Assembly: GCA_964356795.1 (NCBI GenBank)
Contig: CAYHIK010000004.1
Location: forward strand, 2,743-66,742
Length of the DNA stretch: 64,000 bases
Direction of reading: 5' to 3'
Source of the DNA: an uncultured Candidatus Saccharibacteria bacterium
Lineage (GTDB): Bacteria; Patescibacteriota; Minisyncoccia; 2-02-FULL-40-12; GWA2-44-9
Shown here: piece by piece, positions 1 to 64,000 of the stretch
Layout of the letters: each line of letters starts with the position of its first letter
Position numbering within the stretch: position 1 is the stretch's first letter
The notes under the pieces: model-generated
Seen by the model: only the letters and a program-made list of their open reading frames with translations
Databases searched by the model: none
Told to the model about the DNA's origin: nothing
Made by a program: the position numbers and the translations under genes

Positions 1-96
1 GATGAGCACGGCAAACCCAATACCACGTATTCGCTCGCGATGCATACGTTTTTATTATCGCACATGTATTCGAATTTATTGAATAAAAAGTGGATA

Positions 97-130
97 TCAA
101 AAGCACCGCGCATGCGGTGCTTTTGATATG
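97..130. terminator. Palindromic hairpin with flanking A/T runs (bidirectional terminator-like)
   Basis: aaaagcaccgc-gcat-gcggtgctttt is a perfect 11-bp inverted repeat with an A-run before and a T-run after. Confidence 0.4.
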
Positions 131-187
131 TATCACGCTCACAGTCCGCATCAGCGGTATACGCGCTCGTTCAGGGTGCGTAACGCA

Positions 188-235
188 CTACGGCCTACTG
201 GCCTTTAGTATTTCCTCGCTCTCGCTCGGTCATCG
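188..235. repeat. Partial third copy (C) of the conserved 5' block of repeats A/B
   Basis: cggcctactggcctttagtatttcctcgctctcgctcggtc matches cggcctactggcctcagtacttcctcgctcgcgctcggt at 60590-60628 and the block at 62318-62348. Confidence 0.45.
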
Positions 236-304
236 AAAAGCAGTGGGCTTTGGTACAGCAACTGAACATTGCGCATATCTAGGCTATTTTCTTGAACTTT
301 TGAA

Positions 305-410
305 ATCGAGTATGCCCATTCGAGCAGGCTTTCGGAGCGCGACGGCGCGAGAACGAGACGCCCCGCCAGTGAGGCGGGGACGTCGTACTGCTGGAGTGGG
401 TATGCTCGAT
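305..410 (+). repeat. Structured about 105-nt repeat element, copy 1 (candidate ncRNA)
   Basis: Core GGCTTTCGGAGCGCGACGGCGCGAGAACGAGAC, hairpin ccccgcc-AGTGA-ggcgggg, then GTCGTAC. A 14-bp outer stem (atcgagtatgccca/tgggtatgctcgat) has two G-T wobbles that pair only on the + strand. Confidence 0.5.
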
Positions 411-424
411 TGCAGAGCAACCAA

Positions 425-1942
425 CTAGCGAGCGTACTCCACGGAACGTGTCTCGCGGATGACGTTCACGCGGATTTCTCCAGGATACTTCATTTCCGTC
501 TCAATTCTCTGCGCAATATCACGTGCCAATTGAAGGGCAGCCATATCATCAATCTTACTTGGGGTCACAAAGACGCGAACCTCACGCCCCGCTTGAATGG
601 CATAGGACTTCTCCACTCCATCAAATGAGCCAGCGATGCGCTCCAAGTCCTCGAGACGCTTGAGGTAAATCTCAACCGTGTCGCGGCGAGCACCAGGGCG
701 TGCGCCAGAAATGGCGTCTGCGGCTTGCACGATGCGACTCTCCAGAGAACTGTATGGATATTCTTCGTGGTGCGCCTCCATGGCCTTGATAACTTTGTCA
801 TCGATGCCGAATTTGGCGAGAATCTTACGGCCAATTTCCACATGCGTACCCTGCACCTCATGGTCCACAGCCTTTCCGATATCGTGGAAGAGCGCGCCTT
901 TCTTGGAAACCATCACATCGGCGCCGACTTCAGCGGCGAGCATGCCGGCAACATGCGCCATTTCAGTGGAATGCACGAGCACATTCTGACCAAAGCTCGT
1001 TCTAAATGCGAGACGTCCGAGGAGATACACGAGCTTCGGATCTACCATACCCACACCACACTCGATGAGCGCAGCTTCTCCTGCCTGGCGAATCTTTTCA
1101 TTAATCTCAACGCGCGCCTTCTCGACGCACTCTTCAATCTTCGTCGGATGAATGCGGCCATCAGCGATGAGTTTCTCCAGCGCTATCTTTGCAATCTGTC
1201 GGCGCACTGGATCAAAGCCAGAGATAACCATCGTTCCTGGCGTATCATCGATGATGACATCAACACCGGTGAGGCGCTCGAGCGTCTTGATGTTTCTACC
1301 TTCTTTACCGATAATCTTTCCCTTCAATTCATCCGATGGCAAACTCACCACAGTCGTGGTGGCATCTGCAATATGTGAACCCGCGTATCGCTGAATAGAA
1401 AGCGTAAGAATTTCTTTTGCCTTCAGTTCGAGCTGTTCGCGATTCTCGCCATCAAGTTTTCGGAGCTGGTGATACAGGTCCTCGCGGTACTGCTCACTTA
1501 CTTTCGTCATGATTTGCTCCTTTGCCTGCTCTCGCCCCAAACCGCTCACCCGCTCGAGTTCAGTGATTTGCTTTGCGCGTACTTGCTCTAAGTCGGCCTT
1601 GATTGCTACGACCTCTTCGCCTTTTTGCTTGAGTGATGCTCGCTCGGATGCAACTTCTTTCGTGCGATCCTCGAGGTCGGTTTCTTTTTTCGTCAAAAGA
1701 TTCTCGATTCGGTCGAGTTGCTTTCGTCGGTCACCCTCTTCGCGCTTTGCATCCTCGAGCACTTTGAGTGCCTTATTGTTTGCTTCAAGCACAATATCTT
1801 GGGCTTTCGCCTTTGATTCGCTAATGAGTGTCTCTGCGCGAGACTCTGCTTGAGCTACCTTACGACTGGCGAGAAACTTCCTGAGAAAGAATCCTATAAG
1901 AAACCCGATGAGCACCGCGGGTATCGAGAGGGTCAAAGACAT
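425..1942 (-). CDS. rny: Ribonuclease Y (N-terminal TM helix, coiled coil, KH domain, HD domain)
   Basis: 505 aa. KH motif LKGKIIGKEGRNIK; HD domain HSTEMAHVAGMLAAE...HDIGK; N-terminal membrane anchor. Confidence 0.9.
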   Translation of the reverse strand: MSLTLSIPAVLIGFLIGFFLRKFLASRKVAQAESRAETLISESKAKAQDIVLEANNKALKVLEDAKREEGDRRKQLDRIENLLTKKETDLEDRTKEVASERASLKQKGEEVVAIKADLEQVRAKQITELERVSGLGREQAKEQIMTKVSEQYREDLYHQLRKLDGENREQLELKAKEILTLSIQRYAGSHIADATTTVVSLPSDELKGKIIGKEGRNIKTLERLTGVDVIIDDTPGTMVISGFDPVRRQIAKIALEKLIADGRIHPTKIEECVEKARVEINEKIRQAGEAALIECGVGMVDPKLVYLLGRLAFRTSFGQNVLVHSTEMAHVAGMLAAEVGADVMVSKKGALFHDIGKAVDHEVQGTHVEIGRKILAKFGIDDKVIKAMEAHHEEYPYSSLESRIVQAADAISGARPGARRDTVEIYLKRLEDLERIAGSFDGVEKSYAIQAGREVRVFVTPSKIDDMAALQLARDIAQRIETEMKYPGEIRVNVIRETRSVEYAR

Positions 1943-2089
1943 ACATTTGATACGCGATAAAATCCGCGGCGCTGATCACGCGAGTGTGCGCTGTCTCTTG
2001 AGAATGCTGAAGCGTGAGGATCATCGGAGATTTTTGCGTTCCATTACGTTACGTGCTTGCACTATACCAGAAAAGCGTGAAAAAGCAAC

Positions 2090-3139
2090 TTATGCCAGTG
2101 TAGCCCCGCCGATAACACGATTTCGTCGATAGAGTACCACTGATTGCCCTGGCGCAATCGCACGCACAGCCTTTGAGAATGTGAGTGTGCGCCCTGAAAG
2201 TGTTGCCGGCACCGCTGTCGTGCGGTATCGAATCTTTGCGCGCACGCGAAGTGGCAATGCGGGGCGAGGGATGAGCCAGTGCACATGAGAAATCCTCGCA
2301 GTTCGCTTCATGAGATCCGCCTCAGAACCCACGACAACTGTATTGCGCTGTATATTCTTTGAGACGACAAAATACGGACCAGCGCCATCTCGGATATTCA
2401 GACCATGCCGCTGACCGATCGTATAGTAGGCAGCTCCATCGTGCGTCCCGATATGCTTCCCATCAGTTCCGAGAATATTTCCCTGACGCGACGCAATTGA
2501 GCGCTTGAGAAATTCTTTGACATCAAGCTGTCCCACAAAGCAGACCCCTTGGCTGTCTTTTTTCTGTGCAACCGCAAGGCGCGCTCGCCTCGCAATGATA
2601 CGAACCTCTGGCTTCGTGAGATGTCCGATAGGAAAGAGTATGTGCTGAAGTTGCTGCGCCTGGATACCCCAGAGAAAGTATGTCTGATCTTTTTCAGTGT
2701 CTGCCGACGTAGTGAGCGCGTATCCGGTCTTACTTTTTGCGATTTGCGCGTAGTGTCCCGTTGCGATGAAATCCGCGCCCTCCGAGAGCGCACGGTCAAG
2801 GAATAATCCAAACTTAATTTGACGATTACATTCGACGTCAGGGTTGGGCGTAGTGCCCGTGCGGTACGCCTCAATCATGGGCTGCGCAACGCCAGCACCA
2901 TACTCCTTGGAGAAATCCCATGTCTTGAACGATATACCGAGATGCGCAGCAACACGAAGCGCGTCTGCGCGGTCTTGCTCCCAGAGGCAGCGCAATCCCT
3001 TCGGCTGCCACGGCTTCATGAATACGCCGACAACACGGTAGCCGCTCCGAAAAAGCAGATGTGCGGCAACAGCGGAGTCGACTCCGCCCGACATCGCAAC
3101 ATACACTAATTTCCCTGATTTCGCGGGCTTCATATGCAT
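2090..3139 (-). CDS. mnmA: tRNA-specific 2-thiouridylase MnmA
   Basis: 349 aa. PP-loop VYVAMSGGVDSAVAA; GVCFVG motif; typical MnmA length. Confidence 0.9.
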   Translation of the reverse strand: MHMKPAKSGKLVYVAMSGGVDSAVAAHLLFRSGYRVVGVFMKPWQPKGLRCLWEQDRADALRVAAHLGISFKTWDFSKEYGAGVAQPMIEAYRTGTTPNPDVECNRQIKFGLFLDRALSEGADFIATGHYAQIAKSKTGYALTTSADTEKDQTYFLWGIQAQQLQHILFPIGHLTKPEVRIIARRARLAVAQKKDSQGVCFVGQLDVKEFLKRSIASRQGNILGTDGKHIGTHDGAAYYTIGQRHGLNIRDGAGPYFVVSKNIQRNTVVVGSEADLMKRTARISHVHWLIPRPALPLRVRAKIRYRTTAVPATLSGRTLTFSKAVRAIAPGQSVVLYRRNRVIGGATLA

Positions 3140-3211
3140 ATAGTATGCAATAAAAATTCAATTATAGCAAATATTGTATCCCGAGTCTCATCAGCGTAGG
3201 ATGCATCCACC

Positions 3212-4057
3212 ATGCAGAAATCCAGCATCCGCACCGTACGCATCTTTCGTCGACCCGGTCATACGAAAGCGCTCGAATGGGAACGACGAATCATCGCGTG
3301 GCTTCGGAAACATCAGCCCAGCGTTCGCATCACGCACGACGCGGCCGATCTACTCATCGCACTTGGTGGCGATGGAACCATCATCGAAGCAACTCGTCGC
3401 CTCGCACCGGAATCATCACTCGTGCTCGGCCTCAATCTTGGCACGGTTGGATTTCTCGCGTCGGTTCGTGTGCCGTCACAGTTTCTTCGCGCGCTGCGTC
3501 TCGTCTTTGCGGGTAAGTTCCGCACCGTTCCTCGCATGATGCTCTCGATCACCGTCACCCGCGCGCATTCGGTTGTGTTCGAATCGCCCTGTATGAACGA
3601 GGTGTTTATTCAGCACCCCTTCGGCACGGTCGCAATCGATGTACTCATTGGCGTGACCCGTGTGCAGAGCATCCGCGGCACGGGCGTCATCGCCGCAACT
3701 CCCACCGGTTCAACGGGATACAATCTTTCCGCACATGGGCCGATTATCGATCCCGAATTGCAATGCGTGATTATCACCGAAGTGCTCGATCACAACGTGC
3801 CCACACCAAGCATGGTCATCCCCTCCGACAAACACATTCATTTTCGCATTAAGGATTTTCGAAAACGAAACACCATCCACATCGATGGCGCTCGCGGGCT
3901 CCACGACGTCATCCTCGCCATCGATGGGCAGGCATTGTTTCCTTTAGAGAAATCAGATACGATCACGGTCACAAATTCAGGTCGCTCATATTCCCTTGTT
4001 GAGTTGGAGTCGAGCTATTTCTATACCAGCCTCCATGAAAAATTCAGCCTCACCTAA
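3212..4057 (+). CDS. nadK: NAD kinase
   Basis: 281 aa. GGDGT motif (LIALGGDGTIIEA); NGTVGFL-like motif; ATPTGSTGY. Confidence 0.85.
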   Translation: MQKSSIRTVRIFRRPGHTKALEWERRIIAWLRKHQPSVRITHDAADLLIALGGDGTIIEATRRLAPESSLVLGLNLGTVGFLASVRVPSQFLRALRLVFAGKFRTVPRMMLSITVTRAHSVVFESPCMNEVFIQHPFGTVAIDVLIGVTRVQSIRGTGVIAATPTGSTGYNLSAHGPIIDPELQCVIITEVLDHNVPTPSMVIPSDKHIHFRIKDFRKRNTIHIDGARGLHDVILAIDGQALFPLEKSDTITVTNSGRSYSLVELESSYFYTSLHEKFSLT

Positions 4058-4841
4058 ACGGGTAAAGCTAGGGGTATTCGATATCGACGGAACTATCTTC
4101 CGCTCAAGTCTTGTGATTGAGGTGTTCAATGGCCTCGTTGATGCTGGCGTATTTCCCCACGAGGCGCGCGAGATAGTCTCGAAATCATTCGTACGGTGGC
4201 TCGATAGGAAGGGCCACTACAATGACTATCTTATGAAGTTAGTGCGCACCTATTATGAGTACCTCCCCGGCACCAATGCAGTACTCGTTGACGCAGTCAT
4301 CGCGCAAGTTGTAGATCGACAAAAAAATCGCGTGTATCGGTATACCCGCGACCTCATCCGAGACCTTCGCGCAAAGGGGCACCACCTCGTCGCAATATCC
4401 AATTCTCAAAATGTCATGGTGCAACACTTTGCGACCGCGCAAGGATTCGACGCCGCGATTGGCAGAAATCTGGAAGTTGCTGACGGCGTATACACAGGGA
4501 GAATTTTATTCGAAGGAAAGCCGTTCCCTATTTCTGCGCATCTCGATAAGGTTCACATCCTCAAGAGCTACCTCGCAGATGCGCACATCGAGGCCGACCT
4601 CGAACACTCCTACGCGGTAGGAGATTCAGAGGGTGACATTGAGCTCCTTCGCTCTGTCGGACACCCAGTCGCGTTCAACCCCTCACTTCCGCTCGCGCGC
4701 ATCGCACGACGGCATGGGTGGCAAATGATCGTGGAGCGCAAAGATGCCATCTACGACATCCACGATGCATCGTTCATCCACCACGATGAGCATCAAATTG
4801 TCCGCCTACGCTACGCAGCCATACCGAAACGCCCTCGGTAA
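4035..4841 (+). CDS. HAD-superfamily hydrolase (phosphoserine-phosphatase-like)
   Basis: DIDGT motif I (VFDIDGTIF) and GDSEGD motif IV. Start chosen at an internal ATG (4035) after the nadK stop. Confidence 0.6.
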   Translation: MKNSASPKRVKLGVFDIDGTIFRSSLVIEVFNGLVDAGVFPHEAREIVSKSFVRWLDRKGHYNDYLMKLVRTYYEYLPGTNAVLVDAVIAQVVDRQKNRVYRYTRDLIRDLRAKGHHLVAISNSQNVMVQHFATAQGFDAAIGRNLEVADGVYTGRILFEGKPFPISAHLDKVHILKSYLADAHIEADLEHSYAVGDSEGDIELLRSVGHPVAFNPSLPLARIARRHGWQMIVERKDAIYDIHDASFIHHDEHQIVRLRYAAIPKRPR

Positions 4842-4882
4842 GCGCACTGGCTCATTCATGCTTCCTAGGATACACTAGTCCC

Positions 4883-5518
4883 ATGTTTGATTTAGTAAAT
4901 CTTGTAAAAACAGCCGGCTATCTTGGTGTTGCGGGCATCGTATTCGCCGAATCAGGACTTCTCGTGGGACTCATCCTCCCCGGCGACAGCCTCCTCTTTA
5001 CTGCAGGTTTTTTGGCGTCGCAGGGATATCTCAATATTTTCGTGCTCTGCCTCGTCGCATTTGTGTCAGCTGTGGTCGGAGATAATGTTGGATACTATCT
5101 GGGAAATCGTTTTGGTCATTCGGTTTTTCGAAAAAAGGATTCGCTCTTGTTGAGTCCCGACCACATCACTCGTGCAGAAAAATATTTTGAACGCTGGGGA
5201 GCGAAGACCATCATTATCGCGCGATTTATTCCTGTCGTTCGCACAATCGCTCCCACACTCGCAGGAGTTGGCTCTATGAGATGGTCTGTGTTTGCGATCA
5301 ATAATATCATTGGCGGAATTCTCTGGGCAATCGGGCTGCCCGTGCTCGGATATGCCCTCGGATCTTCGATTCCGAATATCGATGCATACCTCCTTCCTAT
5401 TGTGGGTGGAATCATCCTCATCTCTGTTGCGCCCGGCATCATACATCTCCTCCGCGAGCCAGAGAGTCGTGCACACCTCATGCGTGGACTTCGCCACATG
5501 ATGCGCTGGGATCGATGA
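4883..5518 (+). CDS. DedA/SNARE-associated family membrane protein
   Basis: 211 aa, multi-TM. GYLGVAGIVFAESGLLVG...LPGDSLLFTAGFLA is characteristic of the DedA family. Confidence 0.8.
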   Translation: MFDLVNLVKTAGYLGVAGIVFAESGLLVGLILPGDSLLFTAGFLASQGYLNIFVLCLVAFVSAVVGDNVGYYLGNRFGHSVFRKKDSLLLSPDHITRAEKYFERWGAKTIIIARFIPVVRTIAPTLAGVGSMRWSVFAINNIIGGILWAIGLPVLGYALGSSIPNIDAYLLPIVGGIILISVAPGIIHLLREPESRAHLMRGLRHMMRWDR

Positions 5519-5733
5519 GAATCATCGTTGAAGCAAAAACAGCGCAACGCATAGAACGCATCACGCCAATCGGACCATCCCGATACGAGGTTCGCGTACA
5601 CGCCGAACCAAAAGAAGGGAAAGCGAACACTGCAATCATTTCCGCGCTTGCGAAGTATTTTAGCGTCCCACGCTCGCGCATCACGCTCAAGATGGGCGCA
5701 ACCGCAAAAACAAAGGTGTTCGAAGTGCTCTAG
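5515..5733 (+). CDS. DUF167/YggU family protein
   Basis: 72 aa. ...HAEPKEGKAN...L..F is typical YggU. ATGA overlap with the DedA gene. Confidence 0.55.
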   Translation: MRIIVEAKTAQRIERITPIGPSRYEVRVHAEPKEGKANTAIISALAKYFSVPRSRITLKMGATAKTKVFEVL

Positions 5734-5735
5734 AA

Positions 5736-5764
5736 AAAAACGAAGAGGCCCCGAAGGGCCTCAA
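5736..5764. terminator. Rho-independent terminator (serves the minus-strand gene 5766-6026; also follows the + gene)
   Basis: Hairpin gaggccc-cgaa-gggcctc with TTCGTTTTTTT on the minus strand. Confidence 0.55.
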
Positions 5765-5765
5765 T

Positions 5766-6026
5766 CTACGCGGTCGTCATCTTCGTCATCCAGCCACGCT
5801 CTCGCGCGATGGCGAACATTTGTCGCAGCAACTCAATGAACACATCGTTCGGAATGGATTCACGGCCAGATCCACCCCACGAGAACCGCCGGATCTCCCT
5901 GAAGCGCTGTGTCGCCTCATCGAGCCAGAACAGCCACTCCGTGCTCCCATACAGGACACAGATGGTTCCCCGCGTGTCATCGATTTCTCCGATGGTAATG
6001 CCGTTCTCCTGAACAGCCATACTCAC
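5766..6026 (-). CDS. Hypothetical protein
   Basis: 86-aa ORF with its own terminator; no motif recognised. Confidence 0.3.
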   Translation of the reverse strand: MSMAVQENGITIGEIDDTRGTICVLYGSTEWLFWLDEATQRFREIRRFSWGGSGRESIPNDVFIELLRQMFAIARERGWMTKMTTA

Positions 6027-6341
6027 CTCCTGTATTTATCATACTCCTATTTTATGTATTTGTCAATGACTCCCCTATTTCACGAAATTCTTTTTGAGAA
6101 AAACAATTTTAATTATTTTTTTGAAAATAATTTTTAAAGTTATCCACTTTTTTTCTATGCAATATCACTCTGCAATTTTATAATAGTGATGTCAGTCATT
6201 TACATGGTATTGGTATCTGTGATGGATAACTTGGTTGTCTCACGACATCCGGTGGTCGCCCATCACTCACCTATAAGGAGGAATACGAAGCAGGGCGTAT
6301 GCGCCGCGGCGCCTACGCATTGGTTCGTTGACCACCCAGCA

Positions 6342-6410
6342 ATGGTAAAGAAAAAGAAGAAAGTGGCCCCAAAGAAGAAAAAGGCCGCAGCAAAGAAGAA
6401 GAAGAGGTAA
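6342..6410 (+). CDS. Possible micro-ORF for a 22-aa lysine-rich peptide (MVKKKKKVAPKKKKAAAKKKKR)
   Basis: ATG 6342, stop 6408-6410; 16 of 22 residues are Lys/Arg. It follows an AT-rich promoter-like tract and a 10-aa uORF with an AAGGAGG site, and is directly followed by a hairpin terminator. Could be chance. Confidence 0.2.
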   Translation: MVKKKKKVAPKKKKAAAKKKKR

Positions 6411-6423
6411 TCTCGTCTTCGCT

Positions 6424-6452
6424 CCGATAAAAGCCCGAAAGGGCTTTTATCT
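6424..6452. terminator. Bidirectional hairpin terminator
   Basis: aaaagccc-gaaa-gggctttt is a perfect palindrome with A/T flanks. Confidence 0.55.
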
Positions 6453-6460
6453 TTATATAA

Positions 6461-6492
6461 GAAAAAACCGAGTCGTTGACCCGGTTTTATTC
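6461..6492 (-). terminator. Rho-independent terminator of gene 6487-7878
   Basis: Minus strand ccgggtc-aacga-gactcgg (one G-U pair) followed by TTTTTTCTTATAT. Confidence 0.55.
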
Positions 6493-7878
6493 GTTTCCGC
6501 TTCGAGCGTCTGCGAGTGCTGGCTCCCAATGATCCTTGAGAAACCGCAATTTCGCAATGTATCCTTTTGTTTCCGCGAGAAGACGCTCTCCCGATCGAGA
6601 CCCTCGAACTTCTGCCCAATCAGGACTCTTATTTTTCTTTGCGATGCGCACAATCTTGATAACTCTTCCGATGCCCGTGTTGTATGCAGCAGCAAGGTAC
6701 TCCTCGAGTCGCGGATCTGAAGTAATCGACTCCCCAAATGTACCCGTGAGCTGGGAGAGATTGTAGTCATGGAGGAGCACTGCGGCCTTCATGGCATTGA
6801 AGGGATCTCGCGCACCGTTCACAAAATCACCCGTAAGAAGCGCGGCAGGATAGAGTCTCTGCATCATCACATAGGTACCGGCAGTAAACTGCATGAGCCC
6901 ACACGCACTTGCAGGGCTACACGTGTAGGATGCGACGCGGTCACGATTTGCCGCAATCACAACTTGAATGCGTTCAGCAGTCCACAGTGGATCGAGGATG
7001 AACTCAGTCATATCCATGTGTTCGTTTGGCGCAAGACGCGCAAGGTATGATGGCTTCAGCGAAGACACATCGGCGACGCGAGCTCCTGGTGAGGCGAGCG
7101 ATTGCACATTGAGTCGGCGGAGCTCGTCATACGCGCGTTGCGCAAGCTGCTCAAGGTACGCACGCCCACCAAGTACGAGCTCGGGAGTGTGCAGGTCCTT
7201 CGTGTATCCAGTGTAGAACACGGGGACGGTAGTTTTCTCCGTCTTCGTTGTAGTAACTTTTTTGCCCGCTTTATTCTTCGTCGTTGTCTTGGTTGTGGTG
7301 ACCTTGATGTACGGATACGAATTCGCAATCACCGCAAAGCCCTCGGGACGATTGATCACAAACTCCGTGGCCCAGTTATTCCAACGAATACCATTCGCGC
7401 GGCGCACGACGTCGATGTCGTATTCGCGAGGAGTGATAAGAGTATCTCCGCGCTTGGTGACCACGACCGTGCGAAGTTCGCACGTCTCGAGGTTCATGAG
7501 CGCAAGTGCAATATCTTTTTCCGGGTCCTTAAACATCAGCGTCCTTCCCGCGCGAGCCTCCGTATACCGATACTCGTTCGAACCAACGTTCAGCGTGATC
7601 GGCTCGAGAAGAGAGCGAGACTCATCAATTTTTGCAGGAATGTCACATCCCGCTCGCTGAGGCTCTCGCGCATCTTCGGTATCGACGGCTTGCGCGATAC
7701 TCGGAAGCAAAAGCTCAGAAAACGAGAGCGGGCGAATTCGCAACTTCACAACGTCATCAACGGGCTCCATATGTTCTTGTGCGGCGGCCGGGGTGGGTGG
7801 TGACTGGAATCGTGCCGCGCACGCACCAGCCACGAGCGACATCACTATCACAAGCATCGTGGTTGTACGAGTGCGCAT
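6487..7878 (-). CDS. Secreted protein with a C-terminal lytic transglycosylase (SLT/lysozyme-like) domain
   Basis: Start set at MRTRTTTMLVIVMSLVAGACAA (signal peptide) with GGAGAT 6 nt upstream. SLT catalytic region CGLMQFTAGTY; central Thr/Lys-rich linker. Confidence 0.6.
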   Translation of the reverse strand: MRTRTTTMLVIVMSLVAGACAARFQSPPTPAAAQEHMEPVDDVVKLRIRPLSFSELLLPSIAQAVDTEDAREPQRAGCDIPAKIDESRSLLEPITLNVGSNEYRYTEARAGRTLMFKDPEKDIALALMNLETCELRTVVVTKRGDTLITPREYDIDVVRRANGIRWNNWATEFVINRPEGFAVIANSYPYIKVTTTKTTTKNKAGKKVTTTKTEKTTVPVFYTGYTKDLHTPELVLGGRAYLEQLAQRAYDELRRLNVQSLASPGARVADVSSLKPSYLARLAPNEHMDMTEFILDPLWTAERIQVVIAANRDRVASYTCSPASACGLMQFTAGTYVMMQRLYPAALLTGDFVNGARDPFNAMKAAVLLHDYNLSQLTGTFGESITSDPRLEEYLAAAYNTGIGRVIKIVRIAKKNKSPDWAEVRGSRSGERLLAETKGYIAKLRFLKDHWEPALADARSGNE

Positions 7879-7940
7879 GCCCAATCTCCATGAGTTATCA
7901 ACGGACTGGGCTGAAGATATCATACGCGTGCTGTTTGTCA

Positions 7941-9284
7941 TTATAAGTTCTTCTCAATTTCAGCTGCTTTCTGCTGAATGGTATTCGCGTATGAATTGCA
8001 CGTTGTCGTTGAGCAAGATCCATTCCCACTAATATAGGCCTTGGCGGCACGAATCTCCCCCGCGCGATCCTTGCTCGTTGCACCGCCGACTGCAAGCTTC
8101 ACCGCTGAAGCGGTGAATGCATCTTGGAAGTTCCAGGGGCTTACGGGATTGTTTCCCGTAATCTGAGCAACCTTCGCCTCGTAGCCAAGCCACGTTGATG
8201 GAATGAACTGCGCGGGCCCCATGGCTCCCCCACATCCATACGAGGGCTCCTTCGACACCTTTACCGAGTTTGGATCAAGTCCGAGCGCGCTCGTAATCTT
8301 CAAGAACGCATTTTTTTCAGTTTCAGATCGCTTAATGTAATATGCCTTCCGATCAGCAGTCTTTGCAATCTGTGAAAGTCGTAAATAACACTGCACCATA
8401 TCGTCTTGCCAGTTACCACTCCCAACATTTTTGCCGAGCCGCGATTCAACCTCGAGAAGTGCGAGCAAAAATGCGGGACGAATCCCCGCTCCAATAGCGG
8501 CAAGTTGAGCGTACTTCACCGCATCTTCAACGGTAATACCTCCTTGCAGTAAGAATGATATTTGCTCCTGAATTCTGGCAAGGTCTTGCTTCGTCTGCTT
8601 CACGAGTTGTTGATACTTCGCCTCTTCGCCTTTTGTTTGTTTTAATACGGTATTCTTTTGACCCTTTGCCGACGCAAGCTCGCGTTGTTGGAGTTCAGTC
8701 AGCCCCCGCATACGTTCAAGGTTTGAACGTTTCTCCTCAAGATCTCCTCGCTGAGCATCGAGCGCTTCCGCAAGCTCGCGCACAGAGCGGATTGTGAGTC
8801 GAAGATTGTCTTGGGTGCTCTGTACGCGATGAATATAATCGAAAAAATCCGAAAGCACCTCGTGGCGCAACAAGATTTGTGCAAGACTCATCTCGTCTGA
8901 AGCTGCGAGCTCGCGGAGATACTGCGCGAGCGCAGTTTGATAGAGACCTATCTTTCGCTGTGCCTCATCGATACTATCCGCTGTTTGCTGAATCTCGAGG
9001 CCAGTTTGATCAATCGAAGTGGAGAGCTGTTTTATCTGTGCCGTAATCTGCCCAATTTGCGCGTTCAGGCGAGCGATTTCGTTCTGCAGGGTAGCTGATT
9101 TTTGCCCAACAGCGTCCATCTGCGCCTGATATTCATCAATCTGTCGCTGCAACTCGTCTCTCAGTTGTTGCTTTTGTTGAATGTCCTCAGCGATTCCAGC
9201 AGATGCGGGCGCCACGCTCAATACGAACGATGAAAGAATCGCTCCGGAGAGTGCAATGATTTGGAATATGCGGCGCACGCTCAC
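7941..9284 (-). CDS. Secreted coiled-coil protein with a C-terminal lysozyme-like/transglycosylase domain
   Basis: 447 aa. Signal peptide; about 200 aa of Q/L/E-rich coiled coil; GAMGPAQFIPSTW (SLT-type motif). Confidence 0.6.
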   Translation of the reverse strand: MSVRRIFQIIALSGAILSSFVLSVAPASAGIAEDIQQKQQLRDELQRQIDEYQAQMDAVGQKSATLQNEIARLNAQIGQITAQIKQLSTSIDQTGLEIQQTADSIDEAQRKIGLYQTALAQYLRELAASDEMSLAQILLRHEVLSDFFDYIHRVQSTQDNLRLTIRSVRELAEALDAQRGDLEEKRSNLERMRGLTELQQRELASAKGQKNTVLKQTKGEEAKYQQLVKQTKQDLARIQEQISFLLQGGITVEDAVKYAQLAAIGAGIRPAFLLALLEVESRLGKNVGSGNWQDDMVQCYLRLSQIAKTADRKAYYIKRSETEKNAFLKITSALGLDPNSVKVSKEPSYGCGGAMGPAQFIPSTWLGYEAKVAQITGNNPVSPWNFQDAFTASAVKLAVGGATSKDRAGEIRAAKAYISGNGSCSTTTCNSYANTIQQKAAEIEKNL

Positions 9285-9733
9285 TCGACAATAATGGATG
9301 CCTCTCTGGCTTGCTCTGAGGAGCCTCCATGGTTATAGATGGTGCACGCTATGGGATGCGTAAATGAGATGGTGTATGAATCAGCGCGCATGAGCGGTCT
9401 CATTGAATTGATGTCTGCACAACCAGAACTTCCGAAACTATCACGCCCTACCACCCAGAAGGGTACGTCGGAAGTATTTCGAAAGATAATCGTGTCGCCA
9501 ACGCTTGCACGCAGTAATGCTGGGGTCACCCCTTCGTACGAAAATGTCATCGTGTGAGTCTGTGCAGCCTTGGCAGCGATTGTCGCAAGCGGCGTATTCA
9601 GCTGTTCATACGCGAGATACGTGGCCGTCGGCAGCGGGCTTGAATCTAGGGCGACACTATCGTCCGAATCATTCCATCGCGAACCAATCCAAAAAGACCC
9701 CGCCATCAATACAAGCGCAATCAATACACTCAT
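9281..9733 (-). CDS. Membrane-anchored/secreted hypothetical protein (possibly cupredoxin-like fold)
   Basis: Start set at MSVLIALVLMAG with AAGGGAG 5 nt upstream; N-terminal TM/signal; no metal-site motif confirmed. Confidence 0.4.
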   Translation of the reverse strand: MSVLIALVLMAGSFWIGSRWNDSDDSVALDSSPLPTATYLAYEQLNTPLATIAAKAAQTHTMTFSYEGVTPALLRASVGDTIIFRNTSDVPFWVVGRDSFGSSGCADINSMRPLMRADSYTISFTHPIACTIYNHGGSSEQAREASIIVE

Positions 9734-9841
9734 AATTCTCCCTTGTTTCTGATTCATAGATTCAGTATATCAAAAGCATACATTGGCAACAGTGCTCCAT
9801 GTGTATGCGCACCAGGCGCATGTGGTGTATACTATGATTAT

Positions 9842-10198
9842 ATGCGTACACGCCTACTCATTGGAATTATGTTAGTACTCCTACTCTCCCCCGCACTCGC
9901 ACTTGCGGCAAATGCGCCCGCCACTAACAGCCTCATCTCTCCCGTGGGAACGCTGGTCGCAGATCTGTATTCATTCTCCCTGAAAATTGTAGGCTTGTGC
10001 GTATTTGTTATGTTCTTGCTCGCAGGACTTTCAAAAATGATTCCCGCCCTTAAATCTCGTGTTGGCGACACAACCACCATTATTCAAAACGCAATCATCG
10101 GCACCGTACTCCTCTTCTCCGCGTATCTCATTCTCAATACAATCAATCCAGCGCTTGTGGGCAACCCGCCCGCCGTACTAAAGGTTCAGCGACCCTAG
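9842..10198 (+). CDS. Small membrane protein: signal peptide plus two TM helices (T4SS/conjugative pilin-like, VirB2/TrbC-like topology)
   Basis: MRTRLLIGIMLVLLLSPALALA|ANA signal, then two hydrophobic helices. Topology only, no sequence signature. Confidence 0.3.
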   Translation: MRTRLLIGIMLVLLLSPALALAANAPATNSLISPVGTLVADLYSFSLKIVGLCVFVMFLLAGLSKMIPALKSRVGDTTTIIQNAIIGTVLLFSAYLILNTINPALVGNPPAVLKVQRP

Positions 10199-10202
10199 TT
10201 GC

Positions 10203-10436
10203 ATGACCTACGCCATCCTTCTGGTGAGCGCACTCGGTCTCATCCTCTGGTCGGCGCCCATTCGAGACACAATTCAAAATCAATTCGGCAGTCTCGGAGC
10301 GCAACCCCAGATGATGACCCGCCTCCTCGAGCGTGCGAAAGAAGGCGTAGCACCACACATAGCAACCGCCCGAGACTATGCGATACGAACCACGAAAGCG
10401 CTTATTCGAGACGTCATCAATGACACGTTGAAATAA
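10203..10436 (+). CDS. Small membrane protein (hypothetical)
   Basis: 77 aa with an N-terminal TM helix; 4 bp downstream of the pilin-like gene; followed by a terminator. Confidence 0.3.
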   Translation: MTYAILLVSALGLILWSAPIRDTIQNQFGSLGAQPQMMTRLLERAKEGVAPHIATARDYAIRTTKALIRDVINDTLK

Positions 10437-10461
10437 TCAATACTTCGACACCGACACAAGA

Positions 10462-10490
10462 AAACCCCCGCTCAAGCGGGGGTTTTCTGT
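10462..10490. terminator. Bidirectional Rho-independent terminator
   Basis: aaaa-cccccgct-caa-gcggggg-ttttctgt. Confidence 0.65.
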
Positions 10491-10504
10491 ATGATGCCCT
10501 GACT

Positions 10505-11251
10505 CTAGAGCTTTGAATCGATGAGCGCCTTGAATGTAGAGTACGGCTGAGCCCCAACAAGCATTTCTCCGTTCACGAAGAAGCTTGGAGTTCCGCTCAC
10601 ACCAAATGTGGAAGCATCGGCGGTATCCTTATCCACGCGTGCTTCGTATTTCTTTGAGTCTAGGCACTGATTAAACTGTGCAGTCTTCACGCCAATCTGT
10701 GCAGCCCACTGCTTCAATTCTACAATGCCGTACTCAACAGTCCCGGTTCCTTTCTTTGCTTGCTCCTCATTTATCTTGTCATGAAATTCCCAGAATTTTC
10801 CTTGCTCCTGAGCGCACGCCGCGGCGAGCGCTGAAGGCTTTGCTGCGGCGTGAATTTGAAGAAGCGGAAAGTCGCGATAGATGAGGCGCACCTTACCGGT
10901 ATCGATGTAGTCCTTCTTTAGTTGTCCATAGGTCTCCGTCCAGAATCGCCGACAAAACGGACATTGGAAATCACTAAACTCAACGATGGTTACTTTTGCG
11001 TTTACATTCCCAAGCATTGGGTCATCATTACTAAACAACGTGCTCGGATCAGCAATCTTTACGGGCTCATCTTCGGCAATCTGATTATCCTGAGCCGCGC
11101 CATCAAGCGATGGAAGCCCCGACGCGAGCTGGCCATTTCCTGCGTACAATATAGATCCAGAAATCATAACGCCAGAAATGAGAACCGCCATCGGCACTGT
11201 CATCACAAAACTAGCTACGCGCGAGAGTGGTGTTTGTTCGTTTGAGTCCAT
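10505..11251 (-). CDS. DsbA-family thiol:disulfide oxidoreductase (membrane-anchored)
   Basis: CPFC active site in EFSDFQCPFCRRF; thioredoxin fold; N-terminal TM. Confidence 0.8.
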   Translation of the reverse strand: MDSNEQTPLSRVASFVMTVPMAVLISGVMISGSILYAGNGQLASGLPSLDGAAQDNQIAEDEPVKIADPSTLFSNDDPMLGNVNAKVTIVEFSDFQCPFCRRFWTETYGQLKKDYIDTGKVRLIYRDFPLLQIHAAAKPSALAAACAQEQGKFWEFHDKINEEQAKKGTGTVEYGIVELKQWAAQIGVKTAQFNQCLDSKKYEARVDKDTADASTFGVSGTPSFFVNGEMLVGAQPYSTFKALIDSKL

Positions 11252-11344
11252 GAAAGTATTCGTAATTACAGATACCAGTATATCGTGCTTTGAGCACTTC
11301 GCAAGCGTTACCGCGTCGACGTGAGTGACCCTGCCGCTGAAATG

Positions 11345-11770
11345 CTAATCGATACGCATAATATACACCGAAAGCGCGAAGAGAATACCGGTCATCGTTG
11401 CGGACACCAAGCAATACGGACACCACGCATTAATGATAAATGCCTGAACATAGATAAAGTAGAGCGTCGCAAGAACACCAGTGGTCACAATCCAACTCAT
11501 GACGTGCAAAATACGCCGATCACCCGTGTCGAAGAATGCAATAAGGAGAACGATGAGAAGTCCGTAGTAGAAGACGCCAAACGCAGCAACAGGAATTCCA
11601 GTAATCGTCGCATATGCGCTCGTAAGAACGGTTTCGCAGTTATTCAGGACTCCGCAGGGAGGAATCACACCTCGCACATGTTGCGCAGTAAGATACGCCG
11701 AGTCGGAGAAACCGACGAGAGCAGCGACCACGAAGAGCGTAAGCGCCCACTTAGGGAGTTTGAGCGGCAT
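11345..11770 (-). CDS. Vitamin K epoxide reductase (VKOR) family protein
   Basis: 141 aa, 4-5 TM. Conserved Cys pair in PPCGVLNNCETV and the CPYC redox motif. Confidence 0.75.
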   Translation of the reverse strand: MPLKLPKWALTLFVVAALVGFSDSAYLTAQHVRGVIPPCGVLNNCETVLTSAYATITGIPVAAFGVFYYGLLIVLLIAFFDTGDRRILHVMSWIVTTGVLATLYFIYVQAFIINAWCPYCLVSATMTGILFALSVYIMRID

Positions 11771-12554
11771 CGGGTGATGGGGTTACTTTTGCATTCACAA
11801 GGAACGCCTTGAACTCTTCATAGCTTGCAGGATGCGGCATTCGATTTCCATTTACAAAGAATGATGGCGTACTCGAAACGCCTGAGCGCTCACCAGCAGC
11901 ATACTGCTCCAATACACGCGCCTTTACAGCGCTACTATCGAGGTCGTCGGAAAACCGTGCGACATCTAAGCCAATATCCTTAGCGAATGCCATGAACCTT
12001 TCGCGAACTGCAGCGCTAGAGAGAGCAGACCATGCCTGCTGCTGCTCAAAAAGCACGTCGTGCATCTCCCAAAATTTACCCTGAAGTGCGGCGGCCTCTG
12101 AAGCCTGGGCAGCGAGCTGTGCGTGCGCATGAATACGCGCGGGCAATGGGAAGTTTCGATAGACTACGCGGAGAGAATCTTTAAGTTCAGGCTCATCGAG
12201 AAGTCGCTTCACGATGGGATAAAACGCAGCGCATGCCGGACACTGGAAGTCGCTATATTCAACGAGAGTCACCAGCGCATTCGATACACCCTTCGCGTGA
12301 TCATCCGCGCTCACGGGCACGCTCAACACACCATCGGTGACGGGAAGCTGAACCGAAGAGGAGAGACGAACCATTCCATAGGCAATAAGCGCAAGCGCCA
12401 GAAGTCCACCGCCCCATAGGAGAAATCTACGCACAGAACGGCTCCGTGACGGCGAGGAAACCCCGCGTTGTGAGCGTTCAAACTCTCGTCGCTCCCGCCG
12501 ACTCACATGGGTAGTAGATTTAGCGCTTCGATCCGATGGTGTATTCACATTCAT
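11751..12554 (-). CDS. DsbA-family thiol:disulfide oxidoreductase, second copy
   Basis: CPAC active site in EYSDFQCPACAAF; signal/TM N-terminus; 20-bp overlap with the VKOR gene. Confidence 0.75.
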   Translation of the reverse strand: MNVNTPSDRSAKSTTHVSRRERREFERSQRGVSSPSRSRSVRRFLLWGGGLLALALIAYGMVRLSSSVQLPVTDGVLSVPVSADDHAKGVSNALVTLVEYSDFQCPACAAFYPIVKRLLDEPELKDSLRVVYRNFPLPARIHAHAQLAAQASEAAALQGKFWEMHDVLFEQQQAWSALSSAAVRERFMAFAKDIGLDVARFSDDLDSSAVKARVLEQYAAGERSGVSSTPSFFVNGNRMPHPASYEEFKAFLVNAKVTPSPDAAQTP

Positions 12555-12650
12555 GATTTCGTAAATATACCATGACTTGTGAATCTGAACAGATACCTCC
12601 CAGCGGGCATGATGCTTTGTGAATTTACGATACAGAGCTACAATAGAAGT

Positions 12651-13652
12651 ATGAATATAGTTTTCTTTGAGACGATGCCAGGCGAGGCGGAGTTGCTCAC
12701 GCCGTTACTGCCTGAGGGTCACACAGTTTCCTTCTCTCCCGATACACTCTCCCTGGATACCCTATCGCAGGCAGCAGATGCTGACATCATTTCTGTATTT
12801 GTGAAGTCAGAAGTTCGCAAACCAATCATTGATGCCCTCCCGAATCTAAAACTCATCACCACACGCTCAATGGGCTTTGATCATATCGACGTAGCATACG
12901 CAAATACCAAGAACATCCACATCACCAATGTCTCCACATACGCGTCGCACCCCGTCGCTGAGTTTACCTTCGCGCTACTGCTCAGCGTTTCTCGGCGCAT
13001 TTACCACGCATACAACCAGCTCCGTGAGGGCACCAACTTCGATACTCGCGACTTGAAGGGGTTCAACCTCTACGGAAAAACGCTTGGCGTCGTAGGCACT
13101 GGTCGTATTGGAAAAAATGTCGTTCGTATCGCGCGTGGATTTGGAATGAATGTCATCGCCTTCGATACTCATCCCGATGAACAATTCGCCACAGAAACAG
13201 GCATTACCTACCATCCGCTCAATGAACTCGTCGCCGCATCAGATGTTATTTCAGTGCATGTACCCTACTCCAAAGAAACATTTCATCTGTTCGATGCTAA
13301 ATTATTTAGTTGCATGAAAAAAGGAGTTATCTTTATCAACACTGCTCGAGGTGAGGTCGTTGATACGCATGCGCTGATTATGGCACTTCGAAATGGCACC
13401 GTATGGGGTGCTGGCCTTGATGTCCTCGAAGAAGAACGTGCACTCCACGAAGAAGCACTCCGCATGGAGCGGCGTGATTCGAGTGTCGATTACGAACTCC
13501 TTACGGCAAACCACATCCTCATTGATATGCCCAATGTTATCGTGACACCCCATATCGCGTTCGAGACCCAAGAGGCAATGGAGGAAATTTGTCGCGTCAC
13601 CGCGAGTGCAATCCAGGCACACATCGCGGGATCACCTCAAGCATATCTCTAG
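12651..13652 (+). CDS. D-isomer-specific 2-hydroxyacid dehydrogenase (glycerate dehydrogenase/hydroxypyruvate reductase-like)
   Basis: NAD-binding GVVGTGRIGKNV; catalytic ...ARG..VD...L; start set at MNIVFFE. Confidence 0.8.
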   Translation: MNIVFFETMPGEAELLTPLLPEGHTVSFSPDTLSLDTLSQAADADIISVFVKSEVRKPIIDALPNLKLITTRSMGFDHIDVAYANTKNIHITNVSTYASHPVAEFTFALLLSVSRRIYHAYNQLREGTNFDTRDLKGFNLYGKTLGVVGTGRIGKNVVRIARGFGMNVIAFDTHPDEQFATETGITYHPLNELVAASDVISVHVPYSKETFHLFDAKLFSCMKKGVIFINTARGEVVDTHALIMALRNGTVWGAGLDVLEEERALHEEALRMERRDSSVDYELLTANHILIDMPNVIVTPHIAFETQEAMEEICRVTASAIQAHIAGSPQAYL

Positions 13653-13653
13653 C

Positions 13654-14910
13654 ATGCATCGCATACAAAACTACGAATCGCTCGCGCGGTCACCTGCTCG
13701 TCGCGATATGCTCGACATCGTCGAGGCGGGACTTACTGCAATTGATACTCGCCACATCATTCAGCAGTCAATTTCACGCGATGGAGACACGCTCCGCATC
13801 CTTGATCATACCTACGACCTCGCGAAATTTCGCCGTATCCATGTCATCGGATTTGGGAAAGCATCGTGCCAAGCAGCGGCAGAGCTTGAGCGCATCCTCC
13901 AAGATCGACTCTTCGGAGGTGTGGCGATAAGCAATCATCCGTCGGCATGCACCGTTGTAACCGTATGCGAAGCAACGCATCCGATGCCCTCGGCGCAAAA
14001 TGTTACACACTCGCAATCTCTGGTGGCATACTGTGAGCAAATCTCTACGGATGATCTCGTTCTTATTATTGTCTCAGGCGGTGGCTCGGCGATGCTCGCG
14101 TGGCCATCGTCGGAATGCGACCAGGGTATCACCCTCTACACAGCAGCGAATAAAAAGGGACTCCCCATTCTCGAGCTCAATACGGTACGAAAACATCTTT
14201 CATCGCTCAAAGGAGGCGGACTCGCGTCACTTCTTGCACCCGCACGCGTTGTAGGACTTATTTTCTCTGATGTGCCCGGTGCAACGCCAGATGTCGTTGC
14301 ATCGGGGCCAACGTTTATCGACCACACCACAGCTGAAGACGCACAGCACATCATCGATATGTATGATCTGGGCACCTACACCCTTACTGAAACACCGAAG
14401 AATCCAGACATCTTCAAGAATGTCGAGAACCTAATACTCCTTTCAAATGAAGCGGCATTGCAAGCAATGGCATCAAAGGCAAATTCACTTGGCTACGCAA
14501 CCAAAATCATTGCATCTGATATGTACGACACTCCGCAAGAGATGATCGGGCGATTTCTCAGTTCAGCTCAAACTCATACGGTTATCCTTGGTGGTGGTGA
14601 GGCGCGACTCATGGTATCCAAGAGTGGCACTGGAGGACGGAACGGACATGTCGCGCTCACCGCTGCTCAGCGAATCTCGGATGGTGCCATCTTTGCTTCA
14701 ATTGCGTCCGACGGTATTGATAATGGCTCGGATGCGGGGGCAATTGTTGATGCGTCAACGATACTTCGCGCATCTGACGCTGGATTTGATATTCAATTAG
14801 CACTGAAAGAATTCAATGAACGGCCCACACTCACCGCAACGAGTGACATCGTCATCACAGGACCAACAAACGCAAACGTGAGCGACCTCATGGCGCTTCT
14901 TATTCCATAA
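13654..14910 (+). CDS. Glycerate kinase (MOFRL/glycerate-2-kinase family)
   Basis: HVIGFGKAS, IVSGGGSAML, LKGGG motifs; starts 1 nt after the dehydrogenase stop (pathway pair). Confidence 0.7.
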   Translation: MHRIQNYESLARSPARRDMLDIVEAGLTAIDTRHIIQQSISRDGDTLRILDHTYDLAKFRRIHVIGFGKASCQAAAELERILQDRLFGGVAISNHPSACTVVTVCEATHPMPSAQNVTHSQSLVAYCEQISTDDLVLIIVSGGGSAMLAWPSSECDQGITLYTAANKKGLPILELNTVRKHLSSLKGGGLASLLAPARVVGLIFSDVPGATPDVVASGPTFIDHTTAEDAQHIIDMYDLGTYTLTETPKNPDIFKNVENLILLSNEAALQAMASKANSLGYATKIIASDMYDTPQEMIGRFLSSAQTHTVILGGGEARLMVSKSGTGGRNGHVALTAAQRISDGAIFASIASDGIDNGSDAGAIVDASTILRASDAGFDIQLALKEFNERPTLTATSDIVITGPTNANVSDLMALLIP

Positions 14911-14944
14911 AAATACCCCGACGCACATGCGCCGGGGTACACAA

Positions 14945-16900
14945 CTAGTCGTCGTCTTCAGGGCATCCGCAGTACACCGCGAAGCTTGCACCGCCACTGC
15001 CAGGAGTGCTCACCACCTGCCCATTCAGAGCATTCTGGACGAACTGGAAGTACTGAGCACCGCCCGAGCAATCCGCGCCGCCCCAGTGAATGACCGCCAA
15101 CCGAGCAGCCATCGTGAGTGTGTGCGAAGATCCGCTCAAGCTGTCATTCTTGCCAATATATTCCAGCCCATAGTGCCCGCAAATGTCCTCGGGATTGTTT
15201 CCGTTACCCCAGGGGTTTGGCTTGTAGCAACCGCTCACAGCCTGGCTGCCGTGATCGATTTCGCATGTTCGCTGAATCGTGAACGATTCGGTATCCGTGC
15301 ACGAAAGCTCGCCATCGTCGACCTTCAGCGTACAGCTGTGGCTTCCCGACGAGAGATCACTGAATGTGCGAAACCCGCCGTTACTGATAGCACCGTACGA
15401 TTCGCTGTCGCGCTTCATACTACCCGAACCGGGGTTTGTCCAGGTACCCGTGCACTTCGCACTCGTACCATCGACCGCTACCGAAACGGATGGGTTCACA
15501 TCGCCACACGAGCGCTCCTTTTGGGGAACTTCCTTGCTGAAATCCTTCTGAACAAAGCATTCAAGCTCCTCAGGACCATACCCCAATCGATACGTCGCGT
15601 TGAACATGGTGGAACCCGATCCATACGGCAGTCGATCCACCGTCGCAGGAAGCGTAGGAGTGAACGTACCGCCCGCAGGAGCAACCGTTCCACTCGTGAT
15701 CGACGCCTGTGTTGCGGTGAGCGACATGGCGATGTCACCGGTGATGACGGGGGCTTCGAAGTCTTCGCAGGTTGAGTCTCGAGGAGGAACCTTGATTGTG
15801 AGTTGCGCGGGGCAGCTCAACTGCCCGCGAACCACGTTCAGAGTAGCGGTAAAGGTCTGCGCGGTATTCTTCATCGTAAATTCATGCGATTTCGAGAACG
15901 GCGCACCGACCGACTCACTCGAGCCGTCGCCCCACTGAAGCGTCCCCGACGTCGGGGGCTCATTCCAGTTTCCCTGCAGACATGCATGGAACGTACTCGG
16001 CGCAACCGAAGTCGCGGAGTAGTCCCTACACGCACTAAGGCTCACGTTCAGATCAGCACACGAAGTCTGAATCTGATTCGAAACCTCTGCGCGCTGCTCA
16101 CAGTTCAAGCCACTCTGCTCGAACGTCGCGGTGACTTCGTACGTACCGTAGTCCCAGGTATGGCGAACGGATTCGCCGTTCTTGAGCTCCGCACTCGTAC
16201 CATCGCCGAAATTGACCGAGACCTTCTTGTTCGATTTGCCGTTTCGGAATGAAACGGAAACCGTTCTCGTCAGACCCTGTCCTTCGACGAAAAGCTGCAG
16301 GTCGTAGATATCGCACGATGGGCAGTCACGACCCGTGTCGATGACCTTTCCGATGACAGAAACCCCCAAGGGGCCCCAGGCATCGTCCAGCTGATACCGC
16401 CCGCACGCGTTCTCATCCGCCGTGAACGTGTACGTGGTCACACCGGTGTTGCCCACTGCAACAGACGTTGCGCCACTCACGAGCCCTGTGATGCCGCCAG
16501 GATTACTCCCAACCGCACCACAACCAGCCTGTGCTTCGTGGAAAATCGCGACGCGCGAGTAGATGTTGTCACTGGAGTTGTTGGCAAGGCCAACTTCGTA
16601 TTGAAGAACGTAGCCCTTTTCTCTCAACTCTTCCGGAGTCGTACACACCGTCTCACGATTGAAGTCGCTTCTGCGCTCGCAGATAGTAACTCCCTGATCA
16701 GTCCACGTGTGCACATTGCTCGGACACACGCTTTCTGCCGACACCGGAGTGGTAGTCGGCTTCACCGGCGAACTCGTCACCGCCTGAGAGGATGCGGAGG
16801 TATCAGGCGAGCTTGGCGTATCGAACGTCGAGCACGCCCACGTCGTCAGCATCGTGATCATCGTAAGGATCATCGCGATTCTGATATGTCGCGACCGCAT
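14945..16900 (-). CDS. Secreted Cys-rich protein with a PKD domain
   Basis: Signal peptide, then a Ser/Thr/Pro linker. PKD signature VNFGDGTSAELKNGESVRHTWDYGTYEVTA. More than 30 Cys. Confidence 0.5.
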   Translation of the reverse strand: MRSRHIRIAMILTMITMLTTWACSTFDTPSSPDTSASSQAVTSSPVKPTTTPVSAESVCPSNVHTWTDQGVTICERRSDFNRETVCTTPEELREKGYVLQYEVGLANNSSDNIYSRVAIFHEAQAGCGAVGSNPGGITGLVSGATSVAVGNTGVTTYTFTADENACGRYQLDDAWGPLGVSVIGKVIDTGRDCPSCDIYDLQLFVEGQGLTRTVSVSFRNGKSNKKVSVNFGDGTSAELKNGESVRHTWDYGTYEVTATFEQSGLNCEQRAEVSNQIQTSCADLNVSLSACRDYSATSVAPSTFHACLQGNWNEPPTSGTLQWGDGSSESVGAPFSKSHEFTMKNTAQTFTATLNVVRGQLSCPAQLTIKVPPRDSTCEDFEAPVITGDIAMSLTATQASITSGTVAPAGGTFTPTLPATVDRLPYGSGSTMFNATYRLGYGPEELECFVQKDFSKEVPQKERSCGDVNPSVSVAVDGTSAKCTGTWTNPGSGSMKRDSESYGAISNGGFRTFSDLSSGSHSCTLKVDDGELSCTDTESFTIQRTCEIDHGSQAVSGCYKPNPWGNGNNPEDICGHYGLEYIGKNDSLSGSSHTLTMAARLAVIHWGGADCSGGAQYFQFVQNALNGQVVSTPGSGGASFAVYCGCPEDDD

Positions 16901-16986
16901 GGGTTTCTCCTTTGTCTACTTGTGAATTGTGAATGAACAACATGCGCAACAGCACTACAATGTAGCGTCTTCGTGAATCACGTCAA

Positions 16987-18072
16987 GTGAAACTGTGCAA
17001 AAAAAGAAGTGATTATTCTCTCGATATGCGGTATACTCCCCCTATGAAGAGTAGCGTCCTAGAAACAGCGATTCTATCGGCGGCATTTATCGGAACGCTC
17101 ATTCTCGTCGGCATGATGATGCTTCCTTTTATCAACACGGTCTTTCTTGCCGCGATTTTTGCATTTCTTTTCTCAGGTTTATACCAACGACTCCTGCAGC
17201 ACATCCCCAATCGCACGCTCGCGTCACTCATCATCACAATACTCGTCCTCCTTGTCATCCTCATTCCACTCGCGCTTGTCGGATATCAAATCGCACAAGA
17301 AGCAACGAACCTCTACGCGTTTCTTCGCGAGCGCTCAGCGGGTGCCGATATTAGTCACATCCTCCAGCAATTCCAGGGCGTCACCGGCTCCCTCATACCC
17401 GCTTCGGCCATCGATGCATCCGCAGTGAGCGACCGCCTTCAACAGGTACTCGGATGGATTATCGGCAATCTCGGCACCGCATTCACGGGCATCACTCGAA
17501 TCATATTAAATTTCTTCTTTTTACTTCTCTTCTTTTACTATCTTACGAAAGATGGTGAATCAATGCTTGCGCGCCTCATAAAAGCATCCCCCATCACAGA
17601 CTCCCATGAACGTGAGATCCTCACGCGCATTCAAGGCTCAATCTCAGCGACAGTCCGAGGACAAGTGCTCGTTGCGGTCCTCCAGGGAATTGTGGGCGGA
17701 CTCGGGCTGGCATTCTTCAATGTGCCAAACCCTGCACTCTGGGGAACAATCCTTATGCTCGCATCGTTTATTCCTGTATTCGGAACGGGACTCGTACAAA
17801 TTCCCGCTATTATTTACCTTGTCGCAACACTCCAATACGCGTCTGCGGTCGGCCTCGGACTCTGGGCAATACTCGCGGTCGGACTACTCGATAATGTGCT
17901 TGGACCCAAACTCATGTCAAACGGCATCCACGTACACCCACTCCTCACCATGCTCTCCGTGCTTGGAGGTATCAGCATGTTTGGCCCCGTCGGCATCGTC
18001 CTCGGTCCCGTACTCACAAGCTTCCTCCTCGCCATCGGTGAAATTTTATTGACCCACGCACACCGGAGCTAA
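16987..18072 (+). CDS. AI-2E family transporter (PerM/YhhT-like)
   Basis: 361 aa, 8 TM. ...YLTKDGE...RGQ..VA..QG...G... is the family pattern. An internal start at MKSSVLE (17044) is possible. Confidence 0.8.
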   Translation: MKLCKKRSDYSLDMRYTPPMKSSVLETAILSAAFIGTLILVGMMMLPFINTVFLAAIFAFLFSGLYQRLLQHIPNRTLASLIITILVLLVILIPLALVGYQIAQEATNLYAFLRERSAGADISHILQQFQGVTGSLIPASAIDASAVSDRLQQVLGWIIGNLGTAFTGITRIILNFFFLLLFFYYLTKDGESMLARLIKASPITDSHEREILTRIQGSISATVRGQVLVAVLQGIVGGLGLAFFNVPNPALWGTILMLASFIPVFGTGLVQIPAIIYLVATLQYASAVGLGLWAILAVGLLDNVLGPKLMSNGIHVHPLLTMLSVLGGISMFGPVGIVLGPVLTSFLLAIGEILLTHAHRS

Positions 18073-18161
18073 CGACAAACATCATCCGGCCCGCCAAGCT
18101 TTGGCGATTTTTGTATGCGATTCTAGACATTTTATGAATTTTGTGGCATACTTAAACCCTC

Positions 18162-18866
18162 ATGGATTCTCCCACATTCCCGATGCGCATCAATAAATAT
18201 CTCGCTCTCAACCGCTATTCGACGCGTCCTGGAGCAGATGACCTTATCAAAGCTGGTAAGGTATTTATCAACGGAAAGCGCGCAGTACTTGGAGCAAAGG
18301 TTATGGAGCACGATACCGTTGAAGTTCGTGGTGCACCACAAAAGAGCTATACCTACATCGCGTACCACAAACCAATCGGAGTCATCACGCATTCTCCGCA
18401 ACTTGGAGAAGACGATGTTCAAACCGCAATCGGAAGATCAGACGTGTTTCCCGTTGGGCGGCTCGATAAAGGCTCGCATGGGCTCATGCTGCTCACCAAC
18501 GACGGCCGCGTTACTGACCGCCTCCTCAATCCCGCCTTCGCGCACGATAAAGAATACCTCGTCCGAACAACGGATGAATTACCTGCAAATTTCAAGCGAC
18601 GCATGGAGTCTGGTGTGAATATCGAGGGATACATGACGAAGCCCTGCAAGGTCCACATTATCGGAGAGCGCACATTTAAGGTGGTCCTCACCGAAGGAAA
18701 GAAACACCAAATTCGCCGTATGTGTTCGGCGCTCGATCAAACCGTCCGCGACCTCAAGCGCATTCGCATACTTAACATCGAGCTCGGCGAGCTCCCCTCT
18801 GGTCAGTATCGCCCTATTCAGGGAGCGGAATTAGAACGATTCCTGAAAAGTATCGGACTCGCGTAA
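18162..18866 (+). CDS. Pseudouridine synthase, RsuA/RluB family (S4 domain plus catalytic domain)
   Basis: S4 MRINKYLA...; catalytic VFPVGRLDKGSHGLMLLTNDG; HQIRRM. Confidence 0.85.
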   Translation: MDSPTFPMRINKYLALNRYSTRPGADDLIKAGKVFINGKRAVLGAKVMEHDTVEVRGAPQKSYTYIAYHKPIGVITHSPQLGEDDVQTAIGRSDVFPVGRLDKGSHGLMLLTNDGRVTDRLLNPAFAHDKEYLVRTTDELPANFKRRMESGVNIEGYMTKPCKVHIIGERTFKVVLTEGKKHQIRRMCSALDQTVRDLKRIRILNIELGELPSGQYRPIQGAELERFLKSIGLA

Positions 18867-18898
18867 TTACTGGAGGAGATATTTTACTATCCTCTCAA

Positions 18899-19309
18899 TC
18901 ATTGCAACGGCTTCTTCAAAAGACATACTGAATTGATGCAGTAGCGCTTTCCGCCCTTCTCTTTGGGACCATCATCGAATACATGCCCGAGATGCGAGCC
19001 ACACTTCTTACAACGAACCTCAGTGCGATGCATACCCAGCGTCGTGTCGGGAATAAGTTCTATGTGCTGAGTATTGAGAGGATCCGTAAAGCTTGGCCAT
19101 CCAGTTCCAGAATCAAATTTTGTATCAGATGAGAACAACTCTTGCCCGCATGCGGCGCACGCATACACACCACGTCCGTGGTCATTCCAGTATTCACCAG
19201 AAAACGGAGCCTCGGTTCCTCCTTCTCGCATAACCCGAACCTGCTCCTCGGTCAGTTTTGGTAGTGTCTCTGTATTACCCAAGGAATTCCAATAACTTAT
19301 ACACAACAA
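18899..19309 (-). CDS. msrB: Peptide-methionine (R)-S-oxide reductase MsrB
   Basis: SelR fold: two CxxC Zn motifs (CAACGQELF, CKKCGSHLGHVF) and the catalytic RYCINS. Confidence 0.9.
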   Translation of the reverse strand: MLCISYWNSLGNTETLPKLTEEQVRVMREGGTEAPFSGEYWNDHGRGVYACAACGQELFSSDTKFDSGTGWPSFTDPLNTQHIELIPDTTLGMHRTEVRCKKCGSHLGHVFDDGPKEKGGKRYCINSVCLLKKPLQ

Positions 19310-19483
19310 ATGCGGGCCATACGAATGCCTTCAAGAGACCGACAACTCCCGCGCCAAATGAGCTCGCCTGCCCGATAAAGTATACCGCCGCACCAATAAG
19401 TCCCATCCCATACACCGCGTCTGCAGGATTGTTTTTCATAACTCAGAGTATACCACTTAGGAATCCCAATGTTCAATAAAAAA

Positions 19484-19512
19484 AGCGGTGAGACTCAAGA
19501 GTCTCACCGCCC
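19484..19512 (-). terminator. Rho-independent terminator of the 19519-19878 gene
   Basis: Minus strand gcggtgagactc-ttga-gagtctcaccgc followed by TTTTTTTATT. Confidence 0.65.
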
Positions 19513-19518
19513 CCGCAA

Positions 19519-19878
19519 CTAGTCGTCCCTACGCTCGTCGACCTCCTTCAGGCCGAAGTTCTTACAGAACCCGCCCGTGAGGTAGGTGCTCCCGTAGAAC
19601 GTTCCAGTTCCTTCGGCATCCACCATCCCGCCGACCTGCGCGCGTCCCGTGAGACGAACCCCGTCCTTCAAACGAGCGGTCCCGAACACACGCGAACCCG
19701 CGCCCACATGAACCGATGGTTCGACATTGGCATCCTGACCGACCAACCCACCGCCGTTCTCATGCTTCCGGTACCACGTTCCATCCGGACCACGGTACCG
19801 ATACGGGCTATTCGCTCCAACGACGTAGCGATACGTCACTCCATCGATGACAACGTCTTCGTTCTTCTCGCTGCTCAT
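19519..19878 (-). CDS. Hypothetical protein with beta-helix/hexapeptide-like repeats
   Basis: 119 aa. VHVGAGSRVFGTARLKDGVRLTGRAQVGG; ATGA overlap with the upstream Fe-S gene (translational coupling). Confidence 0.35.
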   Translation of the reverse strand: MSSEKNEDVVIDGVTYRYVVGANSPYRYRGPDGTWYRKHENGGGLVGQDANVEPSVHVGAGSRVFGTARLKDGVRLTGRAQVGGMVDAEGTGTFYGSTYLTGGFCKNFGLKEVDERRDD

Positions 19879-21818
19879 GACTTCTCCTTCTGAATGCGTT
19901 GCGCAACGATGGTCGCGATGTCCATGATGGGCACCGACGAACCACGCGCGCTCGCCGCATCAGCCAACATGACAGGACAGTGCGGACACGCGGTCGCGAT
20001 GATATCCGGCTTCGTCTCCATTAGTGCATCGAATCTCGCATAGTTCATGCGCAACTCTGCGGGACGCGACTCATCGAGCACCACCGACTGTCCACCACCC
20101 GCACCGCAACACGTCGAATGACGACCGTGTTCAACTGGCTCACGAACATCAGAGCTCACCTGATGCAAGATATCCCGCGGAGGCTGTGTGACATCGAGTC
20201 CACGACCCAACTTACAGGGATCATGATACGCAATGGCAATCGCCTCTGGAGTAATCCGAAGCTGTGCCATATGTTCAGCGATGAACACCGTGTGAGGAAT
20301 CACTTCGATGTCGAGCTTAGGGTACTCGGGATGTTGTCGGGCATGATCGATGCCAATCATGCCTGCACAGTGCGGATCGCATACGATGATATGGTAAACT
20401 CCTTGTTCAACAAACAGCTCGATGAGTCGAGGCGCAATCTCCAGCATCGGCTCCGCAGCGTTTCCCAGTTGGTGCTGTGTCTCGCCACAGCATATCTCCG
20501 TCTCGAGAACGCCCCACGAAACTCCAAGCGTATCGAGAATCACCTTCATGCTCCGAGCAATCTCTGGCTTGTTGTATCCGACGCCACAGCCGAGCCATAG
20601 AAGATACTGCATCCCCTCTACAAACAGTGGGAATGCCCCACCCTCCACCAACTCTTGCCGCGACTTCGCAAACGGCCACGCAGAGTACGGGGGCTTCTTC
20701 ATGGGACCGAGACGCTTTGCAACACGCTCAAGCGTGAGCTCGTCGTTGTTTATAAGTCCGTGGCGGAGATCGAGAATTATGCCCACGTGCTCGATACCGA
20801 CCGGGCACGCCTCTTCGCATGCACCGCACGTCGTACAATCCATGAGGTCGCCCTCACGGATGAAATCGAGAATACGACCATCACCACGCGCGAGTCCATG
20901 TTGCATATCGAGGATGATACGCTTCGGGTCCAACGAACTTCCTGAGCGGTTTGCGGGACACACCGTTGTACACCGACCACACTCGACGCACGACTGCAGG
21001 TCGAGCAGATTCTTCCGTGAAAGCTCACTGAATTGAGTGAGCCCCAATTCAGTAGGAGCACCATCTTCGTCTACATCAAGTGGACGCATCCGGCTCGTCG
21101 TAAACGAACGGAAGAAAATCGCAATAGGTGCGAGCACCAGGTGAAGATGCTTCGATCGAACGATGACGGGCGGAAACGCAACGAGTGCGAGGGTATGAAT
21201 CCACCACACTGCGAGTGACCCGAATGACCCAGGTTCATAGACCTGAACCCAATCCATCAGATACGTCGCCATGAGCGCCACGATGAGAGCCGTGACAATT
21301 GCGGACGACACAGACACCTCGCCCAAGACAGTAGGGCGCAGCACGAATCGCCTGAATGCGAGAGAAGCCATCGCCGCGATAACTAGCATCGCAAACAATG
21401 CAACTCCTACACGATACACGCTATCGAAGTGCACCTCGGTGATGCTTCCTGTGAGCCCCGACCAGAGATGCATGAGGCTCACGCCGCTGAATGCGACGAA
21501 GCCCCACATGACAACGCCGTGCAAGAGCCCCACAATCGGCCGATTTCGAATCACCCGCGATTGAAAGAGCACCTCACCAACGGTCCGGAGAATCCGGCGA
21601 CCCACGTCGGTGAAATCGAGGTCATTCCGACTCGGCATCCTGAAGTACGGGATGCGAATCGAAACCCCGAAAGGCTTACTGGACGGCTCCCAGATGCCCT
21701 GAAAAGGCCCCAGGCGAGCCAATATTCCACGATAGGTAGCATACGCGCTCACCACGCAAAGCGTTACGACAATGATGCTTACCAGCATGTACAAGACTCC
21801 TTGTAAAAGGACGCACAA
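19875..21818 (-). CDS. Membrane-bound Fe-S oxidoreductase, HdrED/DsrMK-like fusion (NarI-type membrane domain, 4Fe-4S dicluster, two CCG domains)
   Basis: N-terminal about 5 TM helices; CVECGRCTTVCP and CTTCGACEEACP (2x[4Fe-4S]); CCG motifs CCGETQ and CCGAGGG plus CDPHC/CPHCP. Confidence 0.65.
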   Translation of the reverse strand: MCVLLQGVLYMLVSIIVVTLCVVSAYATYRGILARLGPFQGIWEPSSKPFGVSIRIPYFRMPSRNDLDFTDVGRRILRTVGEVLFQSRVIRNRPIVGLLHGVVMWGFVAFSGVSLMHLWSGLTGSITEVHFDSVYRVGVALFAMLVIAAMASLAFRRFVLRPTVLGEVSVSSAIVTALIVALMATYLMDWVQVYEPGSFGSLAVWWIHTLALVAFPPVIVRSKHLHLVLAPIAIFFRSFTTSRMRPLDVDEDGAPTELGLTQFSELSRKNLLDLQSCVECGRCTTVCPANRSGSSLDPKRIILDMQHGLARGDGRILDFIREGDLMDCTTCGACEEACPVGIEHVGIILDLRHGLINNDELTLERVAKRLGPMKKPPYSAWPFAKSRQELVEGGAFPLFVEGMQYLLWLGCGVGYNKPEIARSMKVILDTLGVSWGVLETEICCGETQHQLGNAAEPMLEIAPRLIELFVEQGVYHIIVCDPHCAGMIGIDHARQHPEYPKLDIEVIPHTVFIAEHMAQLRITPEAIAIAYHDPCKLGRGLDVTQPPRDILHQVSSDVREPVEHGRHSTCCGAGGGQSVVLDESRPAELRMNYARFDALMETKPDIIATACPHCPVMLADAASARGSSVPIMDIATIVAQRIQKEKS

Positions 21819-21854
21819 AGTCTACATATTTATTGACAAAGTGTCAATTCTTTT

Positions 21855-23087
21855 TCAGGCATTGCTTCCCGCCACAAACCCCGTTGTCCAGCACAGTTGG
21901 AGGGAGTACCCGCCCGATGGGCGAGTGATGTGGAGTAAATCCCCTGTTACGAATACATTGGGAACTCGAAGCGATCGCATTGTTTTCATATCAATCTCTT
22001 CAAGCGAGACTCCACCGTCCGCGATAACCGCACGATCACTCCCCATAAGGCCAGAAATTGATACGGGGAGCGCCTTGAGCGTGTCGATAATCTTCCGTCG
22101 CTGTTCTTTTGTGATGCTATGCACCTTGGCATCAGATTGAATATCGCCCAAGAGCGGCAGTATCGCGGGCCCCGACCCTTCGGGCGCAATCTCATTCCAC
22201 ACATTCTTCAGTTCTTTATTTTTGTTTGCATCAAATACGGCCACGATACGCGCATCATACGCTCCGATATCCTCACGCGGATACGCATCAATAACCGCCG
22301 TCACCTCCCCCGCGTGAAGCAGGTCAGCAATTACTCCAGCCGAATTCAGTATGCGTGGGCCCGAGAGGCCAAAATGCGTGCAGAGGATATCTCCATCTAT
22401 TGAGATGTTCTTTATGCCATCGAGGAATACGTTCATCCGCACACCTCGGAGCACCACGCCCGCAAGGCGGTGTATCCATTCATCAGTGGTTGCAAGGGGC
22501 ACAATAGTTGGAGTCGATTCTCGCACCGTGTGGCCAAGCATCGCAAGCCACGAGAATCCATCGCCCGTGGAACCCGTCTCCGGATGAGAAGTTCCACCAG
22601 TTGCGAGTATGTATGAATCCGCCTCGAGACGCTCCCCATTCACCATGACCGCCGAAATACGTCCGTCGAGCATGTTCACACGCTCAACCCGAGCATTCGT
22701 GCGCACCTCAACACCCTGGCGTTTCATGTACTGCTTCAGCGCCTCGACAACATCACCCGCCTGCTCTGATACGGGGAATACGCGCCGATGAGCCTGTGTG
22801 ACGAGCGAGACTCCCAGTGATTCGAAAAATGAAAATGTCTGCTCAACTCCAAATTGCGCAAATGACGAATACAGAAATGGCTTCGCTACACCGTAGTGCC
22901 CAAGAAGTGCATGAATATCGGGCTCATGATTCGTAATATTACACCTTCCGCCACCGGTAATGCTTAACTTCGCGCCGACATCGGCGTTCTTTTCTAGGAG
23001 AAGCACGCCCCGCCCACGTTCAGCTGCGCGCCCAGCCGCTATCATACCAGACGCGCCACCCCCAATGACAATAACGTCAAATTTCAT
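21855..23087 (-). CDS. FAD-dependent oxidoreductase, BaiN/YhiN (HI0933) family
   Basis: MKFDVIVIGGGASGMIAA (Rossmann GxGxxG); GGGRCNITN motif is diagnostic for HI0933-like proteins. Confidence 0.8.
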   Translation of the reverse strand: MKFDVIVIGGGASGMIAAGRAAERGRGVLLLEKNADVGAKLSITGGGRCNITNHEPDIHALLGHYGVAKPFLYSSFAQFGVEQTFSFFESLGVSLVTQAHRRVFPVSEQAGDVVEALKQYMKRQGVEVRTNARVERVNMLDGRISAVMVNGERLEADSYILATGGTSHPETGSTGDGFSWLAMLGHTVRESTPTIVPLATTDEWIHRLAGVVLRGVRMNVFLDGIKNISIDGDILCTHFGLSGPRILNSAGVIADLLHAGEVTAVIDAYPREDIGAYDARIVAVFDANKNKELKNVWNEIAPEGSGPAILPLLGDIQSDAKVHSITKEQRRKIIDTLKALPVSISGLMGSDRAVIADGGVSLEEIDMKTMRSLRVPNVFVTGDLLHITRPSGGYSLQLCWTTGFVAGSNA

Positions 23088-23141
23088 ATGTATATTCTAT
23101 CAAGTTATAGAAATGGCGACCACGAATGGTCGCCACTGCAT

Positions 23142-23774
23142 TTACTGAATCCTCTGTGCAAAGAACGTAAGCCACGTCGTGCTATCTTCCGGAGAAAGCT
23201 TTCTGCGACAACTATCGAGGACGTAGAATCCCTGCGCGCGCAGCGTCGCTACGAACTCACCCTGCTGCCAGAACGAGAAGAAACGGTCGGTCCCTGGAAG
23301 TGGGCCGGGAACCATCCGCTCGCCGACCCCCTCTTTCATTGCGATGAATCCGACTCCGCTCGGGCGCAGTACCCGGTGCACTTCACTCAACACTCTTCCG
23401 ATGTAATACCTCGGAATGTGCAGGAGCGAAGCAGCCGCCCAGAACCCATCGAACATGCCGCCCGCAAACGGGAGTGTATACACGTCGCCACGCGTGAATG
23501 ACGCATCGGGCGCAAGCTTCCGCGCCTCTGCGAGCATCTCGCACGAGATGTCGACGCCAGTGTATCTGAAGCCCACACTTGGGAGAAGTACCGCATCACG
23601 CCCAGCACCGCACCCGATATCCAATACGCGTCCACGGCGCGGCACATACCACGAGAGATCCCGCGCCTCGGACTCCCACCTCTCCGGATTCCCTGCGACG
23701 ATGTTGCGCTCGTGCGCAAGTACTCCGTATGCACGCGCGAGCTCGCCTGTGTAGCGCAATGGCCTAGCGGACAC
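23142..23774 (-). CDS. Class I SAM-dependent methyltransferase
   Basis: VLDIGCGAGRD (motif I), acidic motif II GVDIS, motif III LRPSGV. GTG start, overlapped by the stop of a 16-aa uORF. Confidence 0.7.
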   Translation of the reverse strand: MSARPLRYTGELARAYGVLAHERNIVAGNPERWESEARDLSWYVPRRGRVLDIGCGAGRDAVLLPSVGFRYTGVDISCEMLAEARKLAPDASFTRGDVYTLPFAGGMFDGFWAAASLLHIPRYYIGRVLSEVHRVLRPSGVGFIAMKEGVGERMVPGPLPGTDRFFSFWQQGEFVATLRAQGFYVLDSCRRKLSPEDSTTWLTFFAQRIQ

Positions 23775-23905
23775 GGGTCACCATGGAGCGCATGCCGATC
23801 GATATGAGACACATATTGCCTCCTCAAAAAAAGAGCACAAGTAATTATTGTACATTATTTTATGTCAATGTCAAATAATAGAGCCTCGGGGGTACCCTCT
23901 CTTTT

Positions 23906-24397
23906 TTACGGCTGCTCGACTTCAGTGAGCGCCCCATCGATAAGGCGGAGATACCGCGAGACTCCGCGCGATGGGCGCGTCGTAAACGGCTCCCCTGGAT
24001 TTCGCTCTGCATAGTTCGCAATCAATATGCCGTCTCGAATCTCGACGGTCTGTGGTGCGATGCGGTCACCCATGAGAAATGAATTCGTGCCATACCATTT
24101 CCCCTCATCGTATATCGCGGCGGTAATATAGTAGAACGTACCCGAACCCTCACTTGCGCGCACAAGCACGACACCCGCATCATTCGTACCATCACCATTC
24201 AAATCTCCGTACGTTGGCTCACCGAACATGGCGACATCGCCCAATGACCCGTCGCTCAAAGAAGTATCAACTCCTTCGATTTGATATGTAGCATTCTTTG
24301 GATTCCACGCACCGATGCGTGAATCATCAGTCATCTGCCAATACGCAACCCCGCCAATCACAGCTACGAGAAGGAGGAAAATAATGATTCGTTTCAT
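23906..24397 (-). CDS. Secreted hypothetical protein
   Basis: Signal peptide MKRIIIFLLLVAVIGGVA; Gly/Asp-rich; no catalytic motif. Confidence 0.4.
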   Translation of the reverse strand: MKRIIIFLLLVAVIGGVAYWQMTDDSRIGAWNPKNATYQIEGVDTSLSDGSLGDVAMFGEPTYGDLNGDGTNDAGVVLVRASEGSGTFYYITAAIYDEGKWYGTNSFLMGDRIAPQTVEIRDGILIANYAERNPGEPFTTRPSRGVSRYLRLIDGALTEVEQP

Positions 24398-24470
24398 ATA
24401 TCTATGCTACTCTGTTCGTAACTATTTTACAAAAAAGTCCCCCGCCAAAGCGGAGGACTCGCTCCTACCA

Positions 24471-24665
24471 CTACTCTTTCTTCTCGAGCACCCACTCGTG
24501 CTGCGGATCGGCGATGAATGTCTGAGTCATTCTCACATCCGCAAGATAGGATCCTTCAAGAATACTTCTGACAAGCCATCCTCCAGGCACCTTCATTCGG
24601 GATGTCAACGCCATATTTTTCCGTCCACAATTCAAAGGAAATATGGACGAATCAATCGTTTCCCA
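24471..24665 (-). CDS. Small hypothetical protein (64 aa), coupled to the upstream ORF
   Basis: ATG 2 nt after the upstream TAG, with GGAGGAGGGG inside the upstream stop region; terminator hairpin downstream (24418-24445). Confidence 0.3.
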   Translation of the reverse strand, partial: WETIDSSIFPLNCGRKNMALTSRMKVPGGWLVRSILEGSYLADVRMTQTFIADPQHEWVLEKKE

Positions 24666-24670
24666 CATGA

Positions 24671-24907
24671 CTACCCCTCCTCCTGTGCCAGATCCGTCCA
24701 GAACCACTCGATCATCTCGGTGACACCCTCGCCGGTCACTCGAGGCCGATATTCGCTCTTCTCCCACGTGTCGCGATTCGTGAAGTTCGCGACTTCCAGA
24801 GGAAGAGCCTTGAAACCGGGAATGAGTGGTGCATTCGAGAACACGCGAAGCATCCGTGCCTTGTTGTCGAATATCACCAGCAGCCCATCGCCCACCGGGT
24901 TGAGCAT
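24671..24907 (-). CDS. Small hypothetical protein (78 aa)
   Basis: Start MLNPVGDG with GGAGGT 6 nt upstream; sits between two coupled ORFs. Confidence 0.3.
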   Translation of the reverse strand: MLNPVGDGLLVIFDNKARMLRVFSNAPLIPGFKALPLEVANFTNRDTWEKSEYRPRVTGEGVTEMIEWFWTDLAQEEG

Positions 24908-24966
24908 CGCGTACCTCCATTGCGATAATACCACGTTTTTATCGCAATGTAAATAATCACCCGCTC

Positions 24967-25431
24967 CTACCCCTTGAGAAACTTTAGCCGCATCAGCGGG
25001 AAGTGGCACACATAGAACGCGGGGTGCTCCTCGCCAATCGCCTCGACGACTTCTTGCGTCTCTGCCTCCCAGCGCGAATCACAGCACATGAGGTCCGATT
25101 GTGCGAGACATGCCATCGCCTCATCTCTTGTCCGGAAGAGCCCCACGATGCACGACGTGCGCCCACCCCAGTACTGCATATTCACGAATTCGATGCGCTG
25201 TTCAAACGACGTCAGTCCGCCGCCTTCGGGAACGTAGACAGTGAGAAAATCACAGATAGCAACGCGTGTGCCACCGCGCAGGTACACGCCCACATCCACT
25301 TTGCTCTCGCTTTTCACCGAGATTTTCTGCACGCTCGGATAGCCATTCCGCGCAGAATCCGAGGCACGCACGTGATACACCGACGTCCGCGTGACCGCAA
25401 AAAACTCCTGTAATGCTTCGCTCACAGGCAC
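24967..25431 (-). CDS. Hypothetical protein (154 aa)
   Basis: Long ORF co-directional with and tightly spaced from the SelO-like gene; no motif recognised. Confidence 0.35.
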   Translation of the reverse strand: MPVSEALQEFFAVTRTSVYHVRASDSARNGYPSVQKISVKSESKVDVGVYLRGGTRVAICDFLTVYVPEGGGLTSFEQRIEFVNMQYWGGRTSCIVGLFRTRDEAMACLAQSDLMCCDSRWEAETQEVVEAIGEEHPAFYVCHFPLMRLKFLKG

Positions 25432-25477
25432 CTCCGCCGATGGTATACACCATTATAGGTCACCGAGCAATTGCGCA

Positions 25478-26776
25478 CTAGATCTGAATATCCCAATCTT
25501 CAACCTCATTATGGAGCAATGGCGGAAGACTCCCCCCTTTTACGATAACCACATCAAAAATCTTCTCCATCCAAAGATGTGTGTGCTCAGGTTCCGCCTC
25601 CTCAGTGGCAATTTTTTCTGGATTGAATACTTGGTCGAATCCCTCAAAAAATGCTCGGCGAAGCTGCTCAGCATCTCCCCAATGAAGACCGGCACGCTCT
25701 CCAGCGCGAATAAGCATCCGGAGGCCATAGCACATGTCGCGCATATCTTTGAGTGATTCGCGTCGCACGCCACTGTACTTTCTAATCTTTGCCGCATCAT
25801 CTTCTTCGCTCCAGTGACTAATGGTGCCAATATCTACAATTTCCGCGGCAAGCGTGACATTTGCGGAATGCATTGCACCGTGCGCAAATCCATCGTTCAG
25901 TAATACCGCCATATTTCTACCCATGCTCTTATAAAACTCAGCGAAGAACGCCTCCTCATGCTCGGGATTTCCAATACTAAGATTAATCATGGATCTTCTC
26001 GTATCTTGACTCTCGAGATTAAAAATCTGAAACGCCCGTTCAAAGAGTGCCCGACTACGCTCAGAGTCTGATTGCGCAGCCTCTGCAATTCTATTATTCA
26101 TCTTCAACAACCGGACAGCTTGACTGGGTTCGAAGTCTTCGCGCGGGGAAATAATTCCACGCGCCCGAAGTTCTGGGACGGTCAGCATAACCCCACGGAA
26201 AGGGAGTCGCTTCACGCTTGCAACCGCCCAATATAATTCACAGCGCAATCCTCGCCCAAGGAGCATCTCTGATTTCGCCATAATATCTCCCCGACTATTC
26301 TCCCCGCTTGAGACGAACCCAAGTACACGGTATCCGTGGTCCTCAACGCTCTCCTTGTTTTTGATTGTCCATGTATCGTATTCCTCAAAGGGAAGGCCTT
26401 TCGCAGAAATCTTCGTGTACCCAACACCCTTCGTGTTCACCGTATAGAAGTGTACGGGGTGCGAGCTACCGCTATCAGACGGAATTTCAACGTGAGCATG
26501 CACACCATGCTCGCTAATAACCCTCCAGTGAGGCGCCTCCACCACTCGAGTCACCGATCCAGCACTCGGACTTATAAACACAAAAAAATCATGAATGTCT
26601 CGATCGGAGTGCACCCGCTCGTTTTTTTGCTCAATAGCATAATCGTCCCCCTCTTTCAGCACCATAAACCGCTCAGGCCGTGGTTCAATGCCAGCTATTT
26701 CACGCCCCACAAAACCATCGAGCTCTTTTAGTGCGGGTCGCGGCGCCTGGCGCTCTCGTTGCATACGTTCATTCAT
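25478..26776 (-). CDS. Divergent SelO/YdiU (UPF0061)-like kinase-fold protein, a putative AMPylase-like enzyme
   Basis: TKGVGYTKISAKG resembles the SelO LKGAG.TPYSR motif; FAHGAMHSANVTLAAEIVDIGT resembles SelO [22 protein letters not shown]. Weak, motif-level only. Confidence 0.4.
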   Translation of the reverse strand: MNERMQRERQAPRPALKELDGFVGREIAGIEPRPERFMVLKEGDDYAIEQKNERVHSDRDIHDFFVFISPSAGSVTRVVEAPHWRVISEHGVHAHVEIPSDSGSSHPVHFYTVNTKGVGYTKISAKGLPFEEYDTWTIKNKESVEDHGYRVLGFVSSGENSRGDIMAKSEMLLGRGLRCELYWAVASVKRLPFRGVMLTVPELRARGIISPREDFEPSQAVRLLKMNNRIAEAAQSDSERSRALFERAFQIFNLESQDTRRSMINLSIGNPEHEEAFFAEFYKSMGRNMAVLLNDGFAHGAMHSANVTLAAEIVDIGTISHWSEEDDAAKIRKYSGVRRESLKDMRDMCYGLRMLIRAGERAGLHWGDAEQLRRAFFEGFDQVFNPEKIATEEAEPEHTHLWMEKIFDVVIVKGGSLPPLLHNEVEDWDIQI

Positions 26777-26790
26777 AGTATAGATGCGTA

Positions 26791-27609
26791 TTATCTCAAA
26801 AATCCTTTTCGCTGAATCTCGGACTGTAGCTCTACATCCTCTTTCGGTGCAAGCCTCATAATCTTTGTAGGAGCGATATCTTGAAACAGCTCACGACCCC
26901 GATCTAGGCGAACCTCCTCCGCGCGAAGTTCTGGATCAAGAGCAATCACGTCAGTTAATGCTCCATCTTCATACAATAATGACACACCACGCGGCACCGC
27001 AATACCACTCGGAAGCTCATTATTACGAATTGCATCCGCGAGGACTGCTCGACGATATGTATCCTCCGGCTCAAAGTGGGGAATGTAGCTCCCCTTCAAA
27101 AATCCGAGCGTATTGCGAATAGGCGAAAGCTCAGGACCAAACGAATCCGTAAGACCACCCTCGAACCAACACATCGCCCCCGCACTCTTTCCACTCAATA
27201 CAATCCCCGATTCATACGCCTCTTTGAGCATGGGGCGTAGTCTATGCGTATCCCAAACGGCAAGCATGTTGGCGGTATTCCCACCGCCAACATAAATGAG
27301 GTCATGCGACAAGATAAATGCTCGCATGCGCTCTTCGGAAAGCTGTCGATCAAAGAGAGAGAGCACGTTTACATGGCAATGACGCTCCATGTTTGCATAC
27401 TTCATCCCTAAAATATCATCGAGACTCTCCCCGCTTGCAGTCGGCACATATAAGACCTCTGGATATGGGACACCCGTACGCGACAAAAGCCAATTATTGA
27501 ACTCCCGCGAATCAGCATTCTCAAGCCCCATCCCACTCCCGACACAGATAATTTGTTGCTTAGCTAATGTGCTCATGTGGTTTTCTGTAGCGTCCAGTCG
27601 CCGTGCCAT
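26791..27609 (-). CDS. Peptidase family S51 (peptidase E/cyanophycinase-like)
   Basis: YVGGGNTANML and the nucleophile motif SGKSAGAM; His in YIPHFEPE. Confidence 0.65.
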   Translation of the reverse strand: MARRLDATENHMSTLAKQQIICVGSGMGLENADSREFNNWLLSRTGVPYPEVLYVPTASGESLDDILGMKYANMERHCHVNVLSLFDRQLSEERMRAFILSHDLIYVGGGNTANMLAVWDTHRLRPMLKEAYESGIVLSGKSAGAMCWFEGGLTDSFGPELSPIRNTLGFLKGSYIPHFEPEDTYRRAVLADAIRNNELPSGIAVPRGVSLLYEDGALTDVIALDPELRAEEVRLDRGRELFQDIAPTKIMRLAPKEDVELQSEIQRKGFLR

Positions 27610-30600
27610 GTCTCATTGCCATCAGCATCCATCTCCCAAATAACGACCGCTGGCGTATCCCCCCGCTTGTCATGTACCATATAGCTATTGAAAGTCGTCT
27701 CGTTGGTTCGCACCAATCCCATAGGACGACAATGTTTAAATCGTGCGCGATATACATCATTGATCGGTTGTCGATTTGTAGACGCCATGCCACGCATGTC
27801 CATCGGAATTGCTACGACGGCATGCGAATCCCACAGAGTAACGCTCCCACCCGCTCGCATGCGCTCCGCCCGCATACGTCGCGCCGTGGCAATCGCCTCC
27901 TTCAGCGAGCTCAACACGAACGCGTCAGCGTCGAGCGTTCGGATAAAGTTTTCCGTTGGATTATTCGCGCGCACCACAAGCACGGGCACTTTTGATTCTT
28001 TAGATTTCGCCATAATTGCGAGCACCGAACCACGAAGCTCCTCGTTGTCCTTACCTCGGTTTGATGCATACACCCACGTTCGTAGATTGGGGTACTCGCC
28101 CTCTGCGATTTCTCGATGCCGTGAAGTGTGGCACGAATCACCTAAATCGCCTGAAAAAATATGGAGCAAGCCAGAAACGGGCACCAGTGAAACTGAAACT
28201 GATTTCACTGGCTGACTAGTTCCGACCCCAAGGATGTCATCGAGCTTTCGCTTGAGAGCAGTAATCGGCAGATAGCCAGTACGCGGATCGAGTTTTTGAA
28301 GCCACACCTGATTAAGCTTCTCGAGTAGTGCAGGAGAGAATGGCGTGTGCTCAGTATGGTCTGGGTCCTGGAAGTGGTGCAAATAATGCTCTTCGATATA
28401 ATCCTTAGAAAGCGCGTGGACGCCGTATATCCTTTCTGCTGTTGGTTCATCATCCCTCCAAAGCGCGAGCGTCGCTACAACATCTCCCCAATTTGTACTC
28501 TCCATAGTCTGTAACGCATGAACCGCGGAAAGCGCGCGAATGTCCTTAGCGAGCGAGATGGGTCCGTCGAGCTCAGCCATTGACTCTAAGGCTGCGACGA
28601 TATCGGGCTCTCCTTGCTCGCTTTCATACAACACATCCAGAATCGTTTGGATGTTTTTACTCATCTCCTTGAGCGCACCAGCCTGCCGCTCGATACCGAT
28701 ACGGCCTCTTGGATTCTGCAACGCCTTTGACTTCCGAATAAGCTCCTGTTTCTTTTTTAGGTCCCCCTCGTCACGAATAGCTATCTCGATTTCTTCAGGG
28801 GCACTCGCAAGAAGCGAACGGAGTGTGTTTTCTTCATCAAGAAGACGATGATGCGCGGAATCAAGTAAATCCAAAACAGAAAATAACCCGGCATCACCCC
28901 ATGCTTCTGCAAGTGGCTCGTACACATCGACCACCTCTTGGCTTACCAGGAATGCAGAGAGCGCCTCTGACTGGTCTTTGGATTTCTCCCGCGCTTGGCG
29001 TGCGAGCGGAATATCCATGCTCGCCTCCTGGAATCCGATGGGAAGCTTCGCGAGCGCCGGACGAAGGCGCACCGTTTTGCGATACGCATCAAGAATATCG
29101 GACACGCTATCGCCTCGCTCAAACTGTGTCGTCCCCTTGAGCCGACTGAACAATTCCTCCCCAAGTGAAGACTCGATACCCCCAGGAATCTCGTCCTTCA
29201 ACATCGTAGACTGCATGGTTCCGAGCGATTTATATACAGCATTAAACAGCTCAAGTGAGTCCTTGAAGCGCCATCCTCCGCTTTTTCGCCTCGCTTCTAT
29301 CCCAAATTCGGAGCACTCCTCCAGAGACTCCCCAGAGAGCGAGTCGAGATTGCGATGCCTTTGACAGTCTGCGTAGAATCGAAAGAGTGCGGGGGTGTTG
29401 CGCATCCCAACTAATTCCACAAACGATACGAGCATCGCCATATCGTCCTTGTTCTCCACACGAACCACGCCACTGCTGGTGAGCTCCTTCAGGAGTGGTA
29501 TGAATTCAGAAGTCCACGGATCATTCGCAACATTCTGAGCAAAGCCCTGTATGTTCGCTATCCTAGAAAGGGCGCCAAAGAACGGATCATGCTGAATGGC
29601 GCTCCGTATCAAAGACATCTCATCGGGGTACTCGCGCGACAACGTATCGTCGTTGAGATTTTTTAATATAGCGACCGCCTGCCCTGGATCGCTATATGCC
29701 GATTTTAGAACCGCCGAGCCGAGGCTATCAATGCGAGCTCGAGATCCGAGCAGTTTCAGTTTTCCAAACGCAGAAGCAAGGAGATTACTCTTAGTACCTG
29801 GGAGTTCGTACGCGATAATCTTCCCTACAATGCAAGTCATGAGCTCTGGCGAAGGGACGTATTGGTCTACTTCTAACAGGCCCGCGATGTGGCCATCGCC
29901 ACGCGCGCGGTCAAATAGTTCAGTCGCAAGAGTCTCGAACTCTGCGTCTGTCGAGGCAAACCCAGCGGAAACCACGTTATGAAATGCCTTGAGGCGCTCA
30001 AGGGTGGGGTAGAATCCCAACGTACGCATACCCCGTATCAGCGCGATATATGCATGCTGCATTTCACCGCTGTGCTTTGTAAAGTCAGGGCGAATGGAAG
30101 TCACGCGCCGTACGACATCTATCGGATTCGGCATACTCGAGAAACGACATAGAGAAATAATAAGCTCCACAACCTGTTTCTCGCTAAAGTCTGACTCGAT
30201 GCCAGAAACATCCCGAAGCGCAATGAGGTCTTGCGGTGTGTTGGGTATTTCTTTTCGAATGCCCTCACGAAGCCGTGAATATCGCTCATGAATCGCATCT
30301 TTGTAGAGAGAAAAATCAGGCTCGATACCCGTAAGTTCTGCGGCTAATCGAATGACGTCAGTCATCCGTAGATTCGGCGAGCGAAGCCATGTCTTATAAC
30401 GCGCATGCATCTTTGACGCTTCGATACGCGGGCGGATAGCAGTTGCCTCAAGGAGCCGCACTGCAGCATCGAGCTGTAGTTGTCGTCCGTAATGGTACTG
30501 ATACGTAAGCCCCTCCGCCTGAAGAATAATGTCCTCGTATTGCTGTTGAATTGCTGGCTCAATAGCTTCGAAATTCGGCTCAATGCCCGTAATTTCCTGG

Positions 30601-32132
30601 AGTAAATGAATGCCTTTTCGCGAGCGCTCAGTTATATCAAGCGCGAGTTTCATATACGCGCTCTGGAGAAGTTCTGGCGCGATTTCGTATCGCACACCTG
30701 TCAGATGCTTCACATTCAACGCGAATTGAAGTGCTGGTGGATCAAATGATTCGTCGCTGAGCAAGGAGTAATACATGTCCTGAATCTGCATCGAGAAATC
30801 TGTGTACTCCATACGCACGCCCGACATACGCTCCAATTGCGGAATAATGGAGAGGACCTCTCGGCGGTTCTCATGTGAATCCCCTCGACACGCACTTAGG
30901 GTCAATTCCCAATACGCGAAGCGCATAAGCGACGGCAAGCGTTCCGTTTCTGTGTAGCGCTCCAATGCATTCATGACCCGCTTCATCGACGCGAGCATCG
31001 CTGAGTGTTGATGCTCGCGCCCACTGAAATAGCGCCAGCCACCTATAAATTCAATCATGGAAGCTTGCACCCCTGGATGCAGAAAGGATTCGGCATCACC
31101 TGCTTGAATTCCCGCAAAATCAAGAGGAGTGATTTCTGTGCCACCATACGGCGAGCGAGCAGCCTTATTAAGATACGAAATGTGATGATCAATCTTCGCA
31201 ATTTCTTGCTGGTCAGATGCACGCACCCGGAGAGCGCGGAATAGACGCACGAAGTCAGTCGCAATCGCATGCGTCCTATACCGATCCCCGTACTCACCTA
31301 CTTTGAGTTTATATGCGTGAAATAATTCTAGGATTGCATCGGCATCATGCGCTGATCCGATTCGCGTGAAGATAGTCCTAAACACCTCAGACGATGCAGG
31401 GCGAGCCATGACAGTATCGAGCGAAAAAAGATTCATAATACGCCCTGCGAGCGCAGGGGTTGCCATGTAGGGAACCATCCTGATGCACGTAGTGAGCCGG
31501 TCCACGTCCACGGCACCGGATTGAGCATATGCGATCACGTGCTCGAGTGCTTGAGCTCCGTTATCACGAAGTCGACGACGAAGCTCGACAATATACTCCG
31601 CTTCCCGATTCTCGCGTTCATGTCCCGCCCCGTAGTACTCATCACTGGGATCAATATAGGGGGGATCGTAGAAAGCCCGGTGGTCCACGCACGCCTGTAA
31701 GAGCTTGGCAACGCGCTCTCCCTCCTCTTCTTGCGTAGCGCGCTCAAGCTTTGCAGTGTCTCGACGACGCAAAGCCTCGCGCCCCCACTCAAAAACATCG
31801 AAATCATGTATATCATCGGGTACAAGCTCCGCAATAAGCTGACCCTCCATGGGATTGTCTGGATCGGTATCGGTAAGAATGACGACGCGATACGCTACAC
31901 CCTCCTTAAGTGCTTCGCCACCTGGAGGCGGTGTGTACGTAATAATCTTCCGGTCAGGCGCGCTACTCTTGTATATGACGCCTCCGTGCTTTGTGGTAAA
32001 TCGTCGGAATGTAACGTCAAGAAACACTCGCCCCTCCAGCCCAAGAGGGCTCACCTCATGTGATGGTTGAGATTCTGGCTGATGTTCTGTATGAGAGTGC
32101 CCCTGCGCGCCTTCTGTCATGCCTATTGACAA
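27573..32132 (-). CDS. Very large (1519 aa) hypothetical protein with internal about 60-aa tandem repeats
   Basis: Uninterrupted 4.56-kb ORF. Four repeats carry the [LV][TS]GIEP[DN]F motif at about aa 520-760; no P-loop, nuclease or TM motif seen; its 3' end overlaps the S51 peptidase gene by 37 bp. Confidence 0.6.
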   Translation of the reverse strand: MSIGMTEGAQGHSHTEHQPESQPSHEVSPLGLEGRVFLDVTFRRFTTKHGGVIYKSSAPDRKIITYTPPPGGEALKEGVAYRVVILTDTDPDNPMEGQLIAELVPDDIHDFDVFEWGREALRRRDTAKLERATQEEEGERVAKLLQACVDHRAFYDPPYIDPSDEYYGAGHERENREAEYIVELRRRLRDNGAQALEHVIAYAQSGAVDVDRLTTCIRMVPYMATPALAGRIMNLFSLDTVMARPASSEVFRTIFTRIGSAHDADAILELFHAYKLKVGEYGDRYRTHAIATDFVRLFRALRVRASDQQEIAKIDHHISYLNKAARSPYGGTEITPLDFAGIQAGDAESFLHPGVQASMIEFIGGWRYFSGREHQHSAMLASMKRVMNALERYTETERLPSLMRFAYWELTLSACRGDSHENRREVLSIIPQLERMSGVRMEYTDFSMQIQDMYYSLLSDESFDPPALQFALNVKHLTGVRYEIAPELLQSAYMKLALDITERSRKGIHLLQEITGIEPNFEAIEPAIQQQYEDIILQAEGLTYQYHYGRQLQLDAAVRLLEATAIRPRIEASKMHARYKTWLRSPNLRMTDVIRLAAELTGIEPDFSLYKDAIHERYSRLREGIRKEIPNTPQDLIALRDVSGIESDFSEKQVVELIISLCRFSSMPNPIDVVRRVTSIRPDFTKHSGEMQHAYIALIRGMRTLGFYPTLERLKAFHNVVSAGFASTDAEFETLATELFDRARGDGHIAGLLEVDQYVPSPELMTCIVGKIIAYELPGTKSNLLASAFGKLKLLGSRARIDSLGSAVLKSAYSDPGQAVAILKNLNDDTLSREYPDEMSLIRSAIQHDPFFGALSRIANIQGFAQNVANDPWTSEFIPLLKELTSSGVVRVENKDDMAMLVSFVELVGMRNTPALFRFYADCQRHRNLDSLSGESLEECSEFGIEARRKSGGWRFKDSLELFNAVYKSLGTMQSTMLKDEIPGGIESSLGEELFSRLKGTTQFERGDSVSDILDAYRKTVRLRPALAKLPIGFQEASMDIPLARQAREKSKDQSEALSAFLVSQEVVDVYEPLAEAWGDAGLFSVLDLLDSAHHRLLDEENTLRSLLASAPEEIEIAIRDEGDLKKKQELIRKSKALQNPRGRIGIERQAGALKEMSKNIQTILDVLYESEQGEPDIVAALESMAELDGPISLAKDIRALSAVHALQTMESTNWGDVVATLALWRDDEPTAERIYGVHALSKDYIEEHYLHHFQDPDHTEHTPFSPALLEKLNQVWLQKLDPRTGYLPITALKRKLDDILGVGTSQPVKSVSVSLVPVSGLLHIFSGDLGDSCHTSRHREIAEGEYPNLRTWVYASNRGKDNEELRGSVLAIMAKSKESKVPVLVVRANNPTENFIRTLDADAFVLSSLKEAIATARRMRAERMRAGGSVTLWDSHAVVAIPMDMRGMASTNRQPINDVYRARFKHCRPMGLVRTNETTFNSYMVHDKRGDTPAVVIWEMDADGNETWHGDWTLQKTT

Positions 32133-32239
32133 TTATGCTGTTATATGCTATACTTAATCCAGAATTTAGTGTAATTTCCGTACCGAGTCGCCGGGGGCAA
32201 AGCTACCTAGCCATGGAAGCGCCAACGGATCTCGGCCTA

Positions 32240-32263
32240 CCCCTCTTATATATAAGAGGGGTA
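32240..32263. terminator. Perfect 24-bp palindrome (bidirectional terminator-like)
   Basis: ACCCCTCTTATATATAAGAGGGGT. Confidence 0.5.
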
Positions 32264-32334
32264 TTTTGTATCTTGTCCTCCCCGAATCTAGATTAAGTAT
32301 ACCAAACAAAAAGAAAAACTACATTTGATGAATA

Positions 32335-32360
32335 AACCCCCGAGCATGCTCGGGGGTTTG
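32335..32360 (-). terminator. Rho-independent terminator of the PurA-like operon
   Basis: aaaccccc-gagcatgctc-gggggttt; the minus strand is followed by a T-rich tract. Confidence 0.6.
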
Positions 32361-32384
32361 GCTTATGGGAAAGCCGGAATTTCA

Positions 32385-33698
32385 CTACACACAGAAGCGT
32401 TTTTCATCTGCCGACGGACCCGCTGACTCGATACGAATCGGCACGCCCACTATGTGCGCCAACTCGTCCAGATACGCGGGCATATGTGACGCTGCATCCT
32501 CGTACACGGGCGCGACTCGCGTGAGGAGTGACGTCAGGTTCGATTGGTATTCGAGATCGGTGAGCTCCTGCTTCGGCGCAAGGTCAGTCTCCCGCCCCCA
32601 ATCAGGAATGTCGTAGGCAGTACAAATCTTCCGCGATGGCACAGATGCGAATCGATCCGTGTTCGTGATGACCAGCGCATCGATACCACGACTGACGGCA
32701 ATCGCATATCGCGCGAGCACTGCATCGAACCATCCAACCCTGAACCCACGTTGCCACTGATTCGATGTGTTACACGGGTCAGGAAGTTGATCGGTAAGGT
32801 GTTCACACTCCGTCGGGAATGGCCCAGCCCCGTGACGCGTGAAGTACGCGCGGAGCAGTCCATACTTCAGAACGTCGCCCGCGTAGCCGACCTCAGACAA
32901 GAGCGTCATCGCATTCGCCGGCGTTGTCGTGCTCCACGTCGTGTACGGATGAAATCCGTACCATTCATCGAGCAACACCCCCTGCGCACCCTCGAACACG
33001 AGATTCTGCCGTTCCGCAATTGTTCCAAGGTATGAGCCAGGAACAATCGTAAACGGCGATGCGTATTCATGCATCAACCGAGCAATCCGATCGGGAGCAT
33101 CGGCATCTTCGAATGCCTCGAGCGCATACTCCAATCGCTTATCCTCGACACCAACACCGACGATCTTCAGCCGGTCGCGAATCGCATACAGCTTCTCACG
33201 AAGCACCACTGGATACTTGAGATCACGCGCATGAATAGCAGTATCGGGAAATGCGATGCTATCGGCCATTGTCTCGCCGATACCCATCCCGCAACTGCCA
33301 TGGCGTCCATTGCCACGCAACGATTCACGAATCTGATTTGCATATGCGTGGAACGGCGTAATCACGAGCGCGCCTTCATCAATCGTCAGCCGCTCGAACA
33401 CGTTCGAGCATCCCGCCTCCTGCAACTCATGCGCCTCACTCACCAGCCCTGATGGCTCGACGAGCATGAACCGCGAAAGATGCGTCCGCACACTAGGCAT
33501 AAATGTCCCGCTCCCGAACTGCGAGAACACGTGCTCCCGACCGTCAGGCGTCACTACGCGATGCGCAGCCTGCGCACCTCCGTTGAATCGCACAACAGTG
33601 CCAACAGCGTGCATGCGACACAGGAAGTCAACAATCGTACCCTTTCCCGCATCTCCGAATCCAAGGTCAACGACAATCGTTGCCGTGTGATTATTCAT
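32385..33698 (-). CDS. Adenylosuccinate synthetase (PurA)-family protein, divergent
   Basis: GFGDAGKGTIVD (PurA QWGDEGKGK), RFNGGAQAAHRV (GGHNAGHT), FEGAQGVLLD, YTTWSTTT (SSNTT), GAGPFPTE. The IMP-loop GTTGRGIGP is replaced by GSCGMGIGE. Confidence 0.7.
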   Translation of the reverse strand: MNNHTATIVVDLGFGDAGKGTIVDFLCRMHAVGTVVRFNGGAQAAHRVVTPDGREHVFSQFGSGTFMPSVRTHLSRFMLVEPSGLVSEAHELQEAGCSNVFERLTIDEGALVITPFHAYANQIRESLRGNGRHGSCGMGIGETMADSIAFPDTAIHARDLKYPVVLREKLYAIRDRLKIVGVGVEDKRLEYALEAFEDADAPDRIARLMHEYASPFTIVPGSYLGTIAERQNLVFEGAQGVLLDEWYGFHPYTTWSTTTPANAMTLLSEVGYAGDVLKYGLLRAYFTRHGAGPFPTECEHLTDQLPDPCNTSNQWQRGFRVGWFDAVLARYAIAVSRGIDALVITNTDRFASVPSRKICTAYDIPDWGRETDLAPKQELTDLEYQSNLTSLLTRVAPVYEDAASHMPAYLDELAHIVGVPIRIESAGPSADEKRFCV

Positions 33699-33770
33699 AC
33701 GCGCCTCCGCGTGCAGAAAAAAAGAAATGGCGGTGCCCGAGTACCATATCGGACACCGCCAGAGAGCTAC

Positions 33771-34784
33771 CTAGATACGACTGACACCGCGACCCTTGCG
33801 GGAGTGCGCGGCAGGGAGAGTTCCCTTCGCCGTCTTCGCCGGCAGACCACCTGCGCCGATGTGAACCAGCGCGTTCTTCACGGTGGTAGCGTCGCGACCC
33901 GTGAGGCCGATGTCGCCAACGACCGCGTCGACGTCACGAGCGCTCTCGATCGAGTGAATGATGCCTGCGATGACTTCGCAGACGAGCGAGGAATCCTCCA
34001 CTCTCACGAAGCGTTCACCCAGCAACTTCTTCCACCGATTCTGGATGGTCGCATCGTTCGGATAGCCCCCATCGACTGAGAAGAGGTGGAACACTTCCCA
34101 CTGCTCCTTCACCCGTTCGAGGAGTGCCTCGACTGTTTCGTCTTTCTGAGCCGTCACACCGAAGATATCCTTCACTTCGCTTCGGGTGATCTTCGGCCAG
34201 AGCGATTCGTCGCCCATGGTGAAGAGGTACCCCTTCTTACCGCGCTTCTCGAACGAGTCGGTCGCCGTGTGGTACGCAGCGAAACGCCACGCCAGTCCGT
34301 ACGACTCCTGAACCTGACCACCACCACCGCCCTCGACGATGATGTTGCGCAGCTGTTCGTCGAATCGGTTGTCCGACTCGAACTGACCAACCTGGAACGG
34401 GTACTGGTCGCAATGCGAGTCGCCGATGGCGCCGACCAAGATCTGCGGATCCTTGATGCCAGCCTTCTCGCGAATGACGTCCATCAACTTGACCAACTTC
34501 GTCTGCAGGGTACGAGGGATTGCTCCCATCGAACCCGTCACGTCGAAGAGGATAGCGATGGGCAACGATTCGGGATGCTCGTCGCTGTCGCGACTCTCAC
34601 GAATCGGCTTGCCCGCCACCGGACTGGTCGGTCCAGCCACCTTCTTCGGGTCCAAGTCCGGATGGATTCCGTGCGCGACACCCGCGCGAATTCTCGCATC
34701 GTGGCCAAAGTCGGGCACACCGGTACTTCTCCGCGTCGTCGTTGCGCGCGCGTATGCGTCCGAGTCGAAGCTTCCACCGCCCAT
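33771..34784 (-). CDS. von Willebrand factor type A (vWA) domain protein
   Basis: MIDAS motif LPIAILFDVTGSMG (DxSxS) plus downstream Thr/Asp ligand positions; low-complexity N-terminus. Confidence 0.7.
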   Translation of the reverse strand: MGGGSFDSDAYARATTTRRSTGVPDFGHDARIRAGVAHGIHPDLDPKKVAGPTSPVAGKPIRESRDSDEHPESLPIAILFDVTGSMGAIPRTLQTKLVKLMDVIREKAGIKDPQILVGAIGDSHCDQYPFQVGQFESDNRFDEQLRNIIVEGGGGGQVQESYGLAWRFAAYHTATDSFEKRGKKGYLFTMGDESLWPKITRSEVKDIFGVTAQKDETVEALLERVKEQWEVFHLFSVDGGYPNDATIQNRWKKLLGERFVRVEDSSLVCEVIAGIIHSIESARDVDAVVGDIGLTGRDATTVKNALVHIGAGGLPAKTAKGTLPAAHSRKGRGVSRI

Positions 34785-34799
34785 GACACTACTCCTTGA

Positions 34800-35954
34800 T
34801 TATGATCCCGCGCTCGAATCCGGCACAACCATCGGCCGATATTCTCGCTTCCACTCCGTCCGGACGATGCGGGTAAACTCGTCCAGAAGGTCTCGCCCAT
34901 CAGTGGGCCTTTTCTGTGAATCTTCGTTGACGCATCGGATGATGCAGTCCGCCATGGCCGCAGGCGTACTCCGAGGAACCGTATTACGCTGCGTGTCGCC
35001 ACCCAAGAGCCATATCAGCGTCTTCCCGACCATGAACAAATCGGTGTGATGACTCGGCGACTTCTTATCGATAACTTCCGGCGGATACCAATCCTTCCAT
35101 CGATCGATCATCATGGTGATACGATCACCAGAATCACGATCAACCGCATGGAGCCAACCAATGTGCTGCGGTTCCCGTGTGATGGGGTGTACGAGCACAT
35201 GATCGGGAGTAATCGCCCCGTGAATGGCGTGTATCATGCGTGCGGCAATTGCCTGTGCAATCACGCGTCGCCCAACCCACGCAACTTCATTTGGCTCCAA
35301 TGACCTACTCAGTCGAGTACGAATATCCGCGAGTGACAGCATCCCATCGTAGGGAGTCATCACGATCGCTCGATATCGCCGACCGCCATCAACCACGCTG
35401 AACGCATCTCGAATCGGTGGAAGGTAGGGCAACAATTTCGGAAACTTCTCAAACCGCTTCAGGATCATAAGCTCATGATCGAACAGCGGATTGAACGTAG
35501 GATCGGCCGAAAGCTTGATGAGTACCGGCCCCGACGCACCCGTAATCTGTGTCGCACGGTAGAGCACCGAGAAGTCGCCCGAGTGATACGGAGTATGCTC
35601 GAGCCGATACGTGGCACTCGCAGACTGGAGAATTCCACCATCGTTCACGGCTGCACGTGATGCCGTCGGGGCAGCACCGACCCTAAACGGAGTAGCGTAT
35701 ACTCCATTATCCAGAGCGGCCTCCGCGGACTTCCATAATTCGTTCAGGCGCTGGAATACTTCTCCCGCGAGAGCGGCTGCATGAGCCGGAGCAACATCGG
35801 GGTGCACCTGCCGAGCAAGATAGCTAAAACTCTTACGGAGTTCGCGCTTTCGCTCGAGCACATCAACTCCAGGCACGGCACCGAAAATTGCTTCGAATGT
35901 CGTTGCCGTTCGCAGTACCAACGATACAGCCTCGATATCACTTACGGACGACAT
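34800..35954 (-). CDS. J-domain protein fused to a protein-kinase-like (probable pseudokinase) domain
   Basis: J-domain HPD motif in YLARQVHPDVAP; kinase-like VLIKL (beta3 Lys), catalytic-loop-like IHGAITPDHVLV (Asp to Ala) and WYPPE (APE-like). Confidence 0.5.
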   Translation of the reverse strand: MSSVSDIEAVSLVLRTATTFEAIFGAVPGVDVLERKRELRKSFSYLARQVHPDVAPAHAAALAGEVFQRLNELWKSAEAALDNGVYATPFRVGAAPTASRAAVNDGGILQSASATYRLEHTPYHSGDFSVLYRATQITGASGPVLIKLSADPTFNPLFDHELMILKRFEKFPKLLPYLPPIRDAFSVVDGGRRYRAIVMTPYDGMLSLADIRTRLSRSLEPNEVAWVGRRVIAQAIAARMIHAIHGAITPDHVLVHPITREPQHIGWLHAVDRDSGDRITMMIDRWKDWYPPEVIDKKSPSHHTDLFMVGKTLIWLLGGDTQRNTVPRSTPAAMADCIIRCVNEDSQKRPTDGRDLLDEFTRIVRTEWKREYRPMVVPDSSAGS

Positions 35955-36030
35955 AGCTCCCTCCGCTTTTGTGAGCGTGTCCCTTCAATTTTCAACGTCC
36001 TTGCCGCCACTCTACACCCTTCTTATTTAG

Positions 36031-36076
36031 TGTCAATAGTACACCTAACACCGTGTGCATAAGTGTACATTTGACA
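36031..36076. promoter_or_regulatory. Candidate operator: 14-bp inverted repeat TGTCAATAGTACAC-N18-GTGTACATTTGACA in the divergent promoter region
   Basis: 12 of 14 arm positions are complementary; lies between the divergent NrtR-like gene and the J-domain/vWA/PurA-like operon. Confidence 0.3.
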
Positions 36077-36106
36077 AGAAGTACCGAGGTGCGGTAGAGT
36101 TATAAT

Positions 36107-36802
36107 ATGCATCAAAAAGGCAATTTAGTCAAGAATCTTCGCTTTGCCACCATCGCTACCGACGTGGCCCTTTTTACGATTCATAATCAAGAATTATTGG
36201 TTCGCGTGATTCCCGTTCACCGCCCACCTCACTATCATAATGCTCGTGGCCTCCCCGGCGGGCTCATTCTCCCCCATGAAACAGCAGAAAATGCCGCACG
36301 AAGACTCCTCATCGAAAAAGGAGGCATCACATCGTCAGCGGTATACCTAGAGCAACTCGCGACATTCAGCGCACTCGATCGCGATCCACGCGGACGCGTT
36401 ATCGCAGTTGCACACATCGGACTTGTGTCATGGAGCGAACTCACCGATGCGGAGCGAAGTACAAGTGATGCCGCATGGGTTACCGCGCGCGAAGCGCGCA
36501 ACCTCGCCTATGACCATGATGAGATGCTCACGATGGCGCACGCACGACTCGCGTCTCGCATCGGATACTCCACGATTATCCGTGGCCTCATACCATCCGA
36601 ATTCACGCTCACCGAACTCGAGCAAGCCTATGAGTGCGTTCTTGGACGCCCCATGGACAAGCGCAATTTCCGGAAAAAAATATTGAAACTCGATATTATT
36701 CGACCCCTTCACCGCACCCGCCAAGGCGCGAAAGCACGTCCAGCGCAACTCTATGCATTCGCGAAGAACTCGATTCAGATGATCGATCTCTTCCGCACAT
36801 AA
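36107..36802 (+). CDS. Nudix hydrolase domain fused to a C-terminal winged-helix domain (NrtR-like transcriptional regulator)
   Basis: Nudix box GLPGGLILPHETAENAARRLLIEKGG; C-terminal about 80 aa basic helix-rich region as in NrtR. Confidence 0.6.
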   Translation: MHQKGNLVKNLRFATIATDVALFTIHNQELLVRVIPVHRPPHYHNARGLPGGLILPHETAENAARRLLIEKGGITSSAVYLEQLATFSALDRDPRGRVIAVAHIGLVSWSELTDAERSTSDAAWVTAREARNLAYDHDEMLTMAHARLASRIGYSTIIRGLIPSEFTLTELEQAYECVLGRPMDKRNFRKKILKLDIIRPLHRTRQGAKARPAQLYAFAKNSIQMIDLFRT

Positions 36803-36865
36803 TCAATCCGCTCAATAAAAAACCCGCTCGGAATGGCACGGTGCCAAACAAAGCGGGTGTCCTCA

Positions 36866-37384
36866 CTACTTACTGATCTTGACGGCAACCATGGAGCTCG
36901 GCACGCCGCGCTCCCAGAGGAGGTTACCCCAGACAGTCACCTTTCCGCGGGTGACACCGATTTTGACGCCATCCCCGAGAAACGTTTGATGGTAGTAACC
37001 AACGGTCCAGTCCTTGTACACCGTACAGTCACCAACGACGCGATACCACGTATCGCTCGCACCATGCTCTCGCATGACCGACAACGAAAAGCGGTTGCGT
37101 CCGAGCCACAGCGTCTCGGCGTATCGAGCGCCACCGCTCTCCACGCCGACATTCACGCCGAGCTCACTCCACGACGTGAGGGCCAGCGTTGGCCCCGCAT
37201 ACGCCTGTGCCCAATCCTGGTTGATCAGCGCGAACGATGACCACCCCAGCTTGCCACGCACCTTACCCGAGAGATACAGCTCGAATTCCGGACTTCCGCT
37301 GAGAAGCTTGAATTCGGCGAAATCTCCCGCGAACGCCGGCGTAGCCATGGACAACAGCAGAATCACCAACATGAGACGCTTCAT
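36866..37384 (-). CDS. Secreted hypothetical protein
   Basis: Start set at MKRLMLVILLLSMATPAFA (signal peptide); beta-rich. Confidence 0.4.
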   Translation of the reverse strand: MKRLMLVILLLSMATPAFAGDFAEFKLLSGSPEFELYLSGKVRGKLGWSSFALINQDWAQAYAGPTLALTSWSELGVNVGVESGGARYAETLWLGRNRFSLSVMREHGASDTWYRVVGDCTVYKDWTVGYYHQTFLGDGVKIGVTRGKVTVWGNLLWERGVPSSMVAVKISK

Positions 37385-37746
37385 ACTTCCTCCTCGCGGT
37401 CTGGATAGATGAGCTCTGCATCTTCGCCCATTTCGGCGTAGATGCATTCCTCGCCGATATCCTTGCACAGTGTGGCCAGAAATTCGCGAAGACGTGGCAC
37501 CTTCGTGCGACGCTCGTCCTCTTTGAACGCGACCCGGAATTCACGCAACTCGTCGTATTCGGCAGCACCTGAGCCGAAGTACCCGTAGATATTACCCGAT
37601 GCGCACGTGTACCCGCCAAATGTGCCTCGCAGAAAGTCGTGAACGACCTTCGCAACGGATTGGCGTGAAGCGCTGTACTTCGGGTTGTACACCTTTACCG
37701 ACGGGATGAGAAACAACGCCCGCTTTCCAAGACTCTCGACTCGCAT
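37381..37746 (-). CDS. Hypothetical protein
   Basis: 121-aa ORF, ATGA-coupled to the downstream gene. Confidence 0.3.
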   Translation of the reverse strand: MRVESLGKRALFLIPSVKVYNPKYSASRQSVAKVVHDFLRGTFGGYTCASGNIYGYFGSGAAEYDELREFRVAFKEDERRTKVPRLREFLATLCKDIGEECIYAEMGEDAELIYPDREEEV

Positions 37747-37848
37747 GCCTCACCTCAGTCAATATTATACCACAATAAATATTTATAGCAACTTCCCCGC
37801 AATAATCTCTTCATTGAAGATGCCGGGCCCAAGTGCTACGCTTGGCCC

Positions 37849-38601
37849 ATGGAATACCTCATCTACGCCGTGGTAGCGCTTGTACTCGCAAGCCTCCGGC
37901 AAATCAACCAGTATCAACGCGGAGTCCGCTTCACCATGGGACGCTACTCCGGCATCATGCACCCTGGATGGCGCATCGTATGGCCTATTTTCCAGACATA
38001 CCGAAAAGTCGATATTCGCGTCAAAGCAGTTGATGTGCCTGACCAGAAAGCAATTACGCGCGACAACGTATCGGTCACGGTAAACGCGGTGCTCTACTAC
38101 AAAGTCGCTGATGCAGCAAAGGCAACAATCGAAGTAGAAGATTTCCGCTATGCAATCTCACAGTACGCACAGACCACGATGCGCAACATCATCGGCGAGG
38201 CAACGCTCGATGAACTTCTCGCCGGTCGTGAACAGATCGCAGAACGCATCCGCGACATCGTCGATAAAGAAACGGACGAATGGGGGCTCAAGGTAAGCAA
38301 CGTTGAGCTCAAGGACGTATCACTCCCCGGAGACATGGAGCGCACGATTGCAAAACAAGCGGAAGCAGAACGTGAAAAGCGTGCCGTCATCATTAATTCA
38401 GAAGGAGAGCTTGGCGCAGCACAAAATATGGCAAAAGCTGCTGAAATTCTCTCTGCAGTACCGGGCGCACTCCACCTGCGCACACTACAGAGCATCAATG
38501 ACATCTCATCTGATCAATCCAACACGGTCGTATTCGCTGTCCCCCTCGAGACGCTCAAAGCGCTCTCCGGTTTCGTAGAAAAGATAAAGAAAGTCGAGTA
38601 G
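37849..38601 (+). CDS. SPFH/Band-7 (stomatin/HflC-like) family protein
   Basis: N-terminal TM; SPFH core VKAVDVPDQKAITRDNVSVTVNAVLYYKV; C-terminal coiled coil AKQAEAEREKRA. Confidence 0.8.
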   Translation: MEYLIYAVVALVLASLRQINQYQRGVRFTMGRYSGIMHPGWRIVWPIFQTYRKVDIRVKAVDVPDQKAITRDNVSVTVNAVLYYKVADAAKATIEVEDFRYAISQYAQTTMRNIIGEATLDELLAGREQIAERIRDIVDKETDEWGLKVSNVELKDVSLPGDMERTIAKQAEAEREKRAVIINSEGELGAAQNMAKAAEILSAVPGALHLRTLQSINDISSDQSNTVVFAVPLETLKALSGFVEKIKKVE

Positions 38602-38618
38602 CTTCGACATGGCGAAAT

Positions 38619-38724
38619 GAATCCTAATACCCCTATGAGGGGCTTTCGGAGCGCGGCGGCGCGAGAACGAGACACTCCGCCAGTCAGGCGGAGATGTCGT
38701 ACCCGAAAAGGGGTATTAGGATTC
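38619..38724 (+). repeat. Structured about 105-nt repeat element, copy 2
   Basis: Perfect 16-bp outer stem gaatcctaatacccct/aggggtattaggattc; same core GGCTTTCGGAGCGCGGCGGCGCGAGAACGAGAC; hairpin ctccgcc-AGTCA-ggcggag; GTCGTAC. Confidence 0.55.
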
Positions 38725-38740
38725 ACTTCGCCTATCTCTG

Positions 38741-39331
38741 CTACTTCTTGATGAATTCCAAGGTGTCCTGCCAGGGAATGTTATCGTGCCCTAGAATGGC
38801 ATACTGACCGATACTCACAAACGCGAATCGATCAGGAAACTTCGGATTGTAGAGGAAATACCGAATACCATTCACCTGGTCATACTTTGGATTGCACAGC
38901 TCGTAGTTCGCGAACCATGACTCTTCGTCATTAGTTGAACGAGGATAGGTAATTTCTGCGACCTCATATCCGCCGATGATGTTCGAGGGAGTAACTTCAA
39001 TCTTGCACTGATTCGATGGGTACTCTGCAAGAATCTGTCGTCGAATAGACGTCCCAAACGTCTCATCGGTTCGCTTCGTGAACATCTCAATTGACTGCCC
39101 CGTCTCAATCGCTGCATCGCCCGCCGCGAGATACACTTTATTCCCGATTTCCTGCACCTTCAGCGTTGCGCCCTCGTAGGGGTTAATGACGTATTGAAAT
39201 CGAATGCCGAGCGCTTTGGAGGTAAATACCGCAACACCCTCCGCGGGCGCATTTGCGTACTGCGTAGATACATAGAATCCAACAGCTACGGCTATGACAG
39301 AGAGAACGATAACTCCAAGTACTTTTTTCAT
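38741..39331 (-). CDS. Membrane-anchored/secreted hypothetical protein
   Basis: N-terminal TM MKKVLGVIVLSVIAVAVGFYV; no motif. Confidence 0.4.
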   Translation of the reverse strand: MKKVLGVIVLSVIAVAVGFYVSTQYANAPAEGVAVFTSKALGIRFQYVINPYEGATLKVQEIGNKVYLAAGDAAIETGQSIEMFTKRTDETFGTSIRRQILAEYPSNQCKIEVTPSNIIGGYEVAEITYPRSTNDEESWFANYELCNPKYDQVNGIRYFLYNPKFPDRFAFVSIGQYAILGHDNIPWQDTLEFIKK

Positions 39332-39400
39332 AGAGATGGCAAAAAAGTTAGTACGTATAGGCGCAGTATGCCACGAAAAAAAGAGAATGGCTAGGAAGCC

Positions 39401-40852
39401 CTACACCGCAAGATCAAGCGTTTCATCGATGCGTATCTGGCTCACAAATTCAGGGACGTGACTCACGAGAATCATCGCCCCCTGATAGGCGCTCAGGGCA
39501 CTCGCAATGACGGGAATATGTCGGAAGTTTATATGATTTGTCGGCTCGTCGAGAATCAAGAGCCCCGGTCGCTGGAGCACGAGCCGTGCGAATGCAACGA
39601 GTCCCTTCTGCCCCTCCGAAAGATTTCCAATGTTCGTCTTCATCGCTTCAGATGTAAGAAGAAATCCAGCGGCAATCGAGCGAATCTCCTCCTCGCCAAG
39701 ACTCGGCGCCACAGAGCGAAGCGACGCATATACCGTATCTTCGAAATTGAGCGTCGAAAAATCTTGACGGTAGTATCCCACCGTCACCCCCGAAGCGAGC
39801 GTAGCCCCTGATGCACTCCCCGTCGCGATTGATCCAAGGAGCGTGCTCTTGCCAATACCATTTGGCCCAGAAAGAAGCAGATGTCTATTCTTCTGGAGCG
39901 CAATCTTCACCTTCTTCTTCGCTGGCTTATGATGTTTAAATACCGACACCGACGACAGCGTGAGAATGTCGCCCGTTAATCCCTCCTGTACGGGAATAGT
40001 GAATGGACGAATCGTTTTGTCTTCTTTCCGCACATCAACCTGAGCCTCTTCCATTTCCTCCGCCGCTTCGCGCATCTTTTTCGCAAGTAGACGCAATCGT
40101 CCACCCTTCATCGCAAAAAAGTTTGCTTTCTCCTTCTTCTCAATCGCCTCTTTTGCGAGACGAGCATTCGCGCTGTTCTCCTTTTGAATACGCGCAGCCA
40201 CCTGCTCAACAACATCGAAATAATTTCCCTGATATTGCTCGACACTTCGCGTGCGCGCATCAAGGTACAACACTCCCTGCGTAAATGCATTCAAGAAGTC
40301 TGCATCGTGCGAGATGACCAAGCACGTCTTCGGATATTCAATCAGAAACTGGCGCAGATGAGCGATGCCAGCAACGTCGAGATTGTTGGTCGGCTCATCG
40401 AGTAAGAGTACATCGGCATCCTGAATAAGCGCAGACGCCAGCAAGAGCCGCGCCTGCTGACCGCCCGAAAATGAGCGGACGATGCGGTCGTGGGGCGCAT
40501 GAAGGTTCACAACCTCGAGCACCGCATCGATGCGCGGATCGATATCGTAGACCGTCTCCGAAAAACATTTCTGAAAAAACTCCCGAACCGTAAGGTCGAG
40601 CTGGTCTCGTGGCATCACCTGTCGAGCAAGCGCAACCGTCAAACGTGGATGCACGTGCACCTCTCCAGATTCAGGTCGCAATCCGCCAGTGATCAGTTGG
40701 AAAATAGTACTCTTACCTGCACCATTCTGTCCCATGATGGTCATCTTTGCTCCCCGTCGAATCGAAAAATCCACCTCCGAGAGGATTGGCTTGGCGTGGC
40801 CGTATTCAAACGACACGCCTTTGAACCGAATAATAGCTTCCTGGTGAGTCAT
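39401..40852 (-). CDS. ABC-F family ATPase (translation-associated; two ABC domains, no TM)
   Basis: Two Walker A motifs (GQNGAGKST, GPNGIGKST), two signature/Walker B regions (LLLDEPTNNLD, LILDEPTNHIN), inter-domain linker. Confidence 0.85.
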   Translation of the reverse strand: MTHQEAIIRFKGVSFEYGHAKPILSEVDFSIRRGAKMTIMGQNGAGKSTIFQLITGGLRPESGEVHVHPRLTVALARQVMPRDQLDLTVREFFQKCFSETVYDIDPRIDAVLEVVNLHAPHDRIVRSFSGGQQARLLLASALIQDADVLLLDEPTNNLDVAGIAHLRQFLIEYPKTCLVISHDADFLNAFTQGVLYLDARTRSVEQYQGNYFDVVEQVAARIQKENSANARLAKEAIEKKEKANFFAMKGGRLRLLAKKMREAAEEMEEAQVDVRKEDKTIRPFTIPVQEGLTGDILTLSSVSVFKHHKPAKKKVKIALQKNRHLLLSGPNGIGKSTLLGSIATGSASGATLASGVTVGYYRQDFSTLNFEDTVYASLRSVAPSLGEEEIRSIAAGFLLTSEAMKTNIGNLSEGQKGLVAFARLVLQRPGLLILDEPTNHINFRHIPVIASALSAYQGAMILVSHVPEFVSQIRIDETLDLAV

Positions 40853-40917
40853 GGTGTACGCAAAGAGAGTAAGAATAACACATTTTCTCTCTTTCGTACA
40901 GCCGTCCTGCGAGGCGA

Positions 40918-41370
40918 CTACCGCATAAGCACAGGCGGCGGAACCATCCTTCGCATAAACCCGCGACGCATGAGCGCGTCATTGAATCCAAGTGCATCAA
41001 AGAGCCAGCCCGAGAGCACCACAAGCGCCACAAAGATTGCTACCACAATCCATGGATTTACCTTGTATGAGAAATCGTACGCTCGGAGGAGCCTCACGCC
41101 AATCACAAGTCCGACCACTGCCACCACGGGAAGCCACCACGGGAAGCTCGAGAGTATCTGCTCGAGTCGGACGCTTGCCATGGGTCCATGTGCGCGAAGT
41201 GAGAATCGAATGAGCCCCACAAAAAATATTGAAACAACACTCGTTGCCACGAGGCCAATGAACGTAAGAATAGAGCCCCCAATGAAATACAGTCGCGGGC
41301 GCATCTTAATGTGGCCCGTACGAATCTGGCTCATCACGCTGTCTGACATAGAATTTAGTTCGTTGGACAT
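40918..41370 (-). CDS. Membrane protein, putative anti-sigma factor
   Basis: 150 aa, 3-4 TM; overlaps the end of the upstream ECF sigma gene by 16 bp. Confidence 0.35.
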   Translation of the reverse strand: MSNELNSMSDSVMSQIRTGHIKMRPRLYFIGGSILTFIGLVATSVVSIFFVGLIRFSLRAHGPMASVRLEQILSSFPWWLPVVAVVGLVIGVRLLRAYDFSYKVNPWIVVAIFVALVVLSGWLFDALGFNDALMRRGFMRRMVPPPVLMR

Positions 41371-41897
41371 AGAAGTTTCATCATTGCTTTCGCTCGCCGA
41401 ATGCGCGTCGCAACCGTTCCCATGGGCACCCGCAAAATATCGCTTATCTCTTCGTACGACTTATCTTCAATATAATACAGCGTAAGAGGCTCTGAGTAGA
41501 GTATCGGCATCTTCGAGAGGCAGGATGCCACCATACGCACGAGCGCTCCTTTATCATACGCATCTTCTAAATTTTCATCACTCCGGATATCGAAATCTTC
41601 AGGCAGAGGAATTTCTTTCTCGTGTTCTGTTGCCTTGTTGATGACCTGATTGTGGACGATTCGGTAGATCCAGCTCGAAAACTTCTTTGACGTATCAAAT
41701 CCTCGTAAGTTAACAAACGCGTTTATAAACCCCTGCTGAACGGCATCAACAGCCGCATGCTCATCATGCGTTAAGTGCGATGCGTATCGCATAAGCTTGT
41801 CTTGGTATCGACGAACCACCTCGGCATACAGCTCGGGGTCATTCGTACGCACGCGCGTTACGAGCTCTTCGTCGGACATATCCGAGAACTGGTGCAT
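41355..41897 (-). CDS. RNA polymerase sigma-70 factor, ECF subfamily
   Basis: Region 2 (FINAFVNLRGFD...FSSWIYRIVHN) and region 4 HTH (SYEEISDILRVPMGTVATRIRRA). Confidence 0.8.
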   Translation of the reverse strand: MHQFSDMSDEELVTRVRTNDPELYAEVVRRYQDKLMRYASHLTHDEHAAVDAVQQGFINAFVNLRGFDTSKKFSSWIYRIVHNQVINKATEHEKEIPLPEDFDIRSDENLEDAYDKGALVRMVASCLSKMPILYSEPLTLYYIEDKSYEEISDILRVPMGTVATRIRRAKAMMKLLCPTN

Positions 41898-41966
41898 GAA
41901 TGTAGTATATCAGGTGCGGGACGCGAGCATACCACCCCGAATTTCGGGGTGGTATGCGATGCGAAC

Positions 41967-42335
41967 TTACCGATGCATCCCTCTGCCCATCCCGCGCATG
42001 CCAGCTCCTGAACCATCGCGCATGCCGAGTCCGAGCTCTTGGCGGATCTTCTGCGCCTCGTCGGTCTTTCCCTCGAGCGCCAAGGCGTGTGCCTGTGCAA
42101 ACTTCGCGAAATTCTGTTCTGTTACAACCTGCGCAGCACGGCCCTGTGCGAGATTCTTCCACGCAGCATAGTCATTCTTCTCAAATGCCTTCGTCATCGC
42201 CTCATGACGCTCAGGTGAGTATCGTGGGCCCTTTACCGAAGCATCTCCGCGATACGCCAACGCATCGCTTGCAAATACACCAACAACTCCTAGTGCGAGC
42301 ACCAACGAACCCAATCCGATAGCAGTTTTATTCAT
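41967..42335 (-). CDS. Small secreted hypothetical protein
   Basis: Signal peptide MNKTAIGLGSLVLALGVVGVFA; helical, Ala/Lys-rich; Gly/Met/Arg-rich tail. Confidence 0.35.
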   Translation of the reverse strand: MNKTAIGLGSLVLALGVVGVFASDALAYRGDASVKGPRYSPERHEAMTKAFEKNDYAAWKNLAQGRAAQVVTEQNFAKFAQAHALALEGKTDEAQKIRQELGLGMRDGSGAGMRGMGRGMHR

Positions 42336-42414
42336 AGGTGATACGTAGTTATACTTCTATAGTGAGACGTCGCGACGCCTCTATAGGTAATACAACTGCG
42401 GACCCCATTTTCTT

Positions 42415-42660
42415 TCACATCTGCCCCGCAAAGGCTTTCGCCATCTCTTTCTGGAGTTGTTCACGCGCTTCCCGCATGAGCGCCATGATAATGCCCGACT
42501 GCGTGCGTCCATCGAGTTCGTCGTTGAGCTCCAGGCTGGTCACCTCAAAATCGCCCCGCATCGAGAGCCTCACCCCGCGCTGTTCCACCGAAACCGTGTG
42601 CTTCTTTATCTGGTCCTGCATCTTCCGCAGCTCCATAATTTGCTTCAATTGATCAAACAT
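42415..42660 (-). CDS. ybaB: YbaB/EbfC family nucleoid-associated protein
   Basis: 81 aa. MFDQLKQIMELRKMQDQIKK...V.V..G has the family pattern and length. Confidence 0.7.
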   Translation of the reverse strand: MFDQLKQIMELRKMQDQIKKHTVSVEQRGVRLSMRGDFEVTSLELNDELDGRTQSGIIMALMREAREQLQKEMAKAFAGQM

Positions 42661-42680
42661 ATGGGAAATATGGTATCACA

Positions 42681-43823
42681 CTACTCTTTCTTCCGCTTCC
42701 AATAGACCCGGCCATGGAGAGCTTCTGGCCGCATATCACGGTCGGTGTATTTTTCATATCCTTTTCCATACCCCAACTCCTTCATGAGATTTGTGGGTGC
42801 ATTCCGCACCTCAAGCGGTATCGGTAAATTTCCATACGTCTCTACGTCTGCCTGCGCGGCACGAAATGCGTCATACGCACTCCGGTCTTTCGATGCATTC
42901 GCGAGATACACCACGCCATGCGCGAGATTGATTCCCGCTTCAGGAAATCCAATCGTCTCAACGGCACGAAAGACTTCGTTGGCGACCACGAGCGCCGTAG
43001 GGAGTGCCATGCCAATATCTTCCGACGCAAAAATCACCATGCGTCGGGCGATGAACTTTGGATCCTCTCCCGCCTGCACCATGCGCGCGAGATAGTAGAG
43101 CGCGGAATCAACTTGGCTTGCGCGCATGCTTTTGATGAATGCGCTGATGGTATTGAAGTGCTCCTCACCCTTCTTATCGAATCGTAAAAACGCGTGCTGT
43201 ACCGTATTCTTGAGTGATTCAATCGTCACAGTGGTATACAGCGATCGCGCCGCTTCGAGCACCGTAATCGCCTGTCGCGCATCACCGTTCGCCATGCGAA
43301 TGAGCCACTCTATCGATTCTTCATCCACCGGAATCTCAGTGCGCGCGATGATGCGCCGCATCTGTACGTCGTCGAGCTCTCGCAACACAAATACTCTGCA
43401 TCGTGATAATAATGCCGCAATCACTTCGAAGCTTGGATTCTCTGTGGTCGCACCGATGAGCACAATATCTCCGCGCTCCACATAGGGGAGTAGGAAATCT
43501 TGCTGTGCTTTGTTGAATCGATGAATCTCGTCTAAAAATAAAATCTTCGGGCCAATCCGTAGTGAGCCATCTTCGATAATCTCCCGAATATCGGCCTTCC
43601 CTGCCGATACCGCAGAAAGCTCGTAGAGTTTTCCCTGCACTGATGATGCGTAAATCTTCGCGAGAGTAGTTTTCCCCACTCCCGGTGGCCCCCACAAAAT
43701 AAATGAAAAGATATGCCCACGCTCAATGGCGACACGCAGTGGCTTCCCCGCGCCAACCAAGTGTTCCTGCCCCACGAACTCTTCGAGCGTGGTGGGGCGT
43801 ATATGCGATGCGAGTGGCTCCAT
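42681..43823 (-). CDS. rarA: Replication-associated recombination protein A (AAA+ ATPase RarA/MgsA)
   Basis: Walker A GPPGVGKTT, Walker B ILFLDEIHRF, sensor motifs, MgsA C-terminal helical domain. Confidence 0.85.
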   Translation of the reverse strand: MEPLASHIRPTTLEEFVGQEHLVGAGKPLRVAIERGHIFSFILWGPPGVGKTTLAKIYASSVQGKLYELSAVSAGKADIREIIEDGSLRIGPKILFLDEIHRFNKAQQDFLLPYVERGDIVLIGATTENPSFEVIAALLSRCRVFVLRELDDVQMRRIIARTEIPVDEESIEWLIRMANGDARQAITVLEAARSLYTTVTIESLKNTVQHAFLRFDKKGEEHFNTISAFIKSMRASQVDSALYYLARMVQAGEDPKFIARRMVIFASEDIGMALPTALVVANEVFRAVETIGFPEAGINLAHGVVYLANASKDRSAYDAFRAAQADVETYGNLPIPLEVRNAPTNLMKELGYGKGYEKYTDRDMRPEALHGRVYWKRKKE

Positions 43824-43864
43824 GCGCTCATCCTACCGCCTCCCCCACAGGAGTAAAGCGGATT

Positions 43865-44164
43865 TCACTTCGCCCCGCCTTTTGGCGGCCCCCACTGCCA
43901 ACGAGGCTTTTCTCCAGTTTTGTAGCAGATACGAATGAGCGTCATCGTCAGGAACAATGTGGGCAATATAAATGTAAAGAAAATCTCGCGTGGTGGCGAC
44001 GCCTCGTCAACGGTGAGCGCGAATAACAAAACGCCTACTATGTAGAGTCCTGTAATCAGCCACCCTTGCCAGGTGACCGGTGTCCATCCCCACCCGTAGA
44101 GCTTGGCCTTAAACCAATACCTCTTGGGGTTGTCTTTTAGATATGCGATGTGTCGCTCAAACAT
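43865..44164 (-). CDS. Small membrane protein (hypothetical)
   Basis: 99 aa, 2 TM. Confidence 0.3.
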   Translation of the reverse strand: MFERHIAYLKDNPKRYWFKAKLYGWGWTPVTWQGWLITGLYIVGVLLFALTVDEASPPREIFFTFILPTLFLTMTLIRICYKTGEKPRWQWGPPKGGAK

Positions 44165-44191
44165 ATACCGCCCATACTACTCCGAATATCC

Positions 44192-44551
44192 CTACGCGGC
44201 CACACGCACAGATACATGCAACAAGCAGTCACACGGCTTACCCTTCAGAATCTCTTTCTGCTCACTCACAGTATTGATAAATACCTCCTGACTTCCCTCG
44301 CCAGTGGCGAGCGCCTCATCAAGCGGCGTATGGTGATTGTATCCACGGCGCGCAAATTCATGCACCAGTGCCTCGTGGCGCGCGTAGAGTGCTTTCTGCT
44401 TTCCAATCCATCGAATTGTCTCCGGATGGCGCGAATACCCGCCCACGCCTCCGTGTTTGGTGAGAATATTCCAAAGCCCATGCAACTCGCGATGTTCAGC
44501 GAGTAAGTGCTTCCGACATAAATGTTGTGGATGTATATCCCAGACTCTCAT
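44192..44551 (-). CDS. Pyrimidine dimer DNA glycosylase (T4 endonuclease V/DenV-like) family protein
   Basis: MRVWDIHPQHLCRKHLLAEHRELHGLW resembles T4 EndoV ...SELADQHLMAEYRELPRVF. Confidence 0.5.
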   Translation of the reverse strand: MRVWDIHPQHLCRKHLLAEHRELHGLWNILTKHGGVGGYSRHPETIRWIGKQKALYARHEALVHEFARRGYNHHTPLDEALATGEGSQEVFINTVSEQKEILKGKPCDCLLHVSVRVAA

Positions 44552-44591
44552 AGCAATATTCTTAATCTTTATTCATAAAAATAAAAGCCCT

Positions 44592-44713
44592 GCGAAGATA
44601 GATTCCCGTGCCCATACAAGAGGCTTTCGGAGCGCGACGGCGCGAGAATGAGACGGCTCGGCAGTAAGCCGAGAACGTCGTACCCGAGAATGGGTATGGG
44701 AATATATCTTCGC
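44592..44713 (+). repeat. Structured repeat element, copy 3
   Basis: Core GGCTTTCGGAGCGCGACGGCGCGAGAATGAGAC; hairpin ctcggc-AGTAA-gccgag; GTCGTAC; 13-bp outer stem attcccgtgccca/tgggtatgggaat with two G-T wobbles (+ strand), extended by gcgaagata/tatcttcgc. Confidence 0.5.
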
Positions 44714-44722
44714 TAAGATTCG

Positions 44723-44908
44723 CTAAGACGATTTCTTTCGACGGAGACGCGTGACACCGTACACTGCGATGAGGAGTCCCAGCCCCTGCCCGCCAGGGCT
44801 ATCGTCGTATCCGCCATACACGAAGAAAAAGATACCCGACGCCACGAGAAACCCCGCGAGCGCGATTCGCCCCACGCCAATCCGTGAGATGTAATCAGCG
44901 ATTTTCAT
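44723..44908 (-). CDS. Small membrane protein (hypothetical)
   Basis: 61 aa, 2 TM. Confidence 0.3.
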   Translation of the reverse strand: MKIADYISRIGVGRIALAGFLVASGIFFFVYGGYDDSPGGQGLGLLIAVYGVTRLRRKKSS

Positions 44909-44920
44909 ATAGATAGTTTA

Positions 44921-44952
44921 GCATAAAAAAGCCCCACACAGCGTGTGGGGCG
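44921..44952 (-). terminator. Rho-independent terminator of the 44960-45391 gene
   Basis: Minus strand gccccacac-gct-gtgtggggc followed by TTTTTTAT. Confidence 0.6.
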
Positions 44953-44959
44953 TACGGCA

Positions 44960-45391
44960 CTAGGAAAAGATGGTAAATCCATCCCACGGACAATCGGGGC
45001 ACTCCAACTTGTGAAGCGCCTCGATCTCAGTTCTGCACACGCAGAGTTCACCGACATAGACTGCTTGTGCATTCTCGAGCACATCCCCAGCCTTACCGAG
45101 AACTCTCCACGCCTCTATGAAAGCTTCCGACGCCCTTTCAAATGCGTCACGAGCTTTTTCGAGAGATCGTGACGCCTCATCATGCGCCTCGCGAGCAGTG
45201 TCGAGCGCCTCACCCGCGAGGAGTAATGCATCGGGCAATGCACCCCTGACGGACTTGAACAGGCGGATACGAAGCTCCCGCTCGCGCTTCGGCTTCGACG
45301 TCATGATGTAATGAGCGCGTTCGTTATAGCTATAACACCACTCCAGAAGCACTTCGTGATGCACGTGCCAGAAGAAACCCTTCTCCTGCAT
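44960..45391 (-). CDS. Hypothetical protein; member of a two-copy family (paralog at 60096-60527) with heptad repeats and a C-terminal CPxCPW motif
   Basis: 143 aa; conserved FWHVHH..LLEWC.SY.ERA.YI, RELRIRLF, EIEALHK.ECP.CPW.G.TIF shared with the paralog. Confidence 0.4.
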   Translation of the reverse strand: MQEKGFFWHVHHEVLLEWCYSYNERAHYIMTSKPKRERELRIRLFKSVRGALPDALLLAGEALDTAREAHDEASRSLEKARDAFERASEAFIEAWRVLGKAGDVLENAQAVYVGELCVCRTEIEALHKLECPDCPWDGFTIFS

Positions 45392-45427
45392 GTCCCACCT
45401 CCGTACAGTATCTAGCGATGCCCCGTC

Positions 45428-45631
45428 TTAGGCGTCGCGTGGACTTACCTTGAGATTGAGCGCACTCGCGAGAAGCTCTTCGAGCTTCGTTCGGATGAAT
45501 GCCGCACGCTCGCGCATGGGCTTCACCTGATGAGTGGACCATCCACCGCTAATGCTCTCCTCAGCCCAGCGATCGAGCAGTATCTCCTCTTGCTCCAGAA
45601 GCAGGAGCGCCGTTCGCAGTTCTTCGGTCAT
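45428..45631 (-). CDS. Small protein resembling a putative addiction-module antitoxin component (Unstab_antitox-like)
   Basis: 67 aa; LRTALLLLEQEEILLDRWAEESISGGW matches the ..E.lLa..W.eE..sG pattern; no cognate toxin recognised. Confidence 0.3.
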   Translation of the reverse strand: MTEELRTALLLLEQEEILLDRWAEESISGGWSTHQVKPMRERAAFIRTKLEELLASALNLKVSPRDA

Positions 45632-45690
45632 AACCACCTCCAACATGAACAGAATGATTATACTGAAAAGTTGTCTAAAGTCAATATCTC

Positions 45691-45939
45691 TTAGCGATGC
45701 CCGCACCCCGCCCAACAACACGGGCGACGCATGCCACCTTTGAGCTTTGAGAGTGCTTTTGCAATGCGAATGCCTCGCGTCTCTGCCTTCTTTCCAGAAA
45801 TGACCCAGCAAATCCACTCGTTACGAGCGAGGGGTGTAATATCGTCCCACATCGCCCGCACCGAAGGTGTTGCGATAATGGCGTTTCGTAAATCTTCTGG
45901 CATGGCATGTACCACGCCACCAGCGAGAGCTTTATTCAT
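45691..45939 (-). CDS. YdeI/OmpD-associated (DUF1801-like) family protein
   Basis: 82 aa; ...MPEDLRNAI...W..ITPLARNEWICWVISGKKAETRGIRI.KAL..L is the family pattern. Confidence 0.4.
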   Translation of the reverse strand: MNKALAGGVVHAMPEDLRNAIIATPSVRAMWDDITPLARNEWICWVISGKKAETRGIRIAKALSKLKGGMRRPCCWAGCGHR

Positions 45940-45956
45940 TTCGATGTGTAATTCAC

Positions 45957-46442
45957 CTACGGCTGAAACAGCTCCTCGGGCATAAAGCGGACTGAAGTTA
46001 CCGTCGGAAACTGGCGTGCCGTTGCCTCAATCTGTGCCCACAAAATAGCTACTCTGCACGACCCACCACCGGTCTTGTAGAGCGGATCATCAAACGTCAG
46101 CGTTGCGACGCCGTTTGTTATCGAAGCGCTCTTGAGCGCGACTCCCGCAAGCGGAAACTCAGTCGTTGCACCTCGAGACTGCTCCTCTGGCAGTATCTCT
46201 CCGCGCAACAAAAGCCGAATCGTGTCTGCAAGTGGCGTGGCAGTGTTCGGAATAATCCGCTCCACGGGCACTAAGCCATCTTTACTGCACCGCACTCCGC
46301 CAGGACCCTGGTCCAGTAATGCATTGTAGTAATACAATCTGACAGAGATTCCATCCTCCGCTGGTTTTGGTTTGGTGCCATACCAAATCCCCACACCCAC
46401 CAAGACAACCATCACCCCAGCAACAACATAACGCCAGTTCAT
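45957..46442 (-). CDS. GerMN-domain lipoprotein-like protein
   Basis: N-terminal TM; VRLYYYN...VPVERIIPNTATPLADTIRLLLRG is typical GerMN. Confidence 0.5.
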   Translation of the reverse strand: MNWRYVVAGVMVVLVGVGIWYGTKPKPAEDGISVRLYYYNALLDQGPGGVRCSKDGLVPVERIIPNTATPLADTIRLLLRGEILPEEQSRGATTEFPLAGVALKSASITNGVATLTFDDPLYKTGGGSCRVAILWAQIEATARQFPTVTSVRFMPEELFQP

Positions 46443-46510
46443 GGCTTCATTGTACTACGAAAGGCAGTATGAGCTAGCTGGCACCGCGGCGGAATGATGA
46501 GCCGTTTGAA

Positions 46511-47080
46511 TTACGCGAGCATCGCGTCTACCAGTTGCTTGATGCCGATACCATCGAGAGCGGAGAACGGGATGATGAGGTGTCCGGGGGCGTCGTCAGC
46601 GAATCGCTTCAGTTGGGTGGCGAGCTCCTGACGTTTGAGCTTATCGATTTTGTTGGCGACGATGACGACATGCTTCTGTCGTGATTCCAGAAGATGCAGC
46701 ATATCAAAATCTGTTTCCGTAAAGCCGACCTTCGCGTCGATGATAAGGATGACGACTTTCTGATTGTACGGAGAGTTGAAGAAATACCAGTCGATGATTT
46801 CCTGAAGACGATTTCTGGCGTCGTGAGATGCCTGCGCATACCCATATCCGGGAAGGTCCACGAGATACGTATTCCCGTTGATGAGAAAGAGATTGATTTC
46901 CTGTGTACGTCCCGGAAATGCGCTCGTGCGCGCCAAGTCCTTCACGCCGGTGACCGCGTTTATGACGCTGGATTTGCCGACATTTGAGCGACCAATAATG
47001 GCTACCTGTGGTATGCCGTTTTCGAGCAACTCATTGGTCCCCTGCAGACCGGCGATAAACTTTGCTGAGGTGATATTCAT
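46511..47080 (-). CDS. engB: Ribosome biogenesis GTP-binding protein YsxC/EngB
   Basis: G1 GRSNVGKSS, G2 PGRT, G3 DLPGYG, G4 NKIDK. Confidence 0.85.
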   Translation of the reverse strand: MNITSAKFIAGLQGTNELLENGIPQVAIIGRSNVGKSSVINAVTGVKDLARTSAFPGRTQEINLFLINGNTYLVDLPGYGYAQASHDARNRLQEIIDWYFFNSPYNQKVVILIIDAKVGFTETDFDMLHLLESRQKHVVIVANKIDKLKRQELATQLKRFADDAPGHLIIPFSALDGIGIKQLVDAMLA

Positions 47081-47150
47081 GCGTACCCCATTCTGCCCTT
47101 ATTGCCTTATTTTCACAATGTATTCTTGCAACGCATGCAGCCGCCTAAGC

Positions 47151-47624
47151 CTACCGCTCCCCCGCACTCCGCAAAATTCGCTCGAGGGTTGAGGATACGG
47201 CACTGACGATGAGGGAGCCGAAAATGATGAAGACGCCCATAGCAACTCCGCCCGCGGAATCATCGCTACCGCTGAAAAACCGAATGAAGAATAATCCGGG
47301 CACGACGAAACCAATGATGGCTACTGCGCAGTATCGTATCGTGCGCACGGCTTTCATAGCTGATGACGAGAACACCGTATCCGACCCGACGTATCCCAAC
47401 AACTTAAATGCCTGCACAAGTGCGATGAAGAATGGGATAGATGCGATGTATGCGTATACCAGAAATGGGTCTTTGAAATAAATCTCAAAGAGCGTGGCGT
47501 TCACATTTCTACCTTCAGCAGTCGGCTCCCACAGCAAGAATGCAACCGCGCCAATACCGATGAGCACCGTGACCGCTTGGAGAAATAGTACGGAGTATTT
47601 TTTCATAGCCCTAGACTTGAACAC
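47151..47624 (-). CDS. Membrane protein (hypothetical, 4 TM)
   Basis: 157 aa hydrophobic. Confidence 0.35.
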   Translation of the reverse strand: MFKSRAMKKYSVLFLQAVTVLIGIGAVAFLLWEPTAEGRNVNATLFEIYFKDPFLVYAYIASIPFFIALVQAFKLLGYVGSDTVFSSSAMKAVRTIRYCAVAIIGFVVPGLFFIRFFSGSDDSAGGVAMGVFIIFGSLIVSAVSSTLERILRSAGER

Positions 47625-47628
47625 CCTC

Positions 47629-48366
47629 TTAGCGGCGCTTCAATTCTTCGCGATAATCTTCGAGAGCCTTCTTGAGCGCTGGTTTTGCTTTTTTGATTGC
47701 CTTGTTGCCAATGAGTGCGGCGGTGATACTCCCGATAGCATCGAGAGCTCGCCCATTGTTGGCGTAGAGCTTCGCTGCCTGCATTTCGACATCAATGAGT
47801 GCCTGTGCACCAGTCCCAACTTCTGCCAGTTGAGCAGACTTCCAATCCATAATCATGGCATGCGCTTCCATGGGCAGGCGACCCGGTTGTCGCAGTGCCT
47901 CCCCGATGCGCTCGACGGTGGGGATTTCTGGTGCTGATTGCTTGGGAAGCAGCTGCTCAAGCTTGTCTGCGATTGCTTGGAGACGGTCTACTTCTGCGGT
48001 GTTGCCCGCATCCTTTTCCTCCCATAGATTTTCATTCAAAAATTCAAGCTGTTCTTCGATGAGACTTGGTTCGGTATATCCTGCGTTGAAAAACAAAAGC
48101 GCTCGCCACGCAGGGTATTCGTTGCGTTCATTCTGAGGGAGATGATCAACTGATTCGTCGAGCTCTGCCAGAACATTCTGAAATTGCGACGCCCGCTCAT
48201 CTTCTGTGAATTCCGGCTCTTCAATTCCGAGCGCTTTGAGCTTCCGAAGCTCTTCACCTGCGCGCTCAAAAGTAGCAGGGGCGTGCTCTTGACTATCCTG
48301 ACTTGGCTCGGGAGTTGATTCAGGAGGTTGTTCAGACATAGCGAGAGTATACCACACTTCACTCAC
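47629..48366 (-). CDS. Acidic helical hypothetical protein
   Basis: 245 aa, Glu/Asp-rich N-terminus; ATGA-coupled to the upstream SelO-like gene. Confidence 0.35.
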   Translation of the reverse strand: MSEVWYTLAMSEQPPESTPEPSQDSQEHAPATFERAGEELRKLKALGIEEPEFTEDERASQFQNVLAELDESVDHLPQNERNEYPAWRALLFFNAGYTEPSLIEEQLEFLNENLWEEKDAGNTAEVDRLQAIADKLEQLLPKQSAPEIPTVERIGEALRQPGRLPMEAHAMIMDWKSAQLAEVGTGAQALIDVEMQAAKLYANNGRALDAIGSITAALIGNKAIKKAKPALKKALEDYREELKRR

Positions 48367-51300
48367 GCTCGGTCGCCGGATAGGCGCTCGGCTAGCTGTG
48401 ATGCGAGAGAACCACGTTCATCGTCCGATTCGATATAATCACTCATATTCTCGAGACAGTTTCGGAGAAGCTGTGGATGCTCATGAAGTAACTGGGAGAA
48501 GTCTCGCTTACGAATAAAGAGCATGCTCACCTCATTATTCGCGATGACACTACAGACGGCACCCTGACCTGTGATTATGGACCGCTCTCCAAATAGACCG
48601 CGCTCCAATGGTTTGTCATATAATTCCAAGGGACTCACCCGCATATCGGCAATATCCTGACGAAGAGTAACGGAACCACGCACAAGCAGAAATACTCCCG
48701 CGGTCTGCTGGCCTTGTTGAATAATCGACTCGCCCGAAGTAAACGCAACGGGTACTGCCTTATCGGCGAGAAATAGACGCACCTCCTCGGGATTAATCTC
48801 CCGAAAGATACCCAATCCACGCACACGATCAAAAACACCGGTCGTTCGTTGGAGGAGAATACTCCTGATGATATTTTCCATCCTCGGATACATCGAAGAG
48901 AGTTCTTGCAAATTATCCCGAGTAATTCGAAGCAATCTGGCAGGGGTTTCTGTAGCCACGGTTGCCGTCCGCTTGTGTCCCGCCTCCAATACGCTCGCCT
49001 CCCCGAGAATGGCGCCCCTGTTGCTGATTTTATTGATGACACGGCCATCAACCACTACCCTGCATGTACCCTGCACAAGTATATAGAGTGCGTCGGCGTT
49101 CTGACCTTGCGTCATCACCTCTTTCCCCTGCTCAACATCAACCGTGGTGAGAAGTTTCGCTATCGTTCGAAGCCTTGCTTTCGATGGACGCAAGTACCTA
49201 AAGAGTGGCACCTCTGCATACCGGAACTCCCTACCAGTCGGGTAGCGAGGCAGTTGGCAGAGCTGATCAATCTCCACCTCCAGCGTCTCGGCGTCAATCT
49301 TGCCAGACCGATACTCTTCGACCCAATAGCGTAATTTTCCGTTAAGCTCTGACATCGTCGGAAAGTTCTGATTCGCGGCAATCAGTCGATCGCACCAATA
49401 ATCCTTTGGTGGCAACATCCCTTGTGCATCAATGCTATCAAGGAAGGAGAAGAGTTGCAGGACGAACGCTTCGGCATCCATAGTAAATGCCGGCAACCCC
49501 TCTCTATCGACGACCGCATGATCTCTGATGAAGTACTCGCCCTGATTGACCTCGCCCTTAGACGTGAGTTGTGGCTCATAATGAATATGCGCACGAGCCG
49601 AAGCAAACGCCTTCTTTCTCTTGAGGATGCTCATTGCCTTCAGTATTCGCGCCGGGGTGTGTAAGAGTTTCGAGAGTCGTCGGAATAGGGCGGACATATC
49701 TACCAAAGCCGGATCGTCATCATCGGATATTTCATCGTATAGATTCATTGAAACCCTCTTGGGACTAATCTTTTTAGAGAGCGATTCGAACTGATTGGTA
49801 AGCGATAGGACCACCTCTCCTTGGCGCGCCATCAACTGCTCGATATATACCTCTTCGATGCCCAGTAATTCGAGCAATAAACAGGACAAGTGCGTGCGTC
49901 GGAGAATAGAGAATTTTTCACTAAGTCCAGCAGCTGAAATCTTCTTCACAGTCGCAAGCTGTTCGAGCACATTCAGAAAACCAAAGCCCTCATATCCAAA
50001 GTAATTATGATAGTACTTTGTTGAGGTCGTGTTGTACGGCCCTCGGTACGGGACAAACGAAACCGTCTCGAGATCAATCATGCGCCCGTCCAACGAGTAG
50101 TTTCCAGTCGACCAAGCCCCTAACATAAATCGATAGGCAAAAAATTGAGCATCAAGCTTTGCATACGCAGCAACCACCGTATCGAAATCGATATTGATAG
50201 TAGGATCAAACTCAACGTGACTCGGCCTGTCCAGCGCGCCATCGTCAGCGCGAACGAGGAGCGAGAGCGGGACGGGGTACGGATTCCATTTGAATTCTTC
50301 TTGAGCCTTCAATGCAATAACAACGGGATGCTCGACAACGCTCTTGGTGAAATGGCCAATCCATCGCGACAGAATCAATCTCCGCAGAGATCCGATGAGC
50401 TCCATCTTACCAGTGCTATGACTGGGGGTGGCGCTGGTACACAGCGTCGTCTTGCCCACGCCCATCACGTTAAACTTCTTACCGTAGTAGACGGCACGGC
50501 CAGACCCCTGGTTTCCGCTGAGCCCGATGTTTGTCATGTCCTGCTGGCGATCGGCGTATGTATTGATTGACACGTCTGCTGATGCAGAGTCCGCAAGAAC
50601 AACGGCAAAACGAGATGCATGCGCGTGCGCATCACCCGAATACCCCATCCGTTCAAAGTACTCGCGATCGGCATATACCACCTCGTACTCCTCGGGCTCC
50701 AGCCTTCGTGTATGCTGGCGGACAAACACCCGCTCTCCAAGCCTCTGTACCGCACTGGGTTGCGCAGTAAGATCCGTACCCAAGTCAATATATGGCATCA
50801 TCGCAATAATCCACCACGCAGGATCACCCTTCTGTCCAAATGATCGCTCTTGGTATTGATCGCGCAGGTAGCTGTCGTAGTAATCACGGAGTAGCTCAAC
50901 AATGATAAACCCGCTGTTTTGTCGTTTTGATAGCTTCTTCAGTGTAAGCTTTCGGCTCGGATACTGACTAGCGATGAACAATGTTGGTTTTAGTTCGCGT
51001 ATGAAATCTTTCCAGATGACAAGTGTTGCCAAAATGCTGTGCACATAATCGCGGTCGCTAATACTGTCGTACACTTGGCGAATGCGCTCCGACAAGCCTG
51101 TCCCGTCACCATGTTCCTGCGTAAAAAAAGTTGGATCTTTTCCCTGCATAGCCAACGCGATAGCCATATCGTCGAATGGATGATTTGCGAGCAGCGCATC
51201 AACCCGAGGGGGAAGGTCCGTACCAATACGAACATCCTGAAGTAATTTCGTCACACTCCGGATGGTTGCCTTGGGCAAAATACGCTCATAGAGCGCTTTT

Positions 51301-51503
51301 GTATGCTGGGCGGCGAGAGCGTCCGGCTCAATAAGAATAACCGTCCCCTTGAAACCAATCATTGCCAACGCGTCTCCTATCTTTTTCTCATACCCAGGCG
51401 CGACTTCAACAACAACCCCGTCGAGCGGAATCGGGTTCTTCTCTAGGAGACTCCTCCAGATGTATGAAACCGGTTTTACTGGTGACAGAGTTTCATGCGC
51501 CAT
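48363..51503 (-). CDS. Large protein: N-terminal SelO/YdiU-like kinase-fold region fused to two C-terminal cyclic-nucleotide-binding (CAP-family) domains
   Basis: SelO-like GSGRAVYYGKKFNVMGVGKTTLCT...GKMELIGSLRRLILSRWI and GNYSLDGRMIDLETVSF; cNMP-binding GEASVLEAGHKRTATVATETPARLLRI and GERSIITGQGAVCSVIANNEVSMLFI. Confidence 0.5.
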   Translation of the reverse strand: MAHETLSPVKPVSYIWRSLLEKNPIPLDGVVVEVAPGYEKKIGDALAMIGFKGTVILIEPDALAAQHTKALYERILPKATIRSVTKLLQDVRIGTDLPPRVDALLANHPFDDMAIALAMQGKDPTFFTQEHGDGTGLSERIRQVYDSISDRDYVHSILATLVIWKDFIRELKPTLFIASQYPSRKLTLKKLSKRQNSGFIIVELLRDYYDSYLRDQYQERSFGQKGDPAWWIIAMMPYIDLGTDLTAQPSAVQRLGERVFVRQHTRRLEPEEYEVVYADREYFERMGYSGDAHAHASRFAVVLADSASADVSINTYADRQQDMTNIGLSGNQGSGRAVYYGKKFNVMGVGKTTLCTSATPSHSTGKMELIGSLRRLILSRWIGHFTKSVVEHPVVIALKAQEEFKWNPYPVPLSLLVRADDGALDRPSHVEFDPTINIDFDTVVAAYAKLDAQFFAYRFMLGAWSTGNYSLDGRMIDLETVSFVPYRGPYNTTSTKYYHNYFGYEGFGFLNVLEQLATVKKISAAGLSEKFSILRRTHLSCLLLELLGIEEVYIEQLMARQGEVVLSLTNQFESLSKKISPKRVSMNLYDEISDDDDPALVDMSALFRRLSKLLHTPARILKAMSILKRKKAFASARAHIHYEPQLTSKGEVNQGEYFIRDHAVVDREGLPAFTMDAEAFVLQLFSFLDSIDAQGMLPPKDYWCDRLIAANQNFPTMSELNGKLRYWVEEYRSGKIDAETLEVEIDQLCQLPRYPTGREFRYAEVPLFRYLRPSKARLRTIAKLLTTVDVEQGKEVMTQGQNADALYILVQGTCRVVVDGRVINKISNRGAILGEASVLEAGHKRTATVATETPARLLRITRDNLQELSSMYPRMENIIRSILLQRTTGVFDRVRGLGIFREINPEEVRLFLADKAVPVAFTSGESIIQQGQQTAGVFLLVRGSVTLRQDIADMRVSPLELYDKPLERGLFGERSIITGQGAVCSVIANNEVSMLFIRKRDFSQLLHEHPQLLRNCLENMSDYIESDDERGSLASQLAERLSGDRA

Positions 51504-51619
51504 ATGTCACAACAAAAAATCTAGCATCCACGACTTCTACTGAAAAATACTAGCATAAACTGCGGAGATTTTCCTTGCTGGCCGCGTGGAACGTAGAGGG
51601 AATGAATTCTTCCTGTCAG

Positions 51620-51655
51620 AAAAAAGAAAAGCGGCCATTGCTGGTCGCTTTCTGC
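51620..51655 (-). terminator. Rho-independent terminator (module shared with 58923-58960)
   Basis: Minus strand gcgaccagcaatggccgc hairpin followed by TTTTCTTTTTTCTG. Confidence 0.5.
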
Positions 51656-51668
51656 ACGAAGGCACTCC

Positions 51669-52037
51669 TTACAGAGGACCACCGGATTCGCGCAGGAATT
51701 CACTCATGAATTCACTCACGCCCTTCGCCCGACGCGCCTGACGCTTGCGTTCGTCGCGTGCCATCTCCTCGTCTGCGAGAGCGGACTTCGGGTAGGGGCC
51801 GATGTTCTTCCTGATGCATCCATCCACCGCCCGTGTCCAATCGCGAAGGATGAGGACGGGATTGGAATCCGAGCGCACACAGACAGTCACGCCGTTGAAC
51901 AGGAATCTGACGGTGCGACTCTTCTTACGCTTCGGCCGCTGCGCCGAAAGCACGATTGCTTCAGCGATGACCTCATGGATGAAGAAGCCACATTTGACAT
52001 CAAAGATGCCATGCTTTTCTCGCACCAAACTTCCCAT
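51669..52037 (-). CDS. Hypothetical protein; paralog of the N-terminal domain of 60915-61706
   Basis: About 45% identity over about 100 aa (GIFDVKCG..IAEAI.LSA...SDSNP.LI.RDW.RA....I.K..GP.PK.AL). Confidence 0.4.
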   Translation of the reverse strand: MGSLVREKHGIFDVKCGFFIHEVIAEAIVLSAQRPKRKKSRTVRFLFNGVTVCVRSDSNPVLILRDWTRAVDGCIRKNIGPYPKSALADEEMARDERKRQARRAKGVSEFMSEFLRESGGPL

Positions 52038-52071
52038 GGTTCCGCTCCTTCTTCAGATTGAAACGTGCGAT

Positions 52072-52263
52072 CTACGAGGCAAACCGCTCCGCGTGCTGCT
52101 TGGCCATCTTCTTGGCATCCTGCTGGCACTTCTTCTTGTCACAGCACCGAATAGCCGAAGAGGCGTTCTTCTTTCTGTAGCAGGCCTCGTGGACGGCGAC
52201 ACCTCCGCAGAACAGGCAGTCATCCTTCTGATACGAAGACTTGGGCCGAATTTTTGGCTCCAT
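52072..52263 (-). CDS. Small Cys-rich basic protein (63 aa)
   Basis: GGAAGGAG RBS then ATG; 7 Cys (CLFCGG...CYRKK...CCDKKKC). Confidence 0.35.
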   Translation of the reverse strand: MEPKIRPKSSYQKDDCLFCGGVAVHEACYRKKNASSAIRCCDKKKCQQDAKKMAKQHAERFAS

Positions 52264-52297
52264 CTCACACTCCTTCCCCAGACTTCGGGGTACTCTT

Positions 52298-52327
52298 AAT
52301 ATGCCATATTAATATGGCATATGTCAA
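52298..52327 (-). promoter_or_regulatory. Promoter-like element with a 20-bp perfect palindrome ATGCCATATTAATATGGCAT next to a TTGACA -35
   Basis: Same architecture as the cassette promoters at 59269-62294; the -10 is weak (CATATT). Confidence 0.35.
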
Positions 52328-52363
52328 GTCTACGGGCGAAGCAGAGAAGACCTGCGGAACGGA

Positions 52364-52699
52364 TTAATTGCCGGGCAGTGCGGTTGGGATGGGTCTCATC
52401 TGAATTGACTGCGCTGTTACGCTACCGTCGGAATTTGTGCTCCCCGTGGCCGTGACCGTTTCGCCTATGTTGAGATCAGCTAGTGAGCCCCTCGTGAACT
52501 TTCCAATCTCGGTTGTGCTGGAATAGAATACAATCTTCGACCCACCACTGCGCATCTTAATGGTGATGCTGGTGTCATCCTTGGAGATAATCTCCCCCGA
52601 AACAAGCCCAGCGCCTGCGCCACCGAGTCGCTGACCATCTCCGCCCCTCAATCCAGCGCCCGCATTTGCGGTGAACTGTTGCCGTTGCTCTGGCGTCAT
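52364..52699 (-). CDS. Hypothetical Gly-rich protein; preceded by an overlapping 38-aa signal-peptide-like ORF (52696-52812), possibly a frameshifted secreted protein
   Basis: The upstream ORF MNKLLSVAVTVAVVVGSGAFYGG... ends in TGA overlapping this ATG (ACATGACG). Confidence 0.35.
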   Translation of the reverse strand: MTPEQRQQFTANAGAGLRGGDGQRLGGAGAGLVSGEIISKDDTSITIKMRSGGSKIVFYSSTTEIGKFTRGSLADLNIGETVTATGSTNSDGSVTAQSIQMRPIPTALPGN

Positions 52700-52822
52700 G
52701 TTGGCAAAATCCGCTCGACTCGAACTACGTCCTTGGGCATCATGCCTCCGTAGAATGCGCCACTCCCGACAACCACCGCAACCGTCACCGCTACTGATAA
52801 AAGTTTGTTCATACTTTTTTTA

Positions 52823-54046
52823 TTATTCGAAACGCAACGCTTCTATGGGATTTAATTTGGACGCCCTGCTGGCAGGGTAGTAGCCAAATACAATACCAAT
52901 AGCAGCTGAAACGCCGAACGCTAATACAATTGAATACAGGGAAACCGAAGTTGCGATGCCCCCAAAATGCGAAACCAATAAACTCACAGCCCACCCGAGC
53001 GCAATTCCCATGACACCTCCGGAGAAAGTCAGCAACACGGCCTCAGCCAAAAACTGGCGATTGATATCTTTACGCTTTGCTCCGATTGCTTTGCGCAAGC
53101 CAATCTCTCGGGTTCTTTCGGTGACGGTGGTGAGCATCATATTCATGATACCAATACCACCCACCACGAGCGAAATACCCGCAACCGCAGCCAAGAGAAT
53201 AGTGAACGTGTCGGTGACCGAAGAAGCCGTCGCTACAATATCTGCCTGGTTGAGCGTGCTGAAGTCCGCCTGCTGGGGATCTGATATGTTATGCCGTTGA
53301 AGCAGGAGTCCGGTAATTTGAGCCTGCAAGTCCGTCATAGAATTCTGGTCAGCTGCCTGAACGCTAATCTGGCTTACCGATGTATTTCCCGCGAGAAATC
53401 GCTGCGCGGTAGCGAGTGGGATGTACACCGAATTATCTGGATTGTTAAATCCACTCCCTCCCTTGGATTTGGTGACCCCAATCACCTTGAACGTAATCGA
53501 GCGGATACGAATCGACTGCCCGATGGGGCTCACCCCTTCACCAAAGAGGTCATCTCTGACCGTTGACCCAAGCACCACCACCTTTGCCAAGCTTCGCGTA
53601 TGTTGATCGCTGATAAATGACCCGTCTTCGATTTCAATATTCCGCACCGTGGAATAATCAGACACCGTTCCAATCACCTGCGTATTGGTATTTGTGCCCC
53701 GAGCGGTGAGTTGGTATCGGCCAGTGAGCTCCGGAGCAACTGCAGCTGCCAAATCTATATCGGTTTTCAGTGCATCGGCATCTTCTTGAGTAAGCGTCTG
53801 CGCACTCCCCCGACCAGCATTCACCTGAATACCGACGCCTCGTTGAGCGCCCGGCATCACAATCACCAAATTAGAACCCAACGATTGGATACTCGCCTCG
53901 ATGGTACCCTTCGCTCCCTGACCAATCGAAATCATGGCGATTACCGAACCAATACCGATAACGATGCCAAGCACCGTAAGGCCGGATCTGGCCTTATTCA
54001 CCAGCAAGGCCGAATATGTTTCTTCAAATAAATCGGAAATAATCAT
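52823..54046 (-). CDS. ABC transporter permease, MacB/FtsX-like
   Basis: 407 aa; N-terminal TM, large periplasmic domain, 3 C-terminal TM (FtsX fold). Confidence 0.8.
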   Translation of the reverse strand: MIISDLFEETYSALLVNKARSGLTVLGIVIGIGSVIAMISIGQGAKGTIEASIQSLGSNLVIVMPGAQRGVGIQVNAGRGSAQTLTQEDADALKTDIDLAAAVAPELTGRYQLTARGTNTNTQVIGTVSDYSTVRNIEIEDGSFISDQHTRSLAKVVVLGSTVRDDLFGEGVSPIGQSIRIRSITFKVIGVTKSKGGSGFNNPDNSVYIPLATAQRFLAGNTSVSQISVQAADQNSMTDLQAQITGLLLQRHNISDPQQADFSTLNQADIVATASSVTDTFTILLAAVAGISLVVGGIGIMNMMLTTVTERTREIGLRKAIGAKRKDINRQFLAEAVLLTFSGGVMGIALGWAVSLLVSHFGGIATSVSLYSIVLAFGVSAAIGIVFGYYPASRASKLNPIEALRFE

Positions 54047-54750
54047 GATAAATTTGCGTGACGCTTATTTTTATTTTTCTTGTCCTCGACAATCAAACCA
54101 TCTTTGATGGTGATGATTCTATCGGCGTGCTCCGCTACCTCGCGCTCATGGGTAATGAGTACGATAGTTCTATGCTGTTTCTCATTCAGTGTCTGGAACG
54201 TATTGAGCACTATTTCTCCCGTTTTTGTATCCAGATTCCCCGTTGGCTCATCAGCTAAAATTAATGCTGGATTATTTACTAACGCTCGAGCGATGGCAAC
54301 ACGTTGAATTTGTCCTCCAGAAAGTTGATTTGATTGATGGTAAAAATGGGACTCATCCATGCCTGCGTTCAGGAGTGCAGCCCGAGCCTTTGCCTCGCGC
54401 TCTTCTTTGGGAATCCCCGCATACACCAATGGAAGCATAACGTTCCGTAGTACGGTAGCTCTTGGTAGCAAGTTGAATGACTGGAACACAAAGCCAAGCT
54501 TATCTTTTCTGGTGTCGGCCAGCTCATCATCGGTCAGATGGGAAACATCATGACCATCCAGCATGTACGTGCCACTTGAAGGAGTATCGAGTGCCCCAAT
54601 GATGTGCATCAGCGTTGATTTCCCCGAGCCAGAAGGGCCCATGATTGCCACGAACTCGCCAGCATTAATTCCAAAACTCACTCCCTTGAGTGCCGTGGTT
54701 TCCACGTCACCGCTTTTGTAGGTTTTGGAAATATTGTTGCACGCAATCAT
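54043..54750 (-). CDS. ABC transporter ATP-binding protein (MacB/LolD-type)
   Basis: Walker A GPSGSGKST, signature LSGGQIQRVAIARAL, Walker B ILADEPTGNLD; start set at MIACNN. Confidence 0.85.
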   Translation of the reverse strand: MIACNNISKTYKSGDVETTALKGVSFGINAGEFVAIMGPSGSGKSTLMHIIGALDTPSSGTYMLDGHDVSHLTDDELADTRKDKLGFVFQSFNLLPRATVLRNVMLPLVYAGIPKEEREAKARAALLNAGMDESHFYHQSNQLSGGQIQRVAIARALVNNPALILADEPTGNLDTKTGEIVLNTFQTLNEKQHRTIVLITHEREVAEHADRIITIKDGLIVEDKKNKNKRHANLS

Positions 54751-54760
54751 CGTGGGCGTA

Positions 54761-56491
54761 TTAACGAACCTGAAGTCCACCCCTTGATCCGCCTCCTGTT
54801 CCCCCGCCAACCGGAAACAAGCTATTTGTCTGAGTTGTAGCGCTTGAAGTGGTCACCGTTCGCACCACCACGATATCCCCCTCATTGAGACCACCCATGA
54901 CCTCGGATACAGAATCATTCACCAAGCCAACTTCAACTAGTTTGCGCTGAGGCGGAGTCCCCAAGGCAACTCCCGAAGCATTCATTGCGCTCGCCACTAG
55001 CTGACTCGCGGCCGCAACATCTCCCGGCATTTCAACGTACCTCGTTTCTCCAGAAGATTTCACTGCCGAATTTGGCACGAGCAACACGTCCTGCTTCGCG
55101 CCCGTAATGACCGCGGCGGATGCACTCATCCCGGGCTTCACCCGTTCGTCTTGGGTATCAAATCCGATACTTACTCCATAGGTAACAACACCCTGGCTTA
55201 CCGTTCCCAAGGGGTCCACCTCTACAACGTTCCCCGTAATCGTTAACTCCTCCACCGCATCAAACGTCAGCGTAACCTTCTGCCCAATCTTCACTTGGGC
55301 AATCTCGACTTCGTTGAGCGATATTTGCGCGATACTTTGCTTTGTGAGCAGCGTCGCAATCACAGTACTACCCGACACTGAATCTCCCGCCTTCATTTCT
55401 GATTTCGCGACAATACCAGCAAACGGAGCGCGAATGACGTAGTTCGCCAAGTTCGCTTGAGCATCTTGGAGCGCAGCCTTTCTTTGAGCGACGGTGTTCT
55501 CCTGACTTCTCATATCAATGGGATTCGTCAGTTGCGTATCATCAAGAGATCTCTGCGATGATTCGATAGCTCGTCGAGCATTCCCCAAGCTTGAAAGGAT
55601 GCTATTCAAGTTGCTCAACGCACTCCCGATACTGTTTTGATAAGTTGTCACCTGCTGAGGTATCCGAGCCGTATCGCCCTGCTTTGACGCTTCACTCTTC
55701 ATATTGCTCACGAGCGCATCGAGCATATTCTGTTCGCTTTTAACGGCCTGCGCTATGAGCTCGGTCGTTTTCTCGGTGGTCTTCAGGACTGCAGTGACTT
55801 CCTCGGGAGAAGCATCAAATCGTAGACTTCTGTAGGTCGTAAAGTTTGGATCAAACGCATCTTTGGCTATTTTGTAATCACTCTCGGATCGAGACGTGAG
55901 AGACCGAAGCTCGTCTCTAAAATCCTGACCGGCTAAATTGCCGTACTCGCACACATTACCGCAACCGCCCGCAGGAGATACCGTGTTGTCATACAACACG
56001 CCTCGCGCCAGCTCCACCACGTTGGGCAAATCAAGGAATGCGTCAGACACCTTATTGTATGCATCGCGATATGATTGCTCGAGACTTTCGACGGTGGTCT
56101 CGGAGCTCACCTGCTGATTGCGCTGCATTTTTTCCAAAGATATCTGCGCGCTCTCAAGACTTATCTGAGCATCTCGGACTGATCGCTGAGCTTCGCGCGC
56201 ATCCAGATAGGCAAGAATCTGACCTCGATAGACCTGTTGTCCGGTTTTAACGCCAACATAGGTAAGCGTCCCGGAAGCCTTCGGTTTTACATCAATCTGC
56301 TGGGAAGCTGCGACCTGACCACTGCCCGTAATTGAGCTGATAATAGTTCCCTTGGTAACAGTCGCTAAGACGTACGTTGCCTCCGCGGTACCGCCTCCAC
56401 GAAAAACAAAGTAGGAACCAAGAACAATCACTGAGAGCACAACGCCCGACACAATCTTCCGCCGTACCATTGTCTGAAGTATATAGTGCAT
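54761..56491 (-). CDS. Periplasmic adaptor (membrane fusion protein, HlyD/MacA-like)
   Basis: N-terminal TM; long coiled-coil hairpin (RSVRDAQISLESAQISLEKMQRN...); lipoyl/beta-barrel-like C-terminus. Confidence 0.7.
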   Translation of the reverse strand: MHYILQTMVRRKIVSGVVLSVIVLGSYFVFRGGGTAEATYVLATVTKGTIISSITGSGQVAASQQIDVKPKASGTLTYVGVKTGQQVYRGQILAYLDAREAQRSVRDAQISLESAQISLEKMQRNQQVSSETTVESLEQSYRDAYNKVSDAFLDLPNVVELARGVLYDNTVSPAGGCGNVCEYGNLAGQDFRDELRSLTSRSESDYKIAKDAFDPNFTTYRSLRFDASPEEVTAVLKTTEKTTELIAQAVKSEQNMLDALVSNMKSEASKQGDTARIPQQVTTYQNSIGSALSNLNSILSSLGNARRAIESSQRSLDDTQLTNPIDMRSQENTVAQRKAALQDAQANLANYVIRAPFAGIVAKSEMKAGDSVSGSTVIATLLTKQSIAQISLNEVEIAQVKIGQKVTLTFDAVEELTITGNVVEVDPLGTVSQGVVTYGVSIGFDTQDERVKPGMSASAAVITGAKQDVLLVPNSAVKSSGETRYVEMPGDVAAASQLVASAMNASGVALGTPPQRKLVEVGLVNDSVSEVMGGLNEGDIVVVRTVTTSSATTQTNSLFPVGGGTGGGSRGGLQVR

Positions 56492-56495
56492 AGAT

Positions 56496-56999
56496 TTATC
56501 TTTGCATGGGTACGCGAGCGGGCTCGCCTCGCTGAAGCGCGGGCGAAGCGGGCATCGGCATGACACGAATAAACTTTGCCTCAATCTGGCCCTGATCATT
56601 TGGCTCACCAATGACAACAATGGGCTCAGTCGGCTTCAAATCTGAGGCCTGAATAGCATCTCGAAATCGTCTAATATCAGTCTCACTCGTTACCGTAATT
56701 ATTTTTTCAATATTATCCTTACCACGAACCACCAATTCAGAATCAGCGATGCTGATAATCTGGCCAAAGGCGCCATGTCCACCAATGAAATCTCCTCCGC
56801 TAAAATCTTGATTCATATTGTTCATGAACCCCGCGCGAGGGCCTGCAAAATTTTTATGATAATTCTCACTCCATGCATATGAGAATCGCGCCTTTCGGTA
56901 GCCAGCTGCCATGCCAACGCTAAAGGTTCCGATTAATATCGCTAACCCGAAGAGTACGAGGATAAGAATCGTTACCTCTTTAGACCGAATAGACTTCAT
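56496..56999 (-). CDS. Membrane-anchored hypothetical protein
   Basis: Start set at MKSIRSKEVTILILVLFGLAIL. Confidence 0.3.
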   Translation of the reverse strand: MKSIRSKEVTILILVLFGLAILIGTFSVGMAAGYRKARFSYAWSENYHKNFAGPRAGFMNNMNQDFSGGDFIGGHGAFGQIISIADSELVVRGKDNIEKIITVTSETDIRRFRDAIQASDLKPTEPIVVIGEPNDQGQIEAKFIRVMPMPASPALQRGEPARVPMQR

Positions 57000-57003
57000 G
57001 ATG

Positions 57004-57414
57004 TTATTTGTATCCATATGTTTGTTTGTGTATTGATTTTGTAATCGCAAGGAATCGCTCCACGGATGCGGCGGCAAGCCTGATGCAGAGCAGGAGAAAT
57101 GCTATTGAGAACAACAATCCCGCAGCTATCATGCCCGGCATGGACTCGAACGTCGCGAATAGAAAACTTTGCCAGTATTTGATAACGATACTCGGATCAG
57201 AAAAGATGAGCGCTACAAACGGTCCAAAGCTAGACTCCGCCAGAACGTGTCGTACGCCTATGAATGCAAATATGGAAAGGACGCAAAATATCACCAAAAG
57301 AGTACTGAAAAACGTTAGATTCCCCCGCACCAATGCCAGCTCCTTTTCAAGCCCCAATCGTTGGATAATCCTTGAAAATAGGTCTTTCGGCTGATTATTG
57401 TTCTCGTCCTGCAT
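57004..57414 (-). CDS. Membrane protein, putative anti-sigma factor
   Basis: 136 aa, 3 TM; immediately downstream of the ECF sigma gene. Confidence 0.3.
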   Translation of the reverse strand: MQDENNNQPKDLFSRIIQRLGLEKELALVRGNLTFFSTLLVIFCVLSIFAFIGVRHVLAESSFGPFVALIFSDPSIVIKYWQSFLFATFESMPGMIAAGLLFSIAFLLLCIRLAAASVERFLAITKSIHKQTYGYK

Positions 57415-57461
57415 ATATACTTATACGAATACGGGGTGCACTTTGGTGCACCCCGTATAAG

Positions 57462-58010
57462 CTAGACGAGTTTCTTGAGGAGGGCGATTGCGCGCCTATA
57501 TCTGCTCTTGATTGTATTGAGTGGCTCATGGAGCCGGGCAGAAATCTCCCTGAAATTTAGTTCACCCTGGGTGTAGAGCTCTACAACGGAGCGATAATTC
57601 TTCGGAAGTTGAGCAACTGCGGTTGCCAATTCGCGATATTGTTGTTGCGCGAATATCTGATCTACAACGGATGGCGCCGTGTCGATGAGCGACTCGCTAA
57701 AATCTTCCTCGCCCCCTAACGCCGAAAATGGCAGAGCTTGTTTCTTCTTGAGCTCATCAATAGCTGTTCGCTGGGCAATTGTGAAAATCCACGTTCGAAA
57801 AGATTTGGCCCGATCAAACTTGGTGAGGTTTTTCCAAACTTTAACAAACACCTCTTGTGTTATATCAGCGGCGACGCTTTGATTTCCGGTATATCGCTTC
57901 GTAAAACCGAATATGAGAGGCATATAGCGCCTCACGAGCTCTTCGAGAGCCTGCTCATGTTTTCCTTCTAGATACTGCCCAACCAGCTGTTCATCGGTAA
58001 AACTGTTCAT
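57462..58010 (-). CDS. RNA polymerase sigma-70 factor, ECF subfamily
   Basis: Region 2 ITQEVFVKVWKN...FRTWIFTIAQRTAID; region 4 NFREISARLHEPLNTIKSRYRRA. Confidence 0.8.
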   Translation of the reverse strand: MNSFTDEQLVGQYLEGKHEQALEELVRRYMPLIFGFTKRYTGNQSVAADITQEVFVKVWKNLTKFDRAKSFRTWIFTIAQRTAIDELKKKQALPFSALGGEEDFSESLIDTAPSVVDQIFAQQQYRELATAVAQLPKNYRSVVELYTQGELNFREISARLHEPLNTIKSRYRRAIALLKKLV

Positions 58011-58056
58011 ACGACAGCCATAGAGTAGCATAAAATACGGAAAATGACAGAGTTAG

Positions 58057-58086
58057 AAAAACCGCCCACATGGGCGGTTTTTCTGT
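58057..58086. terminator. Bidirectional hairpin terminator
   Basis: aaaaccgccca-catg-tgggcggttttt. Confidence 0.55.
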
Positions 58087-58089
58087 GTT

Positions 58090-58153
58090 AGCTGGGGCTC
58101 CTAGACGAAGTTAGAACTATACTACTGGGCGGAATGTCGTCGTTTGCATACCA
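58090..58153. repeat. Conserved about 60-nt cassette motif (copy 1 of 4)
   Basis: agctggggctcctagacgaagttagaactatactactgggcggaatgtcgtcgtttgcatacc; similar copies at 59299, 59992 and 60799. Confidence 0.5.
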
Positions 58154-58162
58154 TTTTGCATT

Positions 58163-58765
58163 CTAATCAGAAGCACTTTGCTTACACGAAAACTCCTCAA
58201 CTTCCGAGTTTCGTATCAAAATCGTCCGGTTGGTCGTAAAGCTGAGACCTTTGTTAGGTTGCGTTTCAAAACCTAGATAGATGCGCTCCACACCCTGACT
58301 GCGCAGTTCTCGTACTGCTGACTGAAGGTCGGAGTCGGAACTGGCAACGATTGCCATTGAGATTGCCTTCTGGCAAGCCAGAGTAATCATGTCAACGGCA
58401 ATACGAACATCTACACCCTTTTCCTTGAATGTGAGTGTCTCGTGGCCCTTGGGACACGTTTCCTTGTGTCCGCGAACATGGCCCGCAAGCACCACCTCAA
58501 ATCCCTGAGCCTCCAAATGTACCTTGAGCAAGCGCTGTTCTTCAATCAGTTCTTTGGACTTCTTTGTCGTCTCCTCGTGTACGGTCAGCTTCCCAAGATA
58601 AAATAGCTTCTTATCAACCGAGATACCGGCAAGCACCTTATTGAGGAGGCTGTTGAAGTCATATTCGGCAAAATCAACTTTCTTTTCTTTGACCCTTTCT
58701 GGGTTCAAAATGAAGCTCATTTTGCTCATCAGATTGCGACCATCAACAAAGAGAATGTTTGGCAT
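58163..58765 (-). CDS. NYN/LabA-like (PIN-fold) domain protein
   Basis: ILFVDGRNL N-terminal Asp motif; later acidic residues (D...D.D). Confidence 0.55.
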   Translation of the reverse strand: MPNILFVDGRNLMSKMSFILNPERVKEKKVDFAEYDFNSLLNKVLAGISVDKKLFYLGKLTVHEETTKKSKELIEEQRLLKVHLEAQGFEVVLAGHVRGHKETCPKGHETLTFKEKGVDVRIAVDMITLACQKAISMAIVASSDSDLQSAVRELRSQGVERIYLGFETQPNKGLSFTTNRTILIRNSEVEEFSCKQSASD

Positions 58766-58922
58766 AAATACGGAAACCCCAGCGGGCCTTGCGGCTGGCT
58801 GGGGCGTTGATGTTTCTATAGTACTCCTATAGGCCCTCGCCTGTCAACACCCCTATTTGAGGCCAATTCTGAACCTTTTTAGAACAATATCAACATCTGT
58901 CCCACCCTGCGTTTTACTATAT

Positions 58923-58960
58923 CAGAAAAAAGAAAGGCGGCCATTACTGGTCGCCTCATT
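58923..58960 (-). terminator. Rho-independent terminator (module shared with 51620-51655)
   Basis: cagaaaaaagaaaggcggccattactggtcgcc nearly matches cagaaaaaagaaaagcggccattgctggtcgc; the stems differ by compensating changes. Confidence 0.5.
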
Positions 58961-58973
58961 TCCTCTCTCCCTG

Positions 58974-59246
58974 TCACCACGAAAGCGGAATCTTGTACTG
59001 ACAGACGACGTGGGGATTGGGAAGAACATCGTCGAAGACGGCATTCGGTGGATGGGCCCAGATTACCTTCTGCTGTTCCCACCGAGCAGTTGCTTCGGCG
59101 ACGAGAACGGCCCACCTTGCCTTCGCCTCCTTGACCGCCCCTTCTTCCGTAGTGGCGCTCAGAAGAATCTGCACCGTTTCGATGTCGTGTACGTTCTCCA
59201 TCCAGTTCTTGGATGTGTACACGAGGTACCATTTTCCACTGTGCAT
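58974..59246 (-). CDS. Hypothetical protein (cassette gene)
   Basis: RBS GGAAGGTGG then ATG (MHSGKWYLVY); own promoter P2 and terminator. Confidence 0.35.
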   Translation of the reverse strand: MHSGKWYLVYTSKNWMENVHDIETVQILLSATTEEGAVKEAKARWAVLVAEATARWEQQKVIWAHPPNAVFDDVLPNPHVVCQYKIPLSW

Positions 59247-59268
59247 AACCACCTTCCCTACAAATATA

Positions 59269-59298
59269 AGCGTACCACATTATTGTGGCATCTGTCAA
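59269..59298 (-). promoter_or_regulatory. Promoter P2: TTGACA–18 bp–TACGCT with palindrome CCACATTATTGTGG in the spacer
   Basis: Read on the minus strand; positioned about 25 bp upstream of the RBS and ATG of gene 58974-59246. Confidence 0.5.
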
Positions 59299-59362
59299 GC
59301 TTGCTGGGGGTACTGGGCGAAGTTAGAACCGCATTGATAGTGGGCGCTTCGTCGTTTGCATT
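59299..59362. repeat. Conserved cassette motif (copy 2)
   Basis: gcttgctgggggtactgggcgaagttagaaccgcattgatagtgggcgcttcgtcgtttgcattgc; the stem gcgaag/cttcgtc covaries with gacgac/gtcgtc in copy 4. Confidence 0.5.
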
Positions 59363-59372
59363 GCAAGTATAG

Positions 59373-59415
59373 CAAAAAGCCAAATGAAAAGGGGCGAATC
59401 TTTCGATTGCCCCTT
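59373..59415 (-). terminator. Rho-independent terminator of gene 59441-59923
   Basis: Minus strand ggggcaatcgaaagattcgcccc followed by TTTTCATTTGGCTTTTTG. Confidence 0.55.
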
Positions 59416-59440
59416 CGGTGAACTGCTTCAAGATGTAGCG

Positions 59441-59923
59441 CTACAAGTCGATGATGTCTTCGTGGCCGTGCATCATCGCCATCGCCATCGCGCCGCTCTT
59501 CATCACGAGACCACCGAGGCCTCGCACCAACTCCCGCACTTCCCTTCCGGTCGCATCGTCGGGAATGGTGGTGCGCAGAGCGATGTCGCCGTATGGGTAG
59601 CCCAGCTCATCGCGAAGCCGTTGCTGCACCTCGGCCTCCGAAGAAGATGAGCTGATGATGTGTCGCGCAGCGACCTCGATTTCGACATCGGTCATCTCGT
59701 CATAGGACTTGTGCCGTGCCACGAGCTCTCCGAGCTGACCGATGAAATCGGCGTGCTTGGCACCAGCGATGACGGCTTCAGCAACCGACAGCGCCTTGCG
59801 CGGGTTCCGCTGGCCCACGAAGGGCATGGAGGGATTTCGACCCCTCGAGTGACACCACTTGGCGTGAGCCACGACTTCTTCGGCGGAACCTTGTGCATGC
59901 TGGGAAAGGGCGTACTTCTTCAC
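59441..59923 (-). CDS. Hypothetical protein (cassette gene), GTG start
   Basis: RBS AAAGGAGG, 6 nt, GTG; 160 aa, no motif. Confidence 0.35.
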   Translation of the reverse strand: MKKYALSQHAQGSAEEVVAHAKWCHSRGRNPSMPFVGQRNPRKALSVAEAVIAGAKHADFIGQLGELVARHKSYDEMTDVEIEVAARHIISSSSSEAEVQQRLRDELGYPYGDIALRTTIPDDATGREVRELVRGLGGLVMKSGAMAMAMMHGHEDIIDL

Positions 59924-59960
59924 GTGTGACCTCCTTTTCCTGCAAAATCAGGATAGTCTA

Positions 59961-59990
59961 ATTATACCATATTTCTATGGTATAAGTCAA
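59961..59990 (-). promoter_or_regulatory. Promoter P3: TTGACT–18 bp–TATAAT with palindrome TATACCATA-gaaa-TATGGTATA in the spacer
   Basis: Minus strand CTTGACTTATACCATAGAAATATGGTATAATTAGAC, then the RBS. Confidence 0.55.
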
Positions 59991-59991
59991 G

Positions 59992-60045
59992 TTAGCTGGC
60001 GCTCCTAGACGACATTAGAACTGCGCTACTCAATGAAGGGGCGAT
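59992..60045. repeat. Conserved cassette motif (copy 3, 3' half diverged)
   Basis: gttagctggcgctcctagacgacattagaactgcgctact... Confidence 0.4.
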
Positions 60046-60095
60046 ATTTGTACTTAGTATAGAAATCCCCCGCCGGTAAAAGCGGGGGTGTGGGA

Positions 60096-60527
60096 TTACG
60101 GAAAGATGGTCTCTCCATTCCACGGACAGTTGGGACACTCCTGCTTGTGGAGCGCCTCGATTTCGGAGAGGTGCGCTGCGATCTCCCTATCGAGGGTGAT
60201 ACATGCCTTGTTGTAGGCATTGCCCGCCTCGTTGTAGGCGGTGCGGGCCTTGTCGAAGGCGGTGTGGGCCTTGTCGAAGGCGGTGTGGGCCTCGTTAAAG
60301 ACGTCGCCTGCCTCGTTGTAGGCGGTGCGGGCCTTGTTGTAGGCGTCGCCTGCCTTCAGCACGGCTTCGGGCAATACACCCTTCACGGGCTGGAAGAGAC
60401 GGATGCGAAGCTCGCGCTCCTCCACGGCCTTCTGCGTGTTGATGTACGCGGCTCGTTCATCGTAACTGTCGCACCATTCGAGAAGTATGAGATGGTGCAC
60501 GTGCCAGAAGAGACCTCTCTGCTTCAT
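60096..60527 (-). CDS. Hypothetical protein; paralog of 44960-45391, containing 7 tandem heptad repeats
   Basis: RBS GGAGGT then ATG; the shared FWHVHH..LLEWC and CPNCPW motifs. Confidence 0.4.
   Translation of the reverse strand: MKQRGLFWHVHHLILLEWCDSYDERAAYINTQKAVEERELRIRLFQPVKGVLPEAVLKAGDAYNKARTAYNEAGDVFNEAHTAFDKAHTAFDKARTAYNEAGNAYNKACITLDREIAAHLSEIEALHKQECPNCPWNGETIFP
60210..60356. repeat. Seven tandem 21-bp repeats inside the CDS (encoding 7-aa A[YF][ND][EK]A[GRH][TDN] repeats)
   Basis: gttgtaggcggtgcgggcctt and variants repeated x7 head-to-tail. Confidence 0.8.
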
Positions 60528-60544
60528 GTGTTACCTCCGATGAG

Positions 60545-60574
60545 AGTATACCACTATATTGTGGTGCGTGTCAA
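60545..60574 (-). promoter_or_regulatory. Promoter P4: TTGACA–18 bp–TATACT with palindrome CCAC-aatatag-TGG in the spacer
   Basis: Minus strand CTTGACACGCACCACAATATAGTGGTATACTCTCATCGGAGGTAACAC-ATG. Confidence 0.5.
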
Positions 60575-60798
60575 GTTTGCTGCACATTCGGCCTACTGGC
60601 CTCAGTACTTCCTCGCTCGCGCTCGGTTGCGGGACTTGGATTCACCGTCGGTCAAGGCGTCGTCAGTCACTCCGCCTCGCCTCACGGCTCCGGCCCTCAC
60701 GGTATCATTTACTAATGATACATCGTTCCGGGCTTCGAATCCAAGCCCTCCATCAACCAGCGAATATAAAACACCCGAAGTGGGTGTTTTATATTCGT
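60571..60798. repeat. Repeat A (about 230 bp): conserved blocks, a 17-nt copy of the tRNA-Gln 3' end, a covarying hairpin and a palindromic terminator
   Basis: About 85-90% identical to 62291-62521 outside two variable hairpins; contains tgcgggacttggattc (the tRNA 3' end) and gaatataaaacacccgaagtgggtgttttatattc. Confidence 0.7.
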
Positions 60799-60862
60799 AG
60801 CTGGGGGTACTAGACGACGTTAGAACTATACTACTGGGCGGAATGTCGTCGTTTGCATACGT
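60799..60862. repeat. Conserved cassette motif (copy 4)
   Basis: agctgggggtactagacgacgttagaactatactactgggcggaatgtcgtcgtttgcatac. Confidence 0.5.
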
Positions 60863-60866
60863 TTTA

Positions 60867-60909
60867 GCATAAAAAAGACCCCGGACAGCGTTGTGTTGCT
60901 GCCGGGGCC
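60867..60909 (-). terminator. Rho-independent terminator of gene 60915-61706
   Basis: Minus strand ggccccggcagcaacacaacgctgtccggggtc followed by TTTTTTATGC. Confidence 0.55.
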
Positions 60910-60914
60910 GTGAC

Positions 60915-61706
60915 TTACTTCGGAGAGATAGACAGGAGTGCGGGATTGAGAACCCCACCCGACTCGTTGGCTTTTTCGCCCTCGTTTCCGAGCTGAGTCT
61001 TGACGTTGTGCCAGCGGCGAAGCTGTTCGCCGTACTTCCAGCACTGCGAGAGCATTGAGACGGCGCATCCGTACATGAAGCCCGTGATGCCCTCGAGGTC
61101 AGCCTCGGAAGATGCTGCGTCCGCAACATCTTCCAGTCTCTTCCCTTGAGCCATCTCGATCTGCATGAGACGCGCCCAACGTTCCGCGTAAGCGAGCACC
61201 GCGCTGCCGTAGCCGTCCTGGTTGCTTTCTCTGAACTTGAGCCAGCCGCGCCAGCCACTCGCGCTCTCAATTGCAAGGCCTGGATCGTTGAGCAGCTTGG
61301 CCTCGACGGCTTCGCGGTGGGCACGAGCCTTCTTCTCGTACTCCGCCCCTCGCCTCTGTCGCTTGCGCTCGTTCTCGGCTTCGATGCGAGCGTCGTTCGC
61401 CTTCTCTGTGTCTGTGAGAGCGGGCTTCGGATGGGGACCAACACTCTTGCCGATGTAGCCACTCAACGCTCGCGACCAGTCGCGGTAGATGAGCTCGGGA
61501 TTGGAGTCCTCGCGCACCGACACGACCACATCGTTGAACTCGAACTTGATGACCCGCTTCTTCTTCGCCGAGAGCGCGATTGCTTCGGCGATGGTCGGCC
61601 CGATACTTGAGCCGCACATCACGTCGTACACGCCACCCTTCTCTCGCCACAGATTCTCCACGTTCTCCTCCCTTTCTCTTTGCTTCTCAGAACTTGGTTG
61701 CCCCAT
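60915..61706 (-). CDS. Hypothetical protein; N-terminal domain paralogous to 51669-52037, basic coiled-coil middle
   Basis: Start set at MGQPSSEKQ (8 bp after the upstream stop); the longer ORF in the track overlaps the 61714-62229 gene. Confidence 0.4.
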   Translation of the reverse strand: MGQPSSEKQREREENVENLWREKGGVYDVMCGSSIGPTIAEAIALSAKKKRVIKFEFNDVVVSVREDSNPELIYRDWSRALSGYIGKSVGPHPKPALTDTEKANDARIEAENERKRQRRGAEYEKKARAHREAVEAKLLNDPGLAIESASGWRGWLKFRESNQDGYGSAVLAYAERWARLMQIEMAQGKRLEDVADAASSEADLEGITGFMYGCAVSMLSQCWKYGEQLRRWHNVKTQLGNEGEKANESGGVLNPALLSISPK

Positions 61707-61713
61707 CGTTGTG

Positions 61714-62229
61714 TCAGTTGACTGAGTGGTGGAGTCCCTCGACTCCGCTGACGAGCCCGTTGCCCGCACTGACTGCACTTGGGGCCCAGCCCTGCCTGAT
61801 GGTGGCGAGCCACTGTTCGTAGGTCGCGCCCATGTCTGCGAAGGCAGGAGCGTTGTTGTCGGCGAGCCAGCGAGCGAGAGCTTCCGGCGTCTCCATGACT
61901 GGAGAAATCGGCGTGCCCTCGGAGGTGGATTCGTACATCTGGTAGTGAGTGCGCTCCGCCTCCGGCCAATCCGGCATGGAGTCTTCCTTCTTAGGAATGG
62001 GGCCGTTCTCCTCTTCGAAGGTCCTACCGTCGGTCGAAGCGTCACGAGGCACGAAGCTGGGCGGTTGCGTTGCGTAGCTGAGCTCGTTACCCAGGGCCCA
62101 CTGACACGCTTCGATCTTGTAGGCTTCGAGCCTCTCCTTGAAGCTGTCGCTCAACAGCGGAATGAAGTAGCCCCTCGCGTCCCTGGGATGCTCCCAGTTC
62201 GCGGAAACTCTGCGAACTTCTCTGCTCAT
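61714..62229 (-). CDS. Hypothetical protein (cassette gene)
   Basis: RBS AGGAGG then ATG (MSREVRRV); 171 aa. Confidence 0.35.
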   Translation of the reverse strand: MSREVRRVSANWEHPRDARGYFIPLLSDSFKERLEAYKIEACQWALGNELSYATQPPSFVPRDASTDGRTFEEENGPIPKKEDSMPDWPEAERTHYQMYESTSEGTPISPVMETPEALARWLADNNAPAFADMGATYEQWLATIRQGWAPSAVSAGNGLVSGVEGLHHSVN

Positions 62230-62264
62230 CTCGACCTCCTTGTAGTGTCAAGAACTCAAACAAT

Positions 62265-62294
62265 AGCATACCACATTTATATGGAATAAGTCAA
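62265..62294 (-). promoter_or_regulatory. Promoter P5: TTGACT–18 bp–TATGCT with a partial palindrome CCATATAAATGTGG
   Basis: Minus strand CTTGACTTATTCCATATAAATGTGGTATGCT, about 30 bp upstream of the RBS. Confidence 0.5.
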
Positions 62295-62521
62295 GTTTGC
62301 TGCACATTCAGTCTGCTAGCCTCAGTACTTCCTCGCTCGCGCTCGGTCGCGGGGCTTGGATTCACCCGCCACTCTCGATGCCACCAGTCGTGGCATCTCG
62401 GTTCTGGGCTCCGGCCCTCACGGCCACATCAGCTGATGTGGCATCGTTCCGGGCTTCGAATCCAAGCCCTCCATCAAACAGCGAATATAAAACACCCGAA
62501 GTGGGTGTTTTATATTCGTAG
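62291..62521. repeat. Repeat B (about 230 bp), abutting the 3' end of tRNA-Gln
   Basis: See repeat A; contains gcggggcttggattcacc (tRNA 3'-end-like) and the covarying hairpin ccacatc-agc-tgatgtgg, where A has tatcatt-tact-aatgata. Confidence 0.7.
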
Positions 62522-62592
62522 CTGCGGGACTTGGATTCGAACCAAGATAGGCGGATCCAAAATCCGCAGTCCTACCATTAGACGACCCCGCA
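62522..62592 (-). tRNA. tRNA-Gln (anticodon UUG)
   Basis: Minus strand TGCGGGG-TC-GTCT-AATGGTA-GGAC-T-GCGGA-TTTTGGA-TCCGC-CTAT-CTTGG-TTCGAAT-CCAAG-TCCCGCA-G. U1:A72 as in bacterial tRNA-Gln; T-loop TTCGAAT; anticodon loop with U33 then UUG. Confidence 0.8.
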
Positions 62593-62713
62593 ATGTCCTA
62601 CCATTAGACCCGCCTCGACTTGACGTCTTCGGCGAGGCGGGCGATCCCGCAATGTGAAATACTAACGGGGAAATAATACAGGAAAAATAGGTTTATGTCG
62701 ACTTTTCGAAGAT

Positions 62714-63148
62714 GTGGTGTATCATGCGGGAGGCCACACAGAGGAGGCTTCGATGTCGAGTCCTACATGGGTGAAAACGTTCCTTGCATCAAGCGATCGA
62801 AAGGCGCATGAGTCGCACGAACTCCTCAACGAACTCGTGCGACTCAACACCATCACCATCGGCGACCTGTCGGTGACGTGCGTAGCCTGCTGGGAGGTTC
62901 ACCCGCTTCGCGAGTGGACGTTCATCCAGAACCGCTACTACGTCTACTCCACGGGATGCACGGGTGGCGACTACTGGGTTGACTGTAAAGTCGAGAGCTG
63001 TCACATTCAGTGCCCTTCGTGTCATGCGAAGAGCTATCTGTATAATCGCCACGACCGAGATGTGCTCGTCGCGCTTCTTTCGCGAAAAGATATTTCTCGA
63101 GAAAAGATTTTCGTGAATCCCATCATCATCACGGAGAACCGCAGTTGA
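62714..63148 (+). CDS. Cys/His-rich hypothetical protein
   Basis: 144 aa; CxxC...C...C.H.QCPSCH pattern suggests Zn binding; the start may lie at an internal Met. Confidence 0.3.
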   Translation: MVYHAGGHTEEASMSSPTWVKTFLASSDRKAHESHELLNELVRLNTITIGDLSVTCVACWEVHPLREWTFIQNRYYVYSTGCTGGDYWVDCKVESCHIQCPSCHAKSYLYNRHDRDVLVALLSRKDISREKIFVNPIIITENRS

Positions 63149-63184
63149 AGAATACTCACACCCCCGCCACGGCGGGGGCTTTTC

Positions 63185-63607
63185 TTACTTCCCTGTGGAG
63201 CCGAATCCACCGGAGCCTCGAATTGTGGATGAGAGTTTTTTGACCTCTTTGATGTGCGCTTGGTGCACACGCTGAATGAGCATCTGTGCGATTTTGTGCC
63301 CTACCTCCAGCGCAACTTTTTTGCGACCAAGATTCATGAGCGCAACCTTGATTTCACCTCGATAGCCGGCGTCGATGACGCCCCCCATGACTTTCAGTCC
63401 ATGCTTGCTGGCGAGTCCGCTTTTGTCCCAAATCAGTCCGACGCATCCCCTCGGAATCTCCATCGCCAGACCCGTGGCAATCAATGCCATGCGGCCCGCA
63501 GGGATGCTTACACGCTCGACGGTGCACATATCCATACCTGCGTCATGCTTCTGCGCGTACGACGGCACCTGCGCTGACGGATGAAGTTTCATAATTTTTA
63601 TATTCAT
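63185..63607 (-). CDS. dut: dUTP diphosphatase
   Basis: All five dUTPase motifs, including AGMD, RSGL, GVIDAGYRGEI and the C-terminal RGSGGFGSTG; start set at MNIKIMKL. Confidence 0.85.
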   Translation of the reverse strand: MNIKIMKLHPSAQVPSYAQKHDAGMDMCTVERVSIPAGRMALIATGLAMEIPRGCVGLIWDKSGLASKHGLKVMGGVIDAGYRGEIKVALMNLGRKKVALEVGHKIAQMLIQRVHQAHIKEVKKLSSTIRGSGGFGSTGK

Positions 63608-64000
63608 ACCGCGTACCATATCAAAACGAAAGCCGAGTGGATACGCCACCTCTCCCCTCATCCCCCGCGAGACCATACCCCGACTCATCTCTCGCTACAC
63701 ACGAATAGCGCACGGCCAATTCCATACGACGCATCAAACCAAGATGATGCGTCTGGAGGAATCGACTACGTGCGCTACTTATTTCTCGCGAGCCGCTTCG
63801 CTACGATTTCGCTGGGATATGGTCTCGCAATGAATGCGCCTGCCCTCGGAGCGATCCCCTTGGGCCAGAGAGCCATCGTGAGCACCAAGCTATAGCAATG
63901 GCATCCGAGATGAGTGCCCGGAATCATCCGCATGACCGGAGCCTAAAGACGGAGTCGACGGCGGAGATTCGGATGATTCCGTGGCACGAAGAGGATGCCG

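What the first reader, a model, noticed from the sequence alone, without database searches (positions are those of the whole stretch)
48363..51503. A 1046-aa protein fusing a SelO/YdiU-like kinase-fold region to two cyclic-nucleotide-binding domains
The C-terminal 250 aa contain two unmistakable CAP-family cNMP-binding segments (GEASVLE...RTATVATETPARLLRI; GERSIITGQGAVCSVIANNEVSMLFI). The N-terminal about 600 aa carry SelO-like motifs (GSGRAVYYGK...MGVGKTTLCT...GKMELIGSLRRLILSRWI; GNYSLDGRMIDLETVSF). Together with 25478-26776 this is a second SelO-like paralog in the window, but the HG.M.N. His is missing (AWSTGNYSL), so it may be catalytically altered.

A cNMP-gated SelO-like enzyme is not an architecture I know from characterised proteins. 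It is followed, ATGA-coupled, by an acidic 245-aa protein and a 4-TM protein.
Basis: partly seen in the sequence, partly recalled or inferred. Interest (0 to 1): 0.65.

Follow-up and report, generated by a model that had tools for sequence, protein, structure and literature searches.

The report
cNMP-sensing, rewired SelO-like enzyme
This gene from a groundwater Patescibacterium encodes an uncharacterised four-domain protein (methyltransferase-like domain, divergent SelO-type kinase-fold domain with a remodelled ATP site, two cyclic-nucleotide-binding domains), which suggests that a second messenger controls a SelO-type protein- or metabolite-modifying enzyme, something not described before.

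Summary
The ORF at 48363-51503 (-), 1046 aa, is real. It has 46-56 % identical orthologues in Patescibacteria.

It has four domains, not two regions:
- aa 245-750: SelO/YdiU-like kinase fold. The top 9 Foldseek PDB hits are all SelO/YdiU (E 1e-11, TM 0.57). Pfam SelO reaches only 13.7 bits.
- aa 765-888: canonical cNMP-binding domain (E835, R845).
- aa 889-1030: second cNMP-type domain whose phosphate-binding Arg is Ala in all 13 orthologues.

The SelO-like site keeps the Gly loop (GSGR), both gamma-phosphate arginines (R418, R426) and the metal ligands N468 and D477. The clade carries a coordinated triple switch: beta3 Lys to Met/Leu, alphaC Glu to Arg, catalytic-loop His to Leu. More distant relatives keep Lys/Glu/His.

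Relatives without the cNMP domains sit in a conserved operon (TrmB, AAA_17 P-loop protein, Gfo/Idh/MocA oxidoreductase). The cNMP-fused forms do not. The downstream acidic and DUF2975 genes are not conserved partners.

The claimed second SelO paralogue at 25478-26776 is not supported.

Most likely this is a cNMP-switched SelO-type nucleotidyltransferase with an unknown substrate. Databases annotate it only as "cyclic nucleotide-binding". It is a new variant of a known kind.

The parts
48363..51503 (-). Complete ORF, 1046 aa: MTase-like, SelO-like, CNB-A, CNB-B
   Evidence: ORF listing. Identical public protein P0001 and 12 full-length orthologues at 46-56 % identity. Domain coordinates verified by translation.
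50784..51482 (-). aa 8-240: class-I SAM-methyltransferase-like Rossmann domain. Motif I is VVVEVAPGYEKKIG (E33, A35-P36-G37, K41). The beta2 end is LIEPD (E59, D61). Motif IV is ANHPFDDM (H108, D111, D112).
   Evidence: AF2 model mf64dc4393191, pLDDT 90, pTM 0.83. Foldseek against PDB gave 214 hits at E<=1e-3; all 50 listed are SAM-MTases (NSun6 at 2e-6, MnmM, UmaA, TaqI; TM 0.3-0.43). No Pfam family even at E<=1. The residues are invariant across 43 homologues. The domain also exists as stand-alone proteins of about 250 aa.
49254..50771 (-). aa 245-750: SelO/YdiU-like protein-kinase-fold domain with a C-terminal helical extension
   Evidence: AF2 model m588594c7fb5c (aa 296-760), pLDDT 89.9, pTM 0.90. 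The top 9 Foldseek PDB hits are all SelO/YdiU (6eac_A at E=1.4e-11, TMq 0.57, 488 columns); canonical kinases follow only at E about 1e-3 and TM 0.25. Pfam SelO hits 7 of 31 family members, best E 3.7e-6. hhalign against E. coli SelO gives E=1.4e-3 over 171 columns. Kinase-only relatives begin at profile position about 245.
50481..50522 (-). aa 328-341, LSGNQGSGRAVYYG: glycine-rich loop, equivalent to SelO QLGDGRGILLG
   Evidence: hhalign. GSGR is present in nearly all of about 150 aligned relatives.
50361..50474 (-). aa 344-381: beta3 strand and alphaC helix. M347 replaces the SelO beta3 Lys and R375 replaces the alphaC Glu.
   Evidence: hhalign mapping. The model has a strand at aa 344-347 and a helix at aa 369-385. 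Across relatives the triple at positions 347/375/461 is K/E/H in 73 sequences and [LMI]/R/[LMQFV] in about 55, with no mixed K+R state.
50211..50261 (-). aa 415-431, LLVRADDGALDRPSHVE: R418 and R426 align with the two SelO arginines that hold the gamma-phosphate of the flipped ATP (P. syringae R176 and R183)
   Evidence: hhalign. Invariant in the family. Residue roles are from PMC8097203.
50055..50129 (-). aa 459-483, FMLGAWSTGNYSLDGRMIDLETVSF: catalytic loop and DFG-equivalent. L461 replaces His. N468 and D477 align with the SelO metal ligands N253 and D262.
   Evidence: hhalign. N468 and D477 are invariant in all aligned relatives.
48840..49211 (-). aa 765-888: CNB-A, a canonical cyclic-nucleotide-binding domain. 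The phosphate-binding cassette is GEASVLEAGHKRTATV (E835, R845, T846).
   Evidence: Pfam PF00027, best stretch aa 789-868. Residue-level alignment to PKG CNB domains. The Arg is kept in 11 of 13 orthologues.
48414..48839 (-). aa 889-1030: CNB-B, CNB fold with a degenerate cassette, GERSIITGQGAVCSV (E973 kept, Arg replaced by A982)
   Evidence: Second Pfam cNMP stretch. In the alignment to Plasmodium PKG the Arg column is Ala. It is Ala in 13 of 13 orthologues.
47629..48366 (-). Downstream 245-aa acidic protein (or 236 aa from the internal ATG). Probably co-transcribed, but not a conserved partner.
   Evidence: 4-nt GTGA overlap. No family in Pfam, NCBIfam or PADLOC. Absent next to homologues in L001, L003, L005, L006 and L007.
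47151..47624 (-). Downstream DUF2975 membrane protein. Not a conserved partner.
   Evidence: PF11188, E=1.3e-22. No counterpart in the other loci.

Best explanation
The gene encodes a signalling enzyme whose catalytic core is a divergent SelO-type kinase-fold domain.

Shown:
- The four-domain architecture.
- The SelO fold.
- Conservation of the SelO residues that bind a 'flipped' nucleotide triphosphate and its metals: Gly loop GSGR, R418 and R426 for the gamma-phosphate, N468 and D477 for Mg/Mn.
- A clade-wide coordinated replacement of the beta3-Lys/alphaC-Glu pair by Met/Leu plus Arg (R375).
- One canonical and one Arg-less CNB domain.

Inferred:
- The domain still binds ATP (or another NTP, or NAD) phosphate-first, with R375 from helix alphaC taking over the phosphate contact of the lost lysine.
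- It transfers a nucleoside monophosphate (AMPylation or NMPylation) to an acceptor.
- cNMP binding to CNB-A, with CNB-B acting as a structural or relay module as in tandem-CNB regulators, switches this activity on or off in cis. PKG and the mycobacterial cAMP-dependent acetyltransferase Pat work this way.
- The N-terminal methyltransferase-like domain, whose motif residues are invariant, acts on or docks the same substrate.

The acceptor (protein or small molecule) is unknown.
For: - Fold: the top 9 PDB hits are all SelO/YdiU over the full length.
- Motif-by-motif alignment to E. coli SelO and, for the sister clade, (probability 57 %, E=1e-4).
- Pfam SelO hits in 7 of 31 members, and 22.9 bits in P0084.
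- G333-R336, R418, D420, D425, R426, H429, N468 and D477 are invariant or nearly so across about 150 relatives. This argues for a working nucleotide/metal site.
- The K/E/H and L/R/L states are mutually exclusive. This looks like a compensated change, not decay.
- CNB: Pfam E=2.9e-27. The tandem aligns with PKA-R and PKG. CNB-A has the Glu and Arg of the phosphate-binding cassette.
- The MTase-SelO-CNB-A-CNB-B cassette is kept as one unit in 13 orthologues and inside a 7620-aa giant protein.
- Residue roles in SelO are from PMC8097203 and PMC3281104.
Against: - The beta3 Lys and alphaC Glu are reported as almost invariant and invariant, respectively, in genuine SelO proteins (PMC3281104) and are absent here.
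- The Asp of SelO's 'TDN' is Gly, Ser or Asn here.
- The Pfam SelO score for this protein is below threshold. Profile searches against PDB sequences found nothing.
- No nucleotide cyclase was found among the ORFs scanned in the 64-kb window or next to any orthologue.
- CNB-B cannot bind cNMP in the canonical way, and 2 of 13 orthologues also lack the CNB-A Arg.
- I had no model coordinates or full-length model, so the R375-phosphate contact and the CNB-to-active-site coupling are untested.
Confidence: 0.45

Rival explanations
1. The fold is the same, but the domain works on a small molecule (sugar, cyclitol or NAD-type metabolite), not on proteins. It would adenylylate, phosphorylate or cleave a metabolite that the methyltransferase-like domain also modifies. 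In this paralogue the CNB domains replace transcriptional control.
For: - Non-CNB members and N-domain-only genes sit immediately downstream of a 475-aa Gfo/Idh/MocA oxidoreductase and a 195-aa AAA_17 P-loop protein, with a divergent TrmB-type regulator, in 11 fetched loci representing 10 distinct genomic places (L007 and L016 are the same place). In L023 an inositol monophosphatase and a phosphoglucomutase follow.
- Distant members are fused to glutamine-dependent NAD synthetase (P0084) or to radical-SAM domains (P0071, P0077).
- SelO/YdiU structures with NAD exist (9l29, 9jym), and a SelO NAD hydrolase activity has been reported (PMC13391479).
- MchC-type SelO relatives mature microcins (PMC3281104).
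Against: - The cNMP-fused genes have left that operon. None of its genes is in the window or beside the cNMP-fused orthologues.
- Every SelO activity with a defined acceptor is on proteins.
- Neighbourhood and fusion evidence is indirect.
Confidence: 0.25
2. The domain is a catalytically dead pseudo-enzyme. It has lost Lys, Glu and His and serves only as a nucleotide- or cNMP-dependent scaffold or sensor.
For: The three residues that define an active kinase or SelO N-lobe and catalytic loop (beta3 Lys, alphaC Glu, HG motif) are all replaced. The Asp of 'TDN' is not conserved.
Against: The remaining phosphate- and metal-binding residues are invariant over a deep clade. The replacement is a specific, covarying Lys/Glu to hydrophobic/Arg swap, not random drift. 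SelO itself was once classed as a pseudokinase and is active (PMC8097203).
Confidence: 0.12
3. The protein is an anti-phage effector of a Pycsar-like cyclic-nucleotide defence system. Its CNB domains would sense cCMP or cUMP made by a cyclase encoded elsewhere.
For: The CNB region matches PADLOC PycTIR and Pycsar effector models (E=1.9e-23). One orthologue lies near a restriction-modification cluster (L001).
Against: The match covers only the generic CNB domain. There is no PycC or other cyclase, TIR domain or TM effector domain. There is no conserved defence neighbourhood. The window context is housekeeping: EngB, MgsA, MacB-type ABC exporter, sigma factors.
Confidence: 0.06
4. The CNB-type domains bind something other than a cyclic nucleotide, or only mediate dimerisation, as in CooA, CprK and other CRP/FNR-fold sensors. 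The protein would then not be a cNMP effector.
For: CNB-B lacks the Arg in 13 of 13 orthologues, and CNB-A lacks it in 2 of 13. No cyclase was found nearby.
Against: CNB-A has the complete Gly-Glu...Arg-Thr cassette in 11 of 13 orthologues. Its best sequence matches are true cNMP binders (PKG, PKA-R, HCN, MloK1).
Confidence: 0.1

Closest known systems
SelO / YdiU (UPF0061, Pfam PF02696): AMPylating/UMPylating pseudokinase
   Same: - Kinase-like core plus C-terminal helical domain; best structural match over the whole 465-aa model.
- Gly loop GxGR.
- Two gamma-phosphate arginines.
- Catalytic-loop Asn and DFG-type Asp.
   Different: - Only 14-16 % identity, and below the Pfam threshold.
- beta3 Lys replaced by Met, alphaC Glu by Arg, HG by LG, 'TDN' by 'TGN'.
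- No C-terminal redox Cys/Sec motif.
- Fused to an N-terminal methyltransferase-like domain and C-terminal CNB domains.
cGMP-dependent protein kinase (PKG) and the PKA regulatory subunit
   Same: Tandem CNB-A/CNB-B arrangement that regulates a kinase-fold catalytic domain. These are the best PDB sequence matches of aa 760-1046.
   Different: Here the CNB pair is C-terminal to the catalytic domain, the catalytic domain is SelO-type and not a phosphotransferase kinase, and CNB-B lacks the phosphate-binding Arg.
Mycobacterial cAMP-dependent protein acetyltransferase Pat (NCBIfam NF058543)
   Same: A bacterial CNB domain fused in cis to a protein-modifying enzyme. The CNB region hits the Pat model (E=4.3e-12).
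   Different: The catalytic domain is GNAT in Pat and SelO-like here. Pat has a single CNB domain, N-terminal to the enzyme.
MchC/MceJ-type remote SelO homologues (microcin maturation)
   Same: They are divergent SelO-fold proteins with a variable 'HG' motif that work in small-molecule/peptide modification gene clusters (PMC3281104). The operon context of the short paralogues is similar.
   Different: I made no direct comparison. They have no MTase-like or CNB domains.
Pycsar effectors (PycTIR, PycTM)
   Same: The CNB sensor domain is similar.
   Different: There is no adjacent cyclase, TIR domain or TM effector, and the output domain is entirely different.

Membership tests
SelO / UPF0061 (PF02696) | Scores at or above the Pfam gathering threshold (22.8 bits) | tested here: not met
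   13.7 bits, E=0.027 for this protein. Pfam SelO is matched at E<=0.1 by only 7 of 31 clade members, best E 3.7e-6. The distant member P0084 reaches 22.9 bits.
SelO / UPF0061 (PF02696) | Kinase-like fold with the SelO-specific C-terminal helical domain | tested here: met
   Foldseek: 6eac_A at E=1.4e-11, TMq 0.57 and TMt 0.56 over 488 columns. The top 9 hits are all SelO/YdiU.
SelO / UPF0061 (PF02696) | beta3 Lys (P. syringae K113) paired with alphaC Glu (E136) | tested here: not met
   M347 and R375 occupy the aligned positions. The whole clade is [LMI]/R. The sister clades keep K/E.
SelO / UPF0061 (PF02696) | Two arginines binding the gamma-phosphate of the flipped ATP (R176, R183) | tested here: met
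   R418 and R426 align with them and are invariant. This is by sequence alignment only; the geometry was not checked.
SelO / UPF0061 (PF02696) | Catalytic-loop Asn (N253) and DFG-equivalent Asp (D262) | tested here: met
   N468 and D477, with the same 9-residue spacing, invariant in all relatives.
SelO / UPF0061 (PF02696) | 'HG[VNS]' catalytic-loop motif | tested here: not met
   LGA (L461). His is retained in 87 of the relatives examined but in none of this clade.
SelO / UPF0061 (PF02696) | AMP/UMP transfer from the alpha-phosphate of an NTP | not testable with these tools
   Needs an [alpha-32P]NTP against [gamma-32P]NTP assay.
Cyclic-nucleotide-binding domain (PF00027) | Pfam score above threshold, with two domains | tested here: met
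   94.9 bits against 27.5, two stretches.
Cyclic-nucleotide-binding domain (PF00027) | Phosphate-binding cassette with Gly-Glu and Arg-[ST] | tested here: met
   Met for CNB-A: G834-E835 ... R845-T846.
Cyclic-nucleotide-binding domain (PF00027) | The same cassette in the second domain | tested here: not met
   CNB-B has G972-E973, but Ala982 sits in the Arg column. This holds in 13 of 13 orthologues.
Cyclic-nucleotide-binding domain (PF00027) | Binds cAMP, cGMP or another cNMP | not testable with these tools
   Needs ITC or DSF. Specificity cannot be read from the cassette alone.
Class I SAM-dependent methyltransferase | Rossmann-like alternating beta/alpha MTase fold | tested here: met
   214 PDB hits at E<=1e-3; all 50 listed are SAM-MTases; best is NSun6 at 2e-6; TM only 0.3-0.43. 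The strand and helix order in the model is consistent.
Class I SAM-dependent methyltransferase | Motif I (E/D-x-G-x-G-x-G) and an acidic residue at the end of beta2 | tested here: inconclusive
   E33-V-A35-P36-G37 (first Gly replaced by Ala) and E59-P60-D61 are invariant or nearly so. They sit where motifs I and II are expected, but no residue-level structural alignment was available.
Class I SAM-dependent methyltransferase | Matches a curated MTase sequence family | tested here: not met
   No Pfam or NCBIfam MTase family even at E<=1. Four stand-alone N-domain relatives also have no Pfam family.
Pycsar defence system | CNB effector encoded next to a PycC cyclase, with a TIR or TM killing domain | tested here: not met
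   Only the CNB part matches. No cyclase was found among the scanned window ORFs or in the orthologue loci.

The most novel reading that the evidence does not exclude
This protein is the founding example of a second-messenger-gated SelO-type nucleotidyltransferase (a 'cNMP-dependent AMPylase'). It belongs to a previously unrecognised family, the MTase-like-SelO-like module, with several hundred 50 %-identity cluster representatives in CPR bacteria and in MAGs labelled Omnitrophota, Riflebacteria, Bdellovibrionales and DPANN archaea. In this family one clade has moved the phosphate-binding positive charge from the beta3 lysine to an alphaC arginine, a new solution for a kinase-fold active site.
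Probability: 0.3. Interest if true: 0.78.

Novelty: new variant of a known kind. Interest (0 to 1): 0.62.

Why it matters
SelO is the conserved kinase-fold AMPylase of bacteria and mitochondria. How its activity is switched is still being worked out.

A natural fusion of a SelO-type domain to cNMP sensors would give a directly testable case of second-messenger control of AMPylation or NMPylation. It occurs in Patescibacteria, whose signalling is almost unknown.

The covarying Lys/Glu to Leu/Arg switch is a clean natural experiment on how kinase-fold active sites can be rewired. It also warns against calling such proteins 'dead' from motif loss alone.

The work further exposes an unannotated family (MTase-like plus SelO-like, no matching Pfam model) with a conserved oxidoreductase and P-loop kinase operon and with NAD-synthetase and radical-SAM fusions. 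These give handles for finding its substrate.

Tried and rejected
- HMM profile searches of the family (A2) and of the kinase-only sister clade (A5) against PDB sequences found nothing at E<=10. The link to SelO needed hhalign and structure.
I could not measure the R375 geometry or make a residue-level MTase superposition.
- Conserved partner hypothesis for the acidic 245-aa and DUF2975 genes: rejected. They are absent from all other loci.
- Second SelO paralogue at 25478-26776: rejected as unsupported.
- Pycsar-type system: considered and rejected, because there is no cyclase or effector domain (and the contexts).
- Search for the operon partners (Gfo/Idh/MocA, AAA_17, TrmB) in the window by tblastn: nothing. 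The same search in the giant proteins also found nothing.
- Riboswitch or other RNA element around the gene: no Rfam match at E<=1.
- The consensus promoter scan found none, and the terminator scan was not above background. By eye there is a hairpin with one mismatch followed by a T-run at about 51610-51650, upstream of the gene.
- No nucleotide cyclase among 30 further window ORFs scanned.
- I could not check whether the KINtaro kinase-like database already lists this family.

Full report
**Observation.** The ORF 48363..51503 on the minus strand is real: 1046 aa with an ATG start. The identical protein (P0001) is in public assemblies, from a groundwater metagenome contig (ENA ERZ1292624, 'Hain_H41_01um'). 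Twelve full-length orthologues share 46-56 % identity. About 30 shorter homologues (about 715-770 aa) match only the first 71 % of the protein. Sources that give a name call them only 'cyclic nucleotide-binding domain-containing protein', 'CRP-like cAMP-binding protein' or 'hypothetical protein'. The named taxa are Candidatus Vogelbacteria, Harrisonbacteria, Parcubacteria and Patescibacteria. The window itself is ordinary chromosomal DNA: RNase Y, MnmA, NAD kinase, adenylosuccinate synthetase, MgsA, EngB, a MacB-type ABC exporter and ECF sigma factors.

**Domain map.**
- Pfam finds two cNMP_binding stretches (E=2.9e-27) and only a sub-threshold SelO hit (13.7 bits against a cut-off of 22.8, E=0.027, aa 440-549 on profile positions 224-340).
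- I predicted two parts separately, using alignments of the family. Residues 296-760 gave a confident model (pLDDT 89.9, pTM 0.90). Its nine best matches among solved structures are all SelO/YdiU (6eac_A at E=1.4e-11, TM 0.57 over 488 columns). Canonical protein kinases follow only at E about 1e-3 and TM 0.25.
- Residues 1-300 also gave a confident model (pLDDT 90). It matches class-I SAM-dependent methyltransferases, with 214 hits at E<=1e-3 and all 50 listed hits being SAM-MTases (best NSun6 at 2e-6, also MnmM, UmaA, TaqI; TM 0.3-0.43). No MTase sequence family matches it even at E<=1.
- Kinase-only relatives begin at profile position about 245. This places the boundary between the two domains.
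- The architecture is therefore: MTase-like (aa 8-240), SelO-like (aa 245-750), CNB-A (aa 765-888), CNB-B (aa 889-1030). Coordinates were verified by translation.

**Sequence-level link to SelO.**
- Pfam SelO hits 7 of 31 family members (best E 3.7e-6) and reaches 22.9 bits in the distant member P0084.
- hhalign of E. coli SelO (taken from NC_000913) against the family alignment gives E=1.4e-3 over 171 columns. Against the more canonical sister clade it gives probability 57 % and E=1e-4.
- Both alignments put the same motifs in register:
  - Gly loop QLGDGRG against NQGSGRA.
  - beta3 HLKGAG against NVMGVG.
  - alphaC IRE against LRR.
  - LMRV..LRFGH against LLVR..LDRPSH.
  - HGVMNTDN..LDYG against LGAWSTGN..IDLE.
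- According to the literature, K113 (stabilised by E136) and R176/R183 hold the gamma-phosphate of the flipped ATP in P. syringae SelO, and D262 is the DFG aspartate (PMC8097203). N253, nine residues before D262, is my numbering for the conserved PKA-N171-equivalent Asn. In the SELO family the Lys72 equivalent is almost invariant and the Glu91 equivalent invariant (PMC3281104).

**A rewired active site.**
- In this protein R418, R426, N468 and D477 (the equivalents of R176, R183, N253 and D262) and the GSGR loop are present. They are invariant in about 150 aligned relatives.
- The Lys is Met347, the Glu is Arg375 and the His is Leu461.
- An exhaustive profile search of 1.84 billion cluster representatives found 857 relatives at E<=1e-3 and 194 at E<=1e-30.
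- Tabulating positions 347/375/461 over the best of them gives K/E/H in 73 sequences, plus 13 with K/[SNC]/H. It gives [L/M/I]/R/[L/M/Q/F/V] in about 55, with no intermediate K+R combination.
- In a neighbour-joining tree of the kinase core, the L/R/L sequences form one clade. Its sister is a group of about 735-aa K/E/H proteins (no support values).
- The predicted strand at aa 344-347 and helix at aa 369-385 place M347 and R375 in beta3 and alphaC.
- I read this as a compensated relocation of the positive charge from beta3 to alphaC, not as decay. That is an inference; I had no access to model coordinates.

**The CNB pair.**
- The tandem aligns with the tandem CNB domains of PKG and PKA-R (E 1e-12 to 1e-10).
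- CNB-A has the full phosphate-binding cassette (G834-E835 ... R845-T846). The Arg is kept in 11 of 13 orthologues.
- CNB-B keeps G972-E973 but has Ala982 in the Arg column. All 13 orthologues have Ala there.
- CNB-B is therefore a conserved, non-canonical module. It is probably structural or a relay, or it binds something else.
- The CNB region also matches Pycsar effector models in PADLOC (E=1.9e-23). That match covers only the CNB fold, and no cyclase, TIR domain or TM effector is present.

**Genomic context.**
- The next gene (245 aa, acidic) overlaps by GTGA, or starts at an ATG 24 nt downstream. It is not ATGA-coupled. A DUF2975 membrane protein follows.
- Neither gene is found next to any homologue. 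The only shared neighbour is the EngB-like GTPase in the Vogelbacteria locus.
- By contrast, the homologues without CNB domains, and genes that encode only the N-terminal domain, lie in a conserved cluster found in 11 fetched loci, which represent 10 distinct genomic places because L007 and L016 are the same place. The cluster is: divergent TrmB-type regulator, then a roughly 195-aa AAA_17 P-loop protein, then a roughly 475-aa Gfo/Idh/MocA oxidoreductase (69 % identical between genomes), then the MTase-like-SelO-like gene.
- None of these partners is in the window.
- In the tree the CNB-fused proteins group apart from the operonic short forms.
- The whole cassette, including both CNBs, is embedded in a 7620-aa ORF of a MAG labelled Planctomycetia. 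With one CNB it is embedded in a 4071-aa ORF of a MAG labelled Omnitrophota.
- Distant K/E/H members are fused to CN-hydrolase plus NAD synthetase (P0084) or to radical-SAM domains (P0071, P0077).
- A pattern scan of one genome per species found only 16 loci among 185,579 species. Most are Patescibacteria.

**Interpretation.**
- The best-supported reading is a cNMP-switched SelO-type nucleotidyltransferase whose acceptor is unknown.
- The operon and fusion data make a small-molecule acceptor (sugar, cyclitol or NAD-related) a serious rival to protein AMPylation.
- A dead pseudo-enzyme is less likely, because all remaining ligand residues are invariant and the change covaries.
- A defence-effector reading has little support.
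- The claimed second SelO paralogue (25478-26776) shares only a 26-residue catalytic-loop-like motif. It has no Pfam or PDB support.

**Novelty.**
- No paper in the held library combines SelO with a CNB domain. The 2012 survey of SELO found no credible domain fusions (PMC3281104).
- Among the relatives scanned against Pfam, none matches a family for the MTase-like domain, and the SelO model is matched only weakly by a minority of them.
- I could not check the KINtaro kinase-like database.
- I class this as a new variant of a known kind: a SelO-type kinase fold with a new active-site configuration and a new regulatory fusion.

Noticed in passing
window 25478-26776 (-), with 26791-27609 (-) and 27573-32132 (-): The 432-aa ORF called a 'SelO-like paralogue' carries only an HGAMHSANVTL..IVDIG kinase-catalytic-loop-like motif, with no Pfam or PDB-sequence hit. 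It sits next to a Peptidase_S51 gene and a 1519-aa ORF that has no Pfam or PADLOC family at all.
   Followed up: partly
window 60915-62045 (-): A 376-aa ORF has a C-terminal Tad4 (type I Thoeris inhibitor) domain (E=3e-30). GC content rises to 0.58 at 60-62 kb, which may indicate mobile or phage-derived DNA.
   Followed up: no
loci L007/L016, L013, L014, L015, L017, L019, L022, L023, L024, L026: A conserved Patescibacterial gene cluster: divergent TrmB regulator, AAA_17 P-loop protein (about 195 aa), an unusual 475-aa Gfo/Idh/MocA oxidoreductase (69 % identical between genomes), then the MTase-like-SelO-like gene or a gene for the MTase-like domain alone. In L023 an inositol monophosphatase and a phosphoglucomutase follow.
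   Followed up: partly
P0058 (7620 aa; locus L010) and P0059 (4071 aa; locus L012): The whole MTase-SelO-CNB cassette is embedded in giant ORFs of MAGs labelled Planctomycetia and Omnitrophota. The two giants share nothing outside the cassette.
   Followed up: partly
P0084 (locus L028 2930-7576), P0071, P0077, P0187: Distant K/E/H-type members of the family are fused to CN-hydrolase plus NAD synthetase (NadE) or to radical-SAM domains. P0187 joins the MTase-like domain to a weak Pkinase-like region.
   Followed up: no
L003 9571-10098, L005 8172-8606, L026 8334-8999: NUDIX hydrolase genes lie just downstream of two cNMP-fused orthologues. A weak PDEase_I (cyclic-nucleotide phosphodiesterase) hit lies next to one operonic short form. 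Both may be coincidence.
   Followed up: no
window 36107-36802 (+) and 3212-4057 (+): An NrtR-type NUDIX/winged-helix NAD regulator and an NAD kinase are in the window. This is relevant only if the SelO-like domain turns out to act on NAD.
   Followed up: no
window about 51610-51650 (-): A hairpin with one mismatch (aaagcgacc-agcaat-ggccgcttt) followed by a T-run lies between the upstream 122-aa ORF and the gene. This suggests the gene starts its own transcript. The terminator scan did not flag it.
   Followed up: partly

What the first reader, a model, noticed from the sequence alone, without database searches (positions are those of the whole stretch)
59961..59990. Cassette promoters carry a conserved palindrome inside the -35/-10 spacer, a putative shared operator
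Five promoters, read on the minus strand, have TTGAC(A/T) and a TATAAT-like hexamer separated by 18 bp that contain an inverted repeat of consensus tAtaCCAca-(4-6)-tGTGGtAta. They are P1 52298-52327, P2 59269-59298, P3 59961-59990, P4 60545-60574 and P5 62265-62294.

The palindrome ranges from a 20-bp perfect one (ATGCCATATTAATATGGCAT, P1) to the 9+9 TATACCATA/TATGGTATA of P3. A palindrome overlapping the spacer and -10 is the classic position for a repressor, so these cassette genes are probably co-regulated by one dimeric DNA-binding protein. That protein might be the adjacent ECF sigma/anti-sigma pair or an unlinked regulator.
Basis: seen in the sequence. Interest (0 to 1): 0.55.

Follow-up and report, generated by a model that had tools for sequence, protein, structure and literature searches.

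The report
Palindrome-bearing promoters of mobile gene cassettes
Five strong promoters in a gene-cassette island beside a tRNA gene of an uncultured groundwater bacterium share a real, non-random palindrome that probably binds one repressor, but half of it is the organism's ordinary promoter signal and no regulator could be found.

Summary
TTGACW-N4-CCAYA-N4-DRTGG-(T/C)AnnnT, with an 18-nt spacer, occurs exactly five times, all on the minus strand at the stated coordinates. About 0.03 are expected by chance, and no other site comes within one mismatch.

The window is chromosome from a groundwater Parcubacteria (Patescibacteria) MAG. The five promoters head small terminator-bounded cassettes in an ~11-kb island downstream of tRNA-Gln. 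The cassettes are separated by a conserved ~75-nt module that ends like the tRNA 3' end. One cargo protein has a Tad4 (anti-Thoeris) domain.

The right arm, TRTGG before the -10, is the genome's ordinary extended -10. It occurs at other promoter-like sites without the left arm, so only CCAYA at about -26 to -22 is cassette-specific.

- Both arms are invariant while the bases between them have diverged.
- Mirror symmetry is 5-9 of 9 positions, against 1-2 of 9 in two control promoters.
- The motif recurs in related cassettes from other metagenomes and upstream of an ABC-exporter gene in several Parcubacteria.

A shared dimeric repressor is the best reading (about 0.45) but is unproven. Pfam finds no regulator in the window beyond NrtR and two ECF sigmas. 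The ECF pair is not a credible binder. P5 cannot form a hairpin, which argues against a structural role.

The parts
52298..52327 (-). Promoter P1. TTGACA, 18-nt spacer, CATATT. Contains the perfect 20-bp palindrome ATGCCATATTAATATGGCAT (core 52304-52317).
   Evidence: 9/9 mirror positions; DNA hairpin -7.8 kcal/mol, z -3.6
59269..59298 (-). Promoter P2. TTGACA, 18-nt spacer, TACGCT. Dyad core CCACA-ATAA-TGTGG at 59275-59288.
   Evidence: 6/9
59961..59990 (-). Promoter P3, the finding's coordinates. TTGACT, 18-nt spacer, TATAAT. Dyad TATACCATA-GAAA-TATGGTATA (core 59967-59980).
   Evidence: 9/9
60545..60574 (-). Promoter P4. TTGACA, 18-nt spacer, TATACT. Dyad core CCACA-ATAT-AGTGG at 60551-60564.
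   Evidence: 5/9
62265..62294 (-). Promoter P5. TTGACT, 18-nt spacer, TATGCT. Both half-sites are near consensus (CCATA-TAAA-TGTGG, core 62271-62284) but do not complement each other well.
   Evidence: 6/9; no stable hairpin
62521..62592 (-). tRNA-Gln(UUG), the anchor of the cassette island.
62300..62520 (-). Terminator-like hairpin T1 plus a ~180-nt highly structured element. It contains a copy of the tRNA T-arm/acceptor 3' part (gaatccaagccccgcgacc) and abuts P5.
   Evidence: (z -7.0)
60580..60795 (-). Second copy of T1 plus the structured element, abutting P4. The flanks are near-identical to the first copy, and the hairpin stems are exchanged with compensatory changes.
60796..60870 (-). 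Cassette 3' module 'D6-D4' (~75 nt; ...ATGCAAACGACGACATTCCGCCCAGTAGTATAGTTCTAACGTCGTCTAGTACCCCCAGCTA). It ends like the tRNA-Gln 3' end and is followed by the same T1 hairpin.
59991..60054 (-). D6-D4 module directly abutting the -35 of P3.
59299..59362 (-). D6-D4 module directly abutting the -35 of P2.
58087..58161 (-). D6-D4 module after the NYN gene. It is followed by a terminator and the ECF-sigma/efflux operon, not by a palindromic promoter.
61714..62229 (-). P5 cassette, gene 1 (171 aa, no family hit).
60915..61661 (-). P5 cassette, gene 2 (248 aa). The C-terminal domain matches PF25186 Tad4, a Thoeris inhibitor family.
   Evidence: (E 1.4e-30)
60096..60527 (-). P4 cassette gene (143 aa, internal 21-nt / 7-aa tandem repeats).
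59441..59923 (-). P3 cassette gene (160 aa, no family hit).
58974..59246 (-). P2 cassette gene (90 aa, no family hit).
51669..52263 (-). P1 cassette. A 63-aa Cys-rich basic protein (52072-52263) plus a 122-aa protein (51669-52037) that resembles, by eye, the N-terminal half of the Tad4-like protein.
   Evidence: (translations; similarity judged by reading, no alignment run)
37764..37774 (-). Control: TGTGG-TATAAT extended -10 without the CCAYA left arm. A similar intergenic site lies at 19447-19457.

Best explanation
The five sites are sigma-70/sigma-A-type promoters with an 18-nt spacer and a TRTGG extended -10. Each starts a small cassette that ends in a terminator, in a tRNA-Gln-linked island of a Parcubacteria chromosome.

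Embedded in each promoter is a dyad, tATrCCAyA-N4-TrTGGyAT, centred near -19.5. Its right arm doubles as the extended -10 and the start of the -10 hexamer. The most likely function is an operator. A dimeric DNA-binding protein would sit over the spacer and the -10 and block RNA polymerase, so the cassette genes would be repressed together. The same would apply to an ABC-exporter operon that carries the motif in related genomes.

Shown: the motif, its geometry, its specificity to these promoters, its conservation, and its recurrence in relatives. Inferred: that a protein binds it, that the protein is a dimer, and that the effect is repression. The protein is unidentified. It is either encoded outside the window or is a small protein with no recognised family.
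For: - Five of five sites, against 0.03 expected by chance.
- CTTGAC, CCA, A, TGG and -10 positions 2 and 6 are invariant across P1-P5 plus two sites from other metagenomes (L078, L101). Spacer positions 1-4, most of the central N4 and everything outside the promoter vary.
- Outer-arm positions, which are not needed for promoter function, mirror the -10 in 15 of 24 cases. The background among 90 unrelated database hits to the same pattern is about 34% (P = 0.004).
- The other strong promoters in the window lack the left arm.
- P5 keeps both half-sites near consensus but cannot form a hairpin, and P4 only weakly. This fits sequence-specific recognition of duplex DNA rather than selection for base-pairing.
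- L078, found through a protein homologue and not through the motif, has the same 3' module followed by TTGACATATGCCATAGAAATATGGTATATT.
- ABC-exporter orthologues were fetched by protein identity. At 73% identity the full motif is kept. At 61% and 48% they keep CCCATA-N4-TATG. At 44% it is lost.
- The position over the spacer and -10 is the classical place for steric repression (established knowledge).
Against: - No candidate regulator was found. About 70 ORFs were scanned, and only NrtR and two ECF sigmas were detected.
- The right arm is explained by ordinary promoter function (the GT-rich element upstream of -12 in T4 early promoters, PMC1524935). Only 5-9 bp are unexplained.
- In the more distant ABC orthologues the final G of the right arm is not kept, which breaks strict symmetry.
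- Some variants change both arms in a compensating way: GGTACC/GGTACC in L159 and G-C in P1. That pattern is equally expected for a hairpin or for regulators of differing specificity.
- Most extra instances from the metagenome scan were found using the motif itself.
- There are no expression or binding data.
Confidence: 0.45

Rival explanations
1. There is no dedicated regulator. The whole 30-bp unit is a strong promoter module inherited with a family of mobile cassettes. The right arm is the extended -10. The left arm is kept for a reason tied to promoter strength or DNA shape, such as spacer geometry or supercoiling-dependent cruciform behaviour, or simply by recent common descent and gene conversion.
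For: - The promoters sit at the 5' boundary of each cassette, immediately after the conserved 3' module of the previous one.
- The same composite (module plus promoter) occurs in metagenomes with GC from 37% to 52% (L078, L101), as expected for a module that moves horizontally.
- TRTGG-TAnnnT is generic in this genome.
- A T4-like phage contig (L152) has two early-type promoters matching the same pattern.
Against: - Neutral descent does not explain why CCA.A stays invariant while neighbouring bases have diverged.
- No RNA polymerase contact is known to read sequence at -26 to -22 (established knowledge).
- A polymerase-contact element has no reason to be the exact reverse complement of the extended -10.
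- Close homologues of the cargo gene in other contexts (L017, L018, L080, L240) have good sigma-70 promoters without it.
Confidence: 0.22
2. The palindrome works as a hairpin or cruciform in single-stranded DNA or RNA. It could be a recognition structure for the machinery that moves the cassettes (a tyrosine or Y1 recombinase, integron-like or IS200-like), or a barrier to read-through from the upstream cassette.
For: - It lies within about 10 nt of the cassette junction (...CAGCTAAC|TTGAC).
- P1, P3 and L078 fold into 10-bp hairpins with z from -3.6 to -4.8.
- Y/R covaries in 5 of 6 sites in the sample not chosen by motif (T-A three times, C-G twice, T-G once).
- Compensated outer-arm variants exist (L159, P1).
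- The structured element upstream of P5 carries two more hairpins with similar arms, ATGCCAC/GTGGCAT.
- A Y1 transposase or an integrase lies next to homologous cargo genes elsewhere (L080, L018).
Against: - P5 does not fold (z +0.3) and P4 folds only weakly, yet both keep the half-site sequences.
- The arms are conserved in sequence, not just in pairing.
- The motif also heads a syntenic chromosomal ABC-exporter operon that is not a cassette.
- No recombinase is encoded in the island.
- The stems are AT-rich and are not followed by a T-run, so they make poor terminators.
Confidence: 0.15
3. It is the site of a MerR-type activator that binds a dyad in an over-long spacer and realigns the -35 and -10 elements.
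For: The dyad lies inside a spacer longer than the 17-bp optimum. It has a 4-bp centre like the mer operator, 7-4-7 (recalled from memory, not tested here).
Against: - The spacer is 18 nt, not 19-20.
- The dyad centre is 11 nt from the -35 and 7 nt from the -10, so it is offset and overlaps the -10.
- The TG extended -10 should make the promoter active without help.
- No MerR-family gene is present in the window.
Confidence: 0.06

Closest known systems
Repressor operators embedded in strong promoters of mobile-element accessory or anti-defence operons, for example Aca1-bound inverted repeats in anti-CRISPR promoters and KorA/KorB operators of IncP plasmids (recalled from the literature, not tested here)
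   Same: The same dyad is repeated in several strong sigma-70 promoters of one mobile region. It overlaps the -10 or the spacer. The cargo includes an anti-defence-like gene, a Tad4-domain protein.
   Different: No HTH or RHH repressor gene lies in or next to the operons. The host is a Patescibacteria chromosome. One half-site coincides with the extended -10 element.
Extended -10 ('TRTGn', -16 region) promoters of Gram-positive bacteria and of T4-type phage early genes
   Same: The right arm W-R-T-G-G immediately 5' of TAnnnT matches this element. It occurs in other promoters in the window without the left arm. A GT-rich stretch upstream of -12 is described for T4 early promoters (PMC1524935).
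   Different: This element is asymmetric. It does not account for the conserved CCAYA at -26 to -22 or for the mirror symmetry.
Tandem accretion of integrative elements at a tRNA gene, including integrase-less derivatives (CIME-like elements, satellite arrays)
   Same: The island starts at tRNA-Gln. The units are separated by repeats that end like the tRNA 3' end (...CCCCAGCTA against ...CCCGCAGCTA). One repeat is followed by exactly the sequence that follows the tRNA.
   Different: The units are very small, 0.6-1.7 kb. Each has its own promoter and terminator, and there is no integrase in the window. The ~75-nt repeat resembles the tRNA 3' end only weakly beyond its last ~10 nt and a T-loop-like GTTCTAAC.
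MerR-family operator/promoters
   Same: A dyad with a 4-bp centre lies between the -35 and -10 of a promoter with a longer-than-optimal spacer.
   Different: The spacer is 18 nt, not 19-20. The dyad is off-centre and overlaps the -10. An extended -10 is present. No MerR gene was found.

Membership tests
Sigma-70/sigma-A promoter with extended -10 | -35 hexamer close to TTGACA and -10 hexamer TAnnnT (or close to it), separated by 16-19 nt | tested here: met
   TTGAC(A/T) in 5/5. The -10 hexamers are TATAAT, TATACT, TATGCT, TACGCT and CATATT. Every spacer is 18 nt.
Sigma-70/sigma-A promoter with extended -10 | TG at -15/-14 (TRTGn) | tested here: met
   The promoter scan flags 'TG before the second hexamer' for P1, P3, P4 and P5. 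P2 was not called at this alignment, but its sequence shows TGTGG before TACGCT.
Sigma-70/sigma-A promoter with extended -10 | Correct orientation and distance to a gene start with a ribosome-binding site | tested here: met
   The -10 ends 18-38 nt upstream of ATG/GTG starts preceded by GGAGG-like sequences.
Sigma-70/sigma-A promoter with extended -10 | Mapped transcription start | not testable with these tools
   No transcript data are available.
Dyad-symmetric repressor operator shared by a regulon | Inverted repeat with fixed arm spacing at a fixed position relative to the core promoter elements | tested here: met
   CCAYA-N4-DRTGG always starts 4 nt after the -35 and ends at the -10.
Dyad-symmetric repressor operator shared by a regulon | Arms conserved and centre free, in paralogous and orthologous promoters | tested here: met
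   for the paralogues. for ABC-exporter orthologues fetched without using the motif: the left arm and TRTG are kept down to 48% protein identity, the last G is not kept, and the motif is lost at 44%.
Dyad-symmetric repressor operator shared by a regulon | A cognate DNA-binding protein is encoded, often nearby or autoregulated | tested here: not met
   Pfam/NCBIfam/PADLOC/PHROGs scans of the cassette proteins and Pfam scans of about 70 window ORFs found only NrtR and two ECF sigmas. The rest of the genome could not be searched.
Dyad-symmetric repressor operator shared by a regulon | Demonstrated binding and repression | not testable with these tools
   Needs EMSA, DAP-seq or reporter assays.
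MerR-type promoter | 19-20-bp spacer with the dyad centred in it; merR-like gene present | tested here: not met
   The spacer is 18 nt. The dyad centre is 11 nt from the -35 and 7 nt from the -10. No MerR domain was found in the window.
   The sequences are TTGACA/TATAAT type with a dyad.
Integron attC site | Imperfect 57-141-nt hairpin with R''/L''-L'/R' boxes at the 3' end of promoterless cassettes; an intI integrase | tested here: not met
   The cassettes carry their own promoters. The 3' module is conserved in sequence and has only a 6-bp stem. No integrase is present in the window.
IS circle or tandem junction promoter (-35 in one terminal repeat, -10 in the other) | The homology boundary between neighbouring units falls between the two arms | tested here: not met
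   The repeats upstream of P4 and P5 are identical up to TTGAC and diverge from there. The 3' module ends at ...CAGCTA(AC), before TTGAC, and can be followed by unrelated sequence. The whole promoter therefore belongs to the downstream unit.
tRNA-linked array of integrative elements | Direct repeats of the tRNA 3' part bounding each unit | tested here: inconclusive
   gaatccaag(c/t)cccgc copies lie at about 62355 and 60635. The D6-D4 modules end ...CCCCAGCTA like the tRNA. The overall alignment to the tRNA is weak.
tRNA-linked array of integrative elements | A site-specific recombinase | tested here: not met
   None in the window or in 6.8 kb beyond it. Integrase and Y1 transposase genes were seen only next to homologous cargo genes in other genomes.

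The most novel reading that the evidence does not exclude
The palindromic promoter and the ~75-nt 3' module together define an undescribed family of promoter-carrying, recombinase-less gene cassettes in Patescibacteria. In this reading the cassettes accumulate next to a tRNA gene and spread between genomes of very different GC content. They carry anti-defence-like cargo, here a Tad4-domain protein. The dyad would be the control site through which a host or helper-element protein switches the whole cassette set on or off, or mobilises it.
Probability: 0.2. Interest if true: 0.7.

Novelty: new member of a known kind. Interest (0 to 1): 0.42.

Why it matters
I found no published work on gene regulation in Patescibacteria promoters in two literature searches. 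These bacteria are uncultured, have small genomes and, to my knowledge, few recognisable regulators.

A well-defined cis-element shared by several accessory-gene promoters, and by an ABC-exporter operon in related genomes, gives a concrete handle for finding a regulator by DAP-seq or pull-down with a 30-mer. It also allows a regulon to be defined.

The surrounding island is a compact example of how these organisms collect small, individually expressed cargo genes, including an anti-defence homologue, next to a tRNA gene.

If the dyad turns out to be only a promoter-strength feature, the finding is ordinary.

Tried and rejected
1. **ECF sigma/anti-sigma as the binder.** Rejected. The promoters are TTGACA/TATAAT type, and sigma factors do not bind dyads.
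2. **A general feature of this organism's promoters.** Rejected. Nine other TTGAC-N16-19-TAnnnT promoters in the window lack CCAYA-N4-TRTGG, and only the right arm recurs elsewhere.
3. **A widespread motif.** The motif pattern gave only single hits in IMG/VR and GTDB species genomes (15 and 57). In the metagenome scan (119 or more hits) only one locus, L152, had two. Across 90 sequence families there is no Y/R covariation (P = 0.28), and outer-arm complementarity is 32-36%. The wider database therefore shows no general palindrome tendency.
4. **A motif tied to the cargo gene.** Rejected. Tad4-like homologues at 68-74% identity (L017, L018, L080, L240) have ordinary promoters. Only L078, which also has the 3' module, carries the motif.
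5. **IS junction promoter and integron attC models.** The boundaries and features do not fit.
6. **Antisense promoter from the left arm.** The antisense hexamer always ends in G, forced by the C of TTGAC. It therefore lacks the critical -7 T (read directly from the sequences).
7. **NrdR box.** It has similar CAC/GTG arms and an AT-rich centre, but is 4-8-4 as I recall it, against 4-6-4 here, and belongs to a different regulon. This rests on memory only.
8. **Restriction-type site CCA-N8-TGG.** I recall no enzyme with this spacing, and nothing explains a promoter-only location.
9. **The 3' module in viral contigs.** There were 30 hits, almost all unrelated coding sequence.
10. **Rfam.** Only the tRNA was found.
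11. **Strain variation.** The other assemblies of the locus (L016, L120) are 99.9% identical or more, with no cassette gain or loss.
12. **Literature searches.** Nothing was found on Patescibacteria promoter palindromes.

Full report
**1. Observation**

Reading the minus strand at the five stated positions shows the following:

| Site | Coordinates | Sequence |
|---|---|---|
| P1 | 52298-52327 | TTGACA-TATGCCATATTAATATGG-CATATT |
| P2 | 59269-59298 | TTGACA-GATGCCACAATAATGTGG-TACGCT |
| P3 | 59961-59990 | TTGACT-TATACCATAGAAATATGG-TATAAT |
| P4 | 60545-60574 | TTGACA-CGCACCACAATATAGTGG-TATACT |
| P5 | 62265-62294 | TTGACT-TATTCCATATAAATGTGG-TATGCT |

- The consensus promoter scan lists P1, P3, P4 and P5 with 18-nt spacers and a TG before the -10. 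It did not call P2 at this alignment, but regex scans recover P2 in the same register.
- TTGACWNNNNCCAYANNNNDRTGG, allowing up to one mismatch, matches only these five places in 64 kb. Shuffles give a mean of 0.03.
- Over 9+9 arms, the mirror matches are 9, 6, 9, 5 and 6 of 9. Two other 18-nt-spacer promoters in the window score 1 and 2.

**2. Context**

The window is a bacterial chromosome. Pfam finds RNase Y, MnmA, PurA, MgsA, dUTPase and similar housekeeping genes.

An exact-protein look-up places the locus in a Hainich H41 groundwater assembly. Homologues of one cassette protein are annotated as Parcubacteria or Patescibacteria.

The five promoters lie in an ~11-kb island downstream of tRNA-Gln (62521-62592, minus strand). 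Read along the minus strand, the island has this order:

1. tRNA-Gln.
2. Hairpin T1 plus a ~180-nt very stable structured element (z -7).
3. P5, driving a 171-aa gene and a 248-aa gene with a Tad4 domain (PF25186, E 1.4e-30).
4. A terminator plus a ~75-nt conserved module that I call D6-D4.
5. A second copy of T1 plus the structured element.
6. P4, driving a 143-aa gene.
7. D6-D4.
8. P3, driving a 160-aa gene.
9. D6-D4.
10. P2, driving a 90-aa gene.
11. A degenerate D4 (judged by eye).
12. A NYN-domain gene with its own promoter.
13. D6-D4.
14. An operon of ECF sigma, anti-sigma, HlyD, ABC, FtsX and DUF5666.
15. A D4-like sequence.
16. P1, driving a 63-aa and a 122-aa gene.
17. A D4-like remnant (judged by eye).

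D6-D4 ends ...CCCCAGCTA, like the tRNA (...CCCGCAGCTA). At 60796 it is followed by exactly the sequence that follows the tRNA. Different things can follow D6-D4: a palindromic promoter, T1, or a terminator plus the ECF operon. Its right end is therefore a unit boundary, and the whole promoter from TTGAC onward belongs to the downstream cassette.

No recombinase is present in the window or in the 6.8 kb beyond its end.

**3. What the two arms are**

The right arm, W-R-T-G-G directly before TAnnnT, is an extended -10. The same element stands before TATAAT or TATACT at 37774 and 19457, both intergenic, and at 48356. None of these has a left arm. A GT-rich stretch 5' of -12 is also described for T4 early promoters (PMC1524935).

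Only CCAYA at about -26 to -22, plus the tAT before it, is specific to these promoters. None of the other nine TTGAC-N16-19-TAnnnT matches in the window has it.

**4. Evidence that the left arm is functional**

- I aligned P1-P5 with two sites from other metagenomes (L078, L101). The invariant columns are CTTGAC, CCA, A, TGG, -10 positions 2 and 6, and one central A. Spacer positions 1-4, most of the centre and both flanks vary.
- The outer-arm positions mirror the first four bases of the -10 in 15 of 24 cases. The background is about 34% among 90 unrelated database families that match the same pattern (P = 0.004).
- L078 was reached through a 75%-identical homologue of the Tad4-like protein, not through the motif. 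It has terminator, then D6-D4, then TTGACATATGCCATAGAAATATGGTATATT.
- L101 (GC 37%) has the same composite in front of a 76-aa gene.
- The metagenome scan turned up a set of Parcubacteria contigs in which the motif heads a 583-aa ABC exporter behind a ~200-nt leader (L068, L117, L124, L186, L190, L191).
- To avoid circularity, I fetched exporter orthologues by protein identity:

| Protein identity | Spacer sequence |
|---|---|
| 73% | full motif |
| 61% | CCCATA-ATAG-TATGC |
| 48% | CCCATA-GTAA-TATGA |
| 44% | motif lost |

. The left arm and TRTG are therefore under constraint. The last G of the right arm, the 'n' of TGn, is not.

**5. Operator or hairpin?**

For a hairpin:
- As single-stranded DNA, P1, P3 and L078 form 10-bp hairpins (z -3.6 to -4.8).
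- Y/R covaries in 5 of 6 sites in the sample not chosen by motif.
- Some variants have compensated outer arms (L159 AGGTACCACA-GAAA-TGTGGTACCT; P1 G-C).

Against a hairpin:
- P2 folds moderately and P4 weakly, and P5 does not fold (z +0.3). All three keep near-consensus half-sites.
- Arm sequence is conserved, not only pairing.
- The motif also occurs at a non-cassette chromosomal operon.

The balance favours recognition of duplex DNA by a symmetric protein. A site centred near -19.5 that covers the extended -10 and the start of the -10 would block polymerase, so repression is the likely effect. A MerR-type mechanism is unlikely: the spacer is 18 nt, the dyad is off-centre, and there is a TG extended -10.

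**6. The regulator**

Pfam, PHROGs, NCBIfam and PADLOC gave no DNA-binding domain in any cassette protein. In the rest of the window there is only NrtR (36107-36802) and two ECF sigmas. NrtR's own promoter carries a different dyad, TACCG-N5-CGGTA.

The regulator, if there is one, is unlinked or unrecognisable.

**7. Wider distribution**

- The motif pattern gave only single, scattered hits in IMG/VR (15 hits) and in 185,579 GTDB species genomes (57 hits). The clustered arrangement is therefore rare and lineage-specific.
- Homologues of the Tad4-like protein are abundant in CPR metagenomes (989 hits). They sit in other mobile contexts: next to tRNA-Val (L017), next to an integrase and between inverted repeats (L018), and next to a Y1 transposase (L080). 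All of these have ordinary promoters. The dyad travels with the D6-D4 cassette type, not with the cargo gene.
- A T4-like phage contig (L152) has two promoters of the same pattern before its DNA methylase and Hsp20/DNA-polymerase gene blocks. Similar dyads can therefore arise in other strong extended -10 promoters.

**8. Verdict**

- The feature is real.
A shared operator is the best explanation (about 0.45), with three qualifications. One arm is ordinary promoter sequence, the suggested ECF regulator does not fit, and no regulator is identified.
- The rivals are a mobile strong-promoter module without a dedicated regulator (about 0.22), a hairpin tied to cassette mobility or read-through control (about 0.15), and a MerR-type activator (about 0.06).
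- As an operator in a promoter spacer, it is a new member of a known kind.
- The cassette island around it may be the more unusual feature. It has promoter-bearing mini-units separated by a conserved module that ends like a tRNA 3' end, and the same composite occurs in genomes of 37-52% GC.

Noticed in passing
window 51575-62592 (minus strand): An ~11-kb island downstream of tRNA-Gln holds seven units. Each ends in a terminator plus a conserved ~75-nt module (D6-D4: 58087-58161, 59299-59362, 59991-60054, 60796-60870). Degenerate copies lie near 58860-58900, 52330-52350 and 51575-51595. The module ends like the tRNA 3' end. The same module plus the palindromic promoter occurs in L078 (twice) and in L101 (GC 37%).
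   Followed up: partly
window 62300-62520 and 60580-60795 (minus strand): There are two copies of a hairpin plus a ~180-nt very stable structured element (RNA fold z -7). Their flanks are nearly identical. The two internal hairpins have exchanged stem sequences while keeping pairing (GCCACATCAGCTGATGTGGC against GTATCATTAGTAAATGATAC). The long stem pairs GGGCTTGGATTC with a copy of the tRNA T-arm 3' half. In the P5 copy the hairpin arms (ATGCCAC/GTGGCAT) resemble the promoter dyad. There is no Rfam match.
   Followed up: partly
window 60915-61661 (minus strand); 51669-52037: A 248-aa protein carries a C-terminal Tad4 domain (Thoeris inhibitor, PF25186; E 1.4e-30). It is encoded in a CPR chromosome and has 989 homologues, mostly in CPR metagenomes. 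Its N-terminal half looks similar, by eye, to the 122-aa protein of the P1 cassette.
   Followed up: partly
window 62596-62620 (minus strand): Just upstream of tRNA-Gln there is a partial copy of the tRNA 5' half (ggcgggtctaatggtaggaca). This suggests an earlier rearrangement at this tRNA.
   Followed up: no
L117 9712-9940; also L068, L124, L186, L190, L191, L232, L234, L236: In several Parcubacteria a conserved ABC exporter (~580 aa) sits behind a ~200-nt leader. The leader encodes a short peptide (for example MKPNKFVPNNISTGIFCAPVFVRNKK) followed by a terminator-like hairpin, which looks like leader-peptide attenuation. In most loci the upstream gene encodes a 275-279-aa protein with a weak Mrr-type nuclease hit and an N-terminus that looks like an ATP-cone by eye.
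   Followed up: partly
window 48363-51503 (minus strand): A 1046-aa protein with two C-terminal cyclic-nucleotide-binding domains hits Pycsar effector models through those domains. It lies immediately downstream of the island.
   Followed up: no
window 36071-36100 (+) and 36107-36802 (+): The promoter of an NrtR (Nudix-related regulator) gene carries a different dyad, TACCG-N5-CGGTA, in its 18-nt spacer. This is probably its autoregulatory site.
   Followed up: no
window 58818-58847 (minus strand): The promoter of the NYN-domain gene inside the island also has an 18-nt spacer. It carries an unrelated 8-bp palindrome, CCTATAGG, at nearly the same position.
   Followed up: no
L018 9760-9870 and 10840-10925: In another Parcubacteria genome the Tad4-like gene lies next to a tyrosine integrase. 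It is flanked by inverted repeats running from about 20 nt up to perhaps 60 nt (gtaaaaaactttcggatttctc / gagaaatccgaaagttttttac). This suggests a different, possibly invertible or transposable, context.
   Followed up: no
window 60185-60373: Six or more tandem 21-nt repeats lie inside the P4 cassette gene. They encode repeated 7-residue units (…AYNKART/AYNEAGD/AFDKAHT…).
   Followed up: no
L152 6068-6098 and 12129-12159 (minus strand): A T4-like phage contig (GC 33%) has two promoters, CTTGACAA(A/G)TACCAYAT..ATRTGGTATAAT, matching the same dyad pattern. Their Y/R changes compensate, and their centres are reverse complements of each other.
   Followed up: partly

Follow-up and report, generated by a model that had tools for sequence, protein, structure and literature searches.

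Gene-less, self-pairing units at a tRNA-Gln cassette array of an uncultured Saccharibacteria bacterium: candidate miniature integrative elements

Introduction

The described systems closest to the locus reported here are the tycheposon islands of Prochlorococcus, which are integrative elements targeted to tRNA or tmRNA genes and arranged in tandem accretion arrays (bioRxiv 10.1101/2020.12.28.424599), and the attC sites and cassette arrays of integrons (PMC5027507). Our locus lies in a 64,000-nt stretch of DNA from an uncultured Candidatus Saccharibacteria bacterium (the window), an ultra-small organism of groundwater, which contains two tightly self-pairing, gene-less units of ~215 bp, A and B, the latter beside a tRNA-Gln gene. 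A further system to be compared is the attP site of the CTX phage, which is a folded single strand. Patescibacteria (Candidate Phyla Radiation) have tiny genomes, and their gene exchange is poorly understood.

The locus resembles tycheposon-type islands in that the inserts enter at the 3′ terminus of tRNA or tmRNA genes and have partial tRNA copies at their flanks, newer inserts displace older ones from the tRNA, and small cargo sets vary among close relatives. It differs from them in that the inserted unit has neither genes nor an integrase and carries inverted as well as direct copies of the tRNA end, that the cassettes of ~0.7-1.7 kb have their own promoters, and that a scan of 29 window ORFs revealed no recombinase. 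With attC and the CTX attP the units share an imperfect inverted repeat that folds, with conserved structure, varying stems and a variable central part, a location at a short conserved core with small unidirectional cassettes on either side, and strands that are not equivalent. Unlike in an integron, there was no IntI in the scanned window ORFs, attI and a GTTRRRY/RYYYAAC core are absent, the arms are copies of a tRNA 3′ end, the cassettes bear promoters and the hairpin unit is present at only two of six junctions. The junction core CAGCWAAC, which reads GTTAGCTG on the opposite strand, fails at the third R of the attC core GTTRRRY. No description of integrons in Patescibacteria was found in the literature.

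The locus offers a concrete tRNA integration hotspot that can be checked in sequence data. It contains a new gene-less structured unit with arms re-matched to different tRNAs, and cassettes led by their own promoters, one of them encoding an anti-Thoeris (Tad4) domain, which appear to move between lineages ~79% identical in core genes.

Results and Discussion

Architecture of units A and B

Alignment of A and B showed 83.5-83.7% identity over ~243 bp, with sub-blocks of 132 nt at 88% and 102 nt at 83%; the initial annotation had recognised both repeats correctly and had given their identity as 85-90% apart from two replaced segments. Their distance is 1720 bp, measured start to start, and not 1.9 kb as had been given. 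Fold z-scores of the two units were between -7.2 and -8.4 (-7.2 and -8.4 for unit B), far better than those of shuffled sequence. Unit B was identified from its fold z-scores and an empty site as a 215-bp insert at 62304-62518 (minus strand) that is missing in a relative (contig L076), and it is bounded by a 7-nt imperfect repeat (TTGCTGC at 62297-62303, TAGCTGC at 62519-62525). Unit A (60584-60797, minus strand) has the same architecture and lies between a cassette-end module, D5, and a promoter. The module alone comprises ~168 bp, and 215 bp with a nested mini-repeat. The tRNA-Gln(UUG) gene was identified by ARAGORN and by the Rfam tRNA model (57.3 bits) at 62521/2-62592 on the minus strand; B does lie near its 3′ end, as had been observed, and stops 3 nt short of it instead of abutting it directly.

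Read in the orientation of the tRNA, each unit consists of a bidirectional terminator (T), an inverted copy of the tRNA T-arm and acceptor (IR), two hairpins (P2 and P3) and a 22-nt direct copy of the tRNA end (DR), all on the minus strand except for the strandless T of unit B. T (62482-62518 in B, 60761-60797 in A) is a perfect palindrome that is the same in both units, as had been reported, with a length of 37 nt and not 35 bp. It was predicted by a terminator scan to be a bidirectional intrinsic terminator; a 16-pair stem is followed by a T-rich run (CTGTTTGATG), A and T runs lie on both sides of the palindrome, and the combination of G+C-rich stem and T run was thus found on both strands. 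IR (62455-62475 in B, with the sequence GATGGAGGGCTTGGATTCGAA, and 60734-60754 in A) copies the T-loop, T-stem and acceptor start of tRNA-Gln and pairs with the direct copy as a 12-bp stem in each unit, while tRNA end, T and IR together form a single long quasi-palindrome. P2 (62414-62454 in B, 60693-60733 in A) is a conserved hairpin of the form CCC-GGA-ACG-AU-[8-bp variable stem, loop AGCU]-CGU-GA-GGG, identified by covariation and a covariance model. P3, predicted by folding, is variable (62364-62409 in B, with a G-U closing pair on the minus strand, and 60644-60688 in A); the P3 sequences of the two units are unrelated and pair equally well. Folding bore out the earlier statement that two segments of A and B are replaced by different yet well-paired hairpins.

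The direct copy corresponds to the proposed attachment core, i.e. the last 22 nt of tRNA-Gln and its trailer (GAATCCAAGTCCCGCAGCTAC, 62518-62538, minus strand), and is split into two parts. In unit B, part 1 (GAATCCAAGCCCC, 62351-62363), which copies the tRNA 3′ end, is separated by the 47-nt mini-repeat (block B, 62304-62350) from part 2 (GCAGCAAAC, 62295-62303), which copies the remaining tRNA end and trailer and is directly followed by a -35 box. The equivalent segments of unit A are found at 60631-60643, 60584-60630 and 60575-60583. Excision of exactly the 47-nt block from unit B restores GAATCCAAGYCCCGCAGCAAAC, which matches the tRNA end and trailer of the relative L076 at 21 of 22 positions. 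Position 66 is C in the B copy and in the relative, and T in the window's tRNA-Gln and in the A copy; as a marker of the crossover site, this difference at one position would be thin evidence.

Copies of a tRNA-like motif had been described as 16-17 nt long; they are present, as an exact 16-nt match in A (60628-60643) and with one mismatch in B. The leading TGC of the 16-mer is part of the 47-nt block and is not tRNA-derived; the tRNA-derived part comprises 13 nt, with 9 nt more on the far side of the block. A search that allowed up to three mismatches gave eight matches, compared with 2.2 expected, and none of 100 shuffles reached eight. Beyond tRNA-Gln, the motif was otherwise seen in the window only as the inverted copy inside A and B, so that it is not a generic repeat at many non-tRNA sites there, a possibility that the initial annotation had named against its own interpretation.

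REP, BIME and ERIC sequences are mosaic intergenic repeats, to be compared here together with MITEs (reviewed in PMC10969869). The units are similar to them in being small, non-coding and structured, in combining modules as mosaics and in having a short edge repeat like a target-site duplication. They are dissimilar in that the inverted repeats are internal, that one specific junction is occupied and that only two full copies exist in 64 kb. The ends of the unit (CGAATAT... and ...GAATGT) are not inverted repeats, as those of a MITE would be; the 7-nt imperfect flanking repeat is present.

An unoccupied site and a re-used junction

Flanks of related genomes were compared for empty sites, as had been proposed, and one was found at the tRNA-Gln of a relative. 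Here the tRNA (...CCCCGCAG) is followed by CTAAC, a TTGACT promoter and a homologue of the 171-aa gene of the window, without unit B. The complete junction reads GAATCCAAGCCCCGCAG-CTAAC-TTGACTTATACC (promoter), and the window carries 222 additional nt at this place. This is one empty site (n = 1), read from two short low-coverage Logan contigs (L039 and L076) joined by a 24-nt overlap; the joined sequence gives a valid tRNA-Gln. As tRNA-Gln is joined directly to promoter and gene, the site of the relative is taken to be unoccupied, and both direct repeats of a tRNA 3′ end and an unoccupied site in a relative, which are expected of integration at a tRNA, were observed. The relative's lack of B may instead reflect a deletion through the 7-nt repeat. 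The same arrangement without indels in relatives, which the initial annotation would have held against integration, was not what the comparison revealed. Four contigs from the same organism (L001-L004) were set aside as uninformative, since their identity to the window is 99.9% or more.

Both A and B sit exactly at the conserved junction ...CAGCTA^AC-TTGAC.... Its left side is the tRNA-Gln 3′ end in the case of B and the tRNA-end-like terminus of an older cassette in the case of A, and its right side is the promoter of the next cassette. The uninterrupted junction CAGCTAAC|TTGACTTATACC could also be detected within the window, where a D5 module meets a promoter of family D4 at 59991. The uninterrupted form at this position and in the relative indicates that A and B interrupt one junction, at the same position, twice.

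It had originally been proposed that the two genes between A and B are one segment inserted by a tRNA-Gln-specific integrase, with A and B as attL/attR-type ends. The two genes are indeed flanked on either side by copies of the tRNA end in direct orientation, and the region is clearly a hotspot for integration. In the relative, however, the first gene and its promoter adjoin the tRNA directly, which argues that B is not an end of a two-gene segment and that A and B are themselves inserts. The second gene of the relative, downstream of the 171-aa gene, also differs from that of the window, A and B are homologous over the whole 215 bp and each contain an inverted copy, unlike simple att repeats, and no integrase was found in the 29 window ORFs. 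We therefore consider attL/attR-type ends very improbable.

We lean towards the explanation that A and B represent two diverged copies of one insertion module, gene-less and folding into a rod, which would be a miniature integrative element that is mobilised in trans and resides in a tRNA-seeded cassette array. The direct copy would then be the attachment core, which was duplicated when site-specific recombination took place at the tRNA 3′ end; the recombinase would act in trans and be encoded outside the window. The inverted copy would allow a single strand to fold and to present the tRNA-end duplex, as in integron attC and the CTX-phage attP. By its insertion, the module would also have separated the cassette promoter from the tRNA with a terminator; T stands at this place in the window, and the corresponding junction of the relative is without a terminator.

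A recombinase or integrase, including the tyrosine integrase tied to tRNA-Gln that had been suggested as a target, was sought with Pfam in 29 window ORFs, among them all cassette genes, and was found neither there nor in the small related loci, and the enzyme is hence hypothetical. The earlier view that the tRNA 3′-end copies mark site-specific integration gained from the empty site and the 22-nt direct copy, while its integrase part found no counterpart in these ORFs. Three viral-contig scans revealed no autonomous carrier, and wherever patterns of the unit body, the block or D5 matched a viral contig, the match lay in coding sequence and was due to chance. A phage origin was rejected, as there was no near match in the phage collection and the window is core chromosome (MnmA, RNase Y, PurA, MgsA).

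The cassette array

The stretch from 58 to 62.5 kb can be read as a cassette accretion array seeded at the tRNA. Its cassettes are small (~0.7-1.7 kb), each opens with its own promoter (TTGACW-N18-TATRMT), and their content varies among close relatives, which agrees with the repeated insertions at the tRNA that had been suspected. The promoter ahead of the 171-aa gene (62265-62294, minus strand) is of the sigma-70 type with a palindromic operator (family D4); other copies are located at 60545-60574, 59961-59990, 59272-59306 and 52301-52335. A D5 cassette-end module (...ATAGTTCTAACGTCGTCTAGTACCCCCAGCTAC), the terminus of which is like the tRNA-Gln end, is found at 60796-60870 (minus strand), and further copies start at 59991, 59299 and 58087. 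Behind the left-most D5 and before the sigma-factor operon lies T′ (58059-58095, strandless), a terminator homologous to T and probably the array's native one, at its far edge. Two contigs of relatives (L080 and L081) show the order tRNA-Asn, terminator, sigma operon. In relatives at 60-70% amino-acid identity, for which synteny was followed via dUTPase and the sigma factor, the sigma-HlyD-ABC-MacB operon is kept and the tRNA-Gln neighbourhood is not.

The cargo between B and A encodes an uncharacterised 171-aa protein (61714-62229, minus strand) and a 263-aa protein with a C-terminal Tad4 (Thoeris-inhibitor) domain (60915-61706, minus strand). When the cargo was compared with defence and naming libraries, the sole match was NYN/HEC-09, on the NYN gene. 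A homologue of the 171-aa gene adjoins a tmRNA gene; this homologue lies between direct copies of the tmRNA end, and behind the terminator there is an inverted copy. Modules homologous to D5 were also present in L037 and in L077/78, where the module ends with a copy of the 3′ end of the tmRNA at that locus. Directly upstream of tRNA-Gln, a pseudo-copy of its nucleotides 1-25, split by a 33-nt hairpin, was observed (62594-62651, minus strand); it is missing in the relative L039.

Between relative and window the cassette is 95.8% identical, compared with 78.6% for the core flank with dUTPase and 85% for the tRNA. This discrepancy points to transfer of the cassette into the same tRNA site.

Two interpretations of D5 were discarded. 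Descent from a decayed tRNA 3′ half was not supported by local alignment (not significant; 14 to 239 of 500 shuffles were as good), and only the last ~11 nt are tRNA-end-like. RNAalifold gave no consensus pairs that would make D5 an attC-like hairpin. An imperfect hairpin with structure conserved over sequence is thus a property of A, B and their relatives and not of the four junctions that have D5 only. Because the unit is present at two of the six cassette junctions and the other four have no conserved fold, it is not the general recombination site of the array.

A non-mobile history of the units was also considered, in which a single event of palindrome extension, through template switching at the tRNA terminator, gave rise to them and ordinary homologous recombination or gene conversion carried a copy to the second junction; the relative would have lost the unit or never had it, and its sole role would be that of terminator and insulator. 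The quasi-palindrome of tRNA end, T and IR fits such an origin, as do the homologous flanks of the A and B junctions (D4 promoters 69-89% identical, with the motif CAGCTAC common to both) and the terminator that the unit provides. A and B differ by ~16%, however, and whole hairpins are exchanged between them, so that they are not recent copies of each other. In addition, units with P2 occur in at least five genomes, beside three different tRNAs or none, with the arms re-matched each time, which requires either spread between genomes or repeated independent origin. On balance, a non-mobile history appears unlikely.

The conserved hairpin P2 and related units

In P2, five pairs have changed at both positions, and 98.7% of its cells are paired; none of 500 shuffles reached the observed covariation score. 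In a control in which the partner was slid by 1-3 columns, only 28-43% were paired. The compensatory changes were seen in at least five genomes, with arms that match tRNA-Gln, tRNA-fMet or tRNA-Pro, and the covariance model further detected a diverged P2 adjoining tRNA-Pro in L025 (E = 1e-9). A metagenome scan for P2 gave 36 matches. Four were real, in L040, L045, L074 and L051, the last being the window's own contig, and the other 32 had arisen by chance in coding sequence. The arms of the units match the local tRNA, namely tRNA-fMet in L040, tRNA-Leu in L010, tRNA-Pro in L025 and tRNA-Gln in L028. The tRNA-sense strand is the better-folding one in each of the four complete units, by 3-12.5 kcal/mol, and G-U pairs are found on that strand.

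These features might also be those of a gene for a structured, tRNA-like non-coding RNA, transcribed from the tRNA-sense strand, with a helix that copies the acceptor/T-arm stack of the tRNA beside it. This helix would be a target for recognition by RNase P, RNase Z or further tRNA-binding proteins, and the RNA, travelling with the cassettes, would be a decoy, a processing signal or a regulator. Conserved loops and covarying stems such as those of P2 are typical of functional RNA, the strand preference is in keeping with it, the arms match whichever tRNA is local, and L040, L025 and L028 have an extra hairpin at precisely the point from which, in a real tRNA, the D and anticodon arms branch off the acceptor/T stack. 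tRNA-like RNA structures include the mascRNA-type 3′ modules and bacterial YrlA; the long helix of the unit likewise reproduces a tRNA acceptor/T-arm stack, but T-loop, D-arm, anticodon arm, promoter and Rfam match are all absent, and the tRNA gene next to it is the source of the helix sequence. A promoter would find no space, as the unit begins 6-9 nt past a strong terminator and the L040 unit lies between two terminators. In A and B the acceptor part of the helix is poorly paired, with only 3 bp, and its 3′ strand is split by the 47-nt block. An RNA function alone leaves the presence or absence of the unit and the exact re-use of the junction unexplained. We regard a non-coding RNA gene as a doubtful explanation of the units as a whole, although two features, the invariant GGA/GA in the internal loop of P2 and the G-U asymmetry, are as compatible with a functional RNA as with the insertion module.

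Searches against Rfam 15 matched only the tRNA; no known RNA was found at gathering thresholds, nothing over A or B at E <= 10 and nothing over the L040 unit at E <= 1. A tmRNA-like or convergent-tRNA structure on the plus strand was rejected as well, since no T-arm/acceptor pairing was seen and ARAGORN gave nothing. The units are no primer-binding site either, as the tRNA-end complement stops before the discriminator and CCA.

If the insertion module is taken one step further, by analogy with attC, cassettes might be captured in Patescibacteria without a nearby integrase, at tRNA and tmRNA 3′ ends. The gene-less hairpins would be recombination substrates that fold as single strands, composed of direct and inverted copies of the target tRNA end and of P2 as a conserved protein-binding hairpin. 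Such a system would be attC-like in function but evolutionarily distinct, and could be retargeted to different tRNAs. This we put forward as a tentative possibility, well short of probable. Such capture could be fed by single-stranded DNA taken up by naturally competent cells. If the unit is a recombination substrate, it would represent an undescribed route of cassette capture and a natural landing-pad design for genetic tools.

The 47/48-nt mini-repeat block

The block nested in A and B had been noted as a conserved block of 45 nt. It proved to be unrelated to tRNA-Gln, being an independent repeat found across Patescibacteria. A total of 44 copies were detected at 28 loci in at least 15 MAGs, with matches only in Patescibacteria, and they are ~85-95% identical across classes with very different G+C. 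The block measures 47-48 nt, carries a covarying hairpin of 4 bp and is open in five of six reading frames. No description of its sequence was found in the literature.

Rickettsia palindromic elements are mentioned in PMC1779305. The block is like these elements in being short and multi-copy, in occurring both in frame in conserved genes and between genes, and in having a covarying hairpin; it is unlike them in its length of only 47-48 nt, its 4-bp hairpin and its distribution across Patescibacteria classes instead of one genus. The Rickettsia elements, the subject of Ogata et al. in 2000, are reportedly selfish repeats that are tolerated in frame inside genes. In other genomes the block was found in frame, sometimes within essential genes, in polA (5′-3′ exonuclease), miaA, trpF and a gene for an HI0933-like flavoprotein, with Pfam domains spanning the insert, so that a short multi-copy repeat inside conserved ORFs with the frame kept is indeed observed; the peptide predicted for the block in PolA is ATERERGSTEASRPNV. 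The window's own HI0933-like orthologue is without the insert. The block is a separate selfish repeat present across Patescibacteria, and it is a candidate for a new class of selfish DNA. It also provides a ready marker for Patescibacteria.

What had been listed as a partial third copy of the A/B repeat is present at 189-232 on the plus strand and consists of the block alone, without other parts of the unit. A block in a context like that of this solo copy was also observed in L034.

Anatomy of repeats A and B

The sole tRNA gene of the window, tRNA-Gln(UUG), lies on the minus strand at 62521/2-62592, and two gene-less, hairpin-rich repeats were found near it, A at 60584-60797 and B at 62304-62518. 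The two aligned with 83.5-83.7% identity over ~243 bp (sub-blocks 88% and 83%) and were closed by an identical 37-nt palindrome (60761-60797 in A, 62482-62518 in B). The sequence GCGGGACTTGGATTC was exact in A and in the tRNA, had one mismatch in B and recurred as an inverted copy within each repeat; with up to three mismatches it gave eight matches against 2.2 expected, a number reached in 0 of 100 shuffles. The alignment, shared palindrome and motif matches confirmed the repeats and tRNA-end copies reported in the initial annotation. The 26-nt core of its 'conserved block' occurred three times (205, 60602 and 62322; 0 expected). Both repeats folded far better than shuffled sequence on both strands (z-scores -7.2 to -8.4).

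In tRNA orientation, the unit starts with a bidirectional terminator (T), followed by an inverted copy (IR, GATGGAGGGCTTGGATTCGAA) of the T-loop, T-stem and start of the acceptor of the tRNA, a conserved hairpin (P2), a variable hairpin (P3) and a direct copy (DR). The two parts of DR, GAATCCAAGYCCC and GCAGCAAAC, are separated by a 47-nt block, and a -35 box follows directly after the second. IR and DR pair in a 12-bp stem closing a three-way junction, so that the 16-mer of the initial annotation is one arm of this stem; its first three bases are part of the block.

Cassettes between the tRNA and the sigma operon

From 52 to 62.3 kb every gene is on the minus strand, and a series of small cassettes fills the stretch between tRNA-Gln and an ECF-sigma/HlyD/ABC/MacB operon. 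At the head of each cassette stands a sigma-70 promoter, close to consensus, that encloses a palindrome (family D4, TTGACW-N18-TATRMT; minus-strand copies at 52301-52335, 59272-59306, 59964-59998, 60548-60582 and 62268-62302). The palindrome, ATACCA...TGGTAT, is the centre of all five copies, which suggests that a single repressor may control all cassettes. Cassettes end in a terminator together with D5, a conserved module containing ATAGTTCTAAC (58087-58161, 59299-59338, 59991-60030 and 60796-60870); outside the window D5 was found in L077 (1638-1730 and 2645-2737), L037 and L045. The final ~11 nt of D5 reproduce the 3' terminus of the target at each locus: tRNA-Gln in the window, tmRNA in L077.

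Most cargo proteins are of unknown function. For one, 171 aa long, 1689 homologues were recorded and no Pfam domain; the cargo also includes an NYN nuclease and a protein bearing a Tad4 anti-Thoeris domain. At a tmRNA locus, a homologue of the 171-aa gene (77% identical) lies directly 3' of the tmRNA gene, with copies of the tmRNA 3' end on its flanks and an inverted copy after the terminator; D5-like modules there terminate in the tmRNA terminus. At least six tandem 21-nt units (7-residue repeats) were observed at 60185-60373, within a 143-aa ORF downstream of unit A.

A related site lacking the unit

The initial annotation had interpreted A and B as an attL/attR pair bracketing two genes. 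Its idea that tRNA-end repeats mark integration was supported in general terms, while this pairing was contradicted by a relative. Two contigs of a single sample (SRR22387883), L076 and L039, overlapped by 24 nt and gave a valid tRNA-Gln when joined. The order was dUTPase, a 125-aa gene, tRNA-Gln, and then, through ...GAATCCAAGCCCCGCAG-CTAAC-TTGACTTATACC..., the D4 promoter and the 171-aa gene; no T, IR, P2, P3, DR or block was present at this tRNA/promoter junction. The window has 222 nt extra there, bounded by TAGCTGC and TTGCTGC. With precisely the 47-nt block taken out, the direct copy in unit B reads GAATCCAAGCCCCGCAGCAAAC, which matches the tRNA end and trailer of the relative at 21 of 22 positions; the same holds for unit A, there with the allele of the window tRNA (T at position 66). 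The intact junction, CAGCTAAC followed by TTGACTTATACC, also occurs in the window at the D5/D4-promoter boundary; A and B thus interrupt one canonical junction at the same nucleotide. These comparisons established a presence/absence difference of the unit, a contiguous 22-nt duplicate and the re-use of a single junction.

The promoter and 171-aa gene cassette was 95.8% identical between the window (61692-62303) and L076 (55-668), as against 78.6% for the flanking core genes and 85% for the tRNA, indicating recent horizontal transfer of the cassette to the same tRNA-Gln site in both lineages. The relative carries another, different cassette downstream of the 171-aa gene.

The hairpin unit in other genomes

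A metagenome scan with the P2 core gave four real matches, L051 (the window's own contig), L040, L045 and L074. The L040 unit follows a tRNA-fMet gene and its arms copy the 3' end of that tRNA; the L045 unit is followed by T and a D5-like module; the L074 unit has no tRNA nearby and contains a degenerate block. A covariance model built from the scan sequences detected a diverged P2 adjoining tRNA-Pro in L025 (E = 1e-9). P2-less units of the same logic occur in L010 (tRNA-Leu) and L028 (tRNA-Gln), with the tRNA end, a terminator and an inverted tRNA-end copy, and in L010 also a direct copy. Over five sequences P2 showed five pairs with changes on both sides and 98.7% of cells paired; the covariation score was reached in 0 of 500 shuffles, and pairing dropped to 28-43% when the partner was slid by 1-3 columns. 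P2 is accordingly conserved and covarying, and the arms are re-matched to different tRNAs.

The internal-loop bases of P2 (GGA/GA, AU) were invariant, and the tRNA-sense strand folded better by 3-12.5 kcal/mol, with G-U pairs, in all four complete units. Because of these conserved loops and this G-U asymmetry, a tRNA-like non-coding RNA is a serious rival explanation of the unit, which, however, lacks a promoter and begins closely behind a strong terminator. The evidence best supports reading the unit as a miniature integrative module that carries no genes and that site-specific recombination inserted at the 3' end of tRNA-Gln or at its surrogates; the module would be part of an array of promoter-led cassettes built by accretion. 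A recombinase would act in trans, and the inverted arm may enable one strand, once folded, to display the target duplex, a putative likeness to integron attC sites and CTX-phage attP. Against the integrative module count the lack of any recombinase match among the 29 window ORFs scanned, the single empty site, the presence of the unit at only two of six cassette junctions, and the D5 modules, in which no conserved secondary structure was found. Integration at tRNAs and cassette accretion are of a known kind, of which this locus is a new variant; no description was found of a hairpin unit with arms matching the local tRNA.

In L040 (9562-9917) the tRNA-fMet gene is split after the anticodon by a ~265-nt intron similar to group I introns (Rfam RF00028; E = 9e-4, with a score short of the gathering cut-off). 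Direct 39-50-nt copies of tRNA 3' halves (tRNA-Ala, L026:4015-4140; tRNA-Ile, L033:1979-2150) were seen in other Patescibacteria a mere 14-45 nt downstream of the intact tRNA gene; they resemble att scars that enclose next to nothing.

The 47/48-nt block

The 45-nt block of the initial annotation proved unrelated to the tRNA; it is an independent repeat found across Patescibacteria. A 24-nt pattern scanned against 185,579 species, each represented by one genome, gave 28 loci in at least 15 MAGs from independent studies. All but one, labelled just 'bacterium', were labelled as Patescibacteria lineages (Saccharibacteria, Kaiserbacteria, Yanofskybacteria, Paceibacterota and Parcubacteria). Profile search of these loci yielded 41 copies, plus three in the window; some were in tandem, and one MAG held at least 12. 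The 4-bp hairpin covaries (GGCC, GGCT/AGCC, GGTC/GACC, GATT/AATC, GCGC), with 108 of 120 cells Watson-Crick and, as wobble-type pairs, three A-C only (G-T wobble on the reverse strand). Five of six reading frames are open, and the block is inserted in frame, in either orientation and several reading frames, in the conserved housekeeping genes polA (L014), HI0933-like (L011), miaA (L018) and trpF (L031), whose Pfam domains span the insert; the HI0933-like orthologue in the window has no insert. No description of the block, or of an in-frame Patescibacteria-wide mini-repeat, was found in the searchable literature. On these grounds the block is a selfish mini-repeat in its own right, which happens to lie nested within the att-like copy carried by the shared ancestor of A and B.

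Host and further repeats

The contig belongs to a groundwater metagenome (Hainich well H41, 0.1-micrometre-filtered), and the host is a member of the Patescibacteria/CPR. Among named organisms, Yanofskybacteria and Yonathbacteria gave the best dUTPase matches (60-67%), and ordinary core genes, e.g. MnmA, NAD kinase, RNase Y, PurA and MgsA, were present. A phage identity of the window was ruled out.

Directly upstream of the tRNA-Gln gene, at 62594-62651, lies a pseudo-copy of its nt 1-25, interrupted by a 33-nt hairpin; it is absent from the relative (L039, 78.6% identical), and a similar 5' pseudo-copy with a hairpin lies upstream of tRNA-Asn in L080 (9733-9808). A G+C-rich structured repeat of 87 nt occurs three times (316-402, 38630-38716 and 44611-44697; 72-78% identical). 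The copies had no Rfam match at gathering thresholds, the one at 38.6 kb none even at E <= 1; the latter is flanked on both sides by 31-nt inverted arms.
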